Shown here: positions 1-64,000 of the stretch, piece after piece
How the letters are laid out: every line of letters starts with the position of its first letter
Numbering within the stretch: the stretch's first letter is position 1
Assembly: GCA_034670305.1 (NCBI GenBank)
Contig: JAXMNT010000039.1
Coordinates: 1-64,000 of the forward strand
DNA: 64,000 bases
Direction: 5' to 3'
From: Deltaproteobacteria bacterium
GTDB lineage: Bacteria; Myxococcota_A; Polyangia; Polyangiales; Houyiibacteriaceae
Notes under the pieces: model-generated
The model's input: only the letters and a program-made list of their open reading frames with translations
Databases searched by the model: none
What the model was told of the DNA's origin: nothing
Made by a program: the position numbers and the translations under genes

Positions 1-121
1 GTCCGCTGGGCATCGCGCTCCGATTCGCGCCTCGCCGTCGCGAAACACACGGCGTCCACGACGCGGGCAAGGGCACGGGCAAGGGCAACGGCAAGGGAGC
101 AGGTCGCTTTTCAGCGACCTG

Positions 122-574
122 CTAGAAACGAAGCAGCAGCGAGGTGGGGTCGAAGGAGAGGCCGGTGGTTTGTCGGGCGCGGTGACGCCGGACCCGGGCG
201 ATGAGCCACGCGAGCCCCGCCACCGTCAGCGCGGCGCCGAGCACCGTCGCCGTGAAGGTCCCGAGCGTCTGGCGGTTCAGCGAGTCGCAGGGCATCGCCG
301 GCGCGGTGTCGCAGCCCGTCACCGCGAGCAGTCCATAGTTGATCCCGAAACCGGACATCGCGAACGCGCCGGTCAGGAAGATCGCAATCGGCGCCCGTAC
401 ATGCAGCTCGGGCGCGGCTTCGGTCACCTGCGCACGGCCCTGCGCTTCAGCGTCTTGTGCCACCGCATCCTGTGCCTCCGCATCCTGCGCTTCAGCGTCC
501 TGTGCCACCGCAACCTGTGCCATCGTGCTCGAGCTGGTCAGGGCGATGATGGTGAGGGCCGCGGCGAGTCGCAT
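122..574 (-). CDS. Hypothetical secreted/membrane protein with AQDAE repeats
   Basis: Signal-like N-terminus MRLAAALTIIAL, (AQDAE)x4-like repeat, two C-terminal hydrophobic helices, ending in ...LLLRF. TACGCT-N5-ATG upstream supports start 574. Confidence 0.6.
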   Translation of the reverse strand: MRLAAALTIIALTSSSTMAQVAVAQDAEAQDAEAQDAVAQDAEAQGRAQVTEAAPELHVRAPIAIFLTGAFAMSGFGINYGLLAVTGCDTAPAMPCDSLNRQTLGTFTATVLGAALTVAGLAWLIARVRRHRARQTTGLSFDPTSLLLRF

Positions 575-775
575 GCCCAAGCGTAGCGTCCAGGTCGAGC
601 GACCGCGAACGCGACGGTGATCAGGGTCGCGCGCCCTGGGATCCTTCGGGCGACGGAACCTCTGGACCGTCGTTCGGATCGGTGTCGGCTTCGGTGTCGA
701 GGTGCACGCAACCACGGCGATGCAGTCGCGAGAAGGCGACTCGCCCGCTGGACTTGGGCGACGAAGGAGGATGCA

Positions 776-2236
776 GTGACTGGACCCCGTGTGAGCTCCG
801 CGGAGCGACTTGGACTCGTGTTGGACGCGCCGCAGCTGGAGGCAGAGGTGGGCCGGCAGCGTGTCGGCAGCATGGTCAACGATTTGGACCGGGGCGCTGG
901 GAACGTGGAATCCGCCCGCGACCTGCTCGCGGAACTCGAGGATGCCTCCCGCCGAGCGGGCACACGCGGACCGGAACGCGCGCGCTTCGAGGCGTCCGCT
1001 CTGGAACTTCGCGGCGCGATCGACCGACGCACCTCGCGCGACACCATCGCTCGGGCCCCGATGGCACCCACCCGGCGCAGTCGTTCACGCGGCCAGAATC
1101 TGACGGGCGCCCTGCGGCGCATGGAGAGTCGCGGCCCCGGTGCCGCCGTGGCACCCCTCGTGCGAGGTCGCGATGCATTCCAGCAGTTGGCACGCACAGA
1201 CCTGAGTCAGCTCCAGTCGCGGTTGACCGAGGCGGGCTTCGACGGCGCCCAGTCGGAGCAGTTCATGGACGCGTTGAAGACGAACCTCGCGGTCCGCTTC
1301 AACGAACGTCTCACGGACTTCGTCGCAGACGAACTCGAAGGCGCCGCGGACGAAATGGACCAGGCCTCGCTCGGGATGGGCCGGAGGTTCGACGAACTCC
1401 AGGCCACCTTGGAAGGCGTCGGCGGCCAACGGTTTCTGACGGAGCTCCGGGCTGCTGGGCACACGGCGGCGGCCCAGCAACTCTCCCACCTCCTCGACGA
1501 CTACCAGACCCATGCGCTCGATCGCACGGCGTTCCGCGAACTCGCTCGCCCGGTCCTCGCGCGAACCGCCGCCCAGCTTTCCGATGCACTCCGAGCGGGC
1601 GCGCAAGCCGTGCGCGAGAACCACGGCAACGGTCTCACAGGTTCCATTCGGCGCGCCTTCCCCGGAGCGGCGGAGAAGCTTTCGGAGCGGCTCGGCCTCG
1701 ACCCTGAAGCAGCCTCCGGCCACGCCACCCGCTCGGACGTGGCGAGCACACTTTTGAGCGACGCGTTCCGGACCCAGGACCAGGAATACGCCGAAGCCGA
1801 AGCGAGCGGTCAGTTGGCCCTCGTGGCAGCCGGCATCGTCGCGACCGCAGTCTCTGGCGGCGCCTCGTTGCTCGTAACCGTCGGCACGGCATCGGCGCGC
1901 GAGTCCATCACGACAGGTGCAGACTTCGAGGGGTCCCGCACCCGCGGTCTGGCGAGCGTGGCTGGGCTCGAGGATCCGCGGGAGGCCATCGAAGAACAAG
2001 CCCGCGAGGACGCGCAGGTGGCCATGTCTGTGGCCGCCGTCGCGGCAGAGGCCCTCGCATCGGGACCCATGCACAATGGAATGCACGCCCTCGAGCACCT
2101 CGCTGCCCCCAAAGCCATGCTTCCTTCCGTCCTCGCCCGCGCAACCCAGGTTGGAGCACAGGGTGCACGGGTGGCCGAGGCGGGCATCCCGTTCTTGCAC
2201 CACATCGCCGCGCACGCAGTGGATGGCGACCACTGA
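776..2236 (+). CDS. Hypothetical alpha-helical protein with C-terminal hydrophobic Gly/Ala-rich segment
   Basis: Long ORF with GC-type codon usage; RBS GAAGGAGG at 763-770 precedes an in-frame GTG at 776. Confidence 0.6.
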   Translation: MTGPRVSSAERLGLVLDAPQLEAEVGRQRVGSMVNDLDRGAGNVESARDLLAELEDASRRAGTRGPERARFEASALELRGAIDRRTSRDTIARAPMAPTRRSRSRGQNLTGALRRMESRGPGAAVAPLVRGRDAFQQLARTDLSQLQSRLTEAGFDGAQSEQFMDALKTNLAVRFNERLTDFVADELEGAADEMDQASLGMGRRFDELQATLEGVGGQRFLTELRAAGHTAAAQQLSHLLDDYQTHALDRTAFRELARPVLARTAAQLSDALRAGAQAVRENHGNGLTGSIRRAFPGAAEKLSERLGLDPEAASGHATRSDVASTLLSDAFRTQDQEYAEAEASGQLALVAAGIVATAVSGGASLLVTVGTASARESITTGADFEGSRTRGLASVAGLEDPREAIEEQAREDAQVAMSVAAVAAEALASGPMHNGMHALEHLAAPKAMLPSVLARATQVGAQGARVAEAGIPFLHHIAAHAVDGDH

Positions 2237-2474
2237 GAGAACTCGAGGACCCCGCCGAGCCCCGTAGCCAACCCGCTCTCAGGCACTGGAGAGTGTGCGC
2301 ACCATTGGGATGCTGCGGCGACGATGAGTGCGTTTCCTCGAGCCCAGGCGGACCGGTCGGACCCACCACGCACTGAGTGGACGTCTGGTCCACGCGGGCC
2401 GAGCCCCAGCTGCCCAATTCGTTTGGTGGCTGTTGGTGTCGATGGGGACCGGCACGACCGGGTAGGCTTGGCGC

Positions 2475-3959
2475 GTGGGGCGACGCATGGCGGGTTGGGG
2501 CGGTTGGGCGACGTGCATCTGCGTCGCCTGCATCTTCGCGACTGCGACGGCTTCCGGTTGCGGCGGACGCGCGGTCCCCACCGACCATGCATCGACCCGC
2601 CCGGAGACGCGCGCGCCACTCGATCCGCCAACGGAAGCCAGCACTGCGGTTCCCACAGCCAGCACTGCGACTCCCGAAGCCAGGCCGCTCGTGCCGATCC
2701 GGCAACCCGTGGACCCACCGGCGGCACTCGCGACCGGCGCGTCGCCTTCGCATCTGCAGCGGTGGCATCCGATCGAGGACATCGCGCAGTTCGGTTCCCT
2801 GCATCCAATCGATGGCGGACCCCTCGTGGCGCTTGTCGACGACGAGATCCGGTTCGTCTACGCCGATGGGCGGGTCCTCCGGTTCGAGAACCCGTTGCGG
2901 AGCTACGGAGAGGGCATCGGGTTCGAGGGCTCGCTCGTCATCGGCTCGAGCGACGGGGCGCTGGCTCGCTTGCAGGTGTCCCCGCCGGCGATCCTCTGGA
3001 GCGTCGACGATGTTCCGGTGGAGTCGCTGGTGCGCGGACAGACGTCGTTCCTCACCCTCGACGACACCCAAGTGTGTTCGCGCGAACCAGAGACGGGCGA
3101 CGTGCGTTGGTGTGTCCCGGGCGATGGTCTGGCGGTGGCTGGCCACGGGCTCGTGTACGTGGCTGTGGAGCCCGACACGACGGTCGCGATCGACGAAGCC
3201 ACCGGGCAAGAACGTTTCCGAACCGAGGGCACGCCGGTCCTGGCATTCGCGGGTGGGGTCGTGCTCTCGGTTCCGACCGGAGGCCGGGTGCTCGATGAGA
3301 CAGGGGCAGAGATTGTTTCGATGACTCAGTCGCCGGTGGACGGACACGCACTCGCCGACGAAGTCGTTCTGACCGTGAAGGACTCCGGCTTCTCCGGCTT
3401 CCTCCAGTCGTTCGATGCCTCCACGTTCGAGCGGCGTTGGTCGACGCCGGTCTATGCGCACGCGCCTCAGCTGCGGGTCACCCGCGATGCGATCCTCGTG
3501 CACTCGCGGGTCCGGCGGCTCGCGATGGTGTTCGACCGGGAAGGCCGCCGCCTCGAGTTGGACGAACGCATCGACTACGACGGGTACGCCCAGTGGTGGT
3601 CGCCGAGCGCCGACGAGTTGGTGATGCTCTTCGGCAACCACGCGTTCGCACGGCTGGCCCAGGAGCCACGGAGGCGGGTCGTGCGCGTGTCCGGCCGTGT
3701 CCGCGCCAACGGCCGCAACGCCGGGGCGGGCGTCGTCCTCGATGTGGGCGGCCGCATCGCCGAGACCGATCCGCAGGGCCGGTACGCGGTCGAGGTCACC
3801 ACCGCAGCAGAGGAGATACACCTGGCACCCGACATGTTCGGCGAGCTCGGCGCGCGGAGCGTCGACCTCGCGATCCCGACCTCGAACGTCGTGCACCACG
3901 ACGTGAACTACGAAGCCGAGAACGAGACCGACAGGAGCCGACCACGCGTGGTCCAGTAG
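2475..3959 (+). CDS. Lipoprotein, PQQ-like beta-propeller plus carboxypeptidase-regulatory-like C-terminal domain
   Basis: Lipobox-like ATASGC; repeated 'xxTGxxRW/RF' propeller motifs; C-terminal 'VSGRVR...ETDPQGRY'; TAGGCT-N6-GTG. Paralog of 51267-52715. Confidence 0.75.
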   Translation: MGRRMAGWGGWATCICVACIFATATASGCGGRAVPTDHASTRPETRAPLDPPTEASTAVPTASTATPEARPLVPIRQPVDPPAALATGASPSHLQRWHPIEDIAQFGSLHPIDGGPLVALVDDEIRFVYADGRVLRFENPLRSYGEGIGFEGSLVIGSSDGALARLQVSPPAILWSVDDVPVESLVRGQTSFLTLDDTQVCSREPETGDVRWCVPGDGLAVAGHGLVYVAVEPDTTVAIDEATGQERFRTEGTPVLAFAGGVVLSVPTGGRVLDETGAEIVSMTQSPVDGHALADEVVLTVKDSGFSGFLQSFDASTFERRWSTPVYAHAPQLRVTRDAILVHSRVRRLAMVFDREGRRLELDERIDYDGYAQWWSPSADELVMLFGNHAFARLAQEPRRRVVRVSGRVRANGRNAGAGVVLDVGGRIAETDPQGRYAVEVTTAAEEIHLAPDMFGELGARSVDLAIPTSNVVHHDVNYEAENETDRSRPRVVQ

Positions 3960-4029
3960 GAATGCGCCGCTTCTTTCGGCGGGAACCTCTTGGTCGGCTG
4001 GCCGTACACTTCGTCGACCCGTGACCCGC

Positions 4030-4626
4030 ATGCGACCCACGAAGTTCGGAGCGCTCCTCGCCGCGACCCTGTTCGCGATCGTGTTCGCGACCCTGTTCGC
4101 GACCGTCGCCAACGCAGACGTCGTTCGCGCACCGCCGACGTGTCCACCGGGGAGCCGCGGCGTCTCCACCCACGGCGCCGTCCGTTGCGCCGAGTCCCCG
4201 TGCACGGCAGACGAGTCCTGTCCCACCGGCAACCGCTGCGTCCCGTACCGCGTCTGCACCCGGCCCGTGGAGGTGTTCGAAGGAGGCCGCGAGGGGCGCT
4301 TTCACGTTCGGCGCGCCGTGGTGAACAGTTGCCCCCAACGAGAACTCTGCCGCGCCAGCGACACCCCACCCGAGACCACCGGCATGTGGCAAGGAGCGCC
4401 CCGTTGTTCCAACGCCAACTACTGCGTCCCAGCCGCACGCGCACCGAGCTACCCCGCAGAGGTCCCCACCGGCACCGTCGCCCCACGCGATCCGGAAACA
4501 CCCCCACCCACGAGCTCGAACTCGGACGACCCGAGCGGTTGCCACGTGGGATCCCAACCGGGATCCGCCGCCTGGCTCCTCGCCCTCGTCCTAGCCGCCC
4601 GCGTCCGCCGACCCCGTCTCCCATAG
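4030..4626 (+). CDS. Cys-rich secreted protein with MYXO-CTERM sorting signal
   Basis: Signal peptide ending ANA-D; C-terminus SGCHVGSQPGSAAWLLALVLAARVRR fits MYXO-CTERM. Confidence 0.75.
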   Translation: MRPTKFGALLAATLFAIVFATLFATVANADVVRAPPTCPPGSRGVSTHGAVRCAESPCTADESCPTGNRCVPYRVCTRPVEVFEGGREGRFHVRRAVVNSCPQRELCRASDTPPETTGMWQGAPRCSNANYCVPAARAPSYPAEVPTGTVAPRDPETPPPTSSNSDDPSGCHVGSQPGSAAWLLALVLAARVRRPRLP

Positions 4627-4639
4627 ATCTCGCACCGCA

Positions 4640-4943
4640 CCTCGCGCGCCTGCCCACCCCATCGAACCGGTTCGCCGTGCAGGTTTCCGGCGTGGTCCGC
4701 AGAACGGGAGGCAGGCCGCTCGCCGGCGCGATGTTGTGGATGGGCAGCTACGGAGTGCAGACCGACCGGCGCGGCCGCTACACCATCGCACACCATCGCA
4801 GGCACCGTCGGGGACCGGTTGCGCCTCGTCCCGAGACACACCGACCTCAGCGCAGACCCGTTGGACCAACCGGTCAGAGCCGGTCGAACTCCGGCACGAC
4901 TGAGATGGGCCACGTGATCATCGGCGGCATGACAGCGATCTGA
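4640..4943 (+). pseudogene. Frameshifted 3' remnant of a PQQ-propeller lipoprotein paralog
   Basis: RFAVQVSGVVRRTGGRPLAGAMLWMGSYGVQTDRRGRYTI...IIGGMTAI matches the C-terminus of 51267-52715; 10-bp duplication CACCATCGCA at 4781-4800 shifts the frame; no 5' part. Confidence 0.75.
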
Positions 4944-5091
4944 GGAGCTTCGTTCACGCGCGCTTCCGGTGACCTCGAGAGTGAGCTCAATGAGCGAAGG
5001 CGCGACGGACCTCAAGACTCGGGCGCGGGGCTTGGGGCCCCGCGCGATCGAACAGGTGACAGCGTCGGACCAGTGGGGATCCGCTGCGCTG

Positions 5092-5940
5092 TCAGAGCTC
5101 GAAGTCGAGCCACACCGCGGAGTGGTCGCTGGTGCCGTCTTCGCGCCAGGCGTGATGGAACCCGATGCGCTCCATTCGAACGCGAGGGTCGGCCAGCACA
5201 TGGTCGAAACTCCGTTCTTCACCGTTTCGCTTGATCAGGGTCGCTGGGAGCGGACGGTCGGGATGGAGTGCGCGCCAGGCGTGACGGAGCGGTCCGCGGT
5301 GGAGCAGGCCCGCCACCGCGTCCTGCCAGCGTGAGCGTGGGAACGTATCGTTCTCGCGGTGTGCCTTCGTGCGCGCATTCTTGTCGGGCCGCCGCATTGA
5401 GCCTTCCGTCTTGCGTGTGCCGGTCCGACTCCGTCGGAAAGCGAAGCTGTCGGGCGCTTCACCCACTGGCCAGCATTCGGGTTCGTTCAAGTCGCCGCAC
5501 ACCAGAAGCGGTCGTGCAGTTCCCGCCTGCGCGAGCTCGAGCACGGGTTCGATCGTGTCGATCTTCCGCCACCCGTTGGCAGAGCCATTGGGCGCATGCA
5601 CGCCCACCACCTCGAAGGCACCAGGCGCATCGACCCGCACGTGTGGGCACAGATGAGGAAACGGCGCGGCGAGGTCGGGCAGCGTCGTCATCGGCCACCG
5701 ACTCACGAAGAGCAACCCGTAGTGCTTACGCGTCACCGGCTTCTGCACGCTGTAGTGAAGGTGGATCCCCTTGGACAAGGCGCCGCGCAGCGCGTCTTGA
5801 AAGGCATCCGCGCGCTTGACTGGAACCTCCGCGAGCACCCGCACATCCGCCGGCTCGCCAGCGATGCACTTCACCACCCGGTCGAGTCGTGCATGACCGA
5901 TGTTCGGCAGCGCGTTCACGTTCCAGAACATCAACCGCAT
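5092..5940 (-). CDS. Endonuclease/exonuclease/phosphatase (EEP, ExoIII-like) family protein
   Basis: MRLMFWNVN, LAEV, HAPNG, CGDLN, FDHV and SDHSAV motifs; TAGTGT-N6-ATG. Confidence 0.85.
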   Translation of the reverse strand: MRLMFWNVNALPNIGHARLDRVVKCIAGEPADVRVLAEVPVKRADAFQDALRGALSKGIHLHYSVQKPVTRKHYGLLFVSRWPMTTLPDLAAPFPHLCPHVRVDAPGAFEVVGVHAPNGSANGWRKIDTIEPVLELAQAGTARPLLVCGDLNEPECWPVGEAPDSFAFRRSRTGTRKTEGSMRRPDKNARTKAHRENDTFPRSRWQDAVAGLLHRGPLRHAWRALHPDRPLPATLIKRNGEERSFDHVLADPRVRMERIGFHHAWREDGTSDHSAVWLDFEL

Positions 5941-6054
5941 CACGCAACACTATCAGCCACCCCCGACATCCGGAGCCCAACCCCGAACCGCCCGCCGGCG
6001 CCGGCACGGATCTCCTTTCCGGTGGTTGCCTGAACGCCACCGGAAACCCGCACC

Positions 6055-6924
6055 CTACGCCGACGTGGGCGCGGGCGTGCTCAGTGGCTGACTTGGTCGC
6101 AGGGTCTTCTTGTGGAGCCAGTCGACCGCCCTCTGGGCCGTAGACGCGATCGTGAGAAGGGCACGGGGTTCCGCTCGAAGGACGCGCACCCAGTGGTCGA
6201 GGTACGCCGCGTGCTGAAGTCGTCCAGGGATCTGGAACTCGGCACACAAGAACGCGCTGCCGATCTCCGCGACGAGTTCCTCTTTGGCGTAGTTGTCGTC
6301 GGCGAACGCACCACCGAACTTCCGCGCGAGACGCGTGCGGTGACCGGTGGCATGCACGAGTTCGTGGAGCAGGGTGGCGTAGTAGCCCCCGAGGTCTTCG
6401 AATGCTTCGCGTGGAGGAACCTGCACTCGATCCGCTTCGAAATCGTAGAACGCATGCCCTCCTGCTTCACGTACTTCGAGTCCGGTGCCGCGTACCCACT
6501 GGTCCAGTTTGCCGACGGGTCGTTCTGGCGGTGTCGGCATGGCAAGCCCCGCACACTGGTCGATGTTGAACACGACTGCGTACCCGCTCACCCAACGGCT
6601 CGGAGTCTCGTGGGTCTCGTCGACTTGGCGCCAGAACACAACCGGTGTTCCTCGCTCGCCCCTCTTCACATGGCCTCCCAGTTTCAAGGCTTGTCGGAAG
6701 GTGCACCACCACCGTTGGGTGTGGCCTCGAGCGCGCATCGCCAACCACAGTGAGAGGACGTTGATGCCGCGGTAGACCTGTCCGGTGGCGAGGCTGGCCG
6801 GCAGACCAGCATCGGCCGCCCAAGGTGCGATCCAGGGAGGAACGTCCCCCGCCTCCAGTGCCTCGATGAGCCCCTGTGCGACCTCCATCTGTTTCGCGCT
6901 TCGCGCGCTCTTGCGTCTCGGCAT
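6055..6924 (-). CDS. ardC: ArdC family antirestriction protein (ssDNA-binding plus zincin-like domain)
   Basis: PPWIAPW, YRGIN, TFRQA..GGHVKRGERG, VFNIDQ, TLLHELVHATGH, YAKEELVAEIGSAFLC, HAAYLDHW motifs; RBS GGAAGGAGG. Confidence 0.9.
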   Translation of the reverse strand: MPRRKSARSAKQMEVAQGLIEALEAGDVPPWIAPWAADAGLPASLATGQVYRGINVLSLWLAMRARGHTQRWWCTFRQALKLGGHVKRGERGTPVVFWRQVDETHETPSRWVSGYAVVFNIDQCAGLAMPTPPERPVGKLDQWVRGTGLEVREAGGHAFYDFEADRVQVPPREAFEDLGGYYATLLHELVHATGHRTRLARKFGGAFADDNYAKEELVAEIGSAFLCAEFQIPGRLQHAAYLDHWVRVLRAEPRALLTIASTAQRAVDWLHKKTLRPSQPLSTPAPTSA

Positions 6925-7102
6925 CGCGCACCTCCTTCCATCACGTAGAAGGGGTCCCCGAATCACAGTTTGCAAGATCCGGCACATTCCGCTGACCAAG
7001 CGACTGCACGGCCATACGGCCGGCCGACGCTGCGTCGCCGTCCGGGCGCTCCCTCAGAGCCTGGAGGTCTCGCGCTCCCAGGTGCGTTTCGCGCGGCTCA
7101 GC

Positions 7103-7921
7103 TCAGAACTCGATCGTCCAGGGTTCGACTTGGCTGCCTGCGTGGACCTTGCCTTCGATTGTGGTTCGGACGGTTCGGTCGAGGGTGCCGATCCAGTAGC
7201 CGGGGGCGATCTCGTCGGTGGTCACTCCGTCGGCTTCGAAACGCACGGCGATGGGCTCGGCGGCGTAGATCGCGATCTGGCGCGGTGAGGGTTTGCGGAA
7301 GAGCACGGCTTCGAGGTCGATGGCGGTCTTGTCGTCGACCGCTTGTTTGGTGCCGACGACCTCACCCTCGCTCGGGTCGCGCATGTGGCCACCGCTCGCG
7401 GCGGCGAGCTCGATGGACGGAGGCTGCTCGGATTCGATTCGGACCATCGCGCGGACGAGTTCGCACTCTTCGGGATGCGCGTGCAGCCACCCGGCGACGT
7501 GCGCGGCCGCGAAGCCATCGAGCTCGCCGCGCAGCAGTCGGCTGAGCCTTCTCGGGCTCGGACGGATGGCGTCGGCGGGCCAAACGGTCTTGGCGATGCT
7601 CGTGACGTTGCCGTTCGATGCGTGCGGCGATCCGAGCGCACGGAGCACGGCCTCTCCGACACCGCGCACGAGCTCGTCTTCACAATGCTCGAGCGCCGCT
7701 GCAACCGCGGTGCGGACAGCGCTTCTCTCAGCGTTCCGCTCATCGGCGCCATCGAGCGCGTCGAGGACCACCAGCACGAGCACCCAGCCCGCCGGCTCGA
7801 TGAGATCTTCGATCGCTTCTTCGGAGGCATCGTCCTCCGCGTACGCTCGGGCGAACGCATGGGCAGCCTCCACGGCGGCGGCCCACTTCGCCGCCAGTGC
7901 TTCGAGACGGACGTCAGTCAT
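7103..7921 (-). CDS. Putative soluble anti-sigma factor / protease substrate
   Basis: Overlaps the sigma gene stop (ATGACTGA). Central RRLSRLLRGELDGFAAAHVAGWLHAHPEEC resembles a degenerate zf-HC2/ZAS anti-sigma domain; ELAAAS linker then a beta-rich C-terminal domain. Function inferred. Confidence 0.55.
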   Translation of the reverse strand: MTDVRLEALAAKWAAAVEAAHAFARAYAEDDASEEAIEDLIEPAGWVLVLVVLDALDGADERNAERSAVRTAVAAALEHCEDELVRGVGEAVLRALGSPHASNGNVTSIAKTVWPADAIRPSPRRLSRLLRGELDGFAAAHVAGWLHAHPEECELVRAMVRIESEQPPSIELAAASGGHMRDPSEGEVVGTKQAVDDKTAIDLEAVLFRKPSPRQIAIYAAEPIAVRFEADGVTTDEIAPGYWIGTLDRTVRTTIEGKVHAGSQVEPWTIEF

Positions 7922-8705
7922 GGCTGGCCTCATCGCGGTCCAGCCGGGAAACGGACGTCGGTTCCTCGGCATACTGAACAGACGTGCGGTCCTTGGTTCG
8001 ACTGACACCGTGGTCCGCGCGCCGTCCTGAGACCAGAAGTGCCGAGGTTTCTTCGACAAATCGCTTCGTGGCCGCCGAGATCCCCGCTTCGAGCAGCCAC
8101 CCCTCCAGGGTTGGCAGGAGCACCTGATCTCGGCCCCGCTCGATCCACTTGTACAGCGTTCCCTCCGAGGGTGGGTTCTGCAGCTGCTCGAGGATCTGCG
8201 GCGCGGTCAGATTGCGCACCTTGCGGAGGATGGCGACCTCGGCCTGTTGGCGCATCTTCGCGCGGTGGGCCGGCCGTTTGGCCGCGGTCTCCACGAACTC
8301 GTCGACGCGATCGAGCAGTGCATCGAGTAGGTGCTCGAGCTCGGCTTCGGTCTGTTCGTCGGGACCCTCGTTCGCTGGGGCAGCGATGAGGTCCAGCGGG
8401 TCCAACGTGTCCGTGCCGGTCGAGCGCTTCCCACCGAGCGGGCTCCGTTTGCGTTTGCGGATGAGATCGATTCGGCTCCGCTCGTACACCTTGCCGACCC
8501 AGCCCTCGGCCTCCCCGACGGTGGTTCCGAGAAACGTCGGGGCGGCGCGGACGCACTTGACGGTGGTCATCTGACGGACCTCGTCGTGTTCCCGGCGCCC
8601 ACGAAAGCGTCGGTCGAGCCACGCGTAGATCGCGCGGACGGCGTCGTCGACGGAGCGCGGCTGCCGCTCCCGTCTGAGCACGTCCAAGGCGTCCAAGAGA
8701 GTCAC
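7914..8705 (-). CDS. ECF-like sigma-70 family RNA polymerase sigma factor
   Basis: Region 2-like HDEVRQ...EAEGWVGKVYERSRIDLIRKRKR; region 4-like LTAPQILEQL..PSEGTLYKWIERGR. GTG start at 8705 (TACCCT-N6-GTG), or ATG 8744 overlapping the upstream stop. Confidence 0.7.
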   Translation of the reverse strand: MTLLDALDVLRRERQPRSVDDAVRAIYAWLDRRFRGRREHDEVRQMTTVKCVRAAPTFLGTTVGEAEGWVGKVYERSRIDLIRKRKRSPLGGKRSTGTDTLDPLDLIAAPANEGPDEQTEAELEHLLDALLDRVDEFVETAAKRPAHRAKMRQQAEVAILRKVRNLTAPQILEQLQNPPSEGTLYKWIERGRDQVLLPTLEGWLLEAGISAATKRFVEETSALLVSGRRADHGVSRTKDRTSVQYAEEPTSVSRLDRDEASHD

Positions 8706-8740
8706 GCGCAGAGGGTACGCCAACCTCGCCGCGACCAACA

Positions 8741-10648
8741 TCATCCAAGCCGCTCGCATGCCCGAAGCAACCGTCGGACGGAGCCATCGATGGCGAGCCG
8801 GCGGGCCTGGCTGGCGTGCGCATCCGCCGGCTCGGTGTGGAGCGCCTCCAGCGCTTCCCGCGCGATCGGTCCCAGCAACCGCGTCGCGGCTTCGTACTGC
8901 GGCAGTCCCTCGATGGCGATGTGGGCCCGCGCCACCGCATCCCGGCTCAGGCGGTCGTGGTAGGCGCGCAGCACGACCTCGTGAAGCACGTTCTGCTGCG
9001 CCACGAATGCGTTGTGCCCGTTGAGCAGCCGCCCATACGCGCTCGGTGAAGCCGCCAGCAGCGCGTACCCCGCTTCGAGATCCCCAAGCGCGACCAGCGC
9101 AGCGCCGAGCAGTCTGCGACCGAGCAAGCCAGGCATCGGTTGGGCGAGGATCGCGTCGCGCACGTTGGGCTGGTTCAGTGCTTCCAGCGCCTCCGCGTGT
9201 TGTTCGGCCTCGAGCAGGGCGCTGGCGAACGAGATGCGCAACCACACCATCTTCGATAGCGCCGACCGGCCGTCGACGTGCCGGCTGATGAGATCGAGAC
9301 CCTCTGCGAACGCCTGTCGCGCTTCGTCCAGCCGGCCAGCGCGACCGAGCGCCTCGACGAGGTACGCCGCGCTCCGGGGCGCGCTCGCGGGTGCGTGGTC
9401 GAGCGCGATGCGGAGCGCGCTGCGTTGGTGTTCGATGGCGGCTTCTGGATCGGAGAGCGAGGTCGCGACGAGGCCCGCGGTGCCGTGACTCCAGATCAGC
9501 TGATCGCGCATGCGCGCTTCCTGGGAGATGCGCACCGCGTTGCTGGCCGCGTCGCGCGCCGTCTCGAAAACCCCGAGCTGCCGCAGCGTCATGGCGCGCT
9601 GCCGCTCCAGCCAGACCAGCGGCGCGTCGGGCACCCCCGCGCGTCCTTCGGGACTCTCTGCGAGTCGCGTGCCGCGGTCGAGGATGCGCATGCTCTCGTC
9701 TGGATCCCCGAGGTGCCGAACCGCTGCGCCGAGCATCGCCAGCACTTGAACGTGCAGGTCGATGCGGCGTGCTGGCAACGTCACGAGGAGTTCTTCCAGC
9801 TGCGCGCGCATGCCGGCCCAGCGCCAACCTTGCCAACCGCTGTTGAACGCCCGGAGCGCGTCGTACACGAGCTCGTCGTGGCGGGGCGCGGGCGGCGGCA
9901 GTTCCGAGAGGGTCGCCTCGAGGAGCGCGTCGGTGTCGGCCACGCCGATGATCTCGACGCCTTCGACTTTGGCCGGAAGCGCGTCGCGGTCCGGCGCCGG
10001 GACGACCAACTTCAGACCCTCGAACGGCGCGCCACGGACTCCGTCGAGCTTGGCCGCCAACTTCCCCACCGAACGCATCGAGCTGCCCTGCAGCGCGCCG
10101 GTGACCACCACGCCCGGCAGCACCGCGCGCCGGGTCCAGAGGCTCATGGCGCTCACGTAGGTCGCCGCCCCGAGCGAGGCGCCACGGATCCGCACGCCTC
10201 GAAACGCGGCCGGTTGCGCGGCGGTCAGGAGGTGCCCGCTCGCGTCTCCGCGCCCTTCGTGGACCGCCGCGAGTTGGAGCGCGCGTCGCACCGCCGCTTG
10301 GGAGGATCGCGACACGCGCATCGCGTCGTCCACGCTGCCGTCGTCTTCTGGCGTGTGGGGACGGAACGTGACGAACAACGTGCGCACGAGCCCGATGCCC
10401 ATGGCCTCGAAGGGCACGAGCACCGCGTGGGAAGGCGCGCCGGCGCCCGCTGCGATCGGCAACCCGAGCTCGAGCGCCTGGGTGCGGACGGCCTCGGAGA
10501 TCGAGCCCGGATCGGCGAGGCGCAGCGCCTCTTCGCACCGTCCCAGCAGGTACCGCCGGACACTCACACCGCGTGCCGCGACCGTCGCCTCCAAGAGTGG
10601 CCCGATGCGTCCGGCGACGATGCAGAGCTGGATGTCTTCAGGCGTCAT
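8741..10648 (-). CDS. Lon-type (peptidase S16) protease domain fused to TPR-like repeats, no AAA+ module
   Basis: IRGASLGAA (Ser codon 10175-10177) ... VVVTGAL..SMRSVGKLAAK (Lys codon 10049-10051, +42 aa) matches the Lon Ser-Lys dyad; C-terminal ~370 aa of TPR-like helical repeats; no Walker A. Confidence 0.75.
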   Translation of the reverse strand: MTPEDIQLCIVAGRIGPLLEATVAARGVSVRRYLLGRCEEALRLADPGSISEAVRTQALELGLPIAAGAGAPSHAVLVPFEAMGIGLVRTLFVTFRPHTPEDDGSVDDAMRVSRSSQAAVRRALQLAAVHEGRGDASGHLLTAAQPAAFRGVRIRGASLGAATYVSAMSLWTRRAVLPGVVVTGALQGSSMRSVGKLAAKLDGVRGAPFEGLKLVVPAPDRDALPAKVEGVEIIGVADTDALLEATLSELPPPAPRHDELVYDALRAFNSGWQGWRWAGMRAQLEELLVTLPARRIDLHVQVLAMLGAAVRHLGDPDESMRILDRGTRLAESPEGRAGVPDAPLVWLERQRAMTLRQLGVFETARDAASNAVRISQEARMRDQLIWSHGTAGLVATSLSDPEAAIEHQRSALRIALDHAPASAPRSAAYLVEALGRAGRLDEARQAFAEGLDLISRHVDGRSALSKMVWLRISFASALLEAEQHAEALEALNQPNVRDAILAQPMPGLLGRRLLGAALVALGDLEAGYALLAASPSAYGRLLNGHNAFVAQQNVLHEVVLRAYHDRLSRDAVARAHIAIEGLPQYEAATRLLGPIAREALEALHTEPADAHASQARRLAIDGSVRRLLRACERLG

Positions 10649-10658
10649 GGTCTGTTGG

Positions 10659-10685
10659 GACGGTCCACGGGCTGCATTACTGACA
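10659..10685 (-). promoter_or_regulatory. ECF-type promoter motif copy 1 (Lon-TPR/sigma/anti-sigma operon)
   Basis: Minus strand TGTCAG-N17-CGTC, 10 nt before ATG 10648. Confidence 0.7.
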
Positions 10686-10752
10686 GAAGCTGGCTGCGTT
10701 GTCTGTCTCGTGGCGGCCAGCGACGCCATTCTGTCAGATTTGTCAGGCGTCC

Positions 10753-10779
10753 TGTCAGACCTGGGAAGACGCACACGTC
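10753..10779 (+). promoter_or_regulatory. ECF-type promoter motif copy 2
   Basis: TGTCAG-N17-CGTC upstream of RBS GGGAGG and ATG 10802; two extra TGTCAG half-sites at 10732 and 10741. Confidence 0.7.
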
Positions 10780-10801
10780 TTGCCACCCAAAGGGAGGACG
10801 T

Positions 10802-11245
10802 ATGGCGGAGAACTTCACGTTGATCGAGGATGAGGAGATCGTGGCCGAGTGGGCCAATCTCGTGCTGACCAACCGGCGCATCGTCGGGTATGGGAGCGAT
10901 GGAGGCCTCGTCATGTTGCCGATCTGCAACATCCACTCGGCCGGGTTCGTCACGGCCTCGGCGGACTGGCTGATCGTGATGGTCCTGCTGGCCGTCCTGT
11001 GTGCGGCGGGTGCGGCGGTTGGTGGCGCCACCTCGTCGAGCCCCGACGGCTACGTCGCGGTCGCTGTGCTCTGCGGATTGCTCGCGGTGGGAGCACTCGC
11101 CGCTTGGCTCTCCTCGAAGTCGACGGTGGTCGCGGTCACCGCGGGCAACCAGCGGGTCGCGGTGCTCATGAAGGGGCACGAGCAGCAGGGCGCCGTCGCG
11201 TTCTGCCGCAGCGTCATCGGCGCGGTGTACAGCTCGAGGGATTGA
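10802..11245 (+). CDS. Small two-TM membrane protein with PH-like (bPH/GRAM-like) segment
   Basis: RBS GGGAGG; LVLTNRRIV motif; two hydrophobic helices. Confidence 0.7.
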   Translation: MAENFTLIEDEEIVAEWANLVLTNRRIVGYGSDGGLVMLPICNIHSAGFVTASADWLIVMVLLAVLCAAGAAVGGATSSSPDGYVAVAVLCGLLAVGALAAWLSSKSTVVAVTAGNQRVAVLMKGHEQQGAVAFCRSVIGAVYSSRD

Positions 11246-11279
11246 GGCGGTGCCGGTCTCCAAACGCCGAGACGCGCCG

Positions 11280-11306
11280 TGTCAGAACCTCGATGCGCCG
11301 CGCGTC
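11280..11306 (+). promoter_or_regulatory. ECF-type promoter motif copy 3
   Basis: TGTCAG-N17-CGTC, 9 nt before ATG 11316. Confidence 0.7.
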
Positions 11307-11315
11307 CTCTTGGAC

Positions 11316-12863
11316 ATGCACCCGACGCCACTCGCTCCGCTCTTCTCGCATCTCGTCGTAGGCCCGGCGCTCGGTTCGCCCGGCGCTTCGCCGGTCCGCT
11401 TCTTCCCCCTGCGCTGGCCCGGCGCATCCGACCGCGCGGCCGTCGCGCTCCCGTTTGCAGAAGCGGTCGCGCGGGGTGCGAGTGCCCGCGAGCTCTCTGG
11501 CAAAGCGAAGGTCGGGTTCATCGCGCTTCACAATCCGCTGCCGGTACCGGTCGTGCTCTTTCAGGGCGACCTGGTGGTGGGATGCAAACAGGATCGCATC
11601 GCGGTCCACACCGTGGTGGTGCCTCCGAACACCACGCTCGAGGTCGAGGTGTGCTGCGTGGAAGCAGGGCGCTGGCAAGACGAGCGTCGAGACGAGCGCT
11701 TCGACGTGAGCGACTTCTCCGCGCCGGGTTCGATGCTCCGCGCGATGAAGACCCACGTGCGTGCAAAAGAGCCGGGCGCTCGACAAGAGCGCGTCTGGAA
11801 AGACGTCGCGGAGATCGCCTCCGAAACCCGGACCCGTACGTCGACCGGGACCCTCACCTCGTCGTTCGAGCTGCTGGGCGTCCCGATCGAAACGCTTCTC
11901 GAGGGCGTGCAGCCAGTGGCCGACCAGGTCGGGGTGGTGGTCGCGATCGGCGACCGCATCGAACACATCGTCGTCGTCGACGCCCCGGCGACCTACGCGC
12001 ACCTGCACCGACGGCTCGCACGCGGCCACGCGCTCGACGTGCTTCGTCGACCACAACGCCCATGCAGCGTCACCGCGCCCGAGGTCACCGAAGTGCTCCG
12101 CTGCGCGGGCGCCTCGCCGATGTCCCTCGAGGAGAACCAGTCCCGACTGCGCACCGACGACCCACTGCCATCTCACGGCAAAGACTCTCGGCGGATCCGC
12201 TTCGAAGGCGACGCGACCACGCACGCGGGCACGTTCGTACACGTCAGTCTCCACACGCCGACCCGCGAGAGCCTCTCCGAGCGTGGCTTCCGTGTGCGCA
12301 CGTCGATGACCGATCCGATCGGCGTCGGCTGGGTCGACCTCGCTGGGCTCATCGGTTCAAAGGAAGGCCATGGCAAAGGCCGCCTCGGCCTCACCTTCGC
12401 ACCGGGCAAACGCGCGTCGAGCCTGTCTGGAACCAGCTGGGTCCGCGACCTCGAGCTCGATCTCCTCCGACTGCGCCACGCCCACCGTGTCGAACACCTG
12501 GTGTGCCTCGTGACCGACCGTGAGCTGCGCGCGTTGCACATGGGCGGCTACGTCGACGCCGTCCGCCGCCACGGTGTGACATTGCACCGGCTCCCGATCG
12601 TCGACGGCCGGGTGCCGTGCGACCTCGACGCGTTGCGGTCCGTGCTCAGCGAGCTCGCCGACATCCTGCGCGCAGGCGGAACCGTGGTCGCACACTGCCG
12701 GGGAGGCCTCGGCCGTGCCGGCACCTTCGGCGCGTGCCTCGCGATGCAACTCGGAGCGAGTGGAAGCGAAGCGCTCGCCCTCGTGCGCGCCGCCCGCGGC
12801 CACAACTGCCCCGAGAACGACACCCAGCGCCGCTTCGTGCTCGACTTCGCAACCGCCGCGTAG
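11316..12863 (+). CDS. ARPP-1 (DUF6569-like) domain fused to a CDKN3-like Cys-based protein phosphatase
   Basis: N..PVVLFQGDLVVGCKQDRI...VCCVEAGRW (ARPP-1-like); GRLGLTFAPGK..WVRDL, LPIVDG, HCRGGLGRAG (CX5R), PENDTQ. Confidence 0.8.
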   Translation: MHPTPLAPLFSHLVVGPALGSPGASPVRFFPLRWPGASDRAAVALPFAEAVARGASARELSGKAKVGFIALHNPLPVPVVLFQGDLVVGCKQDRIAVHTVVVPPNTTLEVEVCCVEAGRWQDERRDERFDVSDFSAPGSMLRAMKTHVRAKEPGARQERVWKDVAEIASETRTRTSTGTLTSSFELLGVPIETLLEGVQPVADQVGVVVAIGDRIEHIVVVDAPATYAHLHRRLARGHALDVLRRPQRPCSVTAPEVTEVLRCAGASPMSLEENQSRLRTDDPLPSHGKDSRRIRFEGDATTHAGTFVHVSLHTPTRESLSERGFRVRTSMTDPIGVGWVDLAGLIGSKEGHGKGRLGLTFAPGKRASSLSGTSWVRDLELDLLRLRHAHRVEHLVCLVTDRELRALHMGGYVDAVRRHGVTLHRLPIVDGRVPCDLDALRSVLSELADILRAGGTVVAHCRGGLGRAGTFGACLAMQLGASGSEALALVRAARGHNCPENDTQRRFVLDFATAA

Positions 12864-12909
12864 AGCGGCCGTGTCGCCAGACGGGGCCCGTCCCTGTCGC
12901 AACCGAACG

Positions 12910-12936
12910 TGTCAGTTCGGCGGTCGCCCATTCGTC
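12910..12936 (+). promoter_or_regulatory. ECF-type promoter motif copy 4
   Basis: TGTCAG-N17-CGTC, 8 nt before GTG 12945. Confidence 0.7.
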
Positions 12937-12944
12937 CCCTTGAG

Positions 12945-14753
12945 GTGCACGCCGATCCGATTCTCTTGCTGGCCGTCGTACTCGCGGTCTCTGCTTGCGC
13001 CGACCCGCCCCCGATCAGGGACGCCCGCGAAGTCTCGTCGCCTCCGGCCGGCTTCACCCGCCTCTCGGACTCCGATGAGGACGCGCGTCAATGGGCGGAC
13101 GAGCAATGGCTCGAGGTCGAACCTCCGGCGCCACCACCCGCCACCCCCACCTGGGTGCGCACTCGGTCGAATGCCGTCGCGCTTCGACCCGACGCGACCC
13201 ACACCGGGACCGCTTGTGGCCGGCTGCGCCTGGGCGTCGTCGCACGCTTCCTCCAGCGTCGCGGCACCCGTGTGCAGATTGAACTCGGCGAGGGGCTCCT
13301 CGTACGGGCGTGGGTGGACGCCTCCGAGGTCGAAATCGGGTCGGGTGAGCCCCCTCCAGATCCCAACCTCGCGCACTCGACGCTCCTCGCCACAGCGACC
13401 GCAGGTGCACAACTCGGCCCACTGCTCACCGTGCCGGCCGGCACGCTCGTGCGCTGCCACGACGTCGCGGTCGCGCGGGTCGACGGAGAACATGCGGTGC
13501 GTCCTGCCGGCGAGCTCGGAGGCGGCATGTCGGCGCTCGTTTCCGGACCGCACGACACGGCGTACGTCTCGGGTCGGCTGGACGGCGTCACTTCGCTCAC
13601 CGTGGGCGGGCGCGCCCGCGTCGTCGACGGGGAGGCCCGGCGGATCTTCGCCACCGCGAGCGAAGACCTGAACATCGGTCGGGTCTCGGGTGGCTACGTG
13701 GTGATCGTGCTCGAGCGTGTGGTCGACTGGGTCCGGGTGCGGGTGCCCGGCGCGGTCGCACTCACCGGGTACATGAACCCGAGCGCGCTCCTCTCGACAA
13801 ACGAGTCGTTGCCGACGGACGCGGTCTCGGTGCCGGGCAACCTGGTGGCGCCGTCCGAGATCGGGTCACTGGTCGCGGTCCGCCCGGCGACGGAGATCCA
13901 GCTCGCGGGCGGAGCCGTCGCGCGGGTCGCGGGCGGCGGTGCCTTCGCCCACGTCCTCTCGGTCGATCGGGTCAACCGCACCGTCGACGCGCTCGTCGCC
14001 GCCAACGACGGGTTGGTGATCCGTGGCTCGGTCGCGCTGCGCGACTTCGATGTGCCCGAAGCCGAGCCCGAGACGCAGCGGGCCCGTCGAACGGTGCGGC
14101 CGCCGCCCGGTCCGCCACCTCGAGTGCGTAGCGCCCACGGCAACGGTGCACCGGGTCCGGTCGTCCGCGCGCTCTATTCCGTGGTCCGCCTGTGGTGCGT
14201 GGATCCGGAGGGTCGCATCGCGACGGGCTCCGCGACCATTGTCACCACCGGAGGTCGGCTGCTCACCAACTTCCACGTGGTGGGTCGCGGCGGGATACTC
14301 ACGCGACCGAACTGCGCCGTCGGACCACTGCGGGATCCGCGACAACCCGTGGAACCCGAATGGGTGGCCCGCGTGGTCGCGCACGACGCCGCGGGTGACC
14401 TCGCGGTGCTGCAGGTTCGCGAAGCGCTCGAAGGGCATCGGCTCCCATCCACATTCAATCGACTGCGCGCGGGCAGCGACCCGGTGATCGGTGACCGCGT
14501 CTACGTGCTCGGCTTCCCAGGCGCGTCCTCCTCGACGACCCATCTCACGAGCGGCGCCGTGTCTGGTTTTCAGCGCATGGAGGGAGCCGACTGGGTCCGC
14601 ACCGACGCGCAGATCAACCCGGGCAACAGCGGCGGCGCGATGATCGATGCCCGCGGTCGCCTGGTCGGGGTGCCGACCGCGCTCCTTCGCGTCGACGATC
14701 CGGTGGGCCTCGCCCGACCCATCAGCGCCGTACCTCGGTCGTGGCTGCGATGA
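12945..14753 (+). CDS. Lipoprotein with SH3-like repeats and C-terminal trypsin-like (S1C) serine protease
   Basis: Lipobox LAVSAC; catalytic triad LLTNFHVV, DLAVL, TDAQINPGNSGG. Confidence 0.85.
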   Translation: MHADPILLLAVVLAVSACADPPPIRDAREVSSPPAGFTRLSDSDEDARQWADEQWLEVEPPAPPPATPTWVRTRSNAVALRPDATHTGTACGRLRLGVVARFLQRRGTRVQIELGEGLLVRAWVDASEVEIGSGEPPPDPNLAHSTLLATATAGAQLGPLLTVPAGTLVRCHDVAVARVDGEHAVRPAGELGGGMSALVSGPHDTAYVSGRLDGVTSLTVGGRARVVDGEARRIFATASEDLNIGRVSGGYVVIVLERVVDWVRVRVPGAVALTGYMNPSALLSTNESLPTDAVSVPGNLVAPSEIGSLVAVRPATEIQLAGGAVARVAGGGAFAHVLSVDRVNRTVDALVAANDGLVIRGSVALRDFDVPEAEPETQRARRTVRPPPGPPPRVRSAHGNGAPGPVVRALYSVVRLWCVDPEGRIATGSATIVTTGGRLLTNFHVVGRGGILTRPNCAVGPLRDPRQPVEPEWVARVVAHDAAGDLAVLQVREALEGHRLPSTFNRLRAGSDPVIGDRVYVLGFPGASSSTTHLTSGAVSGFQRMEGADWVRTDAQINPGNSGGAMIDARGRLVGVPTALLRVDDPVGLARPISAVPRSWLR

Positions 14754-14768
14754 AGTGTGCGCGCGACG

Positions 14769-14795
14769 CGTCAGTTCGTGGAGGGGCCGCGCGTC
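14769..14795 (+). promoter_or_regulatory. ECF-type promoter motif copy 5
   Basis: CGTCAG-N17-CGTC, 9 nt before ATG 14805. Confidence 0.65.
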
Positions 14796-14804
14796 TTGCC
14801 GGGC

Positions 14805-16532
14805 ATGGATGAAAGAGACCCGACGACCACGCGCTACTTCTTCGAACACGTCGGGGAGAGCGCCGGCCCGTTCACCCTCGCGCAGCTCCGGCCGCACGTG
14901 GCCACGGGCGACCTGCAACCGACCACCCGGATGTTGATCGAGGACACGTACGAGTGGGCCCCGGCCGAGACCCTCGTCCCCTCGTTGTTCACCAAGGTCC
15001 GCCCCCGTTCAGGGACGCGGTCCCGGCAGAGTCTCTACGTCGGCCTCGGCCTAGGCCTGCTGCTCGGCGCCGCCGGCCTGACGGCCTTCGCCCTGCTCCG
15101 CGACGGGGGTGGCGCGGCGGCGAACCTCGCGGACGCGGACCTGATGGCGTCGCTCCCTCCAGACGTCGATTCCGTGCAGCTCGGCGACTTCGCGGCCGAC
15201 CCGCTCCTCATCCGCGGCTCTCAACTGGCCGGCATGGGGGGCGGCTTCGACTTGGCCGGCGCGCTCCTCGATCCGGACGACGACATCGTCGACGCGCTCG
15301 TGCGGCCCGACCTGCGTTCTGAGCTGCAACGGTCGGTCGGCGTCGCGTCCGAGCTCGACGGCGTCGGCCTCGTGCGCATGGGCGACACCACGCTCCTCTT
15401 CTTCCACGGCGGGCTCTCGGCGGGCTCCGAAGGCCTCACCCTCACGAACAGCCGCGACCACACGTTCAGTGGCCTCGCGGGCCGGTGCTCGCACGAGGAG
15501 GGCGTCGCCGAGTGCAACGACGGAACCGCGCTCGTCCGAAAGGGCCAGTGGAGCCTGTACGCGCCGCGCCCGACGGTCGAGTCCATGGCGCGCGACTGGG
15601 TCCGCGCCGACCGCCCCGAGACCACCAACATGCAGATCGCGCGCGCGCTGCTAGCGCGGGTCGAAGGCCGCGCCGACGTGCACATCCTGGTGAAACCCGA
15701 GAGCGTGCGCCCGAGCCTCGCCGCGCCGTGCGTCGCGATCCTCGGCCTCGCGGGCCTCATGCGCTGCGTCCCCTCCGGACTCGACGCGACCTTCGCGCGG
15801 CTCAGCGGCCTCGCCCGCGGCATCCTCCGCGAGACCGACGGCACCGCCCATCCGGATCCGGATCGCTACGAGGTCCGCTTCGACCTGCTCGCGCGCGACG
15901 CCCGCGACGCCGAGTCGATCGCGGCCGAGCTCGATGCGTTTCGCCGCGACTGGCGCGCGCACTTCGACAACACCGGCATGGATCTCGTCGCCACCCTGCG
16001 CGCCGGCACGCTCGAAGACGCAGACTTCGTCGAGAGCCGCTACCGCACCTTCGAGCGCGCGCTCGCCGAGTCGACGATCGAAACCGACGACGTCGCGGTG
16101 GTGTGGACCCTCGCCACCGACCTGACGGAAGCCGAACGCGCCGACGTCGTGCGGCGCCTCGCGACCCGAACCGAGCGCCAGCAGCACGCCACGAACGTCG
16201 TCTCCGCCGTGCTCGAGGGCACCACCCCGGCGCGCGGCGACCTGGTCGCCCTTGTTGGCGAAGAGCGGGCCGACGCCATGCTCTTCCCCCGCGCGACCGA
16301 AGAAGACTGCAACGCCATCCGCGCCCGCGTCGCCGAGCTCATCGCGGCTGGCGTGCCCACCCACCAGTTCGGTCTTCGCTTCGAGCAAGAACAGCGCTTC
16401 GCCGTCGGCACCTGCGTCGGCCGCGCGCTCACGCCCGAAGCCCGCGCGTGTCTCGTCGGCGCGCCGGACTTCGCCGCGATGGCCGCCTGCGAGTTGCCCA
16501 CCCTCACCGCCAAACCCGAGACCGCCCCATGA
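14805..16532 (+). CDS. GYF_2 (DUF4339) domain membrane protein
   Basis: YFFE..GESAGPFTLAQL..GDLQPTT...EWAPAE N-terminus, one TM helix, large extracytoplasmic domain. Confidence 0.7.
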   Translation: MDERDPTTTRYFFEHVGESAGPFTLAQLRPHVATGDLQPTTRMLIEDTYEWAPAETLVPSLFTKVRPRSGTRSRQSLYVGLGLGLLLGAAGLTAFALLRDGGGAAANLADADLMASLPPDVDSVQLGDFAADPLLIRGSQLAGMGGGFDLAGALLDPDDDIVDALVRPDLRSELQRSVGVASELDGVGLVRMGDTTLLFFHGGLSAGSEGLTLTNSRDHTFSGLAGRCSHEEGVAECNDGTALVRKGQWSLYAPRPTVESMARDWVRADRPETTNMQIARALLARVEGRADVHILVKPESVRPSLAAPCVAILGLAGLMRCVPSGLDATFARLSGLARGILRETDGTAHPDPDRYEVRFDLLARDARDAESIAAELDAFRRDWRAHFDNTGMDLVATLRAGTLEDADFVESRYRTFERALAESTIETDDVAVVWTLATDLTEAERADVVRRLATRTERQQHATNVVSAVLEGTTPARGDLVALVGEERADAMLFPRATEEDCNAIRARVAELIAAGVPTHQFGLRFEQEQRFAVGTCVGRALTPEARACLVGAPDFAAMAACELPTLTAKPETAP

Positions 16533-17959
16533 CCCGCATCGCTTCGCGCACCCCCACCGTCACCGCGCTTCTCGACAGCGGCCCTGCGCATCTCGAGAAC
16601 GGCCCTGCGGCTCTCGAGGAGAACACTGCGACTCTCGAGGAGAACACTGCGACTCTCGAGGAGAACACTGCGACTCTCGAGGAGAACACTGCGACTCTCG
16701 AGAACAATACCGCGTGCTCGAGACACACCACGCTCCGCCGAACCGGGACCGCACTTCTGCTCGCGCTCTCGGTCCTCGTTCCGGCCACAGCCGGCTGCGC
16801 CGTTCAGGACGCCTACCTCCGCCACGACGACGAGATCCTCTCGCGGGTCGGCGTGCCGCGCCCAGGCACCGAACGCGCCGCCCGCATCCGCCAGGAAGGC
16901 ACCCACGTCAGCGTCGAAGCCATCCAGCTCTGCGACCGAGTCGAGCGGCTCGAGATCGAACGCACCCACGTCTTCTCGCGACGAAGCCGCAAACCCATGG
17001 TCCCCATCCTCGCCGCGATCGGGGGCGCCGCTGCTGTCGCCTTAGGCGCGTTCGCCATTGTTCGTGCCCCCAACCTGCCCGAGTCCCGCCCTGACCTCGA
17101 GACCGGTTGGACACGCAGCCAAGCGCGCGGGCTCGGAGGCCTGCTCGTCGGAGGCGGAGGCGTCCTCGCGCTTGGGACCGTTGGCCACGCCTTCCGGCTC
17201 GCGCGTGGCGAACGAACCACCGAGACCGTCACCGAAGCCGGCGAGGTCTTGCAAAGCGGCGTCGCCTGCCCCTCACCCATCCCATGGCAGGGCGCCGAGA
17301 TGCGCCTTGGCGCCATCAGCCTCGGCACCACGCCCAGCACCGGCCGCGCCGAGCTCGACCTCGACCTCGCCGTCCTCCCCCGCGACATCGCCGGCGCCCC
17401 ACCGAACGTCGACCTCCGCATCGACGGCCGCACCGTCGGCCAGGTCAACCTCGCCCCCATCCGCCACGTACATCAAGAGCGCGCCTGGCGCGACGCCGGA
17501 CAAGTCCGCTGCGCCGCCCCCGAGCGCCCCGACGACTGCGACGCGCTCAACGCCTACCTCATCCGCTACCCCGACGGCCCGCACGCCACCGAAGCCCGCC
17601 GCATCCTCGAGAGCGCCGCCGGCGCCCTCGTCGAAGCCGCCGCCCGCCGCCGCGCCGAAGCCGAAGAAGCCGCCGCCCGCCTCCGCCAAGCCGCCGCCGA
17701 GAGCATGGCCGCCCTCGAACGCCAACGCGCCGAATCCGAACGCCGCCTCCGAGAAGAAGAACGCGAACGAGCCCGCGCCGAGCGCGAACGAGAAAGAGAC
17801 AGAGCCCGTCACATCGCCGAACAAAGAGAAGCCGAACAACGCCACCGCCAAACAAGAGAAAGAACCCAAGCCCGCCGCGCATGCCACGCCACCTGCCGCC
17901 AAACCTGCGGAGGCAACCAAGCCTGCCAAACCGCCTGCCAAACCACCCAATGCCAGTAG
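16529..17959 (+). CDS. Putative lipoprotein/membrane protein with coiled coil and Cys-rich C-terminus
   Basis: ATGA overlap with the upstream gene; LEENTAT repeats; ATAGC lipobox; two TM segments; E/R-rich coiled coil; CHATCRQTCGGNQACQTACQTTQC. True start may lie downstream. Confidence 0.65.
   Translation: MTRIASRTPTVTALLDSGPAHLENGPAALEENTATLEENTATLEENTATLEENTATLENNTACSRHTTLRRTGTALLLALSVLVPATAGCAVQDAYLRHDDEILSRVGVPRPGTERAARIRQEGTHVSVEAIQLCDRVERLEIERTHVFSRRSRKPMVPILAAIGGAAAVALGAFAIVRAPNLPESRPDLETGWTRSQARGLGGLLVGGGGVLALGTVGHAFRLARGERTTETVTEAGEVLQSGVACPSPIPWQGAEMRLGAISLGTTPSTGRAELDLDLAVLPRDIAGAPPNVDLRIDGRTVGQVNLAPIRHVHQERAWRDAGQVRCAAPERPDDCDALNAYLIRYPDGPHATEARRILESAAGALVEAAARRRAEAEEAAARLRQAAAESMAALERQRAESERRLREEERERARAERERERDRARHIAEQREAEQRHRQTRERTQARRACHATCRQTCGGNQACQTACQTTQCQ
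16592..16717 (+). repeat. 21-bp in-frame tandem repeat (CTCGAGGAGAACACTGCGACT x4 exact plus 2 degenerate)
   Basis: Directly visible; encodes LEENTAT. Confidence 0.9.
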
Positions 17960-18070
17960 CCGCGCTCTAGACAGCGGGAGGGTGTCTGTCGATTCGTGAA
18001 GGACATCACGACTCGCGGTCGTACTCTCCCTTCGCAGGCGTCTTACCCCGCAGTAGCCCAAGAGAAAGCC

Positions 18071-19357
18071 ATGACCTGGTTCTTCACCGACCTCGACCCA
18101 CGCGCGAAGATCGCGGGGTCACGCGACCCGTTGGGTTTTCAGCAGCCGTGGACGGCGCTCGGGAGGGAGTTCGTCGCAACACTGACCACGGTCACCGTTT
18201 CGGTGCGCGGCTTCACGACCCTGATGCTTGGGCTCCACTTGGCAGACGAGCTGATTCGGGACGGCGAACCCGAAGAACATCGGGCTCGGTTCTTCCTCGA
18301 ATTCGAACAAGTCGCTGGATACGCGCGTCACCTGAGCCACGGAGTGTCGTCGCTCGGCACCCAACGGATCCGCAAGCGCCTCTCGCAGTCGAGTACCGTT
18401 CCGCTCGGCTTGGGGTCCGATGCCGCGATCCTCTCGGATCAACGCACCTACGGGCTCTGGGGCCTGTACTCCAGCTCAGCTCGGGCGAGTGGTCTCGTGG
18501 ACCGGAACGAGCAGCGTCCAACCAAACGTGCGCGTGACCACCTTCGCGAGGTTGTTCTGCCGCGCGCACATGCGGTCCATCCCAAGTTGTGGTCGGACCT
18601 TCTTCGGCTCATTCGACCGGAGAAGGGCGACCTCTACACGAAGGGGCGCCACCGCGACGTCGTCTCCTCGCTCGGAGAGGCGTTGTCACCCGAACTCCTG
18701 GAGACCGAGCGTGAGTTCTACCTCCAGACGCTCGTGGAAAACGACCTGGGCGACGACCCGACACACGGGCGTCAGCGCTTGCTCTGGCACCTCATGGAGG
18801 ACCTGAGCAAGGAGTTCCCTTGGGACAAGGGACCCACCCGTTCCGAAGTCGAGGAACTCGCCAAACGAGCTGCGGAGACGGACGAGGGGCTCGCGGACTC
18901 GCTCCAGGCGGTCCTCGTGCTCGACCCCTTCTTCGCCCTGGTCTCCAGGCTCTTCTCCTTGGCGCTCCAAGCGAGCGGCACACGCGCCGAAGTCATTGCG
19001 ACCATTCGGGGTCAGCGGGCCGCCTTCGGCGCGATCGATCCGGCCGCCCTCGAGAGCCGACGGTCGCGTTTGGGAGGAGACCAGGCGGACCGGCTCGTCG
19101 CTCTCGGGCACGCGCTTCGGGATGGGGACTTCGAACGCTCGCTCGATCTGATCCTGGAACAGAACAGCAGCGTGATGCGTGCTCGCGGCGGATCCGCGTG
19201 GGCCGAGTCGCGCGGTGATCGCATCGAGGTGCGACTGCGGTCCGAACCGTTGATCGCGCCGGCAGAAGCAGATGTGAACGCGGACCTCTTCTACCCCTAC
19301 TTCCTGTCGTCGCTGAAGACAGTGGGTGGTGCGGTTCGCACGGGCAAAGAGACATGA
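18071..19357 (+). CDS. Defence-associated hypothetical protein, first gene of the PLD-helicase module (ZacA/DUF6361-like, tentative)
   Basis: N-terminal SRDPLG...W...LTTVT and YGLWGLYSS motifs; ATGA-coupled to the PLD gene. Confidence 0.6.
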   Translation: MTWFFTDLDPRAKIAGSRDPLGFQQPWTALGREFVATLTTVTVSVRGFTTLMLGLHLADELIRDGEPEEHRARFFLEFEQVAGYARHLSHGVSSLGTQRIRKRLSQSSTVPLGLGSDAAILSDQRTYGLWGLYSSSARASGLVDRNEQRPTKRARDHLREVVLPRAHAVHPKLWSDLLRLIRPEKGDLYTKGRHRDVVSSLGEALSPELLETEREFYLQTLVENDLGDDPTHGRQRLLWHLMEDLSKEFPWDKGPTRSEVEELAKRAAETDEGLADSLQAVLVLDPFFALVSRLFSLALQASGTRAEVIATIRGQRAAFGAIDPAALESRRSRLGGDQADRLVALGHALRDGDFERSLDLILEQNSSVMRARGGSAWAESRGDRIEVRLRSEPLIAPAEADVNADLFYPYFLSSLKTVGGAVRTGKET

Positions 19358-21402
19358 GTGCGATTCCCACACAGGTCCTCTCCGACGCCTTCACCGAGGC
19401 GGTTGGTGCGTCGCGGGGGCGGGTCGTCGAGGCCGCGTTGTTCACGACGTTCTCGCTCCAACCAGACTTCTTCGAACAGGAGGTGCTGCCAACACTCTTC
19501 GATGCGCCGTTCTCCACCGCGCCCAACGTCAAACTGGTGCAGCTCGAGGAAGCGCTCCGGAAAGGCGCTCGCATTGCGGTCTTCTACGACGGGAACGCGC
19601 TCGAGACGACAGGGGTGGCGCCTGCACTCGACGTCGACCGAATCGCGATGGCGCGGGCACGCGGCTGCTTTCACCCGAAGCTCTCGCTCGTGCTGGTCCG
19701 CGAGGGAGACACACGCAGCCTCGTCATGCTCGTCTCCAGCGCGAACCTCACGCGGAGTGGCTGGTGGGACAACGTGGAGGTGAGCCACGCGTGCGAGATC
19801 CACCAGGCGACCAGTTCACACCACCGAGACCCACTACGGCAGGTCCTCGATACCTTGCGAGGCGAGACCCGCGCGAAGGGCTCGCACGTGCCCGCGCTCG
19901 AGGCGATCGACGGGTTTCTGAAGGATCAGGTGACGGCCTCCAGCCAGTGGTCCCGGACGGCGCCGCTTCATCCGCGACTGTTCGTCGGCGACGAGACCCT
20001 CCCGACCTTCATCCGCGATGCGCTGGGCAGTTCGACCGAAGACCTTCATCTCGAGATCGTGAGTCCCTACTTCGACCAATCGGATGCAGGCGCACTCAAG
20101 GCGCTGGTTGAACGACTGAAGCCTGCGTCGACCACCCTGTACCTGCCTCGCGACGACGCCGGGCGAGCCGACTGCCGGCCGGAGTTGTACGACGCGGTAC
20201 TCGCGCTCGGCTGTCGGTGGGGCAAGTGGGTCACCGACATTCGGCGTCGCTCCAGTCAGCAGAGCGAGCGAATGACGGAGCGCTTCGTTCACGCCAAGGT
20301 CTACCGCTTTTGGTCCAAGAGTCCTCGGCGTGAGGTCGTGGTGCTCGGCTCGGCCAACCTCACCCGAGCCGCGCACGCCAAGGGCATCGCGGGGAACGTC
20401 GAAGCGAGCGTGCTCCTCGAGACCGCGAACCCTTCGAAGTTGAGCTCGTGGTTTGAAGTCGACGAGAAGCGTCCGCTCGAGTTCGTCGAAGAGCCCGATG
20501 CCGAAGACGACGTGGCATCGGGGCTCCCCGTCGCACCGATCGACATTCGCTACTCCTGGGCGACAGGACGAGCCGCACTGCACTGGAGTGGGGACCCACC
20601 AACCGGCCAAGTCGAACTTCGCATGCTCGGCTCGTCCCTTGGAGCTGAGTTCGACGTCGATGAGGGCTGGAACGATCTGCCTTCGGAGGTCGCTGCCAAA
20701 CTCGAGCCGCCGCTCAAGCGCACGTCTTTCGTGAGTCCGTTCCTGATAGACAGCACGGGTGAAGCCAAGGAGCACCAAGCCGTCCTCGTCCGCGAAGAGG
20801 ACATGGCGCACAAGCCTTCGCTTCTGTTCGAGTTGAGCCCTGAAGACATCCTTCGCTACTGGTCCTTGCTCTCGGAGGATCAACGCAACGCGTTCATCGA
20901 AAACGAAGGCCACTCGGAGCTCGTCAACGTCGGGCTGGCCGCGGCGCGGGCGCGGTTGGAGGGTTCGGGTGAGAACTTCTTCACGCGTTTCGCCGGGATC
21001 TTCCACGCCTTCGAACGCCTCGAAACGGGCATCCGGAGCGCGTTGTCGGCTGAGAACTGGAAGGACGCGGAGTACCAGCTGTTCGGCAAGAAGTACTACT
21101 CCCTCCCCAACCTCCTCTCGAAGCTGCTCAAGGAGGAAGGGGGTTGGGACTGGGTCGAGCGCTACCTCGCCTTGCTCACCGCCCGAGACATGACGGCGCG
21201 CCTTCGCCGCGACCATCCCGCGTTCTGGAGCGACCACGAACGAGACGCTGCCCAACTGGATCTGCAGCTCGAAAAGGGAGACGCACTTTCCAAGAAGCTC
21301 GGCCTGGGTGACGACCAAGACGGGCGAGCCTTCCTCACCTGGTTTGAAGCTCAGTTCAGGAGCGACTTGCCAGCGGATGGCGCATCGGATGACGCATCGT
21401 GA
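19354..21402 (+). CDS. Phospholipase D-superfamily nuclease with two HxK motifs
   Basis: TTFSL, FHPKL...SSANLT, VSPYFD, VHAKVY...GSANLT...NVEA. Confidence 0.85.
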   Translation: MSAIPTQVLSDAFTEAVGASRGRVVEAALFTTFSLQPDFFEQEVLPTLFDAPFSTAPNVKLVQLEEALRKGARIAVFYDGNALETTGVAPALDVDRIAMARARGCFHPKLSLVLVREGDTRSLVMLVSSANLTRSGWWDNVEVSHACEIHQATSSHHRDPLRQVLDTLRGETRAKGSHVPALEAIDGFLKDQVTASSQWSRTAPLHPRLFVGDETLPTFIRDALGSSTEDLHLEIVSPYFDQSDAGALKALVERLKPASTTLYLPRDDAGRADCRPELYDAVLALGCRWGKWVTDIRRRSSQQSERMTERFVHAKVYRFWSKSPRREVVVLGSANLTRAAHAKGIAGNVEASVLLETANPSKLSSWFEVDEKRPLEFVEEPDAEDDVASGLPVAPIDIRYSWATGRAALHWSGDPPTGQVELRMLGSSLGAEFDVDEGWNDLPSEVAAKLEPPLKRTSFVSPFLIDSTGEAKEHQAVLVREEDMAHKPSLLFELSPEDILRYWSLLSEDQRNAFIENEGHSELVNVGLAAARARLEGSGENFFTRFAGIFHAFERLETGIRSALSAENWKDAEYQLFGKKYYSLPNLLSKLLKEEGGWDWVERYLALLTARDMTARLRRDHPAFWSDHERDAAQLDLQLEKGDALSKKLGLGDDQDGRAFLTWFEAQFRSDLPADGASDDAS

Positions 21403-24400
21403 GGACGATCGAGCGCCTGGATCTTGAGACCGTCCGCAAGTTGATCGACTTTGGTGGAGGCCGCGTGTCTCGCGCGGTCGCACGCGACCAGGAGATGGGT
21501 GCGACCGCCATCCACAACATCCTGGTCGACCGAGCTCATGCGTACTTGGCCGACGAGGTCGGGATGGGGAAGACCTACGTCGCGCTCGGCGTGGTCGGTC
21601 TGCTGCGGTTCTTTCATCCAGGGATTCGCGTCCTCGTCATCACCCCCCGCCACAACATCCAGGCGAAGTGGGGGCGCGAGCTGCGCAACTTCGTCCGGAA
21701 CAACTGGCGCAGCAGCGACCAACGCGTCCGAGGCTTCGATGGGCAGCCTGCCGTCCCGGTCATTCAACCGGGCTCGCTGCTCGAGTGGGCGCGCCAGTGT
21801 GTGGTCGATCCCGAGCGCGACGTCGTGCTCCGGATGAGTTCGTTCGGCTGGGCGCTCCAGAACGACGGCGGCCCATCGGGCACGTGGCGTGAGCAACGTG
21901 AGCGAATCGAACGACTGGCGCCGGTGCTGAGGGGCCATTTCGTCGACCCTACCGACCGCGACAAATCCAGGTTCAAGGCGCGGGCCGCGCTGGCGGTGAA
22001 TGCACTGCTTCCTCACTACGACCTCGTCGTCATCGACGAGAGCCATCACTTCAAACACGGACGCGCATCGCAAAGCGCCCGCAACCGGATGCTCGCCATC
22101 ACGCTTGGTGCGCACCCGCCGCGCGACGTCGGTGTAGACATCGAGCCGGGGCCGCTCTTCGAGCGTCGCTTTGACCGGCTTCTGTGCCTCTCGGCAACGC
22201 CGGTGGAGGAGGACTTTCGCCAGCTCTTCAACCAGTTGGATCTTCTGGGCTTGGCCGGCCCGTCGGCGGACCTCAGACCACTCGACGATCCCAAGGCATC
22301 CGACGCTGACAAGCGGACTCTCGCAAGGCGCTTCCTGGTCCGCCGCCTGACGACGCTTGCCGTCGACGGGGGATCCTGGACCCGCAACATGTACCGCCGT
22401 GAGTGGCGCGAAGGCGGCATGGCGCGCTTCGATGAGCCCATGAAGATTCCCGGGGTTCGTCAACGCCTCATCGTCGCGCTGGTCCAGCGAAAGCTCGCCA
22501 CGCTGCTGAATCGTGAGACCTCGGGCCGGCGGTTTCAGATCGGAATGCTCGCTTCGTTCGAGAGCTTCGAGGAGAGCGCGCGGCCAGTTTCCGCAGAGAC
22601 CGCCGACTCGGCGTTTGACGACGCGGATCAAACCGAAGATGTCGAACAGCGTCGGGGTGTCGACCGCGCGCTCGTCGCAGAGATCGCGGACTCGTACCGG
22701 AAGACGTTCGGCGCGTCGCTGCCACATCCGAAAATGGATGCTGTCGTGGCCAGTCTCTCGAACGCGTTCGCAGAATCCAACAAAGCGCTCGTGTTCGTAC
22801 GTCGGGTGAAGTCCGTTCCTGAGTTGGTCTTCAAGCTGGGAGACGGGTACGACGCTTGGCTCCAGGGGTACCTCGAAGCGCTCCTTCCGCCTTCGCTCCA
22901 CGGCGCAATGCGCAAGGTCTGGGCGGCGTACCACGCGGAGCGGCGCGAGAAGCTCCACGCCGGCGGTCTCAACGACGAAGCCTCCGACCAGGCCAACGAT
23001 ACGTTCTTCGCATGGTTCTTCCAGTCTCAGACCCATCGCGGCGACCTCTTGACCGGCACCAAGTTCCGCGAGAACCGGTTGATGGAATCGAGTTCGACGT
23101 ACTCGACGCTTTTCGAAGACGACTACCTCGGAGCCATGTTCGGCTTCCCCGCGAACCTCCTCGACACCCTCGCGTCTGAAGTCGGGCGCCCGAGCGAAAC
23201 GGTCCGTGAGCAGCTTCTCGCCGAAGCGTCGCACCGCCTGGCACGGTGGTCGAAGCCGGGCCGCCTGCACAACCATCACGCGGTGCAGGAAGCCGGGCTG
23301 CGTTTGCTCGCGAAGTCGAAGAGTCCGCGGGCAGATGAAGCCCGCACGATGGCCAGCGACTTGTATGGTCCGCCGCCCAGCCGGTTGCGGGTGCCGCGCG
23401 TCGTGGCGATCGACGTGGACGCGTACCTCGGCGCCACGACCTTCTTCACGGAGCTCCGCAAGCGGCCCGCGTTGCAACGCGCACTGTGGCCGGTCGAAGA
23501 CGCGTGGGCCGGCCGAACAGCCTTCCGTTCCCGAGAGTTGCGGCGGGAGTTGCTCGCGGCGACCGTCCGCCTTGGCCACTCCATGGTCGATCTGTATGCG
23601 TTGGCCGTCGCGGACGCAGGCACGCTCGAGATGGGGGGCTCACGTCTGCAGGACGATCGAAGTGCACGGCTCATCACCGCATTCCTCGACCGACTGGAGT
23701 CACTCCGAGGTGTCGAGGGCCTGCACGCCTACTCCGAGATGAGCTCGGTCGGGCGTCACCACGAGCACATTCTTGCTGTGAACTTCTCCGATGCGCGTGA
23801 GGTGCCGCTGAGCGAACTGCGCACGTACTTCGGTACGGCGCTCGGCAACCAAGTGCCCATCGCCGGGATGCACGGGCGCGCCACGGAGCGCGCCGTTCGC
23901 CACTTCCGCATGCCGGGCTACCCGATGGTTCTCGTCAGCACCGATGTGCTCCAAGAGGGCGAAGACCTCCACAGCTTCTGTTCCCGCATCGTCCACTACG
24001 GGGTGAGCTGGACACCATCATCGATGGAGCAGCGCACCGGCCGAATCGACCGAATCGGCTCTCAGGTACATCGACGCCTCGAGGGCGGGGAGGGAACCCC
24101 GAGTGACGACGCGCTCCTGCAGGTCCACTTTCCCCACCTTCGAGAAACGGTCGAGCGTGAACAAGTCCGGGTCGTTCTCGAACGCATGAACCGGTTCATG
24201 GAACTCATGCATACAGGTTTGGCTGCGGAGTCCCACGACCCAACTGTGGACGTGGCAGCAGAAGCTCTCCGTCGACCCCCTTTGGTGGGCTCCGTCCGCG
24301 CACAGCTCTCGACGGCGTTCCCCGTGACCGACGACATGCTCCAGGCGAGCTTGGACGATCGGTCCGTCGACACTGAGATCAATGCCGCTCAGTCTGTAGG

Positions 24401-25322
24401 TGAGGCGCTCCAAGCGCTCTTTGGAAAGGTGGTCGCGACGCTTCGGGGCATCGACTGGGATCCGATGGACGAGGAGTTCCGAGCGACCGGCCGTGCCGCG
24501 TTCGACTTCGGGTCGCTGGGGCCTAACGGCAAGCGGCCGTTCTCAGTGTTCTTGTCCCCCAACCCCGGCGGTCGCGAGACACTCTTGGTGGCCACGTGCG
24601 AGGTGCGATCCGTGTCCGACGACCCCACCGAAGTGCGACGGATGGAAGACCTCCAGCGCAGGCTCCCCCACGCCCGACTCTGCCTCGCGCCCGCGCGATC
24701 GGCACGCGAGCACCGTCTCGTCGCCGAGTCCGCGATTCTCTTCGACCCAGCTGTGACGCAGGCGGTCGAAGTACGGGACCTGATCGACAGCGTGGTTCGA
24801 AGTGCGGAACTCGCAGACGCGGAGTGGGACGGCGCAGCCTTCGACACCACCGTGGGCGGACGAGATCACAAAGGCACGAAATCGAAGGACGTCGACCTCA
24901 CGGCATTGGTCGACAGCTTCCGTGCACAGCCCACCTGCTCCATCCAACTCTGCGACAGAACGACGTTCCGCGTGCACTTCGCATCCGCCCAGCCGCTGGG
25001 CTCGGATGAGAGCGGTTGGGGTCGCTCGCAGGTCGTCCGCTACGAACTCGCGGAGGGGTTCCTTCTCCTCTCCAGCACAGCTTGCGCCCAAGCCACTCTT
25101 GAGGCGCGCTGGTCGAGCCACCGGCTTGGGCGTCGACTCCTCGAGTGGAACCGGAACTCCGGCACGGCCGCCTTCCGTGTCAGCCACGAACAGAACATCG
25201 AAGCATGGTCGGCCCACCGGCTAGAGACCCTGCAGCCCGTCGAACTCCAGCACTACATCGTCTCCGTCGCCCGCGCCGCAGACCGAGCAGAGTTCGTCCT
25301 GACCGGTGAGGACCGGTTCTAG
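21399..25322 (+). CDS. SF2 (SNF2-like) helicase with C-terminal YbjN/T3SS-chaperone-like domains
   Basis: LADEVGMGKT, VIDESH, LSATP, STDVLQEGEDL, EQRTGRIDR; GTGA overlap with the PLD gene. Confidence 0.85.
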   Translation: MRTIERLDLETVRKLIDFGGGRVSRAVARDQEMGATAIHNILVDRAHAYLADEVGMGKTYVALGVVGLLRFFHPGIRVLVITPRHNIQAKWGRELRNFVRNNWRSSDQRVRGFDGQPAVPVIQPGSLLEWARQCVVDPERDVVLRMSSFGWALQNDGGPSGTWREQRERIERLAPVLRGHFVDPTDRDKSRFKARAALAVNALLPHYDLVVIDESHHFKHGRASQSARNRMLAITLGAHPPRDVGVDIEPGPLFERRFDRLLCLSATPVEEDFRQLFNQLDLLGLAGPSADLRPLDDPKASDADKRTLARRFLVRRLTTLAVDGGSWTRNMYRREWREGGMARFDEPMKIPGVRQRLIVALVQRKLATLLNRETSGRRFQIGMLASFESFEESARPVSAETADSAFDDADQTEDVEQRRGVDRALVAEIADSYRKTFGASLPHPKMDAVVASLSNAFAESNKALVFVRRVKSVPELVFKLGDGYDAWLQGYLEALLPPSLHGAMRKVWAAYHAERREKLHAGGLNDEASDQANDTFFAWFFQSQTHRGDLLTGTKFRENRLMESSSTYSTLFEDDYLGAMFGFPANLLDTLASEVGRPSETVREQLLAEASHRLARWSKPGRLHNHHAVQEAGLRLLAKSKSPRADEARTMASDLYGPPPSRLRVPRVVAIDVDAYLGATTFFTELRKRPALQRALWPVEDAWAGRTAFRSRELRRELLAATVRLGHSMVDLYALAVADAGTLEMGGSRLQDDRSARLITAFLDRLESLRGVEGLHAYSEMSSVGRHHEHILAVNFSDAREVPLSELRTYFGTALGNQVPIAGMHGRATERAVRHFRMPGYPMVLVSTDVLQEGEDLHSFCSRIVHYGVSWTPSSMEQRTGRIDRIGSQVHRRLEGGEGTPSDDALLQVHFPHLRETVEREQVRVVLERMNRFMELMHTGLAAESHDPTVDVAAEALRRPPLVGSVRAQLSTAFPVTDDMLQASLDDRSVDTEINAAQSVGEALQALFGKVVATLRGIDWDPMDEEFRATGRAAFDFGSLGPNGKRPFSVFLSPNPGGRETLLVATCEVRSVSDDPTEVRRMEDLQRRLPHARLCLAPARSAREHRLVAESAILFDPAVTQAVEVRDLIDSVVRSAELADAEWDGAAFDTTVGGRDHKGTKSKDVDLTALVDSFRAQPTCSIQLCDRTTFRVHFASAQPLGSDESGWGRSQVVRYELAEGFLLLSSTACAQATLEARWSSHRLGRRLLEWNRNSGTAAFRVSHEQNIEAWSAHRLETLQPVELQHYIVSVARAADRAEFVLTGEDRF

Positions 25323-25336
25323 ACATCTCGGTCGGC

Positions 25337-25792
25337 GTGGGGGAGAAGCCCGAGCAGGTCGCCATCCTCTGGGATGGCCGGCGCGCCGTTTCGCTCGACC
25401 AAGGCTCCCGTACGTTGACCGAGCTGAGTCTCGAGCCGTTCGAGCGTGTCCAAGGCATTGCGCTCGACCACGCACCGGGCGAGGTCGTCGTCTCTCCGAA
25501 CGGATTCGCCGCGGTCGTGCTCACTGGCCGATTTCGCGGTACTGGGAACGGTGTCGTCGTGGTTGCGGGAGATCCGCTCCGAGTCGTCGCGCAAGGACCA
25601 ACGGGACGCGCCCCCTACTCGATCGCCATCAACGGCACCGGGAGCATGCTTGCGACGGCCGACAGCGGCGGCGGGACCGCGACGTTCTTCGAGGTCATCG
25701 CCCGTCCCCGTGAGCAAACCGAAGGACCGGACGAGACCGGTTTCGATGACTCGATCGATAAGCCGGAGGACGACGAAGAAGACGGGGAGTAG
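25337..25792 (+). pseudogene. Probable truncated beta-propeller fragment with acidic tail
   Basis: VVVSPNG and SIAINGTGSMLATAD WD40-like blades only; no convincing start or RBS. Confidence 0.35.
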
Positions 25793-26100
25793 TCCCGTCC
25801 CACATCGCGGAAGTGATCATTGGCTCTCTGCGAGGTGCCCATCCACTTGCCGCCAAACCTGCGGAACCAACCAAGCCCGCCGACCGCGGCCGACCATGAC
25901 CCGCCATTCCCCGATCTTACGGAACAGACCAAGATGCCGAGCGCAGCGCCTTGTCCCCTTGTTGTGTCGGAAAGCGATCGCATCAACGGAGCCGACTGTG
26001 GCCAAACGTCTACCCAGACAGAGCCGAGTTAAAACACCGAACAGGCCTGACGTGATTCACGTTGAACCCGTCTTCGTTCCGCAGGTAGTCTCTCCGGTCC

Positions 26101-29100
26101 GTGTCCGATCGACCTTCGACCCGTTCCCTGCTGCGCGTCCTCTCGAGGGCGCGGTTGCAGGACGTTGCCCGCTCCCGCGGCATCGGAGCGCCGAGCGCGA
26201 AGCCCAAGCGCAAGGAGATGATCGACCTGCTGCTCCAGGACTCGGCTCTGAACTTCCGCGCGGTGCTCTCGTTGCTCGGGCGGGACGAGCTGAAGGCAGC
26301 CTGCCGCGCCCACGTCGTGGACCACTCCGGCCGCAGCCGCGCCGACCTTCAGGCGCGGCTGATCGCGGCCCGTGGGGACGCGGTGGAGTCCGCGCCGCCG
26401 CCGCCTGCTTTCGTCCCCACCGGCCCAGTGCGCCACGAACCCCGCACGGGAGACATCGTGCTCTGCCGGCACCGGCAATGGCTCGTCGAGGATGTGGTTG
26501 CGATCGAAGGCCAGGCGACGCGGGTCGCGCTGGTCTGCCTCGACGACGACAACCAAGGGGCGAACCTCGAGACGCTCTGGGAGCTGGAGCTCGGCGCGAA
26601 GATCCTTCCCCACGAGTCGGGCAAGCTCACCGAGCCGAAGCAGCTCGATCAGCCGCGGCACTTCGGGGCGTACCTCCACGCGCTCAAGTGGAACGCGGTC
26701 ACCGCGACCGACGCGAAGCTCTTTCAGTCGCCGTTCCGTGCCGGCATCCGGCTGATGCAGCATCAGCTCACGCCGCTCACCAAGGCGCTCTCGCTGCCGC
26801 GCGCGAACCTGTTCATCGCGGACGACGTGGGTCTCGGCAAGACCATCGAAGCCGGGCTCGTGCTCCAGGAGCTTCTGCTCCGGCAGCGGGTCGAGTTCGT
26901 GCTCGTCATCTGTCCGGCTTCCGTGCAGCTCCAATGGAAAGAGGAGATGGGCCAGCGCTTCGGTCTTCCCTTCGAGATCATGAGCCGGCACTACGTCGCC
27001 CGCGTCCGCAAGGAGCGGGGCTTCGGCCAGAACCCTTGGAGCACCCACCGCCGCTTCATCGTCAGCCACCCGATCGTGCGTCGGCCGGAGTACCGCGAGC
27101 AGCTCCTCGCCCACCTTCGGGAACGCGGCGCCGAAGAAGGCACGTCCCGCGCGAAGAAGTCGCTCCTGATCCTCGACGAAGCGCACGTGGCGGCGCCCGC
27201 GAGCGCGAGCAAGTGGGCGACCGACTCGGAGATCACGCGCGTCGTCCGCGACATCGCCCCGCGGTTCGAGAACCGTCTCTTCCTCAGCGCCACTCCGCAC
27301 AACGGCCACAGCAACAGCTTCAGCGCCCTGCTCGAGATCCTCGATCCGCAGCGGTTCACCCGCGGGGTGCCCATCCGCGATCCCGAGCGTCTGCGCCCGG
27401 TGATGGTGCGTCGGCTCAAAGAAGACCTCCGCGAACGCGAAGGCATCGACTTCCCCAAGCGGCTGCTCGTGCAGGTCGACCTGAAAGAGAACGCCGGCTC
27501 GTGGGACGTGACCCACGTCACCCACGACCGGAGCGAAAAGAAGATCCAGCGGGGCAAGACGCGGCAATGCGAGGGCGCGGCCACCGTCGGCGGTGTTGCG
27601 GTGGAGCTGGAGCTCAGCGAACTGCTCCGCGCGTACCGCAGCTTGATGCGTCCACTGCTGCTCGCCGATGGACAACGGAGCGCGCGACTCGTCTTCGTCA
27701 ACCTGCAGAAGCGCTTGCTCAGCAGCGTTCCGGCCTTTGCGCGGACTCTCCGCGTGCACGCCAAACGGCTGCGTACCCAGGGCACGCTTTCTGCCCAAAC
27801 CAAGATCATCCTCCAGGACGAAGACGCGCTCGGCCTCGACGACGAGACGCTCGACGCGGCCGAGGACCAAGACGTCGTTCGTGCGACCGAAGCGCTCCGG
27901 CGCGGGCTCGAGTCCGCCACCGAGAGCGACGCCCGCACGCGCGCGTCACAGCTGCTCGATCGTATGCTCGAGCTCGCGGAGGCCCGCGCCCACCAGCCGG
28001 ACGGCAAGACGCTCGCGCTGCTCGACTGGATGCAGCAGCACCAGTGCGCGGGCGCGCGCCTGCATGGACCGAAGAAGAAGTCGAAGGCCGAACGCGCCTG
28101 GACCGGCCGCCGGGTGCTGGTCTTCACCGAGTACGGCGACACCCGCCGCTACCTGAAGCAGATGCTGCAGGCCGCGTTCGACCAGACGGATCGCGCCGAG
28201 GTGCGCATCGCCGAGCTCTACGGCGGCATGCACGAAGACCGGCGCGCCGAGGTCCAGCGCGACTTCAACGCACCCCCGGACAAAGCCGCGGTCCGCGTGC
28301 TCATCGCCACCGACGCCGCCCGCGAAGGCATCAACCTCCAGGGGCACTGCGCGGACCTCTTCCACTTCGACGTGCCGTGGAACCCGGGCCGCCTCGAACA
28401 ACGCAACGGCCGCATCGACCGAACGCTCCAGCCGTCGCCCGAAGTGCGCTGCCACTACTTCCGCTACACCGACCGCGCCGAAGACGTGGTGCTTCAGCGC
28501 TTGGTGGAGAAGGTCGACGTCATTCGCCGCGAGCTCGGCTCGCTCGGCGCGGTTGTCATGGAACGCATCGACCGCACCCTGGCCGAGGGCATCGACGAAG
28601 ACACCGTGGGCGCTCTCGATGCGGCGAGCGAACCCGGCGATCAAAGCGTCGTGCAGGCGGAACTCGAAGCCCAGCGCAGCACGCAGGACGCGCTCGCCGC
28701 GGAGATCGAAGAAGCCGGCGAGATCCTCTCCCGCTCTGCGAAGGTGATGGAGTTCCGGCGCGAGCACCTGCGCGAAGCGCTGGACGTGGGTCTCGAACTC
28801 TCGGGCGTGCCCGCGCTGGTGCCTGTGAAGGACACGAAGGGCCGGTTCGAACTGCCACCGATGCCCTCCTCCTGGTCACGCACCGTCGACTCGTTGCGGG
28901 TGCCGAAGCAGCGCGACGAAGAGTGGTGGGAGTGGCGTCAGCGCCCGCCACGCCCGGTGGTCTTCCATCCGCCCGCAAAGATGAACGACGACGCGGTCCA
29001 CCTGCATCTGAGCCACCCCTTCGTGAAGCGTATTCTCGGCCGGCTCCTGGCCCAGGGGTACAGCGCCCACGACCTCTCCCGGGTCACGGTCCTCCGGAAC

Positions 29101-29739
29101 GAACGCGACCACCGCGTGCGCGCCATCGTGTTTGGCCGCTTGAGTCTCTTCGGCCACGGCGCCGCCCGCCTGCACGACCGGCTCCTCAGCGCCGCCGGCG
29201 AGTGGAAGGGAGAGGCCGACGAGATCGTTGCCTTCCAAGACGCCGCGGACCGCAACGCCATCGCCATGCTGGAGGATGTGCTCGCCGACAGCCCGAGCCT
29301 CGACCCGATCCCGGAGGTCGTGCAGCGCCGCGTGCTCGATGCCGCACCGGTGCTCTTCGAGCGGCTGTGGGCGCGGGTGCGTGAGGACGCCGATGCCGAA
29401 GCCCACCGTGCCCAGACCGCGCTCACCGCACGTGGTCTCCAAGAGGCAGCCGCCCTTCATGAGATTCTCGCAACGCAAGAGAAGGACGTCGCGGAGCGCA
29501 TGAAGGAACTCGAGCAGCTACCGCTCTCGTTCGCCGACACCAAGACTAGAAAGCGCGAGCAACTCCAGCTCAAGAAGGACATCGCGCACATGGACCGTCG
29601 CGTAGGCGAGATTCAGAAGGAGCAGGCGTCCGAGCCCGACCAGCTGAAGACCCTCTACGACGTCGTGCTCCGCCGCCTCGAACCTGTCGGCCTCGTGGTG
29701 CTCTGGCCCTCCTCCCGACTCTCGAAAGACTCGCGATGA
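26101..29739 (+). CDS. drmD: DISARM SNF2-like helicase DrmD
   Basis: RHRQWLVE, WNAVTATD..LFQSPFRAGI, IADDVGLGKTIEAG, DEAH, LSATPHNG, TDAAREGINLQ, PWNPGRLEQRNGRIDR; next to an N6-MTase, with drmABC downstream. Confidence 0.9.
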   Translation: MSDRPSTRSLLRVLSRARLQDVARSRGIGAPSAKPKRKEMIDLLLQDSALNFRAVLSLLGRDELKAACRAHVVDHSGRSRADLQARLIAARGDAVESAPPPPAFVPTGPVRHEPRTGDIVLCRHRQWLVEDVVAIEGQATRVALVCLDDDNQGANLETLWELELGAKILPHESGKLTEPKQLDQPRHFGAYLHALKWNAVTATDAKLFQSPFRAGIRLMQHQLTPLTKALSLPRANLFIADDVGLGKTIEAGLVLQELLLRQRVEFVLVICPASVQLQWKEEMGQRFGLPFEIMSRHYVARVRKERGFGQNPWSTHRRFIVSHPIVRRPEYREQLLAHLRERGAEEGTSRAKKSLLILDEAHVAAPASASKWATDSEITRVVRDIAPRFENRLFLSATPHNGHSNSFSALLEILDPQRFTRGVPIRDPERLRPVMVRRLKEDLREREGIDFPKRLLVQVDLKENAGSWDVTHVTHDRSEKKIQRGKTRQCEGAATVGGVAVELELSELLRAYRSLMRPLLLADGQRSARLVFVNLQKRLLSSVPAFARTLRVHAKRLRTQGTLSAQTKIILQDEDALGLDDETLDAAEDQDVVRATEALRRGLESATESDARTRASQLLDRMLELAEARAHQPDGKTLALLDWMQQHQCAGARLHGPKKKSKAERAWTGRRVLVFTEYGDTRRYLKQMLQAAFDQTDRAEVRIAELYGGMHEDRRAEVQRDFNAPPDKAAVRVLIATDAAREGINLQGHCADLFHFDVPWNPGRLEQRNGRIDRTLQPSPEVRCHYFRYTDRAEDVVLQRLVEKVDVIRRELGSLGAVVMERIDRTLAEGIDEDTVGALDAASEPGDQSVVQAELEAQRSTQDALAAEIEEAGEILSRSAKVMEFRREHLREALDVGLELSGVPALVPVKDTKGRFELPPMPSSWSRTVDSLRVPKQRDEEWWEWRQRPPRPVVFHPPAKMNDDAVHLHLSHPFVKRILGRLLAQGYSAHDLSRVTVLRNERDHRVRAIVFGRLSLFGHGAARLHDRLLSAAGEWKGEADEIVAFQDAADRNAIAMLEDVLADSPSLDPIPEVVQRRVLDAAPVLFERLWARVREDADAEAHRAQTALTARGLQEAAALHEILATQEKDVAERMKELEQLPLSFADTKTRKREQLQLKKDIAHMDRRVGEIQKEQASEPDQLKTLYDVVLRRLEPVGLVVLWPSSRLSKDSR

Positions 29740-32700
29740 GCTCCGATGCGCAGCGCCGGCATGAGGCTTGGCTTGGGATGGCGCAGCCCGTGGAGGGGCT
29801 CGTCTTCTCTGCGCCCGTCCTCGCCGACCGGAACGTGCCCCGGCCCGAACTCTCGCCGACCGAACTCCAGCGCCTCTTCCTCGAAGTCTGCCCACCCAGT
29901 GAGATCGAAGAGGGCGTCTCCACCAAACCCGCCATCCGCGACCTCCTCCGCTTCTTCCAGACCCTCCTCGCCTACGAACCCGCCGACTGGCACGGCCCCG
30001 AACTCACCGGCGGCAAAGCACTCGGCCAAGAAGCCAAACAACTCGGCGGCACCTTCCCGCCCGCGCTCCATCTCGACGTGCCCGAAGCCGACCAGGTCCT
30101 CCGGCCCACCCTCGCGCTCCCCAAACGCACCCCCACCCCCATCCCCGACGGCACCGACGCCACCGACGCCGCGCGCGCCGGCGCGGCGTACGAACTCCTC
30201 GTCTGGGACCTCGCCGACCCACAGTGCGCCGGAGACGCCGCCATCGGCCTCGACCTCGACAAACCCGAAGACGTCACCGGCCACTGGCGCTACCCGCCCA
30301 CCGCCAAGTTCGAACGCCTCCTCCGCCACCTCCGCGTCCCCGTCGGACTCCTCACCAACCGCCGCGAACTCCGCCTCGTCTACGCCCCCCACGGCGAGTC
30401 CACCGGACACCTCACCTTCCGGTTCGACGACCTCGCCGAGATCGGCGGCCGCCCCATCCTCGACGCCCTCGTCGCGCTCCTTCACGCCGAACGCTTCTTC
30501 AGCCTGCCCGCCGACGAAGGCCTCACCGCGCTGCTCCGCGAAAGCCGCGAACGCCAAGCCAACGTCACCACCGAGCTCGCCGAACAGGTCATGGACGCCC
30601 TCCAGATCCTGCTCAGCGGCTTCCAGGCCGCCGCCGAACGCGACCCCGAAGGCTACGGCGCCGTCTTCGCCGACGCGCTCGAACGCACCGTCGTCAGCCA
30701 CCACCAAGTCACCGACGCCGCCACCGAAGCCGACCACGTCTACCGCGGCCTGCTCACCGTCATGCTTCGCCTCGTCTTCCTGCTCTTCGCCGAAGACCGC
30801 GGCCTCCTCCCCACCGACCACCCCCTCTACCGCGACCACTTCAGCGTGCTCGCGCTCTTCGCCCGCCTCCAAGAAGACGCCGGCGCCCACCCAGACTCCA
30901 TGGGGCTGCGCTTCGGCGCGTGGGGCCAGCTCCTCGCCGTCTTCCGCGCCGTCTTCACCGGCGTCGAACACGGCGACCTCCGCATGCCCGCGCGCCACGG
31001 CGACCTCTTCGACCCCCACCGCTTCCCCTTCCTCGAAGGTGTCGTCGTCGGTGCCTCCCCGCTCCGCCGCCCCGAACAACAAGCCGCCATCAACGTCCCC
31101 ACCATGGACGACGGCACCGTCTTCCGGGTCCTCGAGAAACTCATCGTCTTCGAAGGCCAGCGCCTCAGCTACAAGGCCCTCGACGTCGAGCAGATCGGCA
31201 GCGTCTACGAAGCGCTCATGGGCTTCCACGTGCACCGGTGCGAAGCCCCCGCCGTCCGGGTCCGCGTCGCCAAAGGCAGCCCGCCCTGGCTCACCGTCGA
31301 CGAAGTCCTCGAGCAGAAACCCGCCCAGCGTGAGAAGTGGCTCAAGAAAGAGATTGGCCTCACCGGCGCCAACGCTAAGAAGCTCGCCGCACGCTTCAAA
31401 GCCATCGACAAGCTCTCGGACGAACAAACGCTCACCGAGTTCGAAGCGCTCGGCCACGCGGCACCGGTTTCGACCGACGACGCCGCCACTGGCTCGGCCA
31501 CCGCCGACGCACGCCGCCACGCGTTGATGCTCGACGCACTCTCCGACATGGCCGCCGTCCGCAAGAAGTCGCAGCGCGGCAAGGCGCTCGCCGCTGCCGG
31601 CCGGCTCGTGCTCCAGCCGGGCGAAGAACGCCGGCGCACGAGCAGCCACTACACCCCGCGCTCGCTCAGCGCGCCCATCGTCGAACGCACCCTCGAACCG
31701 CTCCTGCGCGCTATGGGCGACGCCCCCACCGCGGACCAGCTCCTCGAGCTGAAGGTCTGCGACCCCGCCATGGGCAGCGGGGCGTTCCTCGTCGCCGCCT
31801 GCGATTACCTCGGCGACCAACTCGTTGCCGCGTGGACCCGCGAAGGCGCGCTCGAACAGGTCGCCAAAGACGCACCGAACGAAGACCCGGTCCTCTACGC
31901 CCGGCGCCTCGTCGCGCAGCGCTGCCTCTACGGCGTGGACAAGAACGACGCCGCCGTCGAGCTGGCCAAACTCTCGCTCTGGCTCTTCACCCTGGCCCGC
32001 GACCGCCCCTTCACCTTCCTCGACCACGCCCTGCGCCACGGCGACTCCCTCGTCGGGCTGAGCTTCGAACAGATCCGCAACTTCACCTGGGAGCCGGAGT
32101 CTGAACTGAAGGGCCTCGACAAGAAGGGCGCCCAGCTGGACCTGAGCCACAGGGAACTCGACGTGGCCCTCGGCGAAGCCATCCCGATCCGCCAGCGCAT
32201 CCTGGAGCTCGCGAAAGACCCGAGCCCGGACGCGCAGTCAGAGAAGGAGCAGCTCGTCTTCCAAGCCGCCGACGCGCTCGACCGGGTGCGGCTCATCGGC
32301 GACGTGATCGTCGGCGCGTTCTTCGCGGAGAAAAAGAAGAAGGCCCGCGAGAAAGAGAAGGAGCGCCGCCGCACGCTCGTCCAGCGCTGGCTGGCCGGCG
32401 ACGAAGAGGCGGGCGGGGAGCTGCGACAGCTCCAAGCCGAGATCCGCGCCCGGCTACCAGTGTTCCACTGGATGCTCGAGTACCCGGAAGTCTTCTGGAG
32501 CGAACGAGCCGACCCGCTGGCGATGTGGGCGACCGATGGCGAGGCGTACATGGATGCGTTCGTGGGGAACCCTCCGTTCATGGGCGGATCGGGCATCTCC
32601 ACCGCAATGGGTGACGAGTTCCGAGATTGGTTGCTCGCGACCCACATCAACTCTCACGGCAATGCCGACCTCTGCGCCCACTTCTTCCGCACTGCGCATC

Positions 32701-34016
32701 TCCTCCTCGGAGCGCACGGCACGTTGGGCTTCATCGCAACCAACACGATTGCTCAAGGCGACACCCGCTCGACCGGCTTGCAGTGGCTTTGTCGGCGAAG
32801 CGGCGTCATCTACGCGGCCACCCCTACGAGGACGTGGCCCGGGGACGCCGCGGTGATGGTGGCCGAGGTGCATCTCTCATTCGGGCGCACACGCCCTGGC
32901 CAGCGCACGTTGGCTGGTCAGTCCGTAGGAGAGATCAACTCCCGACTTCGAGGCGGTGCCGAGCGGGATGATGCGAGTCATCTCGATGCTTGCTCGGGCG
33001 TCAGCTTCCTCGGGTCGAAAGTCTACGGACAGGGGTTCGTTCTCACCCCCGAAGACCGCGATGCGCTCGTCGCCAAGAACCCACGGAACGCCGAACGCAT
33101 CTTCCCCTACCTGGGCGGAAAAGAGGTCAACACCAGCCCCACTCAGTCACACGACCGATTCGTGATCAGCTTCGGACAAATGTCACTTGAGCAGGCGGAG
33201 GCGTGGCCGGACCTCATCGAGATCGTTCGCACAAAGGTGAAGCCCGATCGAGATCGTCTGAAGGACAATCCAGATGGTCGTCGTCGAAAGCAGTACTGGT
33301 GGCAGTTCGGGCGCTGGACCCCTGCGCTCTTCGAAGCAATCGCCTCAGGCAGCCGTTGCCTCGTCAACTCCCAGGTCAGCAAGCACCTGGTGTTCGCGTT
33401 CCAACCCACCGACCGCATCTTCGGCCACGCTCTCTACGCTTACCCCCTCCCCGCCTACGCCTCCTTTGCGACCCTCCAGTCGCGCATCCACGAGGGCTGG
33501 GCGCGCTTGCTCTCGTCCTCGCTTGAAGACCGACTCCGCTACGCGGCGAGCGACTGCTTCGAGACCTTCCCGTTCCCGGAGCCGGACCCCCGCACCGTAC
33601 TCCCCGCGCTCGAGACGATCGGCGAGCGGCTCTACGAAGCGCGGGCGAAGTACATGGTGGACACCCAGCAGGGCCTGACCACCGCCTACAACCTGCTCAA
33701 GGACCCTGCCGAACTGGAGCCCCGCCTCCTCGAGCTCCGCGCCCTCCACGTCGCCCTCGATGAAGCGGTCCTGCAGGCCTACGCCACCAGCACCGCCCCC
33801 ATCGAAGACGCAGAACTGGTCAACGGCCAAGACCCCCGCTGGACGGCCATAGAGGTCCCCCCCTTCTGCCCCGAAACCCCCGGCCCCGAACCCGAAGCCA
33901 ACTGGAAGCGCCAACTAGCCCGCTTCCAAGACCAAACCATAGACCTCCTCTTCCAACTAAACGCCTCCCGAGCGAAGGCGGAGAAGACAACCGCAGGCAG
34001 GAACTCGGAGAAGTAA
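29736..34016 (+). CDS. drmMI: DISARM adenine methyltransferase DrmMI (Eco57I/type IIL-like)
   Basis: LDVEQIGSVYE, SHYTP, DPAMGSGAFL, YGVD, FHW.LEYPEVF, VGNPPF; C-terminal target-recognition domain. Confidence 0.9.
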   Translation: MSSDAQRRHEAWLGMAQPVEGLVFSAPVLADRNVPRPELSPTELQRLFLEVCPPSEIEEGVSTKPAIRDLLRFFQTLLAYEPADWHGPELTGGKALGQEAKQLGGTFPPALHLDVPEADQVLRPTLALPKRTPTPIPDGTDATDAARAGAAYELLVWDLADPQCAGDAAIGLDLDKPEDVTGHWRYPPTAKFERLLRHLRVPVGLLTNRRELRLVYAPHGESTGHLTFRFDDLAEIGGRPILDALVALLHAERFFSLPADEGLTALLRESRERQANVTTELAEQVMDALQILLSGFQAAAERDPEGYGAVFADALERTVVSHHQVTDAATEADHVYRGLLTVMLRLVFLLFAEDRGLLPTDHPLYRDHFSVLALFARLQEDAGAHPDSMGLRFGAWGQLLAVFRAVFTGVEHGDLRMPARHGDLFDPHRFPFLEGVVVGASPLRRPEQQAAINVPTMDDGTVFRVLEKLIVFEGQRLSYKALDVEQIGSVYEALMGFHVHRCEAPAVRVRVAKGSPPWLTVDEVLEQKPAQREKWLKKEIGLTGANAKKLAARFKAIDKLSDEQTLTEFEALGHAAPVSTDDAATGSATADARRHALMLDALSDMAAVRKKSQRGKALAAAGRLVLQPGEERRRTSSHYTPRSLSAPIVERTLEPLLRAMGDAPTADQLLELKVCDPAMGSGAFLVAACDYLGDQLVAAWTREGALEQVAKDAPNEDPVLYARRLVAQRCLYGVDKNDAAVELAKLSLWLFTLARDRPFTFLDHALRHGDSLVGLSFEQIRNFTWEPESELKGLDKKGAQLDLSHRELDVALGEAIPIRQRILELAKDPSPDAQSEKEQLVFQAADALDRVRLIGDVIVGAFFAEKKKKAREKEKERRRTLVQRWLAGDEEAGGELRQLQAEIRARLPVFHWMLEYPEVFWSERADPLAMWATDGEAYMDAFVGNPPFMGGSGISTAMGDEFRDWLLATHINSHGNADLCAHFFRTAHLLLGAHGTLGFIATNTIAQGDTRSTGLQWLCRRSGVIYAATPTRTWPGDAAVMVAEVHLSFGRTRPGQRTLAGQSVGEINSRLRGGAERDDASHLDACSGVSFLGSKVYGQGFVLTPEDRDALVAKNPRNAERIFPYLGGKEVNTSPTQSHDRFVISFGQMSLEQAEAWPDLIEIVRTKVKPDRDRLKDNPDGRRRKQYWWQFGRWTPALFEAIASGSRCLVNSQVSKHLVFAFQPTDRIFGHALYAYPLPAYASFATLQSRIHEGWARLLSSSLEDRLRYAASDCFETFPFPEPDPRTVLPALETIGERLYEARAKYMVDTQQGLTTAYNLLKDPAELEPRLLELRALHVALDEAVLQAYATSTAPIEDAELVNGQDPRWTAIEVPPFCPETPGPEPEANWKRQLARFQDQTIDLLFQLNASRAKAEKTTAGRNSEK

Positions 34017-37000
34017 TGGCGCATGTACTCATCGACCTGGAGAACCGGCCCGCAGAAGAGGAGGAGCTGGACGACCTTCTGCAGCGGCTGGAAGGAATGC
34101 GAACCGCAGCGCTCGACGAGGCTAGCGCCCGTAGGAAAGGGGATCGCCTTCCGAACTCGATAGACCGTTTTCGCACAGCCAAGGCGCTTCTCATCGATGG
34201 CCCCCGAGGAAGCGGCAAGACCACGCTGCTGCTCGATGCCCTGACTTGCTGTGGCACATTCTACCCCAAGGGAAGTGACCAACCGAGGCATTCAGAACTC
34301 ACCCCCGTCTGCCTCATTGACATGGAGCGGCTTGCAACCGACGTACCTCTTGCCATTCAGACCTTGGCGGCTCTCCGGAGGGCCGCCACACCACCCGATG
34401 CCGACCGTTGGACCGAAGACGACAGAGCACTCGACGAAGACTGGAAGCGCGTCTTGGAGGCTGTTGGTCGCGGATGGCGCAACAACCTCGCATCCAGGCG
34501 GTCGGAGATGGATCCGAGTGAGTACGTCTGGGTGCTCGAGAACGCCGCCGAAAGCGCGCTCGAGCATGCGCACAGTCACCGGTCCTTCGTGGACAGACTC
34601 GTACTCACTTGGCAGCGCGCCGCGCCCGGACGAGAGGACACCCAGCCGCTGTTCATCGTCGCTGTAGACGATGCGGACATGCAGCCCGACCGCTGCGCCG
34701 AGCTCCTTCACATGACAAGAGTTCTGTGGCACCCGAACGTTGCGTTCCTGTTGGCGGGGGACGAGAACCTCTTCATGGCGAGTCTCATTGGCCACTTCAC
34801 CGCTGCCCTCGCAGTTCCGCCGATGACCTCACCCCCGCGTGCGATCCGCGGGCACATCGACCCACGAGTCCTCGCCCGAGACCTTTTCGCAAAAGTCTTC
34901 CCGCCCAGTCATATCGTTGAACGCCAGCCGGTTCCTGAGCGCGAGCGAACTGAGAGACTGCTCACCCTCCTGGAGGAGCAGGAGACATCGGTCGCTGAAC
35001 GCCTGAAGTTCTTCATCAAGTCTCATTCGGCGACAGTACAGGCTGCGCTCCCACGCTATCACCGTCACCTCAATCAGCTGGCCGAAGCGCTAGGAAAAAT
35101 TGGCCGCCGCAGGGAGGGGCTCGGGATAGAGGACTTCGTTGAGGAGCTGTTCCGGAACGCCCACTCTCGGTACGCCATCCCGGAGGATGCGGAAACTGCG
35201 GCATCCGTGGGGCCCGGGTTGGCCGTCCACAGTAGCGGAGAGCGGGTACGCTTCATGCCACAAGTGTTCGAACCTGGCTTTCGGATACCCGCAGTACATA
35301 GCGGCTTTATTAGACTTCGAGATGGCGAACGGTGGCCAGAGCTCGTGGAACGCGACGAGGACGCGCAGATGGCCGCCGCCGCATTTCAATTGTCGATACT
35401 TGTCTTCATGCCCCTTGTCGGCGAGCACCAGCTCGACGGGGGCGGCGGCCTCGTGTCGTTGCGTGTTCCAGGTCACTTATGCCCGACATCTGACGACCTA
35501 TGGCTCCCAATTACTTTTCGTGAAATCTGGACTAAAACTCTCATCCGCATTCAAATGGTTCTTCGCTCTGCTGCCGACCCACTTCCGCGCATGCAGGGCA
35601 TATTGATGTGCATGCTGAACGATGATTCAGCAGAAATGATCGACGAGCTCACGACGAACACCAAGGAAATCGGAAGGCCGTTGAGCTTTCTGTGGCGAGA
35701 ACTCATCGCCAGAGAAGGGGTCCAACCCCGGCAACATGATGCCGACGCACTACTAGTGGGACTAATGGCAACACTGCCAGAGTCTGGCTTGGAAGCAGAA
35801 GCTGCCAACGCACTTTTTGATGACATTCGCGTCCTCTGCGGTACCCGGTTCGAACGGGTTCTTCGTGCCGGAGTCGCTCTCCGGCGGAGGCGACTCTCGA
35901 AGATTGATCTCGGATCGTACTCGGCGGTCGGGTGGCTTGAGCACATCGATGGACCCGACGATGGAGAAGTCGATGATGTATTGAACTCAGTCGCATGGTT
36001 TCGAATTCCGGTCGGTGGTGTGCGTGGCGAGGAGGTGCGACGTTTCCTTGAGGCAATGCCGGAAGACTATAAGGGCCTGGAGATTATGCCCGGCTGGGCG
36101 AATGGGAAGCAGCGACCCCTGCAGCTCTATTTCACTGAGTCGCGGGTGCTTGAAATTCTCGACGCTCGTCGGACTGGCGGTCAGGCTCGAACCCACTCCC
36201 TGGTGCTCGAACGGGAGATTCCCCGGCTAAGGCGGGGTCGCGGTGCCGCATACGTGCAGCTGCACCAGCTGTGGGAGGCTGTGGGTGCCCCCTTCCTCGG
36301 AGGGCCAGGTTCATGGCTTGCCCGACTCCGGGGGGGGCGGCTTGAGACATCCAATGGGAACGAGTTCCCGGAACCCGTGGTGTCTAGCATTGGTCGCCCC
36401 CTGCTCCCGCACGCACAGATTGCACCCCTCGACATTGCGGGTCAGGTGTTTGGCCTCGACACTGTGCAAAGCGTGCTGCTTCGGATCATTCGAGACGTGC
36501 ACGTTGACAGCACAGACCAGACAAAGTCTCCACCCCCGGCCCTCGGCGATCTGGGGGTACACGTCTCAGGCGGAGTGACTGTGACCTGGCCCGCGCCAGC
36601 CTACATGGCCCCCATCGACCGTGAGACCCTCGTATTGGTATGGAACCAACTGGTCTCCAGCTGGCTGGATGAGCGACCGAACGTGGACCCTGAGCAGATA
36701 CTGGATCTCATGGCAGTGGATGCGCTCCAATCTATCCAGCGTATTGGGCAGTCACGCTCATCCCATCGTCCGGACCACGACTTCCGGACACCTGAAGAGC
36801 AGGTGGAGGAGCTGCGGTTCGGGTACACTGGAATGCTGAACGCGGGCGGGGCAAGAGCGTCTCTTCACAAGCACTTTATTGTGGTTGGCGTGCCTCTACT
36901 ATGCTGTCCCGAATATGGTCTTTCCACTGAAATATCGAACGCGATCTTCGGAAAGTGCGATCCACCTGAACCTGGCGTGTTGGAAGCGATTCGGGCGGAG

Positions 37001-37114
37001 CGCATTCGACGGGTTCATGCCGAGGAAGCGGACCAGGTTCCTCGACTGTTGGCCGAGATCGACTCGGCCCACGGCGACCGGGAAATTGTCCGGGCGCTTG
37101 CTGAGCAGGCGTAG
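34016..37114 (+). CDS. rdrA: RADAR P-loop ATPase RdrA-like
   Basis: IDGPRGSGKTT (Walker A), VAVDDADM (Walker B), AKVFPP; coupled to an adenosine deaminase gene. Confidence 0.75.
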   Translation: MAHVLIDLENRPAEEEELDDLLQRLEGMRTAALDEASARRKGDRLPNSIDRFRTAKALLIDGPRGSGKTTLLLDALTCCGTFYPKGSDQPRHSELTPVCLIDMERLATDVPLAIQTLAALRRAATPPDADRWTEDDRALDEDWKRVLEAVGRGWRNNLASRRSEMDPSEYVWVLENAAESALEHAHSHRSFVDRLVLTWQRAAPGREDTQPLFIVAVDDADMQPDRCAELLHMTRVLWHPNVAFLLAGDENLFMASLIGHFTAALAVPPMTSPPRAIRGHIDPRVLARDLFAKVFPPSHIVERQPVPERERTERLLTLLEEQETSVAERLKFFIKSHSATVQAALPRYHRHLNQLAEALGKIGRRREGLGIEDFVEELFRNAHSRYAIPEDAETAASVGPGLAVHSSGERVRFMPQVFEPGFRIPAVHSGFIRLRDGERWPELVERDEDAQMAAAAFQLSILVFMPLVGEHQLDGGGGLVSLRVPGHLCPTSDDLWLPITFREIWTKTLIRIQMVLRSAADPLPRMQGILMCMLNDDSAEMIDELTTNTKEIGRPLSFLWRELIAREGVQPRQHDADALLVGLMATLPESGLEAEAANALFDDIRVLCGTRFERVLRAGVALRRRRLSKIDLGSYSAVGWLEHIDGPDDGEVDDVLNSVAWFRIPVGGVRGEEVRRFLEAMPEDYKGLEIMPGWANGKQRPLQLYFTESRVLEILDARRTGGQARTHSLVLEREIPRLRRGRGAAYVQLHQLWEAVGAPFLGGPGSWLARLRGGRLETSNGNEFPEPVVSSIGRPLLPHAQIAPLDIAGQVFGLDTVQSVLLRIIRDVHVDSTDQTKSPPPALGDLGVHVSGGVTVTWPAPAYMAPIDRETLVLVWNQLVSSWLDERPNVDPEQILDLMAVDALQSIQRIGQSRSSHRPDHDFRTPEEQVEELRFGYTGMLNAGGARASLHKHFIVVGVPLLCCPEYGLSTEISNAIFGKCDPPEPGVLEAIRAERIRRVHAEEADQVPRLLAEIDSAHGDREIVRALAEQA

Positions 37115-39297
37115 TGGAACGGAGGCCTCACGAAGCACTACATGCGTACGCGGTGGCCGCCCCCCTGTGTGAACCATTGGCCTTCCGTCTATGCCTACGA
37201 CAGTTGGGGGACTGGCAGCGGGGTGTTGCCAGGGACGCAATCCCGGTCGCAAAGGCAACGAGGCGGCGTCTGCGCGAACATGGGCGGGGTCGTTCACTGC
37301 GAGAGCTTGAGTCGATTCGCGACGGTGCCTGGTTCGCAGCCAAGAAGGGAAGAGCGACACCTCGCACGGTGCTCAAGCGCTATGCGGACTCATTGCTCTC
37401 AGCGAACGGGGAACTGCAGACCGGGGGCGCTCCGTGGTGGCGCACGATACGAAACTACCGTTGGGCGACACTCGCGTTGCCATGGGAAGTGCTGTTGCTT
37501 GCGGTCGCACAGACGACGCCGACCGAGTTACGCCGCCCTGACCTCCTGTCTGCGATCGGCCCGCTCTCGCGCCGGTGGAGCGAGAACCACCTCCATCAGG
37601 GCGGAGCTGCGGAGTACAGCGAACTGTGGACCGGCCTCATGCTGGATGCGTATCAGGGCACGTTGAGTCTCGCGAGCATGCCGGAGGACAAGGCTATTCC
37701 GATGGGCTCACCCACCGGGGTCGAGCGACTCCTCTATCAAGCTGCCGCCGTTCGCATGCGTTTGGTTGGCTTCAATCACAAGCCGGCAAGCGTGGGTGAG
37801 AGACGGGCCTGGAACGCTCTCGACGCGACCTGGCTTGGAGCGACCAGACAGCCACTCGGAGACTATCGACTGCTGTCTCGTGGAGTCAGGGTGCACAGAC
37901 GTGGTGGCTGCCCGACTGACCCCGCCTCCGTAGCCCTCGGCCAGCCAAGTCCATCCGCCGAGTGCGAGGTGCTCCACAAGGCACTGCACTCCTCATGCGT
38001 GTACTCGTTGCAGTACCTGCGGGTGTACTGCTGGCTCTACCGATACGTTGTGCAGCAGCCGGGTGTCCAAGGCCTGGGTTGGTTCGATCGTCACTACCGC
38101 AGGCTGGACACACTCACCAAGGGCATCGAAGACCATCGCCAACGACGAGCACTTCGCCTCACCGAGTCACATCTGCGGGCGCAACATGTGGAAACGCGTT
38201 CGACCCCACGTCGTGCCTTGAGGAAGATCCTTGAGACACACCGACTCGCCCACGAGGTAGGTACACGCGTGAGGTTCGCCGTGCATTTTCTCCGCGCCGA
38301 CTCACGCAAGACTCCATGGCATCGCGATTGGCTGGAGGAGAACCGAGGGTCCGCGACGACCGTCGCCCGCCTGATACGTCGACCCGGACCCTCGTTCTCT
38401 GCAGTCGATTGTGCCAACGATGAACTCAGCGTACCGACCGGTATCGAGAATGCGGTCCTCCACTGCGCACTAGCTAGCGCATCCAGGTCAAGGCATCCGC
38501 CCGCACTGTCACTCCATGCCGGCGAGGACTATCGCTCACCCTTGGAGGGTCTGAGACGCGTCGATCGTGTCTTGATGCTGGCATCACACTACGGACTCAG
38601 GGCCCGCATTGGGCACGGCCTTGCACTTCTCGAGTCACGTGAACGCAGCCGTGAAGGAAGGCTCCTGCAGCCCCGCTTCGAGCGGCTGTGTGACTTGCGG
38701 TGGGAAGAACACCTGGCGTGGGACATGCGGATCCGACGGGGGGACGGCCGCAAGCGTGCGGTCGAACATGAGATGCGTCTGCTTCTGGACGAGATGGAAC
38801 TCGGTTCGACGCCGCTCCCTCAAGCCCGTGTTCTACTTGATCGGTTCACGAGCCCGGACGAGACCTTCGCCCTGCATGGGCGGAAGCCATACCGCTACGA
38901 GGATCCGCTGAGTCAGTTCTTGGGCAACCGTCGAAAGACTCTCCTTGGTCAACAACCCGTCGAGGTTGTCTGGAACTCAAGCGAGAGAGAGGTCTCGCAA
39001 GCCGCACGGGACGCGGTCCGTCGAAAGGCGATCGACATGGGTGCCTTCATCGAGTGCTGTCCGTCCAGCAATCTCCTGGTCGGAGACTACAATGCGCTCG
39101 AAGACCACCCGATGTATCTGGAAGAGAACGAGCAGCTGAAGCTCACTATCAACTCGGATGACCCGCTGACATTCGCAACCTGCCTCGCGGACGAAATCGC
39201 CTATGCACTCGCGGGTGCCATTGCGAGCGGAATGACGCTGCCCGAGGCGCTCACGTGGATCGACCGCCTCCGGCGAAATGGAAACGCAGTTCCGTAG
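37114..39297 (+). CDS. rdrB: RADAR adenosine deaminase RdrB-like
   Basis: ENHLHQGGA, HAGED, RIGHG, ECCPSSN and TINSDDP deaminase motifs in a ~730-aa protein. Confidence 0.85.
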   Translation: MERRPHEALHAYAVAAPLCEPLAFRLCLRQLGDWQRGVARDAIPVAKATRRRLREHGRGRSLRELESIRDGAWFAAKKGRATPRTVLKRYADSLLSANGELQTGGAPWWRTIRNYRWATLALPWEVLLLAVAQTTPTELRRPDLLSAIGPLSRRWSENHLHQGGAAEYSELWTGLMLDAYQGTLSLASMPEDKAIPMGSPTGVERLLYQAAAVRMRLVGFNHKPASVGERRAWNALDATWLGATRQPLGDYRLLSRGVRVHRRGGCPTDPASVALGQPSPSAECEVLHKALHSSCVYSLQYLRVYCWLYRYVVQQPGVQGLGWFDRHYRRLDTLTKGIEDHRQRRALRLTESHLRAQHVETRSTPRRALRKILETHRLAHEVGTRVRFAVHFLRADSRKTPWHRDWLEENRGSATTVARLIRRPGPSFSAVDCANDELSVPTGIENAVLHCALASASRSRHPPALSLHAGEDYRSPLEGLRRVDRVLMLASHYGLRARIGHGLALLESRERSREGRLLQPRFERLCDLRWEEHLAWDMRIRRGDGRKRAVEHEMRLLLDEMELGSTPLPQARVLLDRFTSPDETFALHGRKPYRYEDPLSQFLGNRRKTLLGQQPVEVVWNSSEREVSQAARDAVRRKAIDMGAFIECCPSSNLLVGDYNALEDHPMYLEENEQLKLTINSDDPLTFATCLADEIAYALAGAIASGMTLPEALTWIDRLRRNGNAVP

Positions 39298-39650
39298 CGG
39301 CACCGCTGTCGACGTACACGTGCACTCTCCTGCAGGCCATCGCGTGACCCGTCAACGCCCGTTCAATTTCGGGAGAGGAACGCAGGAGTTCGAACGAGTG
39401 TGGGGGAGTTCCGTCGCAGGACAACGAACTGCAGACGGCCGTCCACTGTCGTCCCCTACCAAGACACCGCTCAGAAGCACGAAGCGCTCGCAGCATCCCT
39501 GACTTCTCTCCCCCAATCCCCCAACTCTTGCGTTCCTCCCCTCAAAAGAACCAAGAGCCAACGCGAACCACCACCAAGCAGGAGAGCCCCGCCCGCGAGA
39601 ACAACAACACCCGTTCTCTCAAAACGTCAGGTGGGCAACGAGCGGGTCTG

Positions 39651-41282
39651 TCAGGGACAGCTGGTTCGTTCTGCCATCGAGACCTCCCGGCCGCCGAACG
39701 ACAGCGTGTCCGCCGCAATGATCGGCCGGACCGTGAACTCCGCTTCGGTGCTCGTCCGTTCAATCGACCCCGTACGCACTGGCAGCTCGTCGGTGCCAGC
39801 GCTGCAGCTGTCCAGGCCTGGGTGGGACAGGGCAGAGAAGCGCAGCGCGCGGTCGCCCTCCAGGACCGTGCTCAGCACGTAGGTGCGGTCCGCGGTCGGG
39901 ACGAAGGTGTTCGAGTCCACGTCGCCTGGCGCGAAGAGTCTCGTCGACGTCAGGGCGTCGGCGCTCGAGAAACGAATCGCCACCGGCCGAGAAGGCATCC
40001 GCACAATCTCGCGCTCCGCCAGTACCACCAGCTCGTCGCCGATCTCCATCGCGCGCACCGCCCGCAGATCGACGCCCGTGTCGGTCGGCTCGATCGCCAC
40101 GCCCACCCGCACCGCGCCATCGGGCGCGAGTCTCAAGTAGCCCGACCGTGTCACCGGCCCATTCAACACCGCGACCACATCTTCCCCGGCCTCCAGCAGC
40201 CAGGTCACTTGCGCGTCCACGGGGGCGTAGATGCGTCCCCATTCGAAGCCGCCCTCGATTGAGAACCGAGCGACCATCGGCGAGTGGTCCGATATCGGAC
40301 CGGAGTGGCCGCCCACCAACACCCCGCCGCTCGAATCGAGCATCACCGTGTAAGCGGCTTCCTGCGCGTCGGTGCCGAACTCCCGGAGCCACTGGATGAC
40401 CCCGTCTCCTGACATGCGTGCGACGGACGCGTTCAGGACCCGCGTGTCCGGGTCCATCCTCGACCCGGCCAGCAGCATGCCGCCCGCACCGTCTGAAGCA
40501 CAGGCGATGAAGCCCGCGCCCTCCGTCGTGAACTGCTTCGTCCACAGCAGGGCTCCATCCGAGTCGAGCCGAGCCGCCAGCGGACTCCCGGCCACCGACC
40601 CGACCACGAGGATGTCGTCGTCCGAACGCACCGCGCACCGAAGCAGCGCCCCGCGGGGCTCCGGGTTTCCGACCGTCGTCGCCCATCGCTCAGACCCCGC
40701 GAAGTCGAACCCCGCCACGAACGCTTCGCTTCCGTCCAGGCTGCGACTGCGCCCAAGCGCGACGAACCCATCGTCGACCGACACACCCGCGAGGACCTGC
40801 TCGGACGCAATCCCGTACTCGGTGATCCACGGCTCCACCTGACAGTCGCCGCCCATGCAGGTGCTGCCCGCAGCGCAGTCCACCAACGTCTCAGTGGCCC
40901 CGTCGGCGTCACACTCGGCGACGGTTTCCGGGTCGACACAAGTGCGTGCGTCCGGGACGCAGACGTCTTCCATGCAGCTGTTCGAAGCGCAGTGCTCCGC
41001 CGGCGCACAGTCGGCGTGGGCCACGCATTCCACGCACTCACCCGTTGAGGAACACGTCTCACCCAAGCAGTGGTCGTCGGAGAGACACTCGACGCAGACT
41101 CGAGCGTCGGAATCGCAGTACGAGTCACCGCTGCAGCCGCCGCACACATCGGCGGCGTCCATGCCCCCATCCAGACCAACCCCCACATCGACGCCCGAGT
41201 CCGAGGGCCCCGCGTCCATGTGGTCGTCGTCCCCGCAGGCCACGAGGCAGAGCAAGAACAAAGGCAAAAGACTTCGTGACAT
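39651..41282 (-). CDS. Cys-rich lipoprotein with beta-propeller domain
   Basis: LVAC lipobox, DAG linker, CVEC repeats, 'DSDGALLWTKQF'-type blades; TAGGCT-N6-ATG. Confidence 0.8.
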   Translation of the reverse strand: MSRSLLPLFLLCLVACGDDDHMDAGPSDSGVDVGVGLDGGMDAADVCGGCSGDSYCDSDARVCVECLSDDHCLGETCSSTGECVECVAHADCAPAEHCASNSCMEDVCVPDARTCVDPETVAECDADGATETLVDCAAGSTCMGGDCQVEPWITEYGIASEQVLAGVSVDDGFVALGRSRSLDGSEAFVAGFDFAGSERWATTVGNPEPRGALLRCAVRSDDDILVVGSVAGSPLAARLDSDGALLWTKQFTTEGAGFIACASDGAGGMLLAGSRMDPDTRVLNASVARMSGDGVIQWLREFGTDAQEAAYTVMLDSSGGVLVGGHSGPISDHSPMVARFSIEGGFEWGRIYAPVDAQVTWLLEAGEDVVAVLNGPVTRSGYLRLAPDGAVRVGVAIEPTDTGVDLRAVRAMEIGDELVVLAEREIVRMPSRPVAIRFSSADALTSTRLFAPGDVDSNTFVPTADRTYVLSTVLEGDRALRFSALSHPGLDSCSAGTDELPVRTGSIERTSTEAEFTVRPIIAADTLSFGGREVSMAERTSCP

Positions 41283-41416
41283 GAGACCAGCCTATGCCGA
41301 GCCAATCTCCGGATGCAATCGGCGTTCTGTTCTCGAGAAACGCTCGGCCACAAAATTCGTCATCACGGGGTTGTTGTCGGATGCGGTAGCCTCCCTCGCA
41401 CCGTGGGGATGCCGTC

Positions 41417-43543
41417 ATGAGCTGGAAGCTTTCGTTCAAGCCTGCCGCGTTTCATGCGCTTTCGGCCAACGTGCCGAAGAACGACCTGCCCCGCGTCCTG
41501 CGCGGCCTCGATGCCCTGTGCGAGGACCCCACGCCGAATGGATCGCAGAAGCGCAAGCTCAAGCACGCGAAGGGGCTCTTCCGGTGCAAGGTGCATGGGT
41601 TCCGGGTCATGTACGTGTTCGACGACACCCACGTCTCCGTGCTCGACATCCGCCCGCGCGAGGACGACCACGCCACGTACTCCGGGCTGCCCGCCCCCGA
41701 ACACCAAGGCGCCGGCCCCGATGCGGACCTGCCGGAAGCACCCGACGCGAAAGCGAAGCCCGCGTCGGTGCCGCCGCCGTTCCTCGAGGTGCCCGCCAGC
41801 GAGAGCACCGCGCTGCCGCGCCCGATCACCGAAGAGCTGCTCGCCGCGCTGCGGGTGCCAGAGGCGTTCTGGGCGGCGCTCACCGCGTGCGACTCCGAAG
41901 AGGCGCTGCTGGATTGCGACGCCGTGCCCGAACAGCACCGGCTCGCCGTGGTCGACGGGCTCGTCGGGCGGCCCGTCGAGGAGCTCCTCGCCCAGCCGGA
42001 CCTCTTGGTGCCTGCCGCCGACGATCTCTTGCGCTACCGCGAAGGAGAGCTGCTCGGCTTCTTGCTGCGGCTCGACCCGGAGCAGGAGAAGTTCGTGCAT
42101 TGGGCGGCCGATGCCAAAGGGCCGACGCTGCTCAAGGGCGGGCCCGGCACCGGCAAGTCGACCGTGGCGCTGCACCGGGTGAAGGTGTTCGTGCAGAAGC
42201 TGCGTGCGGCTGGCGTGCCGAAGCCGCGCATCCTCTTCACCACCTACACCCGCGCGCTCACCCGGGTGAGCGAGCAGCTGCTCGAGCAGCTGCTCGGCGA
42301 AGACGCAAAGCTGGTCGAGGTCAGCACCGCGGACAGCGTCGCCGCGGGCATCGTGCGGCGCGCGGACGGCAACCAGACGGTGGCCACCTTCAAGGAGCAA
42401 TGCGGGCTCTTCGAACAAGCGATGCGCGACGCGAAGTTCGAGGGCAACGCGCTCCAGGTCGCGGCCCAGCGCAAGACGCTGGAGCGCACCGGCACCGATT
42501 ACTTGATGGAAGAGGTGCTCGGGGTGATCGAAGCGCGGGCGCTTGCCGACTTCGACGCCTACCTGGAGACCTCGCGTGCAGGCCGCCGGCTGCCGCTCGC
42601 CAAGACGCAGCGCAAGGCGGTGTGGGCGGTGCGGGAAGCGTTCGTGCGGCTCGTGGATGCGAGCGGCAAGACCACGTGGGAGCGGCTGCGGGCCCGGGCC
42701 GCGGAGCTCACGCAGGCGGCTGAGGGCGACTCGAAAGCCGTCACGCCGTACGACGCGGTGGTCGTCGACGAAGCCCAAGACTTGCAGCCGAGCGCGCTGC
42801 GCATGCTGGTCGGCCTGGCGAAGGATCCCTCGCGGCTCTTTCTGACCGCGGATGCGAACCAGTCGATCTACGGCGCCGGGTTCCGGTGGGCCGACGTGCA
42901 CGAGGACCTGCGCTTCGTCGGCCGGACCGGGGTGCTGCGGGCCAACCACCGCTCGACGCGCGAGAACGCGGAGGCCGGCGAGAGTTACCTCGATGGCGGC
43001 AGCGCGGCGCTCGACCGGGAGGATGGCCAGGGCGGCAAGGCGGGCACGTACCTGCACCGCGGGCCGGTGCCCGTGGTCCGCAGCGTCGTGCAACGAGACG
43101 AGGTGGCGCTCGTCGCGCGGTTCGTGCGGGGCGCCACCCGCGCGCTTCGGCTCGGGACCGGGTCGGCCGCGGTGCTGTGTCCCACCCGCAAGCAGGTGCA
43201 GCGCATCACCGAGGGGCTCGAGGGTGCCGGCATCGCCGCGCTCGCGGTGGACGCCGACGATCTCGATCTGAGCAGCGCCGGCGTGAAGGTGATGACGCTG
43301 AAGTCGGCGAAGGGGCTGGAGTTCCCGGTGGTGGTGATCGCTGGGCTCGGGGACGAGAACTTCCCCGCGCTGTGGACCCGAGTAGACGCCGACCAACGCC
43401 AGGAGCTGGTCGAGCGGGAGCGCCGCACCATGTACGTGGCGATGACCCGCGCCATGCGCGCGCTGATGGTGGTGCTGCCCAAGGAGCGTCGCGGCGTCTC
43501 GCTCTTCGAGGGCTTCGACCGGAAGCTGTGGAACAAGTCATGA
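41417..43543 (+). CDS. RelE/ParE-like domain fused to UvrD/REP (SF1) helicase
   Basis: N-terminal ~85 aa RelE-like (KLKHAKGLFRCKVHGFRVMY); GGPGTGKS, VVVDEAQD, DANQSIY, NHRST, SAKGLEF, YVAMTRA; ATGA-coupled to drmA. Confidence 0.85.
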   Translation: MSWKLSFKPAAFHALSANVPKNDLPRVLRGLDALCEDPTPNGSQKRKLKHAKGLFRCKVHGFRVMYVFDDTHVSVLDIRPREDDHATYSGLPAPEHQGAGPDADLPEAPDAKAKPASVPPPFLEVPASESTALPRPITEELLAALRVPEAFWAALTACDSEEALLDCDAVPEQHRLAVVDGLVGRPVEELLAQPDLLVPAADDLLRYREGELLGFLLRLDPEQEKFVHWAADAKGPTLLKGGPGTGKSTVALHRVKVFVQKLRAAGVPKPRILFTTYTRALTRVSEQLLEQLLGEDAKLVEVSTADSVAAGIVRRADGNQTVATFKEQCGLFEQAMRDAKFEGNALQVAAQRKTLERTGTDYLMEEVLGVIEARALADFDAYLETSRAGRRLPLAKTQRKAVWAVREAFVRLVDASGKTTWERLRARAAELTQAAEGDSKAVTPYDAVVVDEAQDLQPSALRMLVGLAKDPSRLFLTADANQSIYGAGFRWADVHEDLRFVGRTGVLRANHRSTRENAEAGESYLDGGSAALDREDGQGGKAGTYLHRGPVPVVRSVVQRDEVALVARFVRGATRALRLGTGSAAVLCPTRKQVQRITEGLEGAGIAALAVDADDLDLSSAGVKVMTLKSAKGLEFPVVVIAGLGDENFPALWTRVDADQRQELVERERRTMYVAMTRAMRALMVVLPKERRGVSLFEGFDRKLWNKS

Positions 43544-46500
43544 CCGAGACCATGCAACTCCCCGCGCAGTGCGACGACGTCGCGCTCGCCTCGAAGCTCA
43601 ACCGCGGCATCAAGGAGGGCAGCGCCACCGCCGACTGGGCTGCCGTACACGACGTGAGCGATGCGTTCCTGCGGGCGCTGGTGGCCGGGCTGGATCTGGA
43701 CGCCGCAGCCGACGCGATCGGCGCGGACACGATGTCGGACGCCATCGCATCGCGGGTGGTGAAGGCCTTCGAGGGAACGTTCACCGAACGCAAAGCGCCG
43801 TCGGGCGGCGTGGACTTGTCCGAAGCCCTCGCCGCGCGTGCCGCTATCGTGCGCGGACTGGAAGCGGACCTCATCGGCCCGTTCACGGACACGGGCGAAG
43901 AGCTGCTGCCGCTCGCGCCCTCCCGCTGGTACCTGACCGGCTTCCTGGCGCCGGAACTCGCCCGGGAGACCGACGACCCGACGGCCGAGGAGGACGAGAC
44001 CCACCTGGACGAGTCGTTCGAAGAACCGAGTGGGCCCGCGCAGCAGCCCAAACAGAAGCGCCGGTTCCCCGCGTCGATCGGGATGAGTGTGATCCTGCCG
44101 GCGGACGGCCAGACGATCGAAGCCAGGGTGCGGTTCGGGGAGTACGAACCCGAGGTGGTCTTCGAAGGCACGACGCCGAGCGGCAAGCCGAGGAAGAAGA
44201 CGCTCTGGCGACGAAAGGCGGTCGAGTCCGACTGGACCACCGTCACACTCTCGAAGGCAGACCTCGCGACCGGGGGTGTGCCGGTGGAGGGCGCGCCGGG
44301 TCTGTGGCTGGTGGGACAGATCGAGCCCGCCGAAGCACCTGGACTTCCCGACGGAGCCCGCGCGCTCGCGCTCTTCGTCGTGAACCGCCGGACGCCCGGT
44401 GGTCGGGGCGAACAGGACAAGAGCTTCGTCTTCCAAGTGGAGATGGAGGTGCGCTTCGAACCCGGCTTCGTGCCGCGCCCGGACCGGCACGGCGAGACGA
44501 GCAGCGAGACCGACGACCTGATCGCGGATCTTCAGTTCCGCGGGCGGGCCGAGTTCGCCGTCGGCCACGGCGTCTCGGTGGACGCACCGACCGACAGCCA
44601 CGCGCGGGTGACGACGGTGCGCACGACCTGGATGCCGCGGCACGAGGTCGCGCGGGTGCGGGCCCGCAAACCACCCGAGGGCAGCACCGTCTCGATGGAC
44701 GAGCTGGCGCAGCTTCAGAGCGAGGATGTCCGGGACCGGCTCGGGCCCATCGCCGACGACTACGCCGCGTGGATCGCCGCGCAGTCGAAACGCACCGACG
44801 GCATCGACAGCAAGGCTCGGCGCGGAACGCGGGACGAGCTCATGTTCCGAGCCGAGCGCGCCCGGCAACGCATCGTGCGCGGCGTCGAGCGCCTCGCGAC
44901 CGACCCGGAGTTGCTCGAGGTATTCCGGCTCGCCAACCGCGCGATGGCGGAGTCTGCGCGCAAGCGCTCGCCCGAACGCTACGAACGCGGAGCCGTGCCT
45001 TCGTGGCGGCTCTTCCAGCTCGCGTTCATGCTCTTGAACCTCGACGGGCTCGCGGACCCGGCGCACCCGGACCGGAAGGAAGTCGAACTGATCTTCTTCC
45101 CCACCGGTGGTGGCAAGACCGAGGCGTACCTTGGCGTCATCGCGATGACGCTCTTGCTCCGGCGCATGCGCGGCCAATCGCGGCCCGACCGCGGGCTCGG
45201 GGTGGCGGTGATCCTCCGCTACACGCTGCGCCTGCTCACGCTCGACCAGCTCGGCCGCGCGGCGACGCTGATCTGCGCGCTGGAACTGCTCCGCCGAGAG
45301 CAGCCCGAGTTGCTCGGACGAGAGCGCTTCACCGTCGGGTTGTGGGTCGGGCTCAGTGCCACCGCCAACACCCTCGGCGCGCTCAAGAAGCAGGTCGCCG
45401 ACTACGGGAAGAGCACCGCGAAGAACCCGGAGAGCCCGTTCCCGCTGCCTGAGTGCCCGTGGTGTCGAACCGCGATCGGGAAGCGCAGCTTCAGCCTGCG
45501 GCCCGACGCGAAGAAGACCGAGGCGATCTACGCCGGCTGTCTGGGGAGGGATTGTCCATTCAACTTTCGACGCTCACCGCTCGGCATGCCGGTGCTCTTT
45601 GTGGATGAGCAGATTTACGCCGAGTTGCCTTCGTTCGTCGTCGGGACCGTCGACAAGTTCGCGATGCTTCCGTGGCGCGGTGAGACCGCGAAACTCTTCG
45701 GGCGGGTGAGCGCCCGGGTCGACACGGCCTGGCCGGTCGACGGCGGCGGAGAAGAGATCGCGAGCCGGTTCGTCGGCGCGGCGGACGGCAGCACCAAAGG
45801 CGCGACGCTTCTGACGGGTGGGCTGCCTCCGCCCGAACTCATCGTCCAGGACGAGCTGCACCTCATCAGTGGACCGCTCGGCACGATGGTGGGCCTCTAC
45901 GAGACCGCGATCGACTTCCTCTGCCAGCAGGAACGCGACGGGGTGCTCGTGCGTCCGAAGATCCTGGCGTCGACGGCCACAGTGCGCCGGGCGCGCGAGC
46001 AGATCCATGCGCTCTTCGCGCGCGACGGGGTGAACGTCTTTCCGCCGCCGGGCATCGACGACGGCGAGAGCTACTTCGCGGAACTCGATGTCGACGCCGA
46101 CGGAAACGTGTTGCCGGGGCGCCTCTACCTGGGCGTCGCCGCGGCGTCTCGTTCGATGAAGGGCGTGCTCGCGCGGACCTACACCGCGGCGCTTGCCGGC
46201 GGACAGAAGCAGTACGAGATGCGCGGTGCGGCGGCGGACCCGTACATGACCTTGGCCGGCTACTTCAACGCGCTCCGGGTCCTCGGCGGCATGCGGCGCC
46301 TGGTGGAAGACGACGTGCGCGGCCGGTGTGCGAAGATCGAAGAGAAGGTCCCCCGCGACTTCCAAGGCAGCCACCCGCACATGTCGACGCGCGCGATCCA
46401 GGCGGAGCCGGTGGAACTCACGTCACGCGAGACGACGGGCAAGATCAAAGAGGCGAAGGACCGGCTCGACCAACCGCACAGTGACCCGAAGCACGTTGAC

Positions 46501-47211
46501 GTCGTGCTCGCGTCCAACATGATCTCCGTCGGCGTCGACATCGACCGCCTCGGACTGATGGTCGTCGCCGGGCAGCCAAAGTCGACCGCCGAGTACATCC
46601 AGGCGTCGAGCCGGGTCGGCCGCCAGTTCCCTGGGCTCGTGCTCACGTGTTTCAACGTCAGCAAACCGCGGGACCGCTCCCACTACGAACGTTTCACGGC
46701 CTACCACGCGAGCTTCTACCGCTTCGTCGAAGCGACCAGCCTCACGCCCTTCTCGGCGCGGGCGATCGAACGTGGACTGGTCGGCACGCTCTTCGCGATG
46801 ACCCGCCTCGGCGACGACGCACTCACGCCCGCGATCGGCGCGCGGTACATCGAAGCACACCGCGAGGCGGCCGAGCGGGCCGTCGAAGCGATCACGGAGC
46901 GAGCCCGCGCCCACCAGCGGCTCGGCACCGAGGAAGAAGAGCGGCTCGTGCAGGCGCTCCGAAAGCGGGCGCGGCAGTTGATCGACATCTGGATCAAGCT
47001 CGTGCACGGCGAAGCAGAGCGCTGCTACTCGCGCTTCGAGAAGGGACGCGGTCTCGGACGACCGCTCCTCACGATGCCGCTCGAGAAGGTGGAACACGGC
47101 GAGGTACACCTCGAGCGCGAACTCGTCGCACCGACCTCGATGCGCGACGTCGAACCCGAAGTGCACCTGTGGCTTGAACGCGCGAACCGAATCGAAGGAG
47201 CGGACGCATGA
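43540..47211 (+). CDS. drmA: DISARM helicase DrmA
   Basis: DLIGP...PSRWYLTGFL, WRLFQLAF, FFPTGGGKTEAY, RYTLRLLTLDQ, QDELHLISGPLG, STAT, ISVGVDIDRLG, YIQASSRVGR. Confidence 0.92.
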   Translation: MTETMQLPAQCDDVALASKLNRGIKEGSATADWAAVHDVSDAFLRALVAGLDLDAAADAIGADTMSDAIASRVVKAFEGTFTERKAPSGGVDLSEALAARAAIVRGLEADLIGPFTDTGEELLPLAPSRWYLTGFLAPELARETDDPTAEEDETHLDESFEEPSGPAQQPKQKRRFPASIGMSVILPADGQTIEARVRFGEYEPEVVFEGTTPSGKPRKKTLWRRKAVESDWTTVTLSKADLATGGVPVEGAPGLWLVGQIEPAEAPGLPDGARALALFVVNRRTPGGRGEQDKSFVFQVEMEVRFEPGFVPRPDRHGETSSETDDLIADLQFRGRAEFAVGHGVSVDAPTDSHARVTTVRTTWMPRHEVARVRARKPPEGSTVSMDELAQLQSEDVRDRLGPIADDYAAWIAAQSKRTDGIDSKARRGTRDELMFRAERARQRIVRGVERLATDPELLEVFRLANRAMAESARKRSPERYERGAVPSWRLFQLAFMLLNLDGLADPAHPDRKEVELIFFPTGGGKTEAYLGVIAMTLLLRRMRGQSRPDRGLGVAVILRYTLRLLTLDQLGRAATLICALELLRREQPELLGRERFTVGLWVGLSATANTLGALKKQVADYGKSTAKNPESPFPLPECPWCRTAIGKRSFSLRPDAKKTEAIYAGCLGRDCPFNFRRSPLGMPVLFVDEQIYAELPSFVVGTVDKFAMLPWRGETAKLFGRVSARVDTAWPVDGGGEEIASRFVGAADGSTKGATLLTGGLPPPELIVQDELHLISGPLGTMVGLYETAIDFLCQQERDGVLVRPKILASTATVRRAREQIHALFARDGVNVFPPPGIDDGESYFAELDVDADGNVLPGRLYLGVAAASRSMKGVLARTYTAALAGGQKQYEMRGAAADPYMTLAGYFNALRVLGGMRRLVEDDVRGRCAKIEEKVPRDFQGSHPHMSTRAIQAEPVELTSRETTGKIKEAKDRLDQPHSDPKHVDVVLASNMISVGVDIDRLGLMVVAGQPKSTAEYIQASSRVGRQFPGLVLTCFNVSKPRDRSHYERFTAYHASFYRFVEATSLTPFSARAIERGLVGTLFAMTRLGDDALTPAIGARYIEAHREAAERAVEAITERARAHQRLGTEEEERLVQALRKRARQLIDIWIKLVHGEAERCYSRFEKGRGLGRPLLTMPLEKVEHGEVHLERELVAPTSMRDVEPEVHLWLERANRIEGADA

Positions 47212-49094
47212 GCACGCGCAAGAGACGTGGCGGCAAGGTCCAGCAACAACCCCCGCACGGCCGCATCCGGCGCAGTCAGATGGTGACCACGTTCGGCCCA
47301 GGCGCGATGGTCGACCTCGTCGACCAGGCAGTGCTCATCGGGGGTCTCGACTACTGGGCCTACCCCACCGACGAGCCCGAGCCGGTGCTGCACGAGCCAA
47401 GGTTGGTCGACGCGCTCAGTGCCCGGATGCGATTGGCCGGCATCACCCTGAGCGAGTCGAAGCCATTCAAGCAGCCCCCGGCGGGCGGCGACGAGAGCGG
47501 CAAACACAACGGTGTACGGGTGCTCGAGTTTCCGCAGCGCTTCGTCTGCCAGAATCCGCGGTGCCGGCGGCTCCTGTGGAAGAGCGAACTGCGTCCGGTC
47601 GACGGGCGCTATTGGCACGACTGCGGCACCGGGAAGTCGCTGCGGATGGAGTGCGTGCCGGTTCGGTTCCTGGGCGCGTGCCGCAAGGGACATTGCCAAG
47701 AGTGGGAGTGGGACTCGTTTGCCCACATGCACGGGGCCGAATGCCGGGCGAGCCAGCTCGTACTCGAGGAGGGCGCGACCGGCGACTTCAGCGAGATCAC
47801 CGTGCGGTGCCTGACCTGCAAAGGGCCGCCTCAACAGTTGGTGGTCGCGCTGCCGAGCGCCAACAAGGACCAAGGGCTCTTCAAGTGCAAGGGGCACCGT
47901 CCCTGGCTTGGCGGAGATGCAGACGAGAAGTGCGAGGAGTGGCTGCGGCTGCTCGTCCGCACCGCGAGCAACTCGTACTTCTCGCAGGTGGTCAGCGCGT
48001 TGACCGTGCCGGAACCGGGCAAGGATCTGGACGACGTCCTCGGCGTGCATTGGGCCACGTTGCAGGCTGCGACGGACGTGAGCCTTCCCGCGTTCCGCAC
48101 GATTCCGGACATCGGCCGCGCGCTCGAAGGATGGGACGACGACACCGTGCTGCGCGCGGTGCAGGCGAAAATCGCCGGCGCTGCCACAGCGCGGGAGCCG
48201 CTGCGCACCGCGGAGTTCAAACAGTTCGTGGCGCAGCCGGTCGAAGAGCCTGGCGAACGTCCCGGGCCCGAGGAGTTCTTCGCGCGCCAGCTCGCGGTGG
48301 GGGACCCGCTGCCACATGTCGCGCGCATCGTGCTCGCCTCGAAGCTCCGAGAAGTCCGCGCACAGATCGGGTTCACCCGACTGGAGCCGTCGACGCCGGA
48401 CCTCCAGGGCGAATACGACCTCGCCGTCGAGTCCGCACCGCTCGGCCTGAACACCGACTGGCTCCCCGCGACCGAAGTACTCGGCGAAGGGGTGTTCCTT
48501 CAGATCTCGGAAGCCAGCCTTGAAGCGTGGGAAGCGCGGCCCGCGGTGAAGAAGCGCGAGAACGAACTGGACGCCGGCTACGCCGCCTGGCGCAAGACGC
48601 TGCAGCCAGAGTCTCAGGAGCGGACGCCCGGGTTCCCGGGCGCCCGCTACTACATGCTGCACTCGCTCTCGCACCTGCTCATCAGCGCGATCAGCCTGGA
48701 GTGCGGCTACAGCGCGAGCGCGATCAAAGAACGCATCTACTGCAGCCCGCCCGGCACGGATCCCGCCGGTCGCATGGCGGCGATTCTCTTGTCGACCGGC
48801 AGCTCGGGCAGCGAGGGCACGCTCGGTGGACTCGTCGAACAAGGACGCCGGCTGCTGCCGCATCTGCAGTTCGCGTGGGACCTCGGCCGGCTGTGTGCGA
48901 ACGACCCGGTCTGCGCCGGTCACTCACCCGAGAAGGACCACGCCGAACGGTTCCTCGAAGGGGCCGCGTGCCACGGATGCCTCTTCGTCGCGGAGACGAG
49001 CTGCGAGCGGTTCAACCGGTTCCTCGACCGGAGCCTCGTCGTGCCAACGGTCGGGCGAGATCCGAAGCTGGCGTTCTTCTCGGAGCGCCCCTGA
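47208..49094 (+). CDS. drmB: DISARM DUF1998 protein DrmB
   Basis: IRRSQMVTTFGPGA, HSLSHLLI...ECGY, EGTLGGL, CANDPVC, AACHGC...ETSCE..NRFLDR. Confidence 0.92.
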   Translation: MSTRKRRGGKVQQQPPHGRIRRSQMVTTFGPGAMVDLVDQAVLIGGLDYWAYPTDEPEPVLHEPRLVDALSARMRLAGITLSESKPFKQPPAGGDESGKHNGVRVLEFPQRFVCQNPRCRRLLWKSELRPVDGRYWHDCGTGKSLRMECVPVRFLGACRKGHCQEWEWDSFAHMHGAECRASQLVLEEGATGDFSEITVRCLTCKGPPQQLVVALPSANKDQGLFKCKGHRPWLGGDADEKCEEWLRLLVRTASNSYFSQVVSALTVPEPGKDLDDVLGVHWATLQAATDVSLPAFRTIPDIGRALEGWDDDTVLRAVQAKIAGAATAREPLRTAEFKQFVAQPVEEPGERPGPEEFFARQLAVGDPLPHVARIVLASKLREVRAQIGFTRLEPSTPDLQGEYDLAVESAPLGLNTDWLPATEVLGEGVFLQISEASLEAWEARPAVKKRENELDAGYAAWRKTLQPESQERTPGFPGARYYMLHSLSHLLISAISLECGYSASAIKERIYCSPPGTDPAGRMAAILLSTGSSGSEGTLGGLVEQGRRLLPHLQFAWDLGRLCANDPVCAGHSPEKDHAERFLEGAACHGCLFVAETSCERFNRFLDRSLVVPTVGRDPKLAFFSERP

Positions 49095-49095
49095 A

Positions 49096-49860
49096 TTGGA
49101 TCTGCGCGACGTATCGCTCGGCACACTGAGGGCACTGCGCGCTGCGCTTGCGGGCCGCGCACTGGCGACACCGGTGACCGAGGCCGGCCTCAGTGGGGCG
49201 GGACTCGGCCGCAGCGCTCAGGCATTGGCGGCGCGACTGAGCGGATTCGACAGCGCTGCGCTAGAAACACTGCTCGACTGCGTGATCGCAGAGCGTGAAC
49301 ATCCGGGCGCGGCACTGGAGCTCGTGTGGACGGGCCCGGGAGGGCCGGCCGACCCCGTCCGCGACACCGGCGTCGTCATGCGTCAGCTCTTCGGCTTGGC
49401 GAGGGCTTCGGTGCTCGTCGCAGGCTTCCGCATCGACGACGGCGAGCAGCTCTTTCAGCCACTCCATCGCGTGATGACCGAACACGGCGTCGACGTCACC
49501 TTCATCGTCGACATCCACGCGAGCGCGCGGACTGAGGGCATGGCGGAAGCGGTGGCGCGGGCCGAGATCGATCGCGTGTTCGAGAAGCAGTGGCCGTTCG
49601 AAGGCGAACGACCGGCCATCTACTTCGACCCCCGCACCGCGGTGCGCGGCAGCGTGGACCGACCTTGGGCCAGCATGCATGCCAAGTGCATCGTCGTGGA
49701 CCGCCGTCACACCCTCATCACCAGCGCCAACTTCACCGACCGCGGCCAAACCCGGAACATCGAACTCGGCGTACGCATCGACGACCCCGACTTCGCCACC
49801 GAAGTCGACACCCGCTGGCGCACCCTCATCCGCCAAGGCCACCTCCTCCGCGCGAACTGA
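49096..49860 (+). CDS. drmC: DISARM phospholipase D-like nuclease DrmC
   Basis: LVWTGP, RDTGVV, MHAKCIVVD...TSANFT.RG..RNIELG; in-frame TTG just after the drmB stop (start approximate). Confidence 0.88.
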   Translation: MDLRDVSLGTLRALRAALAGRALATPVTEAGLSGAGLGRSAQALAARLSGFDSAALETLLDCVIAEREHPGAALELVWTGPGGPADPVRDTGVVMRQLFGLARASVLVAGFRIDDGEQLFQPLHRVMTEHGVDVTFIVDIHASARTEGMAEAVARAEIDRVFEKQWPFEGERPAIYFDPRTAVRGSVDRPWASMHAKCIVVDRRHTLITSANFTDRGQTRNIELGVRIDDPDFATEVDTRWRTLIRQGHLLRAN

Positions 49861-49889
49861 GTTCCCTTGAGGCGAGCCGCACGGCCGGC

Positions 49890-50834
49890 TCAGCCTTCGG
49901 CGATGCCGGCCGTGAACCGCGCACGGCCGTTGGAGGTCGAGTGGGCCGCGGCAGCGGCCATGATCTCACGTGCCCGTTTGGACTTGAACCCAATCAACTT
50001 CACGATGTAGGTCCCCTCCTGCGTCTGCGCGAAGGTGAGCAGCCTGTCCTTGCTCAGGCCACGGCGGAGTTTCAGGTGCTTACCCCTCCCGAAGTTGATG
50101 TTGAGGGTGTTGTCGCCGTGGTTCAGCTTCACCGTGGCGGAAGCGAACTCGCCTTCGAACTCCACCATGATCGCGGCTTTCTGGCCCGCGTCGTGAAGGT
50201 TGAAGAAGAACCCGAATCGCCCCGGACACTGGATGCTGCTGCCACTGCCGCCGCGTGGTGATGCCCTGACGGCAAAGATGGCACCGGGTCGTGGCAAGCC
50301 GGGCCCGCCGGTCGGTCGGGGTGGTTGTGGTCGGTCCGCGTACATGCGCTCGTAGCGATCGATCCAGGCTCCATCGGGTTCAAACGCAAGGGGTCCGCCC
50401 CACGCCACGTCGAAGAACTCGATGAGATCTGCAAGGGGACCCTCGTCCCTGGCGCCCTCCACCAGAAGGTTCAGCTCCGTGTTGCTGCCGAAACCGCCGG
50501 ACGTGAAGTTGGACGAGCCGACAATAGCGCGGGCCACGCCGGCCCTGACGCCGAGCATGAGCTTAGGGTGGAACACCCCCTCAGTGTCTTCGACCACACG
50601 CAGTCGATCCGGGACCTCCGCAAGCTGCCGCAATGCCCATGGTTCAGTCTGAGCAAAGTGGATTCCGATCAGGGCTCTGGAGACTCGGCTCATGGGAAGG
50701 CCCTGCCAGTGCAGTGCGGCACCCCCGGATGCGGTCGCCCACGCGTAAGCGATTCGCAGATCCGTGGCCCAGTGTCCCAATCCTGCCGCAGCGTCGCGGA
50801 GCATACCTGGACGCCACAGCACCTCGATCCTCAT
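49890..50834 (-). CDS. PLD-family (NgoFVII/BfiI-like) putative restriction endonuclease
   Basis: IAYAWAT, IGIHFAQTEP, GVFHPKL...VGSSNFTSGG..NTELN. Confidence 0.7.
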   Translation of the reverse strand: MRIEVLWRPGMLRDAAAGLGHWATDLRIAYAWATASGGAALHWQGLPMSRVSRALIGIHFAQTEPWALRQLAEVPDRLRVVEDTEGVFHPKLMLGVRAGVARAIVGSSNFTSGGFGSNTELNLLVEGARDEGPLADLIEFFDVAWGGPLAFEPDGAWIDRYERMYADRPQPPRPTGGPGLPRPGAIFAVRASPRGGSGSSIQCPGRFGFFFNLHDAGQKAAIMVEFEGEFASATVKLNHGDNTLNINFGRGKHLKLRRGLSKDRLLTFAQTQEGTYIVKLIGFKSKRAREIMAAAAAHSTSNGRARFTAGIAEG

Positions 50835-50978
50835 GGGGTCCCTGGCTCGCCATGGATCGCCAGGCTTGGACTCGCGAACCTGGGTCCAAGCTGTCGTAGT
50901 TCGCGGATGTCTCGCACCGGCTGAATCCCACCTCGATACATGGTCGGGAGTCAACTGCGAGTCAGTGGGACGGAACTG

Positions 50979-51003
50979 AAAAACCCCGCTTTGCGCGGGG
51001 TTT
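50979..51003 (-). terminator. Rho-independent terminator downstream of tRNA-Phe
   Basis: Minus strand AAACCCCGC-GCAAA-GCGGGGTTTTT hairpin plus U-tract. Confidence 0.75.
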
Positions 51004-51008
51004 GGGGG

Positions 51009-51081
51009 TGCCCAGACCAGGAATCGAACCAGGGACACGGGGATTTTCAATCCCCTGCTCTACCAACTGAGCTATCTGGGC
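51009..51081 (-). tRNA. tRNA-Phe (GAA), CCA not encoded
   Basis: GCCCAGATAGCTCAGTTGGTAGAGCAGGGGATTGAAAATCCCCGTGTCCCTGGTTCGATTCCTGGTCTGGGCA cloverleaf. Confidence 0.97.
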
Positions 51082-51266
51082 ATCTCCGTTTGGAGAGGCG
51101 GGAGCCTAGCGATACGAGGCGGGCTGTCAACTCACTTTGCGATGGGTGGCGGTGGGTCGATCGGATGCGCGCGGTGCAGGTACGCTCGCGGGATGGGGCG
51201 GTGTTCGAGATGGTTGGGCCGGGTGGGTTGTGGTCTGCGCGGCGGGTTGTCGCGTTGAGGTCGCGG

Positions 51267-52715
51267 ATGGGTGTTTGGGCTTGGTGCGGGTGTGCGGTCG
51301 CGGTGGCGCTCGGTGGGTGTGGGTCGGAGGCGCGGGTTCAACCGGCGACCGAAACGGCACCTCCTCCGCAGGAGCCGGCGCGGCCAGTTGCAGCATCCTC
51401 GCCGGAGCTTCCGGCGGTGCCGAGTCCGGCGGCGATCGCGACGGGGGTGCCGCCGAGCCATCTCAATCCTTGGGCGGCGGCGCCGGATCTCGATGCGCCG
51501 GTGGTGGTGGGGATCGAGGGGGGGCCGCTGGTGTTCTTCTCGAACGCTGCGCCGGCTGAGATCCGGTTGCTGGATGCGGTGGGCGGGGCGCCGCGGCGGT
51601 ATCCGAACACGCTGGGCGAGGTGCGGGTGGCGGCGGCGACGGACGACGGCGGCGTGGTGGTCGTGTCGGTGGACGACGAGGTTCGGCTGCTTCGGCTGTC
51701 GCCGGATGCGGCGCCTTCGGTGGTTTGGTCGGTGGCGTTTTTGGAACGGGTCTCGTTCGTCCGCACGGTGGGCCACTCGGTTTGGGTGATGGCGCAGGGC
51801 CGGGTGACGAGCCTGGATGTAGCTACGGGCGAGCGCCGCTGGCAGGCGGCGGGCATCGATGCGCGGGGCGGGTTCGGTGTGGTGTACCTGACGCGCGAGG
51901 AAGCGCTGGCGGAGGGGGCGGACGAGCCGGCCGACGCGATGGGCGTCGAGACGGTCGCGGTGGAGGAGGCGACGGGGGTGGAACGCTTTCGGGTGCCGGG
52001 CGCGGCACGGCTGGCGTTTCCGGGCGGGGTGGTGGTGTCGTCGCGCCGCTCGGGCCAGGTGGTGGGGGACGATGGTCGGGTGATGCGGGGGCTCTCGGAG
52101 CATCCGGGCAACGGCTTCGTCGACGGCGACGAGGTGCTGCTCTCGCTCTCTGCGGAGGGGGAGGTCGGCACGTTGAAGTCGTTCGATGCGGCGACGTTCG
52201 AGCCGCGGTGGTCGACCGAGATCTTCGGGTACCCGAACTTGGTCTACGCGGCCGAGGATGCGGTGTACGTGTACGTGCTCGAGCGGGGGGCGCTGCTGGT
52301 GTTCGATCGGTCGGGGACTTCGCTCGGGCTCGACGAGCTGCTCGCGCCGAACGAGATGGTGGCGGCGTGGTCGCCGGCCGATCGCGCGCCGGTGTTCGTG
52401 GCGAAGGACAGCGCGTTCGCGCGACAGGCGTCGCCGGCGGTCCGGTTCCAGGTGCAGGTGTCCGGGGTGGCGCGCGACGCGGCGGGGCGGCCGCTGGCGG
52501 GCAGGTACTTGTGGTTGGGCAGCCAGGGGACCCAGACCGACCGGCGGGGGCGGTACACGATCTCGGGGCAGGTGCGGGACCGGCTGCAGCTGATTCCGAT
52601 GGCGACGCCGCGGCTCGCTGCGGACTGGTTTCAAGTCGAGGTGTCGGAGCCGGTCGAGCTCGAGCACGATTTCGTGTTCGGCGAGCCCATCATCGGCGGC
52701 ATGACCGGGATTTGA
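51267..52715 (+). CDS. PQQ-like beta-propeller lipoprotein (paralog of 2475-3959)
   Basis: LGGC lipobox; ATGVPPSHL, ATGERRW, ATGVERFR, SFDAATFEPRWST shared with the 2475 gene. Start uncertain. Confidence 0.75.
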   Translation: MGVWAWCGCAVAVALGGCGSEARVQPATETAPPPQEPARPVAASSPELPAVPSPAAIATGVPPSHLNPWAAAPDLDAPVVVGIEGGPLVFFSNAAPAEIRLLDAVGGAPRRYPNTLGEVRVAAATDDGGVVVVSVDDEVRLLRLSPDAAPSVVWSVAFLERVSFVRTVGHSVWVMAQGRVTSLDVATGERRWQAAGIDARGGFGVVYLTREEALAEGADEPADAMGVETVAVEEATGVERFRVPGAARLAFPGGVVVSSRRSGQVVGDDGRVMRGLSEHPGNGFVDGDEVLLSLSAEGEVGTLKSFDAATFEPRWSTEIFGYPNLVYAAEDAVYVYVLERGALLVFDRSGTSLGLDELLAPNEMVAAWSPADRAPVFVAKDSAFARQASPAVRFQVQVSGVARDAAGRPLAGRYLWLGSQGTQTDRRGRYTISGQVRDRLQLIPMATPRLAADWFQVEVSEPVELEHDFVFGEPIIGGMTGI

Positions 52716-52782
52716 GCTCGGGCTGAGATCGCCGGCCGAGGGCTGGGTTACGGAATGAATCGCCATTCAGTAGACTCCGCCC

Positions 52783-54717
52783 ATGCGGTACTTCGTGACG
52801 GGTGGGACAGGGTTGATTGGGCGGCATCTGGTGCCGCGGCTGGCAGCGCGCGGACCGGTGACGGTGCTGGTGCGGGACCCGGCGCGGCACGAGGCGTTGC
52901 TCGAGTCGTGGGCGGGGCTCGACGTGACGGTGGTCGTTGGCGATGTCACGGCGCCTTCGCTCGGGCTCGCGGATCTGAGCGTGCTCGAGGTGGACCATGT
53001 GGTGCACGCGGCGGCGCTCTACGATCTGGATGCGTCCGCCGAAGCGCTCGAGGAAGTGAATGTCGGCGGGACGCGCGCGTTGCTCGCGCTGCTCGAGGCG
53101 CAGAAGTTCGGCGGCACGTTTCATCACCTGAGCTCCATCGCGGTGGCCGGTACGTTCAAAGGCACGTTCACCGAAACGATGCTCGACGCGAAGCAGACGT
53201 TGCCGCATCCGTACCACCGGTCGAAGTTCGATTCGGAGAAGCTCGTGCGCGCGACGACGGCGTTCGAGGTGCGCATCTACCGGCCGGGCGCGGTGGTGGG
53301 TCACTCGGTGACGGGCGAGACGATCCGCGCGGACGGTCCGTACTTCTTGTTCAAGACGATGCAGCGGCTCGGCCGCAACCTGCCGCGCTGGATGCCGCTG
53401 CTCGGACCGAAGGGGGCGCCGCTTCAGATGGTGCCGGTCGACTTCGTGGCGGACTGCATCGATCACGTCGCGCATGTGCCGGATCTCGGCGGCCAGACGT
53501 TTCATGTGGTGGACCCGAAGCCGCTCTCGTTTCGGCGCACGTTCAACCTGCTCGCCGAGGTCACGGGCGGGCCGAAGCTCGGGCGCAACTGGCTGCGTCC
53601 GCTCTGGGCGATGTCGCCGGCGAAACAGATGTTCGGGCAGCTCGGCGCGGTGCGCGCGTTTCGCGATTGGATGTACGAAGACGCGGGGGTGCCGCCGGTG
53701 GTGGCGGACTTGCTCAACGCGGAGGTCCGCTACGACACGACGAACGTGGCGGCGGCGCTCGAAGGCAGCGGCATCGAGTGTCCGCCGCAGGCGGCGTACA
53801 TCGAGCACCTGTACGACTACTGGCGCAAACATCTGGATCCGCACCGGGACGAAGAAGGGCGGCGCACGCGCGCGCTCGCCGGCAAGGTCGTGCTGATCAC
53901 GGGCGCGTCGAGCGGCATCGGGGAAGCGCTCGCGCACACGCTCGCGGGGTACGGCGCGAAGGTGATGTTGGTGGCGCGGCGGGAAGAAGAGCTCGCGCGG
54001 GTGGTGGCGGCGATCGAAGGGAAGGGCGGCGAGGCCGGGTTCGCGGCGGCGGACCTGACGGACTTCGACGCGTGCGACGCCGCGGTGGCGGAGACGCTCC
54101 GGAAGTTCGGCCGGGTGGATGTGCTCGTGAACAACGCGGGGCATTCGATCCGGCGGCCGCTCGCGGAGTCGCTCGAGCGCTTTCACGATCTCGAGCGGGT
54201 GATGTCGATCAACTACTTCGGTCCGGCGCGGTTGATGCGCGCGGTGCTGCCTTCGATGCGGGCGCAGCGGTCGGGCTGCGTGGTCAACGTGCTCTCGGCG
54301 GGCGCCAACATTCCGTCGCCGTGGTTCGGTGCGTACACGGCGAGCAAGGCGGCGCTCGGGCAGCTCGGCAACACGCTCGCGGCGGAGCATGCGCACGAGG
54401 GCATCCATGTCGCGAACGTGTTCCTGCCGTGGGTGCGCACGCCGATGATGGACGCGACCGGCGCTTACGAGGAGACCGACGCGATGACGCCCGAGGCGGC
54501 CTGCGACTGGATCCTGGAGGGCATCGTCGACAAGAAGCGGCTGGTCTTCGACGCGGAGATCCAGCGGCGGTTCGTGCTGGGGGTGGTGGCGCCGGCGTTC
54601 ATGGTGCGGATCACGAACGTGCTCAGCCGGATCTACGCCGACGACCCGAAGCAGCACCCGGAGCTCGATTTCGACCGGGCCATCCTGAAGAAGTTCGTCA
54701 AAGGCCGGATCATGTGA
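52783..54717 (+). CDS. Two-domain SDR oxidoreductase (thioester-reductase-like plus adh_short; fatty acyl-CoA reductase-like)
   Basis: VTGGTGLIG, YHRSK, RPGAVVG; ITGASSGIG, NNAGHSIRR, YTASK. Confidence 0.88.
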   Translation: MRYFVTGGTGLIGRHLVPRLAARGPVTVLVRDPARHEALLESWAGLDVTVVVGDVTAPSLGLADLSVLEVDHVVHAAALYDLDASAEALEEVNVGGTRALLALLEAQKFGGTFHHLSSIAVAGTFKGTFTETMLDAKQTLPHPYHRSKFDSEKLVRATTAFEVRIYRPGAVVGHSVTGETIRADGPYFLFKTMQRLGRNLPRWMPLLGPKGAPLQMVPVDFVADCIDHVAHVPDLGGQTFHVVDPKPLSFRRTFNLLAEVTGGPKLGRNWLRPLWAMSPAKQMFGQLGAVRAFRDWMYEDAGVPPVVADLLNAEVRYDTTNVAAALEGSGIECPPQAAYIEHLYDYWRKHLDPHRDEEGRRTRALAGKVVLITGASSGIGEALAHTLAGYGAKVMLVARREEELARVVAAIEGKGGEAGFAAADLTDFDACDAAVAETLRKFGRVDVLVNNAGHSIRRPLAESLERFHDLERVMSINYFGPARLMRAVLPSMRAQRSGCVVNVLSAGANIPSPWFGAYTASKAALGQLGNTLAAEHAHEGIHVANVFLPWVRTPMMDATGAYEETDAMTPEAACDWILEGIVDKKRLVFDAEIQRRFVLGVVAPAFMVRITNVLSRIYADDPKQHPELDFDRAILKKFVKGRIM

Positions 54718-54847
54718 GCAGTGCCCCGCAAGGCTGCGGGCCTGTGGGGAATCGCAGGGGGGTGCGTGGGTGGATCTCGGTGCGCGTGGTAGCGTCCGCG
54801 ATTCGCGTGGGGCGCTGCGAGCGTCGCAGCCTGCGCTGGGAGTGAAG

Positions 54848-55756
54848 ATGGAATCGGTCGTAGACGAACTGAGCGTGGGCGAGACGGACGAGGGTGCCCG
54901 CACGAAAAGCGCGCGGCGTCCCTGGTGGCAGTCTCAACCCTCCACCGCGTTCGCGCGCGACCCGTACTTCTACTTCAAGTACGACTTCGTCTGGCTGTGC
55001 CTGTTCTCCGCGGTCGTGGTGGCCGCGCACATGACCGGCTGGACCGGGCTCGGGCTCACCTGGACTTCGCTCTGGGCCATCCCGGCGCTCCTCGTCGGCT
55101 GCTACGTCCAGGTGCTCGCGGGCGTGTGCGTGCACAACTGCACCCACGGCAACTTTCCGCGCCCCATCAACCGACTGGTCGGTGAGACGCTCGGGGTGAT
55201 CATCGGCACGCGCTACGCCTCGTGGGAGATCCTCCACAAGCGCCACCACGCGTTCACGGACGACGTCGAGAAGGACCCGCATCCGCTCGAGCGCAGCTTC
55301 TGGAGCTTCTTCATCCGGAAGATGATCATGGGCCTCGAGACGAGCATTCGGAACCAGTCCTTCGAGCGCTTCGGCGAGACGCCGCGCATGGTGAAGCTCG
55401 ACAAGATGCGCACGGTGTTCTCGTTCTTGGTCGGCATGGTGATGCTGGCGTTCTGGCAAGCAGCGCTCGGCACGGTGGGCTTCTTCTACGCGTTCTTGCC
55501 CTCGCTCGTGGTCGGCGCGATCCACGTGAGCCACTTCAACTGGGCGACGCACCGCGGCTGGGCCGACGACGGCGACTTCCACCCGGTGAACCTGAACCAC
55601 GGCCTCTACAAGCTCGGGAACTTCCTGTGCTTCGGCCTCTACTTCCACGCGAACCACCACGCGTTCCCGACCTACTTCGATCCCGGCAAACTCCCGCCCG
55701 AGAAGGTCGCCCGCGTGGAACAGCGCCTCGCGGCGATGGCGCCGAAGACCGCCTAG
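54848..55756 (+). CDS. Fatty acid desaturase family protein
   Basis: His boxes HNCTH, HKRHH, HANHH with TM helices. Confidence 0.88.
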   Translation: MESVVDELSVGETDEGARTKSARRPWWQSQPSTAFARDPYFYFKYDFVWLCLFSAVVVAAHMTGWTGLGLTWTSLWAIPALLVGCYVQVLAGVCVHNCTHGNFPRPINRLVGETLGVIIGTRYASWEILHKRHHAFTDDVEKDPHPLERSFWSFFIRKMIMGLETSIRNQSFERFGETPRMVKLDKMRTVFSFLVGMVMLAFWQAALGTVGFFYAFLPSLVVGAIHVSHFNWATHRGWADDGDFHPVNLNHGLYKLGNFLCFGLYFHANHHAFPTYFDPGKLPPEKVARVEQRLAAMAPKTA

Positions 55757-55905
55757 CAGCTCGAAGAAGTCACCGAATCTCGGCGCGGACCATCGAGGGG
55801 TCGTCGATCTGCCAGCGCAAGAGCAACCAACGGACCGGGCGGGGGCGCACCGCGGCAGGGTAGCGTGGGACCACATCTTGCAGAACCGTGGGTCGAATGG
55901 GTGAC

Positions 55906-57195
55906 ATGCGACGTGTGGACGTGCGGAAGTTGACGGTGGTCTATCCCGCCGTCGTGGTTCTGGTTCTCTTGGCTGGCTGCTATCGGAGTCACGGCATCGA
56001 GGGCGGGCCCGTCGATGCGTCTGCGGACGCGCCGGTCCGCATCGATGCGCCCGGCACCGACGTGGGGCCAGACGCGCCGCGGCTCGACGCGGGCCCGGAC
56101 GCGATGGTGTTCGTGCCGCCGCGCACCCCGCGCACCGAGCGCTGCGACCTCGCGCGGCCGCCGACCTACGCGGGCGAGGCGCCCGTGGTCTGTGAGCGGC
56201 GCGGGGGCGACGCGGACCGCGACGGGTTTCCGGACGAGGTCGATTGCAACGACTGCAGCCCCCAGGTGAACCCGGGCGCGTACGACTTTCCGGACAACGG
56301 CGTCGACGAAGACTGCGACGGGCGCATCGACGAGCGCGCGTGTCTGGAGACGTTGACGCCCACCGGCCCGACCGGCGCGGAGACGCTCTTGGAAGGCATG
56401 GGGCTGTGTCCGGCGCTCGGATCGGGGCCGGGGGTGATGGCGTCTTCGTTGACCTTGGCCAACGGCAGCGGCGAACCCGACCCCATCCAAGCGGCGGTGC
56501 TCGGCGAGCTCGGCTCGATCACACCGCAGCGTGGCAGCCGGATGGCGTCGCTCTCGAACGGGGTGGCGACGGAGACGAGCCGGCTCGGCGACCGGTGTTT
56601 CGAGGGGACGATGACGACGCGCAGCGAGATTCCGAGCGGGGTGTCGATCGACGCGCCGCGCTGCCCGGGCATCACGCCGGACAGCATCGCGGTGGACTCG
56701 GTCAGCCTCGAGGTGACGCTCCGGGTGCCGACGAACGCGGCGGGGTTCCGCATCGGTTCGAACTTCTTCACGCGCGAGTACCCGGCGTTCATCTGCAGCC
56801 CGTTCAACGACGTGTTCGTCATGCTCCGGCAGCAAGAGGACGGCCGCTGGGAGAACCTCGCGTTCGACGACGAGGGCAACCCCATCAGCGTCAACAACGG
56901 GCTCTTCGAGATGTGCAGCCCAGGCACGTACGGCGGGCGCCGGTTCGATTGTCCGCGCGGGGTGCGCTCGTTGCTCGGCACCGGGTTCGAACTCAACTGC
57001 GACTCGTTCGTCGGCGCGGCGCGCGATCAGCCGGGCGGCGCGACGGACTGGTTGTGCACGGACGTTGCGACCGAGGCAGGGCAGGAGCTCACGCTGCGGT
57101 TCATCGTCTGGGACTCAGGGGACCACGTGCTCTCGTCGCTGGTGCTGCTCGACGGGTTCGCGTGGCTGCCGGCGGAGTTCGAGTCGACGCCCTGA
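55906..57195 (+). CDS. Lipoprotein with putative metal-binding (MopE-like) motif and choice-of-anchor L-like domain
   Basis: LAGC lipobox; DADRDGF..DCND...VNPGA...DNGVDEDCDG; EYP.F.CSPFNDVF; NPISVN; WDSGD. Confidence 0.75.
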   Translation: MRRVDVRKLTVVYPAVVVLVLLAGCYRSHGIEGGPVDASADAPVRIDAPGTDVGPDAPRLDAGPDAMVFVPPRTPRTERCDLARPPTYAGEAPVVCERRGGDADRDGFPDEVDCNDCSPQVNPGAYDFPDNGVDEDCDGRIDERACLETLTPTGPTGAETLLEGMGLCPALGSGPGVMASSLTLANGSGEPDPIQAAVLGELGSITPQRGSRMASLSNGVATETSRLGDRCFEGTMTTRSEIPSGVSIDAPRCPGITPDSIAVDSVSLEVTLRVPTNAAGFRIGSNFFTREYPAFICSPFNDVFVMLRQQEDGRWENLAFDDEGNPISVNNGLFEMCSPGTYGGRRFDCPRGVRSLLGTGFELNCDSFVGAARDQPGGATDWLCTDVATEAGQELTLRFIVWDSGDHVLSSLVLLDGFAWLPAEFESTP

Positions 57196-57271
57196 CCGTG
57201 CCGCCCTGACCGTGCCGCCCTGACCGTGCCGCCCTGACCGTGCCGCCCTGACCGTGCCGCCCTGACCGTGC
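57188..57271 (+). repeat. 14-bp tandem repeat CGCCCTGACCGTGC x6
   Basis: Directly visible, beginning across the stop codon of the upstream gene. Confidence 0.92.
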
Positions 57272-57501
57272 CAACCGTGCTCCGGAGGCGCGACTTGGGG
57301 CCAGTCGAGCGAAGCGAGGTAGGCCCGTGGTGACCATGAGAAACGGGCACCCACTGGTGTGGATGCCCGCGCAGGACGCAAGTCCGGTTGGTGGTGTACT
57401 CGTGTCCCGCGCGCAGGGTCCGAAGACCCTACGTTCCAGAACCCTCTTGCCGGTGGCCAGAGACCTGACCAGCCGACGCGAGACTCAGGCCGACTCGAGA
57501 C

Positions 57502-57813
57502 TCAGCGGGTGCGGACCTGGACGGTCGCGCTGCCGCCGCGACGACGCGTGGTGCGGGTCGTGGTGGTGGTGCGGCGCCGGTTGTTGCGACGGTTCGAGGT
57601 CCGGACCGTCGTGCGACGTGCCGGGCGTACCGTCGTGGTGCGAACGACCGCGCGCCGAGGGCGGGTCTGAACCCGGACGGTGCGTCGACGTGCCGGTTGG
57701 ACGCGGACGTTGGTCGTGCGGACGGTGGCGCGGCCGGGCCGTGCCTGAACGTAGCAACCGCTGCCGAGAACGAGGGACGCGCAGAGCGTGACGAGGATGG
57801 AAAGGTTCTTCAT
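57502..57813 (-). CDS. Small Arg/Thr-rich lipoprotein
   Basis: MKNLSILVTLCASLVLGSGC lipobox followed by R/T/V-rich repeats. Confidence 0.65.
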   Translation of the reverse strand: MKNLSILVTLCASLVLGSGCYVQARPGRATVRTTNVRVQPARRRTVRVQTRPRRAVVRTTTVRPARRTTVRTSNRRNNRRRTTTTTRTTRRRGGSATVQVRTR

Positions 57814-58163
57814 AGGTCGCAACGATAACAAGCCCGGGCGTTCGCATCAAATCCATGAATTCCCCTGTGGCGTAGGGAGAAAGTGGATTTGAATAAACTC
57901 GGGGGGATCCACGTCGCCGGCCGCTCGGGCCAGAAAGATGCAGAGTCAATGGAGGCCCGTTCGGCGCGAACTGTGTCTTGCGTCTGCCTCGATATTCGAC
58001 GCGGCGAAGCCGAGCGAAGCGAGCAAGCCGTGTCACCGGGACGGGTTTGGTCGTCGCGATGCTCGTCGCGCTCTGACCGCTGATCCGCGGGCAAGGGCAA
58101 AGGCAAGGGCAGGGGCAAGGGGCAGGCTGCGAGAACGCCCTGCGGGCGTTCTTCAGCAGCCTG

Positions 58164-59399
58164 CTACAGGCTGGCGCCGACCTGGAAGTCCCGGACGACC
58201 GCCATGTGCTGCATGCTCGGCGCGCCGCTGTCGGACTCGAGCGCGGGCGCGAGGTCTTCGATCGGGGTGAAGACGCGGGTGTCGACGACCAGCCCGCGCA
58301 TGAACGACGCGGCGCCGATCTCCACCGGCACTTGGCGGGCTTGCAGCGCGGAGCTGACGAAGAGCGCGTCGAGCACGCGGCTGCGCGGTGCGTTGGTATT
58401 GCGGTTGCCGAGTTGGTCGGTTGGCAAGGTCGCGATGACGACGCGCGCACTGAGCCGGTCGAACACTGGGCCGCCGCCGACGTTGAAGTCCCCTCCGATC
58501 ACGAGCAGATCGCCGGCGGGCACGTCGGCCTCCAGGTAGTCGATGAGATCGGCGGCTTCGCGTTCGCGTTCGGCGCCACTCGAGGTGAGCAGGTGCAGGC
58601 TGACCGCCCAGAGATCGCGGTCGCCGGGCACGTCGATGCGCGCCCACGCGAAGTCGCGGCTGTCGGTCTCGAGATCGCGCCAGGAGCCGGCGTCCAAGAT
58701 CGGATAGCGGCTGACGATGCCGTTCGGAATGGTGTCGCCGCCGCCGCGGTGGGCGCGGCAGGTCTCGCCACACGCTTGGTCGGCGAAGGTCTGGAGGGCG
58801 GACGGGGAGTTGTCCCCGTACTGAAACTCTTGGATGAGCAGGATGTCTCCGTGGAGGCCTTCGAGGATGCGCAGGCCGTGGCCTGGATCGTAGGTCTGGG
58901 TGCCGCCGCTGGTGAGGTTGGCGGCGACGATGCGCACGGTGGTCTCGAGGCACTCGGGCAGCTCGATGCAGACCGGGCTCTCGCAGTCGGTGAAGCCGTC
59001 GCCGTCGTTGTCGATGCCGTCGCTGCAGCGCGGGCCGTCCGTTTCGTCGCCGCAGAAGTCGACCCGCGGGTTGTCGCTGCAATCGGAGTCGAGGCAGTCG
59101 GTCAGGCCGTCGTCGTCGTTGTCGCGTCCGTCTTGGCAGCGGGCGGGCGCGCGTTCGGTGCCGAGGCAGAAGGGGGAGTCGTCGCAGCTCGGGTCGTCGC
59201 AGCGGCCGCCGCAGAGATCCGGTGCGTCCGGCCGGTCGGGGGCGTCGATGGACTCGGCATCGATCAGGGCGTCCCTGAGCACGCTGCCGTCGACGACGTT
59301 CGCGTCGAGTCCGCCGTCGGTCTCTGGTGCGGAGTCGTCTCCACACCCGGCCGTCAACGCGATGAAGAGAAGAAGAGAGAGACCTACGCGGGACCGCAT
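58164..59399 (-). CDS. Lipoprotein with Cys-rich DxDxDG repeats and EEP nuclease/phosphatase domain
   Basis: TAGC lipobox; CxDGxDNDxDG..DC repeats; AANL, IQE, GGDFN, LD, QHMAV. Confidence 0.85.
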   Translation of the reverse strand: MRSRVGLSLLLFIALTAGCGDDSAPETDGGLDANVVDGSVLRDALIDAESIDAPDRPDAPDLCGGRCDDPSCDDSPFCLGTERAPARCQDGRDNDDDGLTDCLDSDCSDNPRVDFCGDETDGPRCSDGIDNDGDGFTDCESPVCIELPECLETTVRIVAANLTSGGTQTYDPGHGLRILEGLHGDILLIQEFQYGDNSPSALQTFADQACGETCRAHRGGGDTIPNGIVSRYPILDAGSWRDLETDSRDFAWARIDVPGDRDLWAVSLHLLTSSGAEREREAADLIDYLEADVPAGDLLVIGGDFNVGGGPVFDRLSARVVIATLPTDQLGNRNTNAPRSRVLDALFVSSALQARQVPVEIGAASFMRGLVVDTRVFTPIEDLAPALESDSGAPSMQHMAVVRDFQVGASL

Positions 59400-59539
59400 C
59401 GAGGCCACAGTAGCAGCATCGTCCTCCAGGCAAGCGGTCCGCCCGACCCACACTGCAGGCAGCGGGAAGCTGGCGCTCTGTCGCACGGTGTGCGGTTCTC
59501 GGAGACGATGCCGTGGTCGAGTTTGTCTATGCTCTCGGC

Positions 59540-60679
59540 ATGATGGTTCCCGGGCGGTGGTGGGTTGCGGTCGTCTTGTTGGCGTTCGCGTGTGGTGACG
59601 ACGACGGTTCGGTGGATGCGGGCGGTGCGGACGCGCCTGCGGTGGACGGGTCGACCGAGGATGCGCCAGCCGCGGACGCCACCGAGCGCGTCGACGGCAG
59701 TGTCGAGGACAGCGGCGGCGGCGGGACGGATGCCGGGCGAGATGCCACCGGCGGACCGGCTCATGAAGCGATCCTCGGTGAGCTGATCGGTTTCGGTCAG
59801 TTCACGACCGGCGGCGCCGGCGGTCCCGTCGTGGAGGTCACCACACTCGCGAACGACGGCCCGGGATCGTTGCGCGCGGCGGCGACTGCGGAGGGCCCGG
59901 CTTGGATCCGATTCTTGGTGAGCGGGACGATCGCGCTCGAGTCGGAGATCTTGGTCACGGACGACAAGACGATCGATGGGCGCGGCGCGGACGTCACGAT
60001 CACCGGTGGCGGGCTCTTCGTTCAGAACGGCGTGAGCAATGTGATCCTCACCTACCTGAAGATGCGCGACTCACCGAACGACCTGATCCGCTTCTTCAAC
60101 GGCGGCGCGCGCATGTGGGTGCATCACTGCACGTTGAGCAACGGCGGCGATGGCGCGTTCGACGCAACCGAAGGCGTCACGGAGATCACCGTCTCCCACA
60201 CCCACATCTTCGACCACGACAAGGCCATGCTCATCGGCGCCGGGAGCGACGACGGAGACGGCGCGTCGATGCGGTGGACGGGGCACCACAACTGGTACGA
60301 GGACGCGGTGCAGCGGCTGCCGGCCATTCGGTTCGGCCGGGCGCACTCGTTCAACAACCTCATCATGTGGCGCAGCGGCACCGCGATGTCGGTGCGGCTC
60401 GGCGAGTCCCAGATGTTGGTGGAGAACAACATCTTCATGCCGCAGACCAACGTGGGTCACAAACTCATCTCGATGACGGACGGCCGCGGTGCGGCGCGCA
60501 TCGTCGGCAACCTCGAGCGGCCCTTGGATGGGGACGAGATCGAGTACACCGAGTTCATGCCCGAGACGGTGTTCGACCCGCGCGACACCTATGGGTACAC
60601 GGCGGAGACCGCGGACGACGCGTTGATCGCGTCGGTGCGGGCGACGGCCGGTTGGCAGGACGTGCCGTTCCCGGAGTAG
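59540..60679 (+). CDS. Pectate lyase (PL1) family lipoprotein
   Basis: GFG..TTGGAGG..VEVT, GPGSLR, KTIDGRG, WVHHC, DG..D, HDK.ML.G, QRLP.IRFG. Confidence 0.88.
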   Translation: MMVPGRWWVAVVLLAFACGDDDGSVDAGGADAPAVDGSTEDAPAADATERVDGSVEDSGGGGTDAGRDATGGPAHEAILGELIGFGQFTTGGAGGPVVEVTTLANDGPGSLRAAATAEGPAWIRFLVSGTIALESEILVTDDKTIDGRGADVTITGGGLFVQNGVSNVILTYLKMRDSPNDLIRFFNGGARMWVHHCTLSNGGDGAFDATEGVTEITVSHTHIFDHDKAMLIGAGSDDGDGASMRWTGHHNWYEDAVQRLPAIRFGRAHSFNNLIMWRSGTAMSVRLGESQMLVENNIFMPQTNVGHKLISMTDGRGAARIVGNLERPLDGDEIEYTEFMPETVFDPRDTYGYTAETADDALIASVRATAGWQDVPFPE

Positions 60680-60968
60680 CAGACGCCGACGCCGACGCGG
60701 CGGCCCGTGCCCGTGCCCGTGCCCGTGCCCGTGCCCGTAGGTTCGCCGAAGCCGAAGCCGAAGCCGATGCCGAAGCCGAAGCCGAAGCCGAAGCCGAAGC
60801 CGACGCCGAAGCCGACGCCGATGCCGAAGCCGATGCCGATGCCGAAGCCGATGCCGATGCCGAGGTCGAAGCCGACGCCAAGGCCGACCGAAGCCGACGG
60901 CGAAGCCGAAGCCGGAGCCGAAGCCGACGCCGAGGCCGACCGAAGCCGACGGCGAAGCCGAAGCCGAG
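60680..60968. repeat. Low-complexity hexamer arrays (CCCGTG)n and (GCCGAA/GCCGAT/GCCGAC)n
   Basis: Directly visible intergenic microsatellite-like tract. Confidence 0.85.
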
Positions 60969-61010
60969 CCGATTGCCGGTGGGGGGCGCAAGTTGCGGTA
61001 GGCTGTGGCG

Positions 61011-61628
61011 GTGGCGCGACCCACCAACGCCGATTCTGCCCAGACGTACGACCAGATCGTGCGGGCGGTGCTCGAGGTTCTGGAGGAGACCGGGATCCAC
61101 AAACTCTCGGTGCGGGCGGTCGCGGCGCGTGCCGGCGTGAGCACGGGCACGGTGCAGTACTACTTCGTCAGCAAGGACGAGCTGCTCGAGGCGTGTCTCG
61201 ACGAGTACTACGAGCGGCTCTCGGAAGAAGGGCGGCAGCTCCTGGCGCTGGTGCCGACGGACGGGCGAGACATCATCGAGATGGGGGCGCGGCGACTCTT
61301 TCGATTCGCGGTGCGGGAACGGCGGTTGGTCGAACTTCGTTTGGCGATGAACAGCAGCCAGGGGCAGCTCCATCCCCGCCGGCAGCCGGAGTTCATGGGC
61401 ACCCTGATTCGAAGCGTCGCGAAGGCGCTCGCGCCCCACGTCGAAGTGAGCGAAGGCGACACGCGCCTGGCGGTGCAGGCGATGGCGTTCATGGTCGTGC
61501 GCTTCGCGCTGCTGACGGACTCCGAGATGATGGAGCTCTGCGACGCGGAGGGGGAAGAGGGCCGCAAGGTGGTGGAAGACTTCGTCGTGCGGTCCGCCCG
61601 GCGTTTGATCCGCCCGTCGGACGGGTGA
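61011..61628 (+). CDS. TetR/AcrR family transcriptional regulator
   Basis: [37 protein letters not shown]6-GTG. Confidence 0.92.
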
Positions 61629-61662
61629 GGGCGGACTGAAGGGGGACGGCACGCCACCGAAC

Positions 61663-61895
<233 letters not shown>

Positions 61896-61906
61896 CTTCC
61901 GCTGGG

Positions 61907-63193
61907 TCAGCGGTTGGCGTGGGCGCCTAGGTCTTCGTAGGGGGAGCCGGGGGTGGGGACGAGGAAGTCGGGGGAGTCGGGGTCTGTGCTCACGAAGGTG
62001 ATGGTGCCTTCGCGTTGCCAGGAGTTGTTCTCGTCGCTGCCGGTGCCGCCCCGCGGCCGGTCGTCGCCGGCGAGGTTGAACTGCATCACGGTGTCGTCGC
62101 CGCCGTAGAAGCCGCTGCCGTCGTTGTTCCAGCTCGTGTTGTAGAAGAACTCGACCGCGACGCCGCTGTTCTGGTCGAAGCCGGCGCCGCGGTTGTCGTA
62201 GGAGATCGAGTGTTCGACGGTGGTGCCGCGGCTCGGCGGCGCGCCGCCGGACTTGAAGCCTTGGCCGTTGCCGGACGCGATGCCGTTGCCGTGGGTGATG
62301 GAGTAGCCGACGTAGCTGTCGAGGGTGCGCCAAGTGTCGATGCCGTCGTCGGAGTTCGCGTAGACGAGGCAGTTCTCGATCCGGTTCTCGATGCCGCTCG
62401 ACATCGAGATGCCATCGGAGTTGCCACCGTCGGCGTACTCGGCGCCGTCGATGCCGGCGCCCGAGTTGTCGTGCACGAGGCAGTCCGTGATGAGGTTCCG
62501 GTTCGACGACGGCACGTCGTAGCTCTCGTGCACGTGGATGCCGGACAGCAGGTTGTGGTGCACGTGCAGCCCTTCGAGCACGTGGTCGCTGCTGCGGACC
62601 GAGAGCGCGGAGCGCGGCATGTTGCGGACTTCGAAGAGGCGGCAGTGGGTCGCGTCGCCGAGCACGCGGATGTAGACGTCGGCGTGCGCTTCGTGCCGGC
62701 TGCCGTCGAGCACCGCGGTCTCGCCCGGGTAGCTCTCGAAGACGACCGGCGCCGGGTCCGTGCCGCGGCCGCGGAAGTAGAGGTTGCGATCGATGTCGTA
62801 GACGCCGCCGCGCATGAAGACGACGTCGCCCGCTTCGGCTTGGTCGGTCGCTTCCCACAGATCGCAGGGGGCGGCTTCGGTGCAGTCGGTGCCGGTTCCG
62901 TCCGGAGCCGCGAAGATCGTGCCGGCGCTCAGAGGCGTGGGGGTCACGGGCCGGGGGCCGATGGGGCGCACCGCGGGCCCGGCGTCTTCGCCCGCGTCGC
63001 TGCCTGCGTCGATGGCGGGGGCATCCGATCCGGGGGCGTCTGAGCCAGGCGCGTCCTGAGCAGGTGCGTCCAGGGCGGGTGCGTCCAATCCAGCCGCGTC
63101 GGGCGACGACGCGTCGAACGTTGCGTCGTCGTCCCCGCACGCATGGAGCGAACCCAAGAGTGCGCACAGAGCCAAAGTTCTCGTCGCCTTCAT
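61907..63193 (-). CDS. Right-handed parallel beta-helix lipoprotein (PL9-like)
   Basis: LHAC lipobox; [44 protein letters not shown] motifs. Confidence 0.8.
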
Positions 63194-63392
63194 GGGGGGA
63201 CGTTATCAGGATGGCGGCGGGGCCTCCGCTCTCGGAATCGCACGGCGTCCGGTCCCTCACCTCAGCGGCATGCGCCGCTTGCCCATCAGGGGCGTGCATC
63301 CGGTTGTGGGTGCAGACCCAGCGCCTGCCAATGCCCAATGTCCGGTGATCTGGGGACATTCGTCAGGAGCGAAAAAGGCGTAGAATGGCGGA

Positions 63393-64000
63393 ATGCTTCG
63401 TTCGATTCTCCTGGCGCTCCTTGCACTCCCCCTGACGTCGGTCGCGCTCGCCCAAGTCTGTGGCGACGGCGACTACCAACCTTTCGCGATGACGATGCCG
63501 GAGCAGTGCGACGACGGCGATCTCGACGACGGCGATGGCTGCGACTCGATGTGCCAGATCGAAGACGGCTGGTCGTGCAACAACCCGCCGGCGTTCCGGA
63601 TCATCAACACCGAGTCGTACCCCGGGACCTCGGACGATCCCAACTGGGTCATCACGGGACGCAGCGCGACCGAGACGACGAACTCGGATCCATCGATCGG
63701 TCTGTTCGAAGCGGACGCCACGGCCATCACCTACGAGTTCGACGTGCGGGTGAACACCAACTCGGACGACGACTTCATCGGGTTCGTCTTCGGCTTCTTT
63801 CCGGGCGACACGACCAACCCGGCGGCCGACTACCTGCTGCTCGACTGGAAACAGGGGACTCAGAGCGGCGCGTCCGCAGGCATGAACTTGTGGCGGGTGC
63901 AGGGCATCCCCGACATGACCGGCGCCACCACCAACACCGATCTGTGGGACCACAACGGCGCGGTCTCTGCGGTGGCGAGCGCCGCGACGCGCGGCAGCAC
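63393..64000 (+). CDS. Secreted protein with myxobacterial Cys-rich repeat (DUF4215) and TSP-C-like domain, truncated by the window end
   Basis: Signal peptide; CGDG...EQCDDG...DGCDSMCQIE; NSDDDFIGFVFG; TAGAAT-N6-ATG; no stop before 64000. Confidence 0.8.
   Translation, partial: MLRSILLALLALPLTSVALAQVCGDGDYQPFAMTMPEQCDDGDLDDGDGCDSMCQIEDGWSCNNPPAFRIINTESYPGTSDDPNWVITGRSATETTNSDPSIGLFEADATAITYEFDVRVNTNSDDDFIGFVFGFFPGDTTNPAADYLLLDWKQGTQSGASAGMNLWRVQGIPDMTGATTNTDLWDHNGAVSAVASAATRGS

Follow-up and report, generated by a model that had tools for sequence, protein, structure and literature searches.

Three adjacent minus-strand genes bordering a defence island in Deltaproteobacteria bacterium GCA_034670305.1, encoding a Lon-TPR protease, an ECF-type sigma factor and a putative anti-sigma factor, probably constitute a CRISPR-free cascade resembling CalpL/CalpT/CalpS that runs a DNA-damage and defence regulon, the bipartite motif recurring around them being the -35/-10 promoter of the sigma. 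They lie within positions 1-64,000 (forward strand; 64,000 nucleotides, hereafter the window) of contig JAXMNT010000039.1, in a 7.93 Mb genome placed by GTDB in Myxococcota_A; Polyangia; Polyangiales; Houyiibacteriaceae. As the regulon in a clade of myxobacterial relatives consists of recombination/repair and anti-phage genes, damaged or foreign DNA is the most likely trigger, and the sequence data suggest that numerous relatives living in soil or the sea have a second, sigma-driven DNA-damage response beside SOS. The three-gene switch is apparently undescribed: searches of the accessible literature returned no account of it, although the sigma may already have a group number, perhaps in the ECF group tables of PMC7826278.

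The three-gene module

Table 1. Module genes, motif copies and candidate target genes, in window coordinates.
Feature	Coordinates	Strand	Remarks
Putative soluble anti-sigma, 272 aa	7103..7921	-	Helical N-domain, degenerate ZAS-like segment (~113-163), linker, Ig-like beta-sandwich C-domain
Divergent ECF-type sigma, 276 aa	7914..8744	-	Weak Sigma70_r2; family-specific C-terminal RRADAGxPRPxRR tail
Lon-TPR protease, 635 aa	8741..10648	-	Lon (S16) proteolytic domain at the N-terminus, no AAA+ module; MalT/LGN-like TPR superhelix follows
Motif in sigma 3' end, conserved	7980..8007	-	59 nt upstream of anti-sigma start; same position in 38/49 homologous loci
Motif inside sigma region 2	8549..8576	-	Perfect match; no start codon behind
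Motif before protease-sigma-anti-sigma operon	10658..10685	-	10 nt upstream of ATG 10648
Motif before gene 10802	10753..10780	+	22 nt to ATG 10802, Shine-Dalgarno-like run between
Motif before ARPP-1/phosphatase gene	11280..11307	+	9 nt upstream of ATG 11316
Motif before GTG 12945	12910..12937	+	8 nt upstream
Motif before ATG 14805	14769..14796	+	9 nt upstream
Small membrane protein, 147 aa	10802..11245	+	Weak DUF6232 (E 0.002, under cut-off)
ARPP-1 domain fused to dual-specificity/PTP phosphatase	11316..12863	+	Domain scan; predicted target
Lipoprotein-like protein, C-terminal trypsin/HtrA-type protease domain	12945..14753	+	Domain scan; lipobox-like N-terminus read from sequence
GYF_2-domain membrane protein	14805..16532	+	Domain scan; predicted target
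ORF without family	16529-17959	+	Overlaps GYF_2 gene; without own motif site

The sigma is likely of the ECF type and is predicted to direct RNA polymerase to the bipartite motif. Profile searches matched mycobacterial SigE, SigH and SigL, the alignment to SigE structures spanning positions 27-213. Sigma70_r2 was detected at E 0.012 in the host copy and in 47/60 homologs, Sigma70_r4_2 in 2/60 only, and D93 and R96 of the region 2 DxxR motif are invariant or nearly so (102 homologs were collected). The original prediction placed this gene at 7914-8705; its end holds, and the more likely start is the ATG at 8744, overlapping the protease stop codon, because the database protein P0004 (276 aa) and its 72% homolog P0005 begin there. 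In a midpoint-rooted tree of 49 rows, sigmas from the host's own family group weakly.

The neighbouring 7103-7921 product is likely the anti-sigma of this sigma, as judged from a predicted complex of the two that scored 0.88, against 0.02 for the best of three controls, and passed a mark reached by 116/157 solved and 2/215 mismatched pairs. Contacts in the model agree to at least 77%, with partner pLDDT of at least 79; the pass may reflect resemblance to solved sigma/ZAS complexes. The gene follows that of the sigma in 42/49 loci. Its flexible linker, modelled as disordered, carries L172-A173-A174-A175, and a hydrophobic-Ala-Ala sequence occupies the linker in 37/37 homologs; the HxxxCxxC zinc motif is kept in 6/37, and the host copy has no ZAS cysteines. 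Searches of the candidate returned no Pfam (including zf-HC2) or NCBIfam family and no PDB sequence relative, an Atlas lead to a zf-HC2 cluster reaching 0.83 only. A fold search with the whole model gave no clear match, the best listed being the gamma-COP appendage (Z 8.1, rmsd 3.1, 91 aligned), and no CalpT chain was among the matches listed.

The domain anatomy of the protease is directly apparent from computation. Domain scan, model and fold search all place TPR helices at residues 257-634, with a Pfam TPR_12 match, and no SAVED sensor domain was found. Lon_C occurs in 16/21 homologs, the PDB search matched Lon, and G156, S158 and K200, which include the Lon Ser-Lys dyad, are invariant. The protease is present in 27/27 sigma-bearing and 0/26 sigma-less genomes, and this holds in the several genomes where it is unlinked from the sigma. 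We propose that it acts as a sensor-protease via its TPR repeats.

The proposed promoter motif in this genome

The five predicted GTCAG-N17-CGTC motifs were recovered at their stated positions with a gap of exactly 17 nt at every site, giving the consensus YGTCAGW-N16-CGTCY, and two further copies on the minus strand (8007-7980 and 8576-8549) had been overlooked. Four of the five were said to sit 8-10 nt from a start codon, and do so (10, 9, 8 and 9 nt); the fifth lies 22 nt from its start codon and is preceded by two additional TGTCAG half-sites (10732 and 10741). As originally claimed, this spacing may also fix the start sites. The window scan found 7 matches where 1.88 were expected, a count reached in 0/100 shuffles. 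The extended motif occurs nine times in the whole genome, seven of these inside 6.9 kb at the module; as alternative spacers give 0-7 matches per genome (mean 3.5), 0.003 would be expected in such an interval. Since the window itself supplied the motif definition, other genomes provide the independent tests.

Autoregulation had been proposed from the site before the protease operon, and this stands as a predicted positive feedback, with equivalents seen in two homologous loci only (L080 and L095). It is incomplete in that the conserved loop is negative: the copy in the sigma 3' end, a predicted promoter of the anti-sigma, recurs across distinct homologous loci whether its position is coding or non-coding. 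The copy inside region 2 has no counterpart at that place in any of the 51 homologous loci scanned.

The claim of a local regulon holds for this genome, where the motif regulon is small, local and accessory: no motif was found upstream of the host's recA (two copies), ssb, radA, recN, dnaB, recJ or imuA-like genes. A paralog of the ARPP-1/phosphatase gene on contig C18 (471/515 identical) preserves both boxes upstream with a diverged spacer, and a motif site lies behind it at the place matching 12910..12937. ARPP-1 genes recur behind the motif in three relatives (G764, G730 and G634). A single-protein scan of the genome's contigs returned one weak, unrelated match only.

The predicted regulon in related genomes

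For relatives the claim of a local regulon fails: as many as 35 sites are spread over their genomes, preceding recA, ssb, radA, recN, recJ, sbcD and cas genes. Among homologous loci a spacer of 17 gives 70 matches, against 2-19 for other spacers between 10 and 25. Across 26 sigma-bearing genomes the exact motif totals 388 sites, with a median of 12 per genome, and its reversed control 37; across 26 sigma-less genomes the totals are 100 (maximum 7) and 67. These counts are not independent since the two groups come largely from different families, and seven of the 26 sigma-bearing genomes have no more than 4-5 exact sites, as sigma-less ones also do. Enrichment is confined to sigma-bearing genomes and the motif tracks the sigma family, supporting the original view that the adjacent sigma reads a bipartite promoter of ECF type. 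The near-leaderless spacing also extends beyond the window, an ATG lying 8-9 nt downstream of 20/115 sites, against about 1.5 per other distance, and of 3/55 in sigma-less genomes.

Both the co-occurrence of motif and sigma and the content of the regulon are computed observations. Starting from sites in five sigma-bearing genomes, 20/111 downstream ORFs encode RecA, SSB, RadA-like, RecN-like, RecJ-like, SbcD-like, DnaB, RecC, UvrD or SNF2 proteins, against 1/50 (a helicase) in ten sigma-less genomes; downstream ORFs were picked by a heuristic, and about 40/61 and most of the 111 had no family at the thresholds used. Starting from genes, the motif lies upstream of recA in 11/20 sigma-bearing and 0/20 sigma-less genomes, of radA in 9/14 and 0/7, and of recN in 12/14 and 0/13. 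One radA and one recN match are doubtful (CGAC, ~200 nt upstream). Within the host's family, recA has the motif upstream in 0/6 sigma-bearing genomes. Elsewhere (G764, G730, G810 and G640), genes for Cse1, Cas3, Cas4/1, Cas10, SbcC/D, DUF2397 and a methylase lie behind sites, and Wadjet-like and AbiEi genes are also among the targets.

A GTCAGT..CGAC variant precedes the anti-sigma in eight loci and is read as a weakened site rather than a new specificity. A changed -10 specificity through region 2 covariation was rejected, since no region 2 residue is diagnostic and two such genomes hold 22 and 31 CGTC sites. Replacement of LexA by the module was likewise rejected, LexA having been found in 50/53 genomes of both groups.

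Proposed mechanism and alternative readings

In the mechanism that we propose, the anti-sigma would hold the sigma, as the complex model suggests, with its ZAS-like segment as the binding part, and the TPR repeats would sense a cytoplasmic signal, whereupon the ATP-independent Lon domain may cut the anti-sigma in its L-A-A-A linker. This hydrophobic-Ala-Ala linker resembles the site at which CalpL cuts CalpT (LAA/A, exposing an LAA degron; bioRxiv 2024.05.08.593097) and is our predicted cut site, between A174 and A175. Cleavage would leave an LAA C-terminus, marking the sigma-binding half for degradation, and the freed sigma would transcribe its regulon, including the anti-sigma and, in this genome, the protease operon. 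We infer the cleavage, the degron and the signal by analogy with such cascades.

On balance, we cautiously favour a broader reading in which the module represents a new class of response to DNA damage: a Lon protease would detect damaged or foreign DNA through its TPR repeats and destroy the anti-sigma, whereupon an ECF sigma dedicated to this purpose would transcribe recA, ssb, radA, recN, recJ, sbcCD and CRISPR-Cas genes without LexA. The module would then be a chromosomal, CRISPR-free counterpart of the CalpL/T/S and Craspase cascades, and perhaps their origin, portable as three genes with its regulon rebuilt in each host, the window holding a small local state. A variant of the same cascade, compatible with our main reading, is that the trigger is phage infection, with the TPR domain binding a protein or nucleic acid of the phage, and that repair genes belong to an anti-phage programme like those of CalpL/T/S, CASP-sigma and DdvS. 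The Cas, SbcCD, Wadjet-like, methylase, AbiEi and ARPP-1 targets would fit, as would the adjoining defence island and the weak matches of two of the seven sigma sequences scanned to the CASP-sigma model NF041236 (E 1e-5, far under the cut-off). We nevertheless consider this trigger unlikely, as the targets that recur most often from family to family are the housekeeping recA, ssb, radA and recN, and the defence genes next to the module have no upstream sites even with one mismatch allowed.

It is quite improbable that sigma and promoter act as proposed while the Lon-TPR protein, inherited along with them, leaves the anti-sigma uncut and serves as a scaffold or effector, release following redox change or loss of metal from the ZAS-like segment. 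The minority of anti-sigma homologs that keep HxxxCxxC, and the genomes in which the protease is unlinked, would accord with this; the invariant catalytic Ser and Lys, the strict co-occurrence with the sigma, and an Ala-Ala linker that is invariant and predicted disordered while the cysteines are mostly lost, argue instead for the cleaving protease of our main reading. Highly improbable, in our view, is that another factor reads the motif, whether an ECF41-like sigma encoded elsewhere or an activator particular to the clade, its link to the sigma reflecting shared ancestry. Phylogenetic confounding lends this some substance, as do the same geometry in the ECF41 consensus (TGTCACA-n16-CGTC; PMC3426412) and an ECF41-like gene in the host, the only match (contig C6) of a TIGR02957 search. 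However, the -35 box is GTCAG rather than GTCAC, TGTCAC-N17-CGTC is not enriched in the host genome, and no motif site lies near the C6 gene. Four of five sigma-less genomes tested carry ECF41-like genes, yet hold 3-7 sites. Further, the site keeps its place at the sigma/anti-sigma junction in 38/49 loci, and in the host, from a family that mostly lacks the sigma (6/87 genomes bear it), 7/9 sites cluster at the sigma, all consistent with the adjacent sigma as reader.

Relation to known systems

CRISPR systems are known to include cascades in which a Lon or TPR protease acts on an anti-sigma/sigma pair, and to our knowledge the natural regulons of these CRISPR-linked sigma cascades are poorly mapped. 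With its readable promoter, regulons predicted for dozens of genomes, a predicted site of cleavage and a catalytic mutant, the present module makes signal and output directly testable; it also gives synthetic circuits an orthogonal sigma/promoter pair gated by a protease.

CalpL-CalpT-CalpS shares with the module an ATP-independent Lon protease with a Ser-Lys dyad, a two-domain anti-sigma with an LAAA linker, and an ECF-like sigma. In contrast to that type III CRISPR system, the module has a TPR superhelix instead of the SAVED cA4 sensor, an anti-sigma N-domain that is apparently ZAS-like rather than MazF-like, and a genome-wide regulon with a readable promoter, and no cas family was found among the window ORFs scanned (16 + 19, and 12 against PADLOC, picked by hand or heuristic). 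The type III-E Craspase system Csx29-Csx30-CASP-sigma likewise combines a TPR-containing protease, an anti-sigma substrate and an ECF sigma with several promoters at its own locus (PMC10028731), whereas the module's protease is Lon rather than CHAT, lacks a Cas7-11 partner, and has core repair genes among its targets. DdvS/DdvA of Myxococcus xanthus, as described in PMC6061681 and PMC11506125, is an ECF/zinc-type anti-sigma pair with several local promoters and a CGT -10, controlling CRISPR-Cas and defence genes; its promoter, GTAA-n16-CGT, differs from the module's in the -35 box, and DdvA spans the membrane and carries a periplasmic TPR-CHAT fusion, whereas the module's anti-sigma is modelled as soluble without CHAT or TPR, and its protease is a separate Lon-TPR protein.

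ECF41 sigmas share the CGTC -10 and 16-nt spacer geometry. Assignment of the module sigma to ECF41 was ruled out by its YGTCAGW -35 (GTCAG, not GTCACA), by the many targets in place of the single operon that PMC3426412 gives for ECF41, and by the lack of the SnoaL extension, which, as originally predicted, is absent here and was found in 0/60 homologs; the module also has a putative anti-sigma.

PafBC, DriD, DdrO/PprI and DdiA resemble the module as second regulators of recA and repair genes beside LexA, DdrO/PprI being a protease-inactivated inhibitor (PMC12288472). The LexA-independent DNA-damage regulators named there are WYL or XRE factors working with the housekeeping sigma, none of them a dedicated sigma, whereas the module relies on an alternative sigma dedicated to its regulon and reading a -10 box of its own, and neither its three genes nor their homologs matched WYL or XRE families. 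The PafBC element tGTCgg, as given in PMC8635444, resembles the module's -35 box.

Promoter motif in the window and its genome

Seven matches to GTCAG-N17-CGTC (-35 box GTCAG, -10 box CGTC) lie in the window against 1.88 expected, a count attained by 0 of 100 shuffles. Among them are all five sites of the original prediction (10685, minus strand; 10753, 11280, 12910 and 14769, plus strand), joined by two minus-strand sites within the sigma gene (8007-7980 and 8576-8549). The extended form YGTCAGW-N16-CGTCY has nine matches in the 7.93 Mb genome, seven of them in one 6.9-kb stretch of the window, and versions with other spacers average 3.5 per genome. The expected near-start spacing holds at four sites, with a start codon 8-10 nt away; the 10753 site stands 22 nt from its start, with a ribosome-binding-like run between. 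The 8576 site is a perfect match, but lacks a downstream start codon and has no counterpart in any homologous locus scanned. Three tandem TGTCAG half-sites (10732, 10741 and 10753) occupy 10732-10759 of the plus strand, with a -10 box behind the last only.

A paralog of gene 11316-12863 on contig C18 of the same genome (471 of 515 residues identical) is a natural control for the motif. One site, its spacer one base shorter, precedes the paralog's ATG by 8 nt, and a second lies behind the gene; both boxes are retained in its flanks and the remaining flank sequence has diverged. Also on C18, a 53-codon ORF ending CxxC..CxxC (locus L001, 5194-5352, plus strand), with no Pfam match, begins 8 nt behind a motif. 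On contig C3, a bpMoxR AAA ATPase gene of the MoxR-vWA-beta-propeller ternary system type (locus L384, 737-2581, plus strand) lies 8 nt behind a short-spacer site, and is probably a distant regulon member.

The motif is tied to a sigma family

Of 301 genomes in the order, 48 carry the sigma family, a count which takes in the window's own genome and G717 (unpublished, and used for no other claim). The family is present in 30/32 genomes of family f33, 6/87 of f1 (the window's family) and 0/91 of f2, and full-length matches were found in 5 of 400 other genomes sampled from the phylum, all of the same order. From 52 fetched loci, less one without sigma and two duplicates, 49 were analysed; the third gene lies directly behind sigma in 42, and the protease inside the fetched locus in 27. 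Genome-wide, the protease accompanies sigma in 27/27 sigma-bearing and 0/26 sigma-less genomes, hand-picked from the order and phylum samples by size and completeness. Three to four genomes, including G647 (locus L084), G658 and G686, have a second sigma paralog; at L084 and L109 the motif additionally lies upstream of sigma itself.

Thirty-eight of the 49 loci repeat the motif at the 3' end of sigma and ahead of the third gene, in coding DNA in some and intergenic in others, and eight of the remaining 11 carry a CGAC variant, six of these 8-9 nt before ATG. With duplicate loci included, spacer 17 gave 70 matches versus 2-19 for other spacers. The VS-x5-TS peptide of many sigma tails is a translation of the promoter motif.

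The 26 sigma-bearing genomes hold 388 exact sites (4-35 each, median 12; reversed control 37), seven of these genomes having only 4-5; the 26 sigma-less genomes hold 100 (1-7; reversed control 67). The two groups are phylogenetically confounded. An ATG follows CGTC by 8-9 nt at 20/115 sites in sigma-bearing genomes (about 1.5 per other distance) and at 3/55 in sigma-less ones. ECF41 was rejected as the motif's reader: its -35 element, TGTCACA, and single target, as given in the consulted portion of PMC3426412, are unlike the motif. The original prediction had likewise set the sigma apart from ECF41, and this is upheld by the own genome, where TGTCAC-type sites are not enriched and an ECF41-like gene on contig C6 has no site nearby. 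ECF41-like genes also occur in 4/5 sigma-less genomes tested. That the motif and module are real and conserved is our conclusion.

Module architecture and proposed mechanism

Three overlapping genes form the minus-strand operon. In the protease, Lon_C is matched in 16/21 homologs, S158 and K200 are invariant among homologs, and the model (pLDDT 90) matches Lon and MalT/LGN-type TPR folds. Sigma70_r2 is present in 47/60 sigma homologs, which, where named in sources, are hypothetical or sigma24-family proteins from Polyangiaceae, Sandaracinus or Myxococcales; profile search of the sigma recovered SigE/SigH/SigL structures, and a family-model scan found no named family.

For the third product, family and PDB sequence searches returned no family match; its model joins a helical N-domain to an Ig-like beta-sandwich through a low-confidence linker (170-176). 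All 37 homologs have hydrophobic-Ala-Ala in the linker, and six of the 37 retain an HxxxCxxC zinc motif just upstream. Modelled with sigma, residues 1-175 scored 0.88 (best of three controls, 0.02), where the score mark is attained by 116/157 solved and 2/215 mismatched pairs; contact agreement between runs was at least 77% and partner pLDDT at least 79, with residues 113-163 set against sigma region 2. The score supports the putative binding of sigma by this protein, and may reflect resemblance to solved sigma/anti-sigma pairs.

CalpL cuts CalpT within LAA/A, exposing an LAA degron, whereupon host proteases free CalpS (consulted text of bioRxiv 2024.05.08.593097). By analogy, the Lon domain would cleave the anti-sigma, most likely after L172-A173-A174, with degron exposure as in CalpT, and the TPR domain would take the sensor role that SAVED has in CalpL; we infer the cleavage, degron and signal, as also the start sites. 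Transcription from the conserved sigma-tail promoter would replenish anti-sigma, a negative feedback. The predicted positive autoregulation stands in part: the 10685 site precedes the protease operon and would add positive feedback here, but has counterparts in just two other loci, and the conserved site precedes the anti-sigma.

A probable repair and defence regulon in relatives

Behind 115 of 121 sites in five sigma-bearing genomes (G616, G647, G634, G653, G686), 111 ORFs, picked by a codon heuristic and mostly without family, were scanned at E<=1e-12. Twenty matched the following: RecA (3), SSB (3), SbcD-like phosphoesterase (3), RadA-like (2), SMC/RecN-like (2), DHH/RecJ-like (2), SNF2 (2), DnaB, RecC and UvrD; a looser threshold adds four RecN/SbcD assignments. 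The control (55/56 sites in ten sigma-less genomes) gave 1/50, a helicase with its site inside an ORF. A further 61 ORFs, from G764, G730, G810, G640 and module loci, likewise picked by the heuristic and mostly without family, include Cse1, two Cas3, Cas4/Cas1 and Cas10; three SbcD, SbcC, RecA, SSB and RadA; and DUF2397, a methylase, AbiEi, ArdC and two ARPP-1.

Gene-first tests used genomes whose repair genes had gone unexamined. For recA, a site no more than 300 nt away was found in 11/20 sigma-bearing genomes (30/36 recA loci examined), always at one paralog, versus 0/20 sigma-less (30/38 loci); outside f1 the count was 11/14, and in f1 0/6. For radA the figures were 9/14 versus 0/7 and for recN 12/14 versus 0/13, each including one doubtful CGAC site; opposite-strand controls gave 0-1. 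LexA is present in 50/53 genomes, in both groups, so the sigma regulon would operate beside SOS. Against a repair regulon count the own genome, where recA, ssb, radA, recN, dnaB, recJ and imuA-like genes lack a site, and the phylogenetic confounding of the two groups. The recA ORFs picked downstream of the motif at L201 (G647) and L137 (G640) align to no more than the initial 83-119 positions of the profile, which suggests copies interrupted by frameshift or insertion.

Relation to known systems

The module would work like CalpL/T/S and like Csx29/Csx30/CASP-sigma (PMC10028731, in part), yet is a member of neither, and DdvS/DdvA differs in promoter and topology (excerpts of PMC6061681 and PMC11506125). 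LexA-independent damage regulators in the relevant sections of PMC12288472 are WYL or XRE factors, and searching the text of the review PMC7617703 for ECF gave nothing. The PafBC element tGTCgg resembles the -35 box (PMC8635444, extract). A literature search, which took in passages of PMC7826278 and the abstract of 10.1101/2020.01.30.927608, found no description of the module; we read it as a variant of the protease/anti-sigma/ECF kind whose predicted regulon, unexpectedly, covers DNA repair and defence.

Neighbourhood of the module

The module is flanked by ardC and a long stretch of defence-like genes (a PDC-M27-like trio, SNF2 helicase, deaminase, UvrD, MrfA-zinc and PLD genes), none of which in the window is preceded by a site; we infer that the module is portable, inherited patchily and, in f1, in charge of a small local regulon. 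In genome G093, an ArdC gene near the module carries the motif.

Features of the window
Feature	Position	Strand	Basis or content
Protease: Lon proteolytic domain lacking an AAA+ module, followed by TPR repeats	8741-10648	-	Homologs, model
Divergent ECF-type sigma	7914-8744	-	Sigma70_r2, profile matches
Third gene, putative anti-sigma	7103-7921	-	Model, complex model
ArdC-type anti-restriction gene (ArdcN + zincin)	6055-6888	-	Directly behind anti-sigma; without site
Predicted local targets			Small membrane protein; ARPP-1 fused to phosphatase; lipoprotein-like trypsin protease; GYF_2 protein
PADLOC PDC-M27A/B/C (and ZacB/C) match	17996-25322	+	Unknown protein, PLD-domain protein, helicase; candidate anti-phage system
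Lower-GC pair (~60-62% GC)	34016-39294	+	1032-aa ORF (no Pfam match), then 727-aa adenosine-deaminase-family ORF
Row of ORFs	41417-49857	+	UvrD helicase, 1441-aa ORF, MrfA zinc-binding ORF, PLD ORF
Tandem repeats	16605-16702, 57188-57272, 60745-60972, 61702-61895		Units of 21, 14, 6 and 12 nt respectively

We take the arrangement of the lower-GC pair to recall RADAR-type defence, and the row of ORFs is presumably DISARM-like. A MYXO-CTERM match at cut-off in the window and the named sources of the sigma homologs together indicate a myxobacterial lineage. The 21-nt repeat falls in the long upstream section of ORF 16529-17959, where its translation is a repeated peptide.
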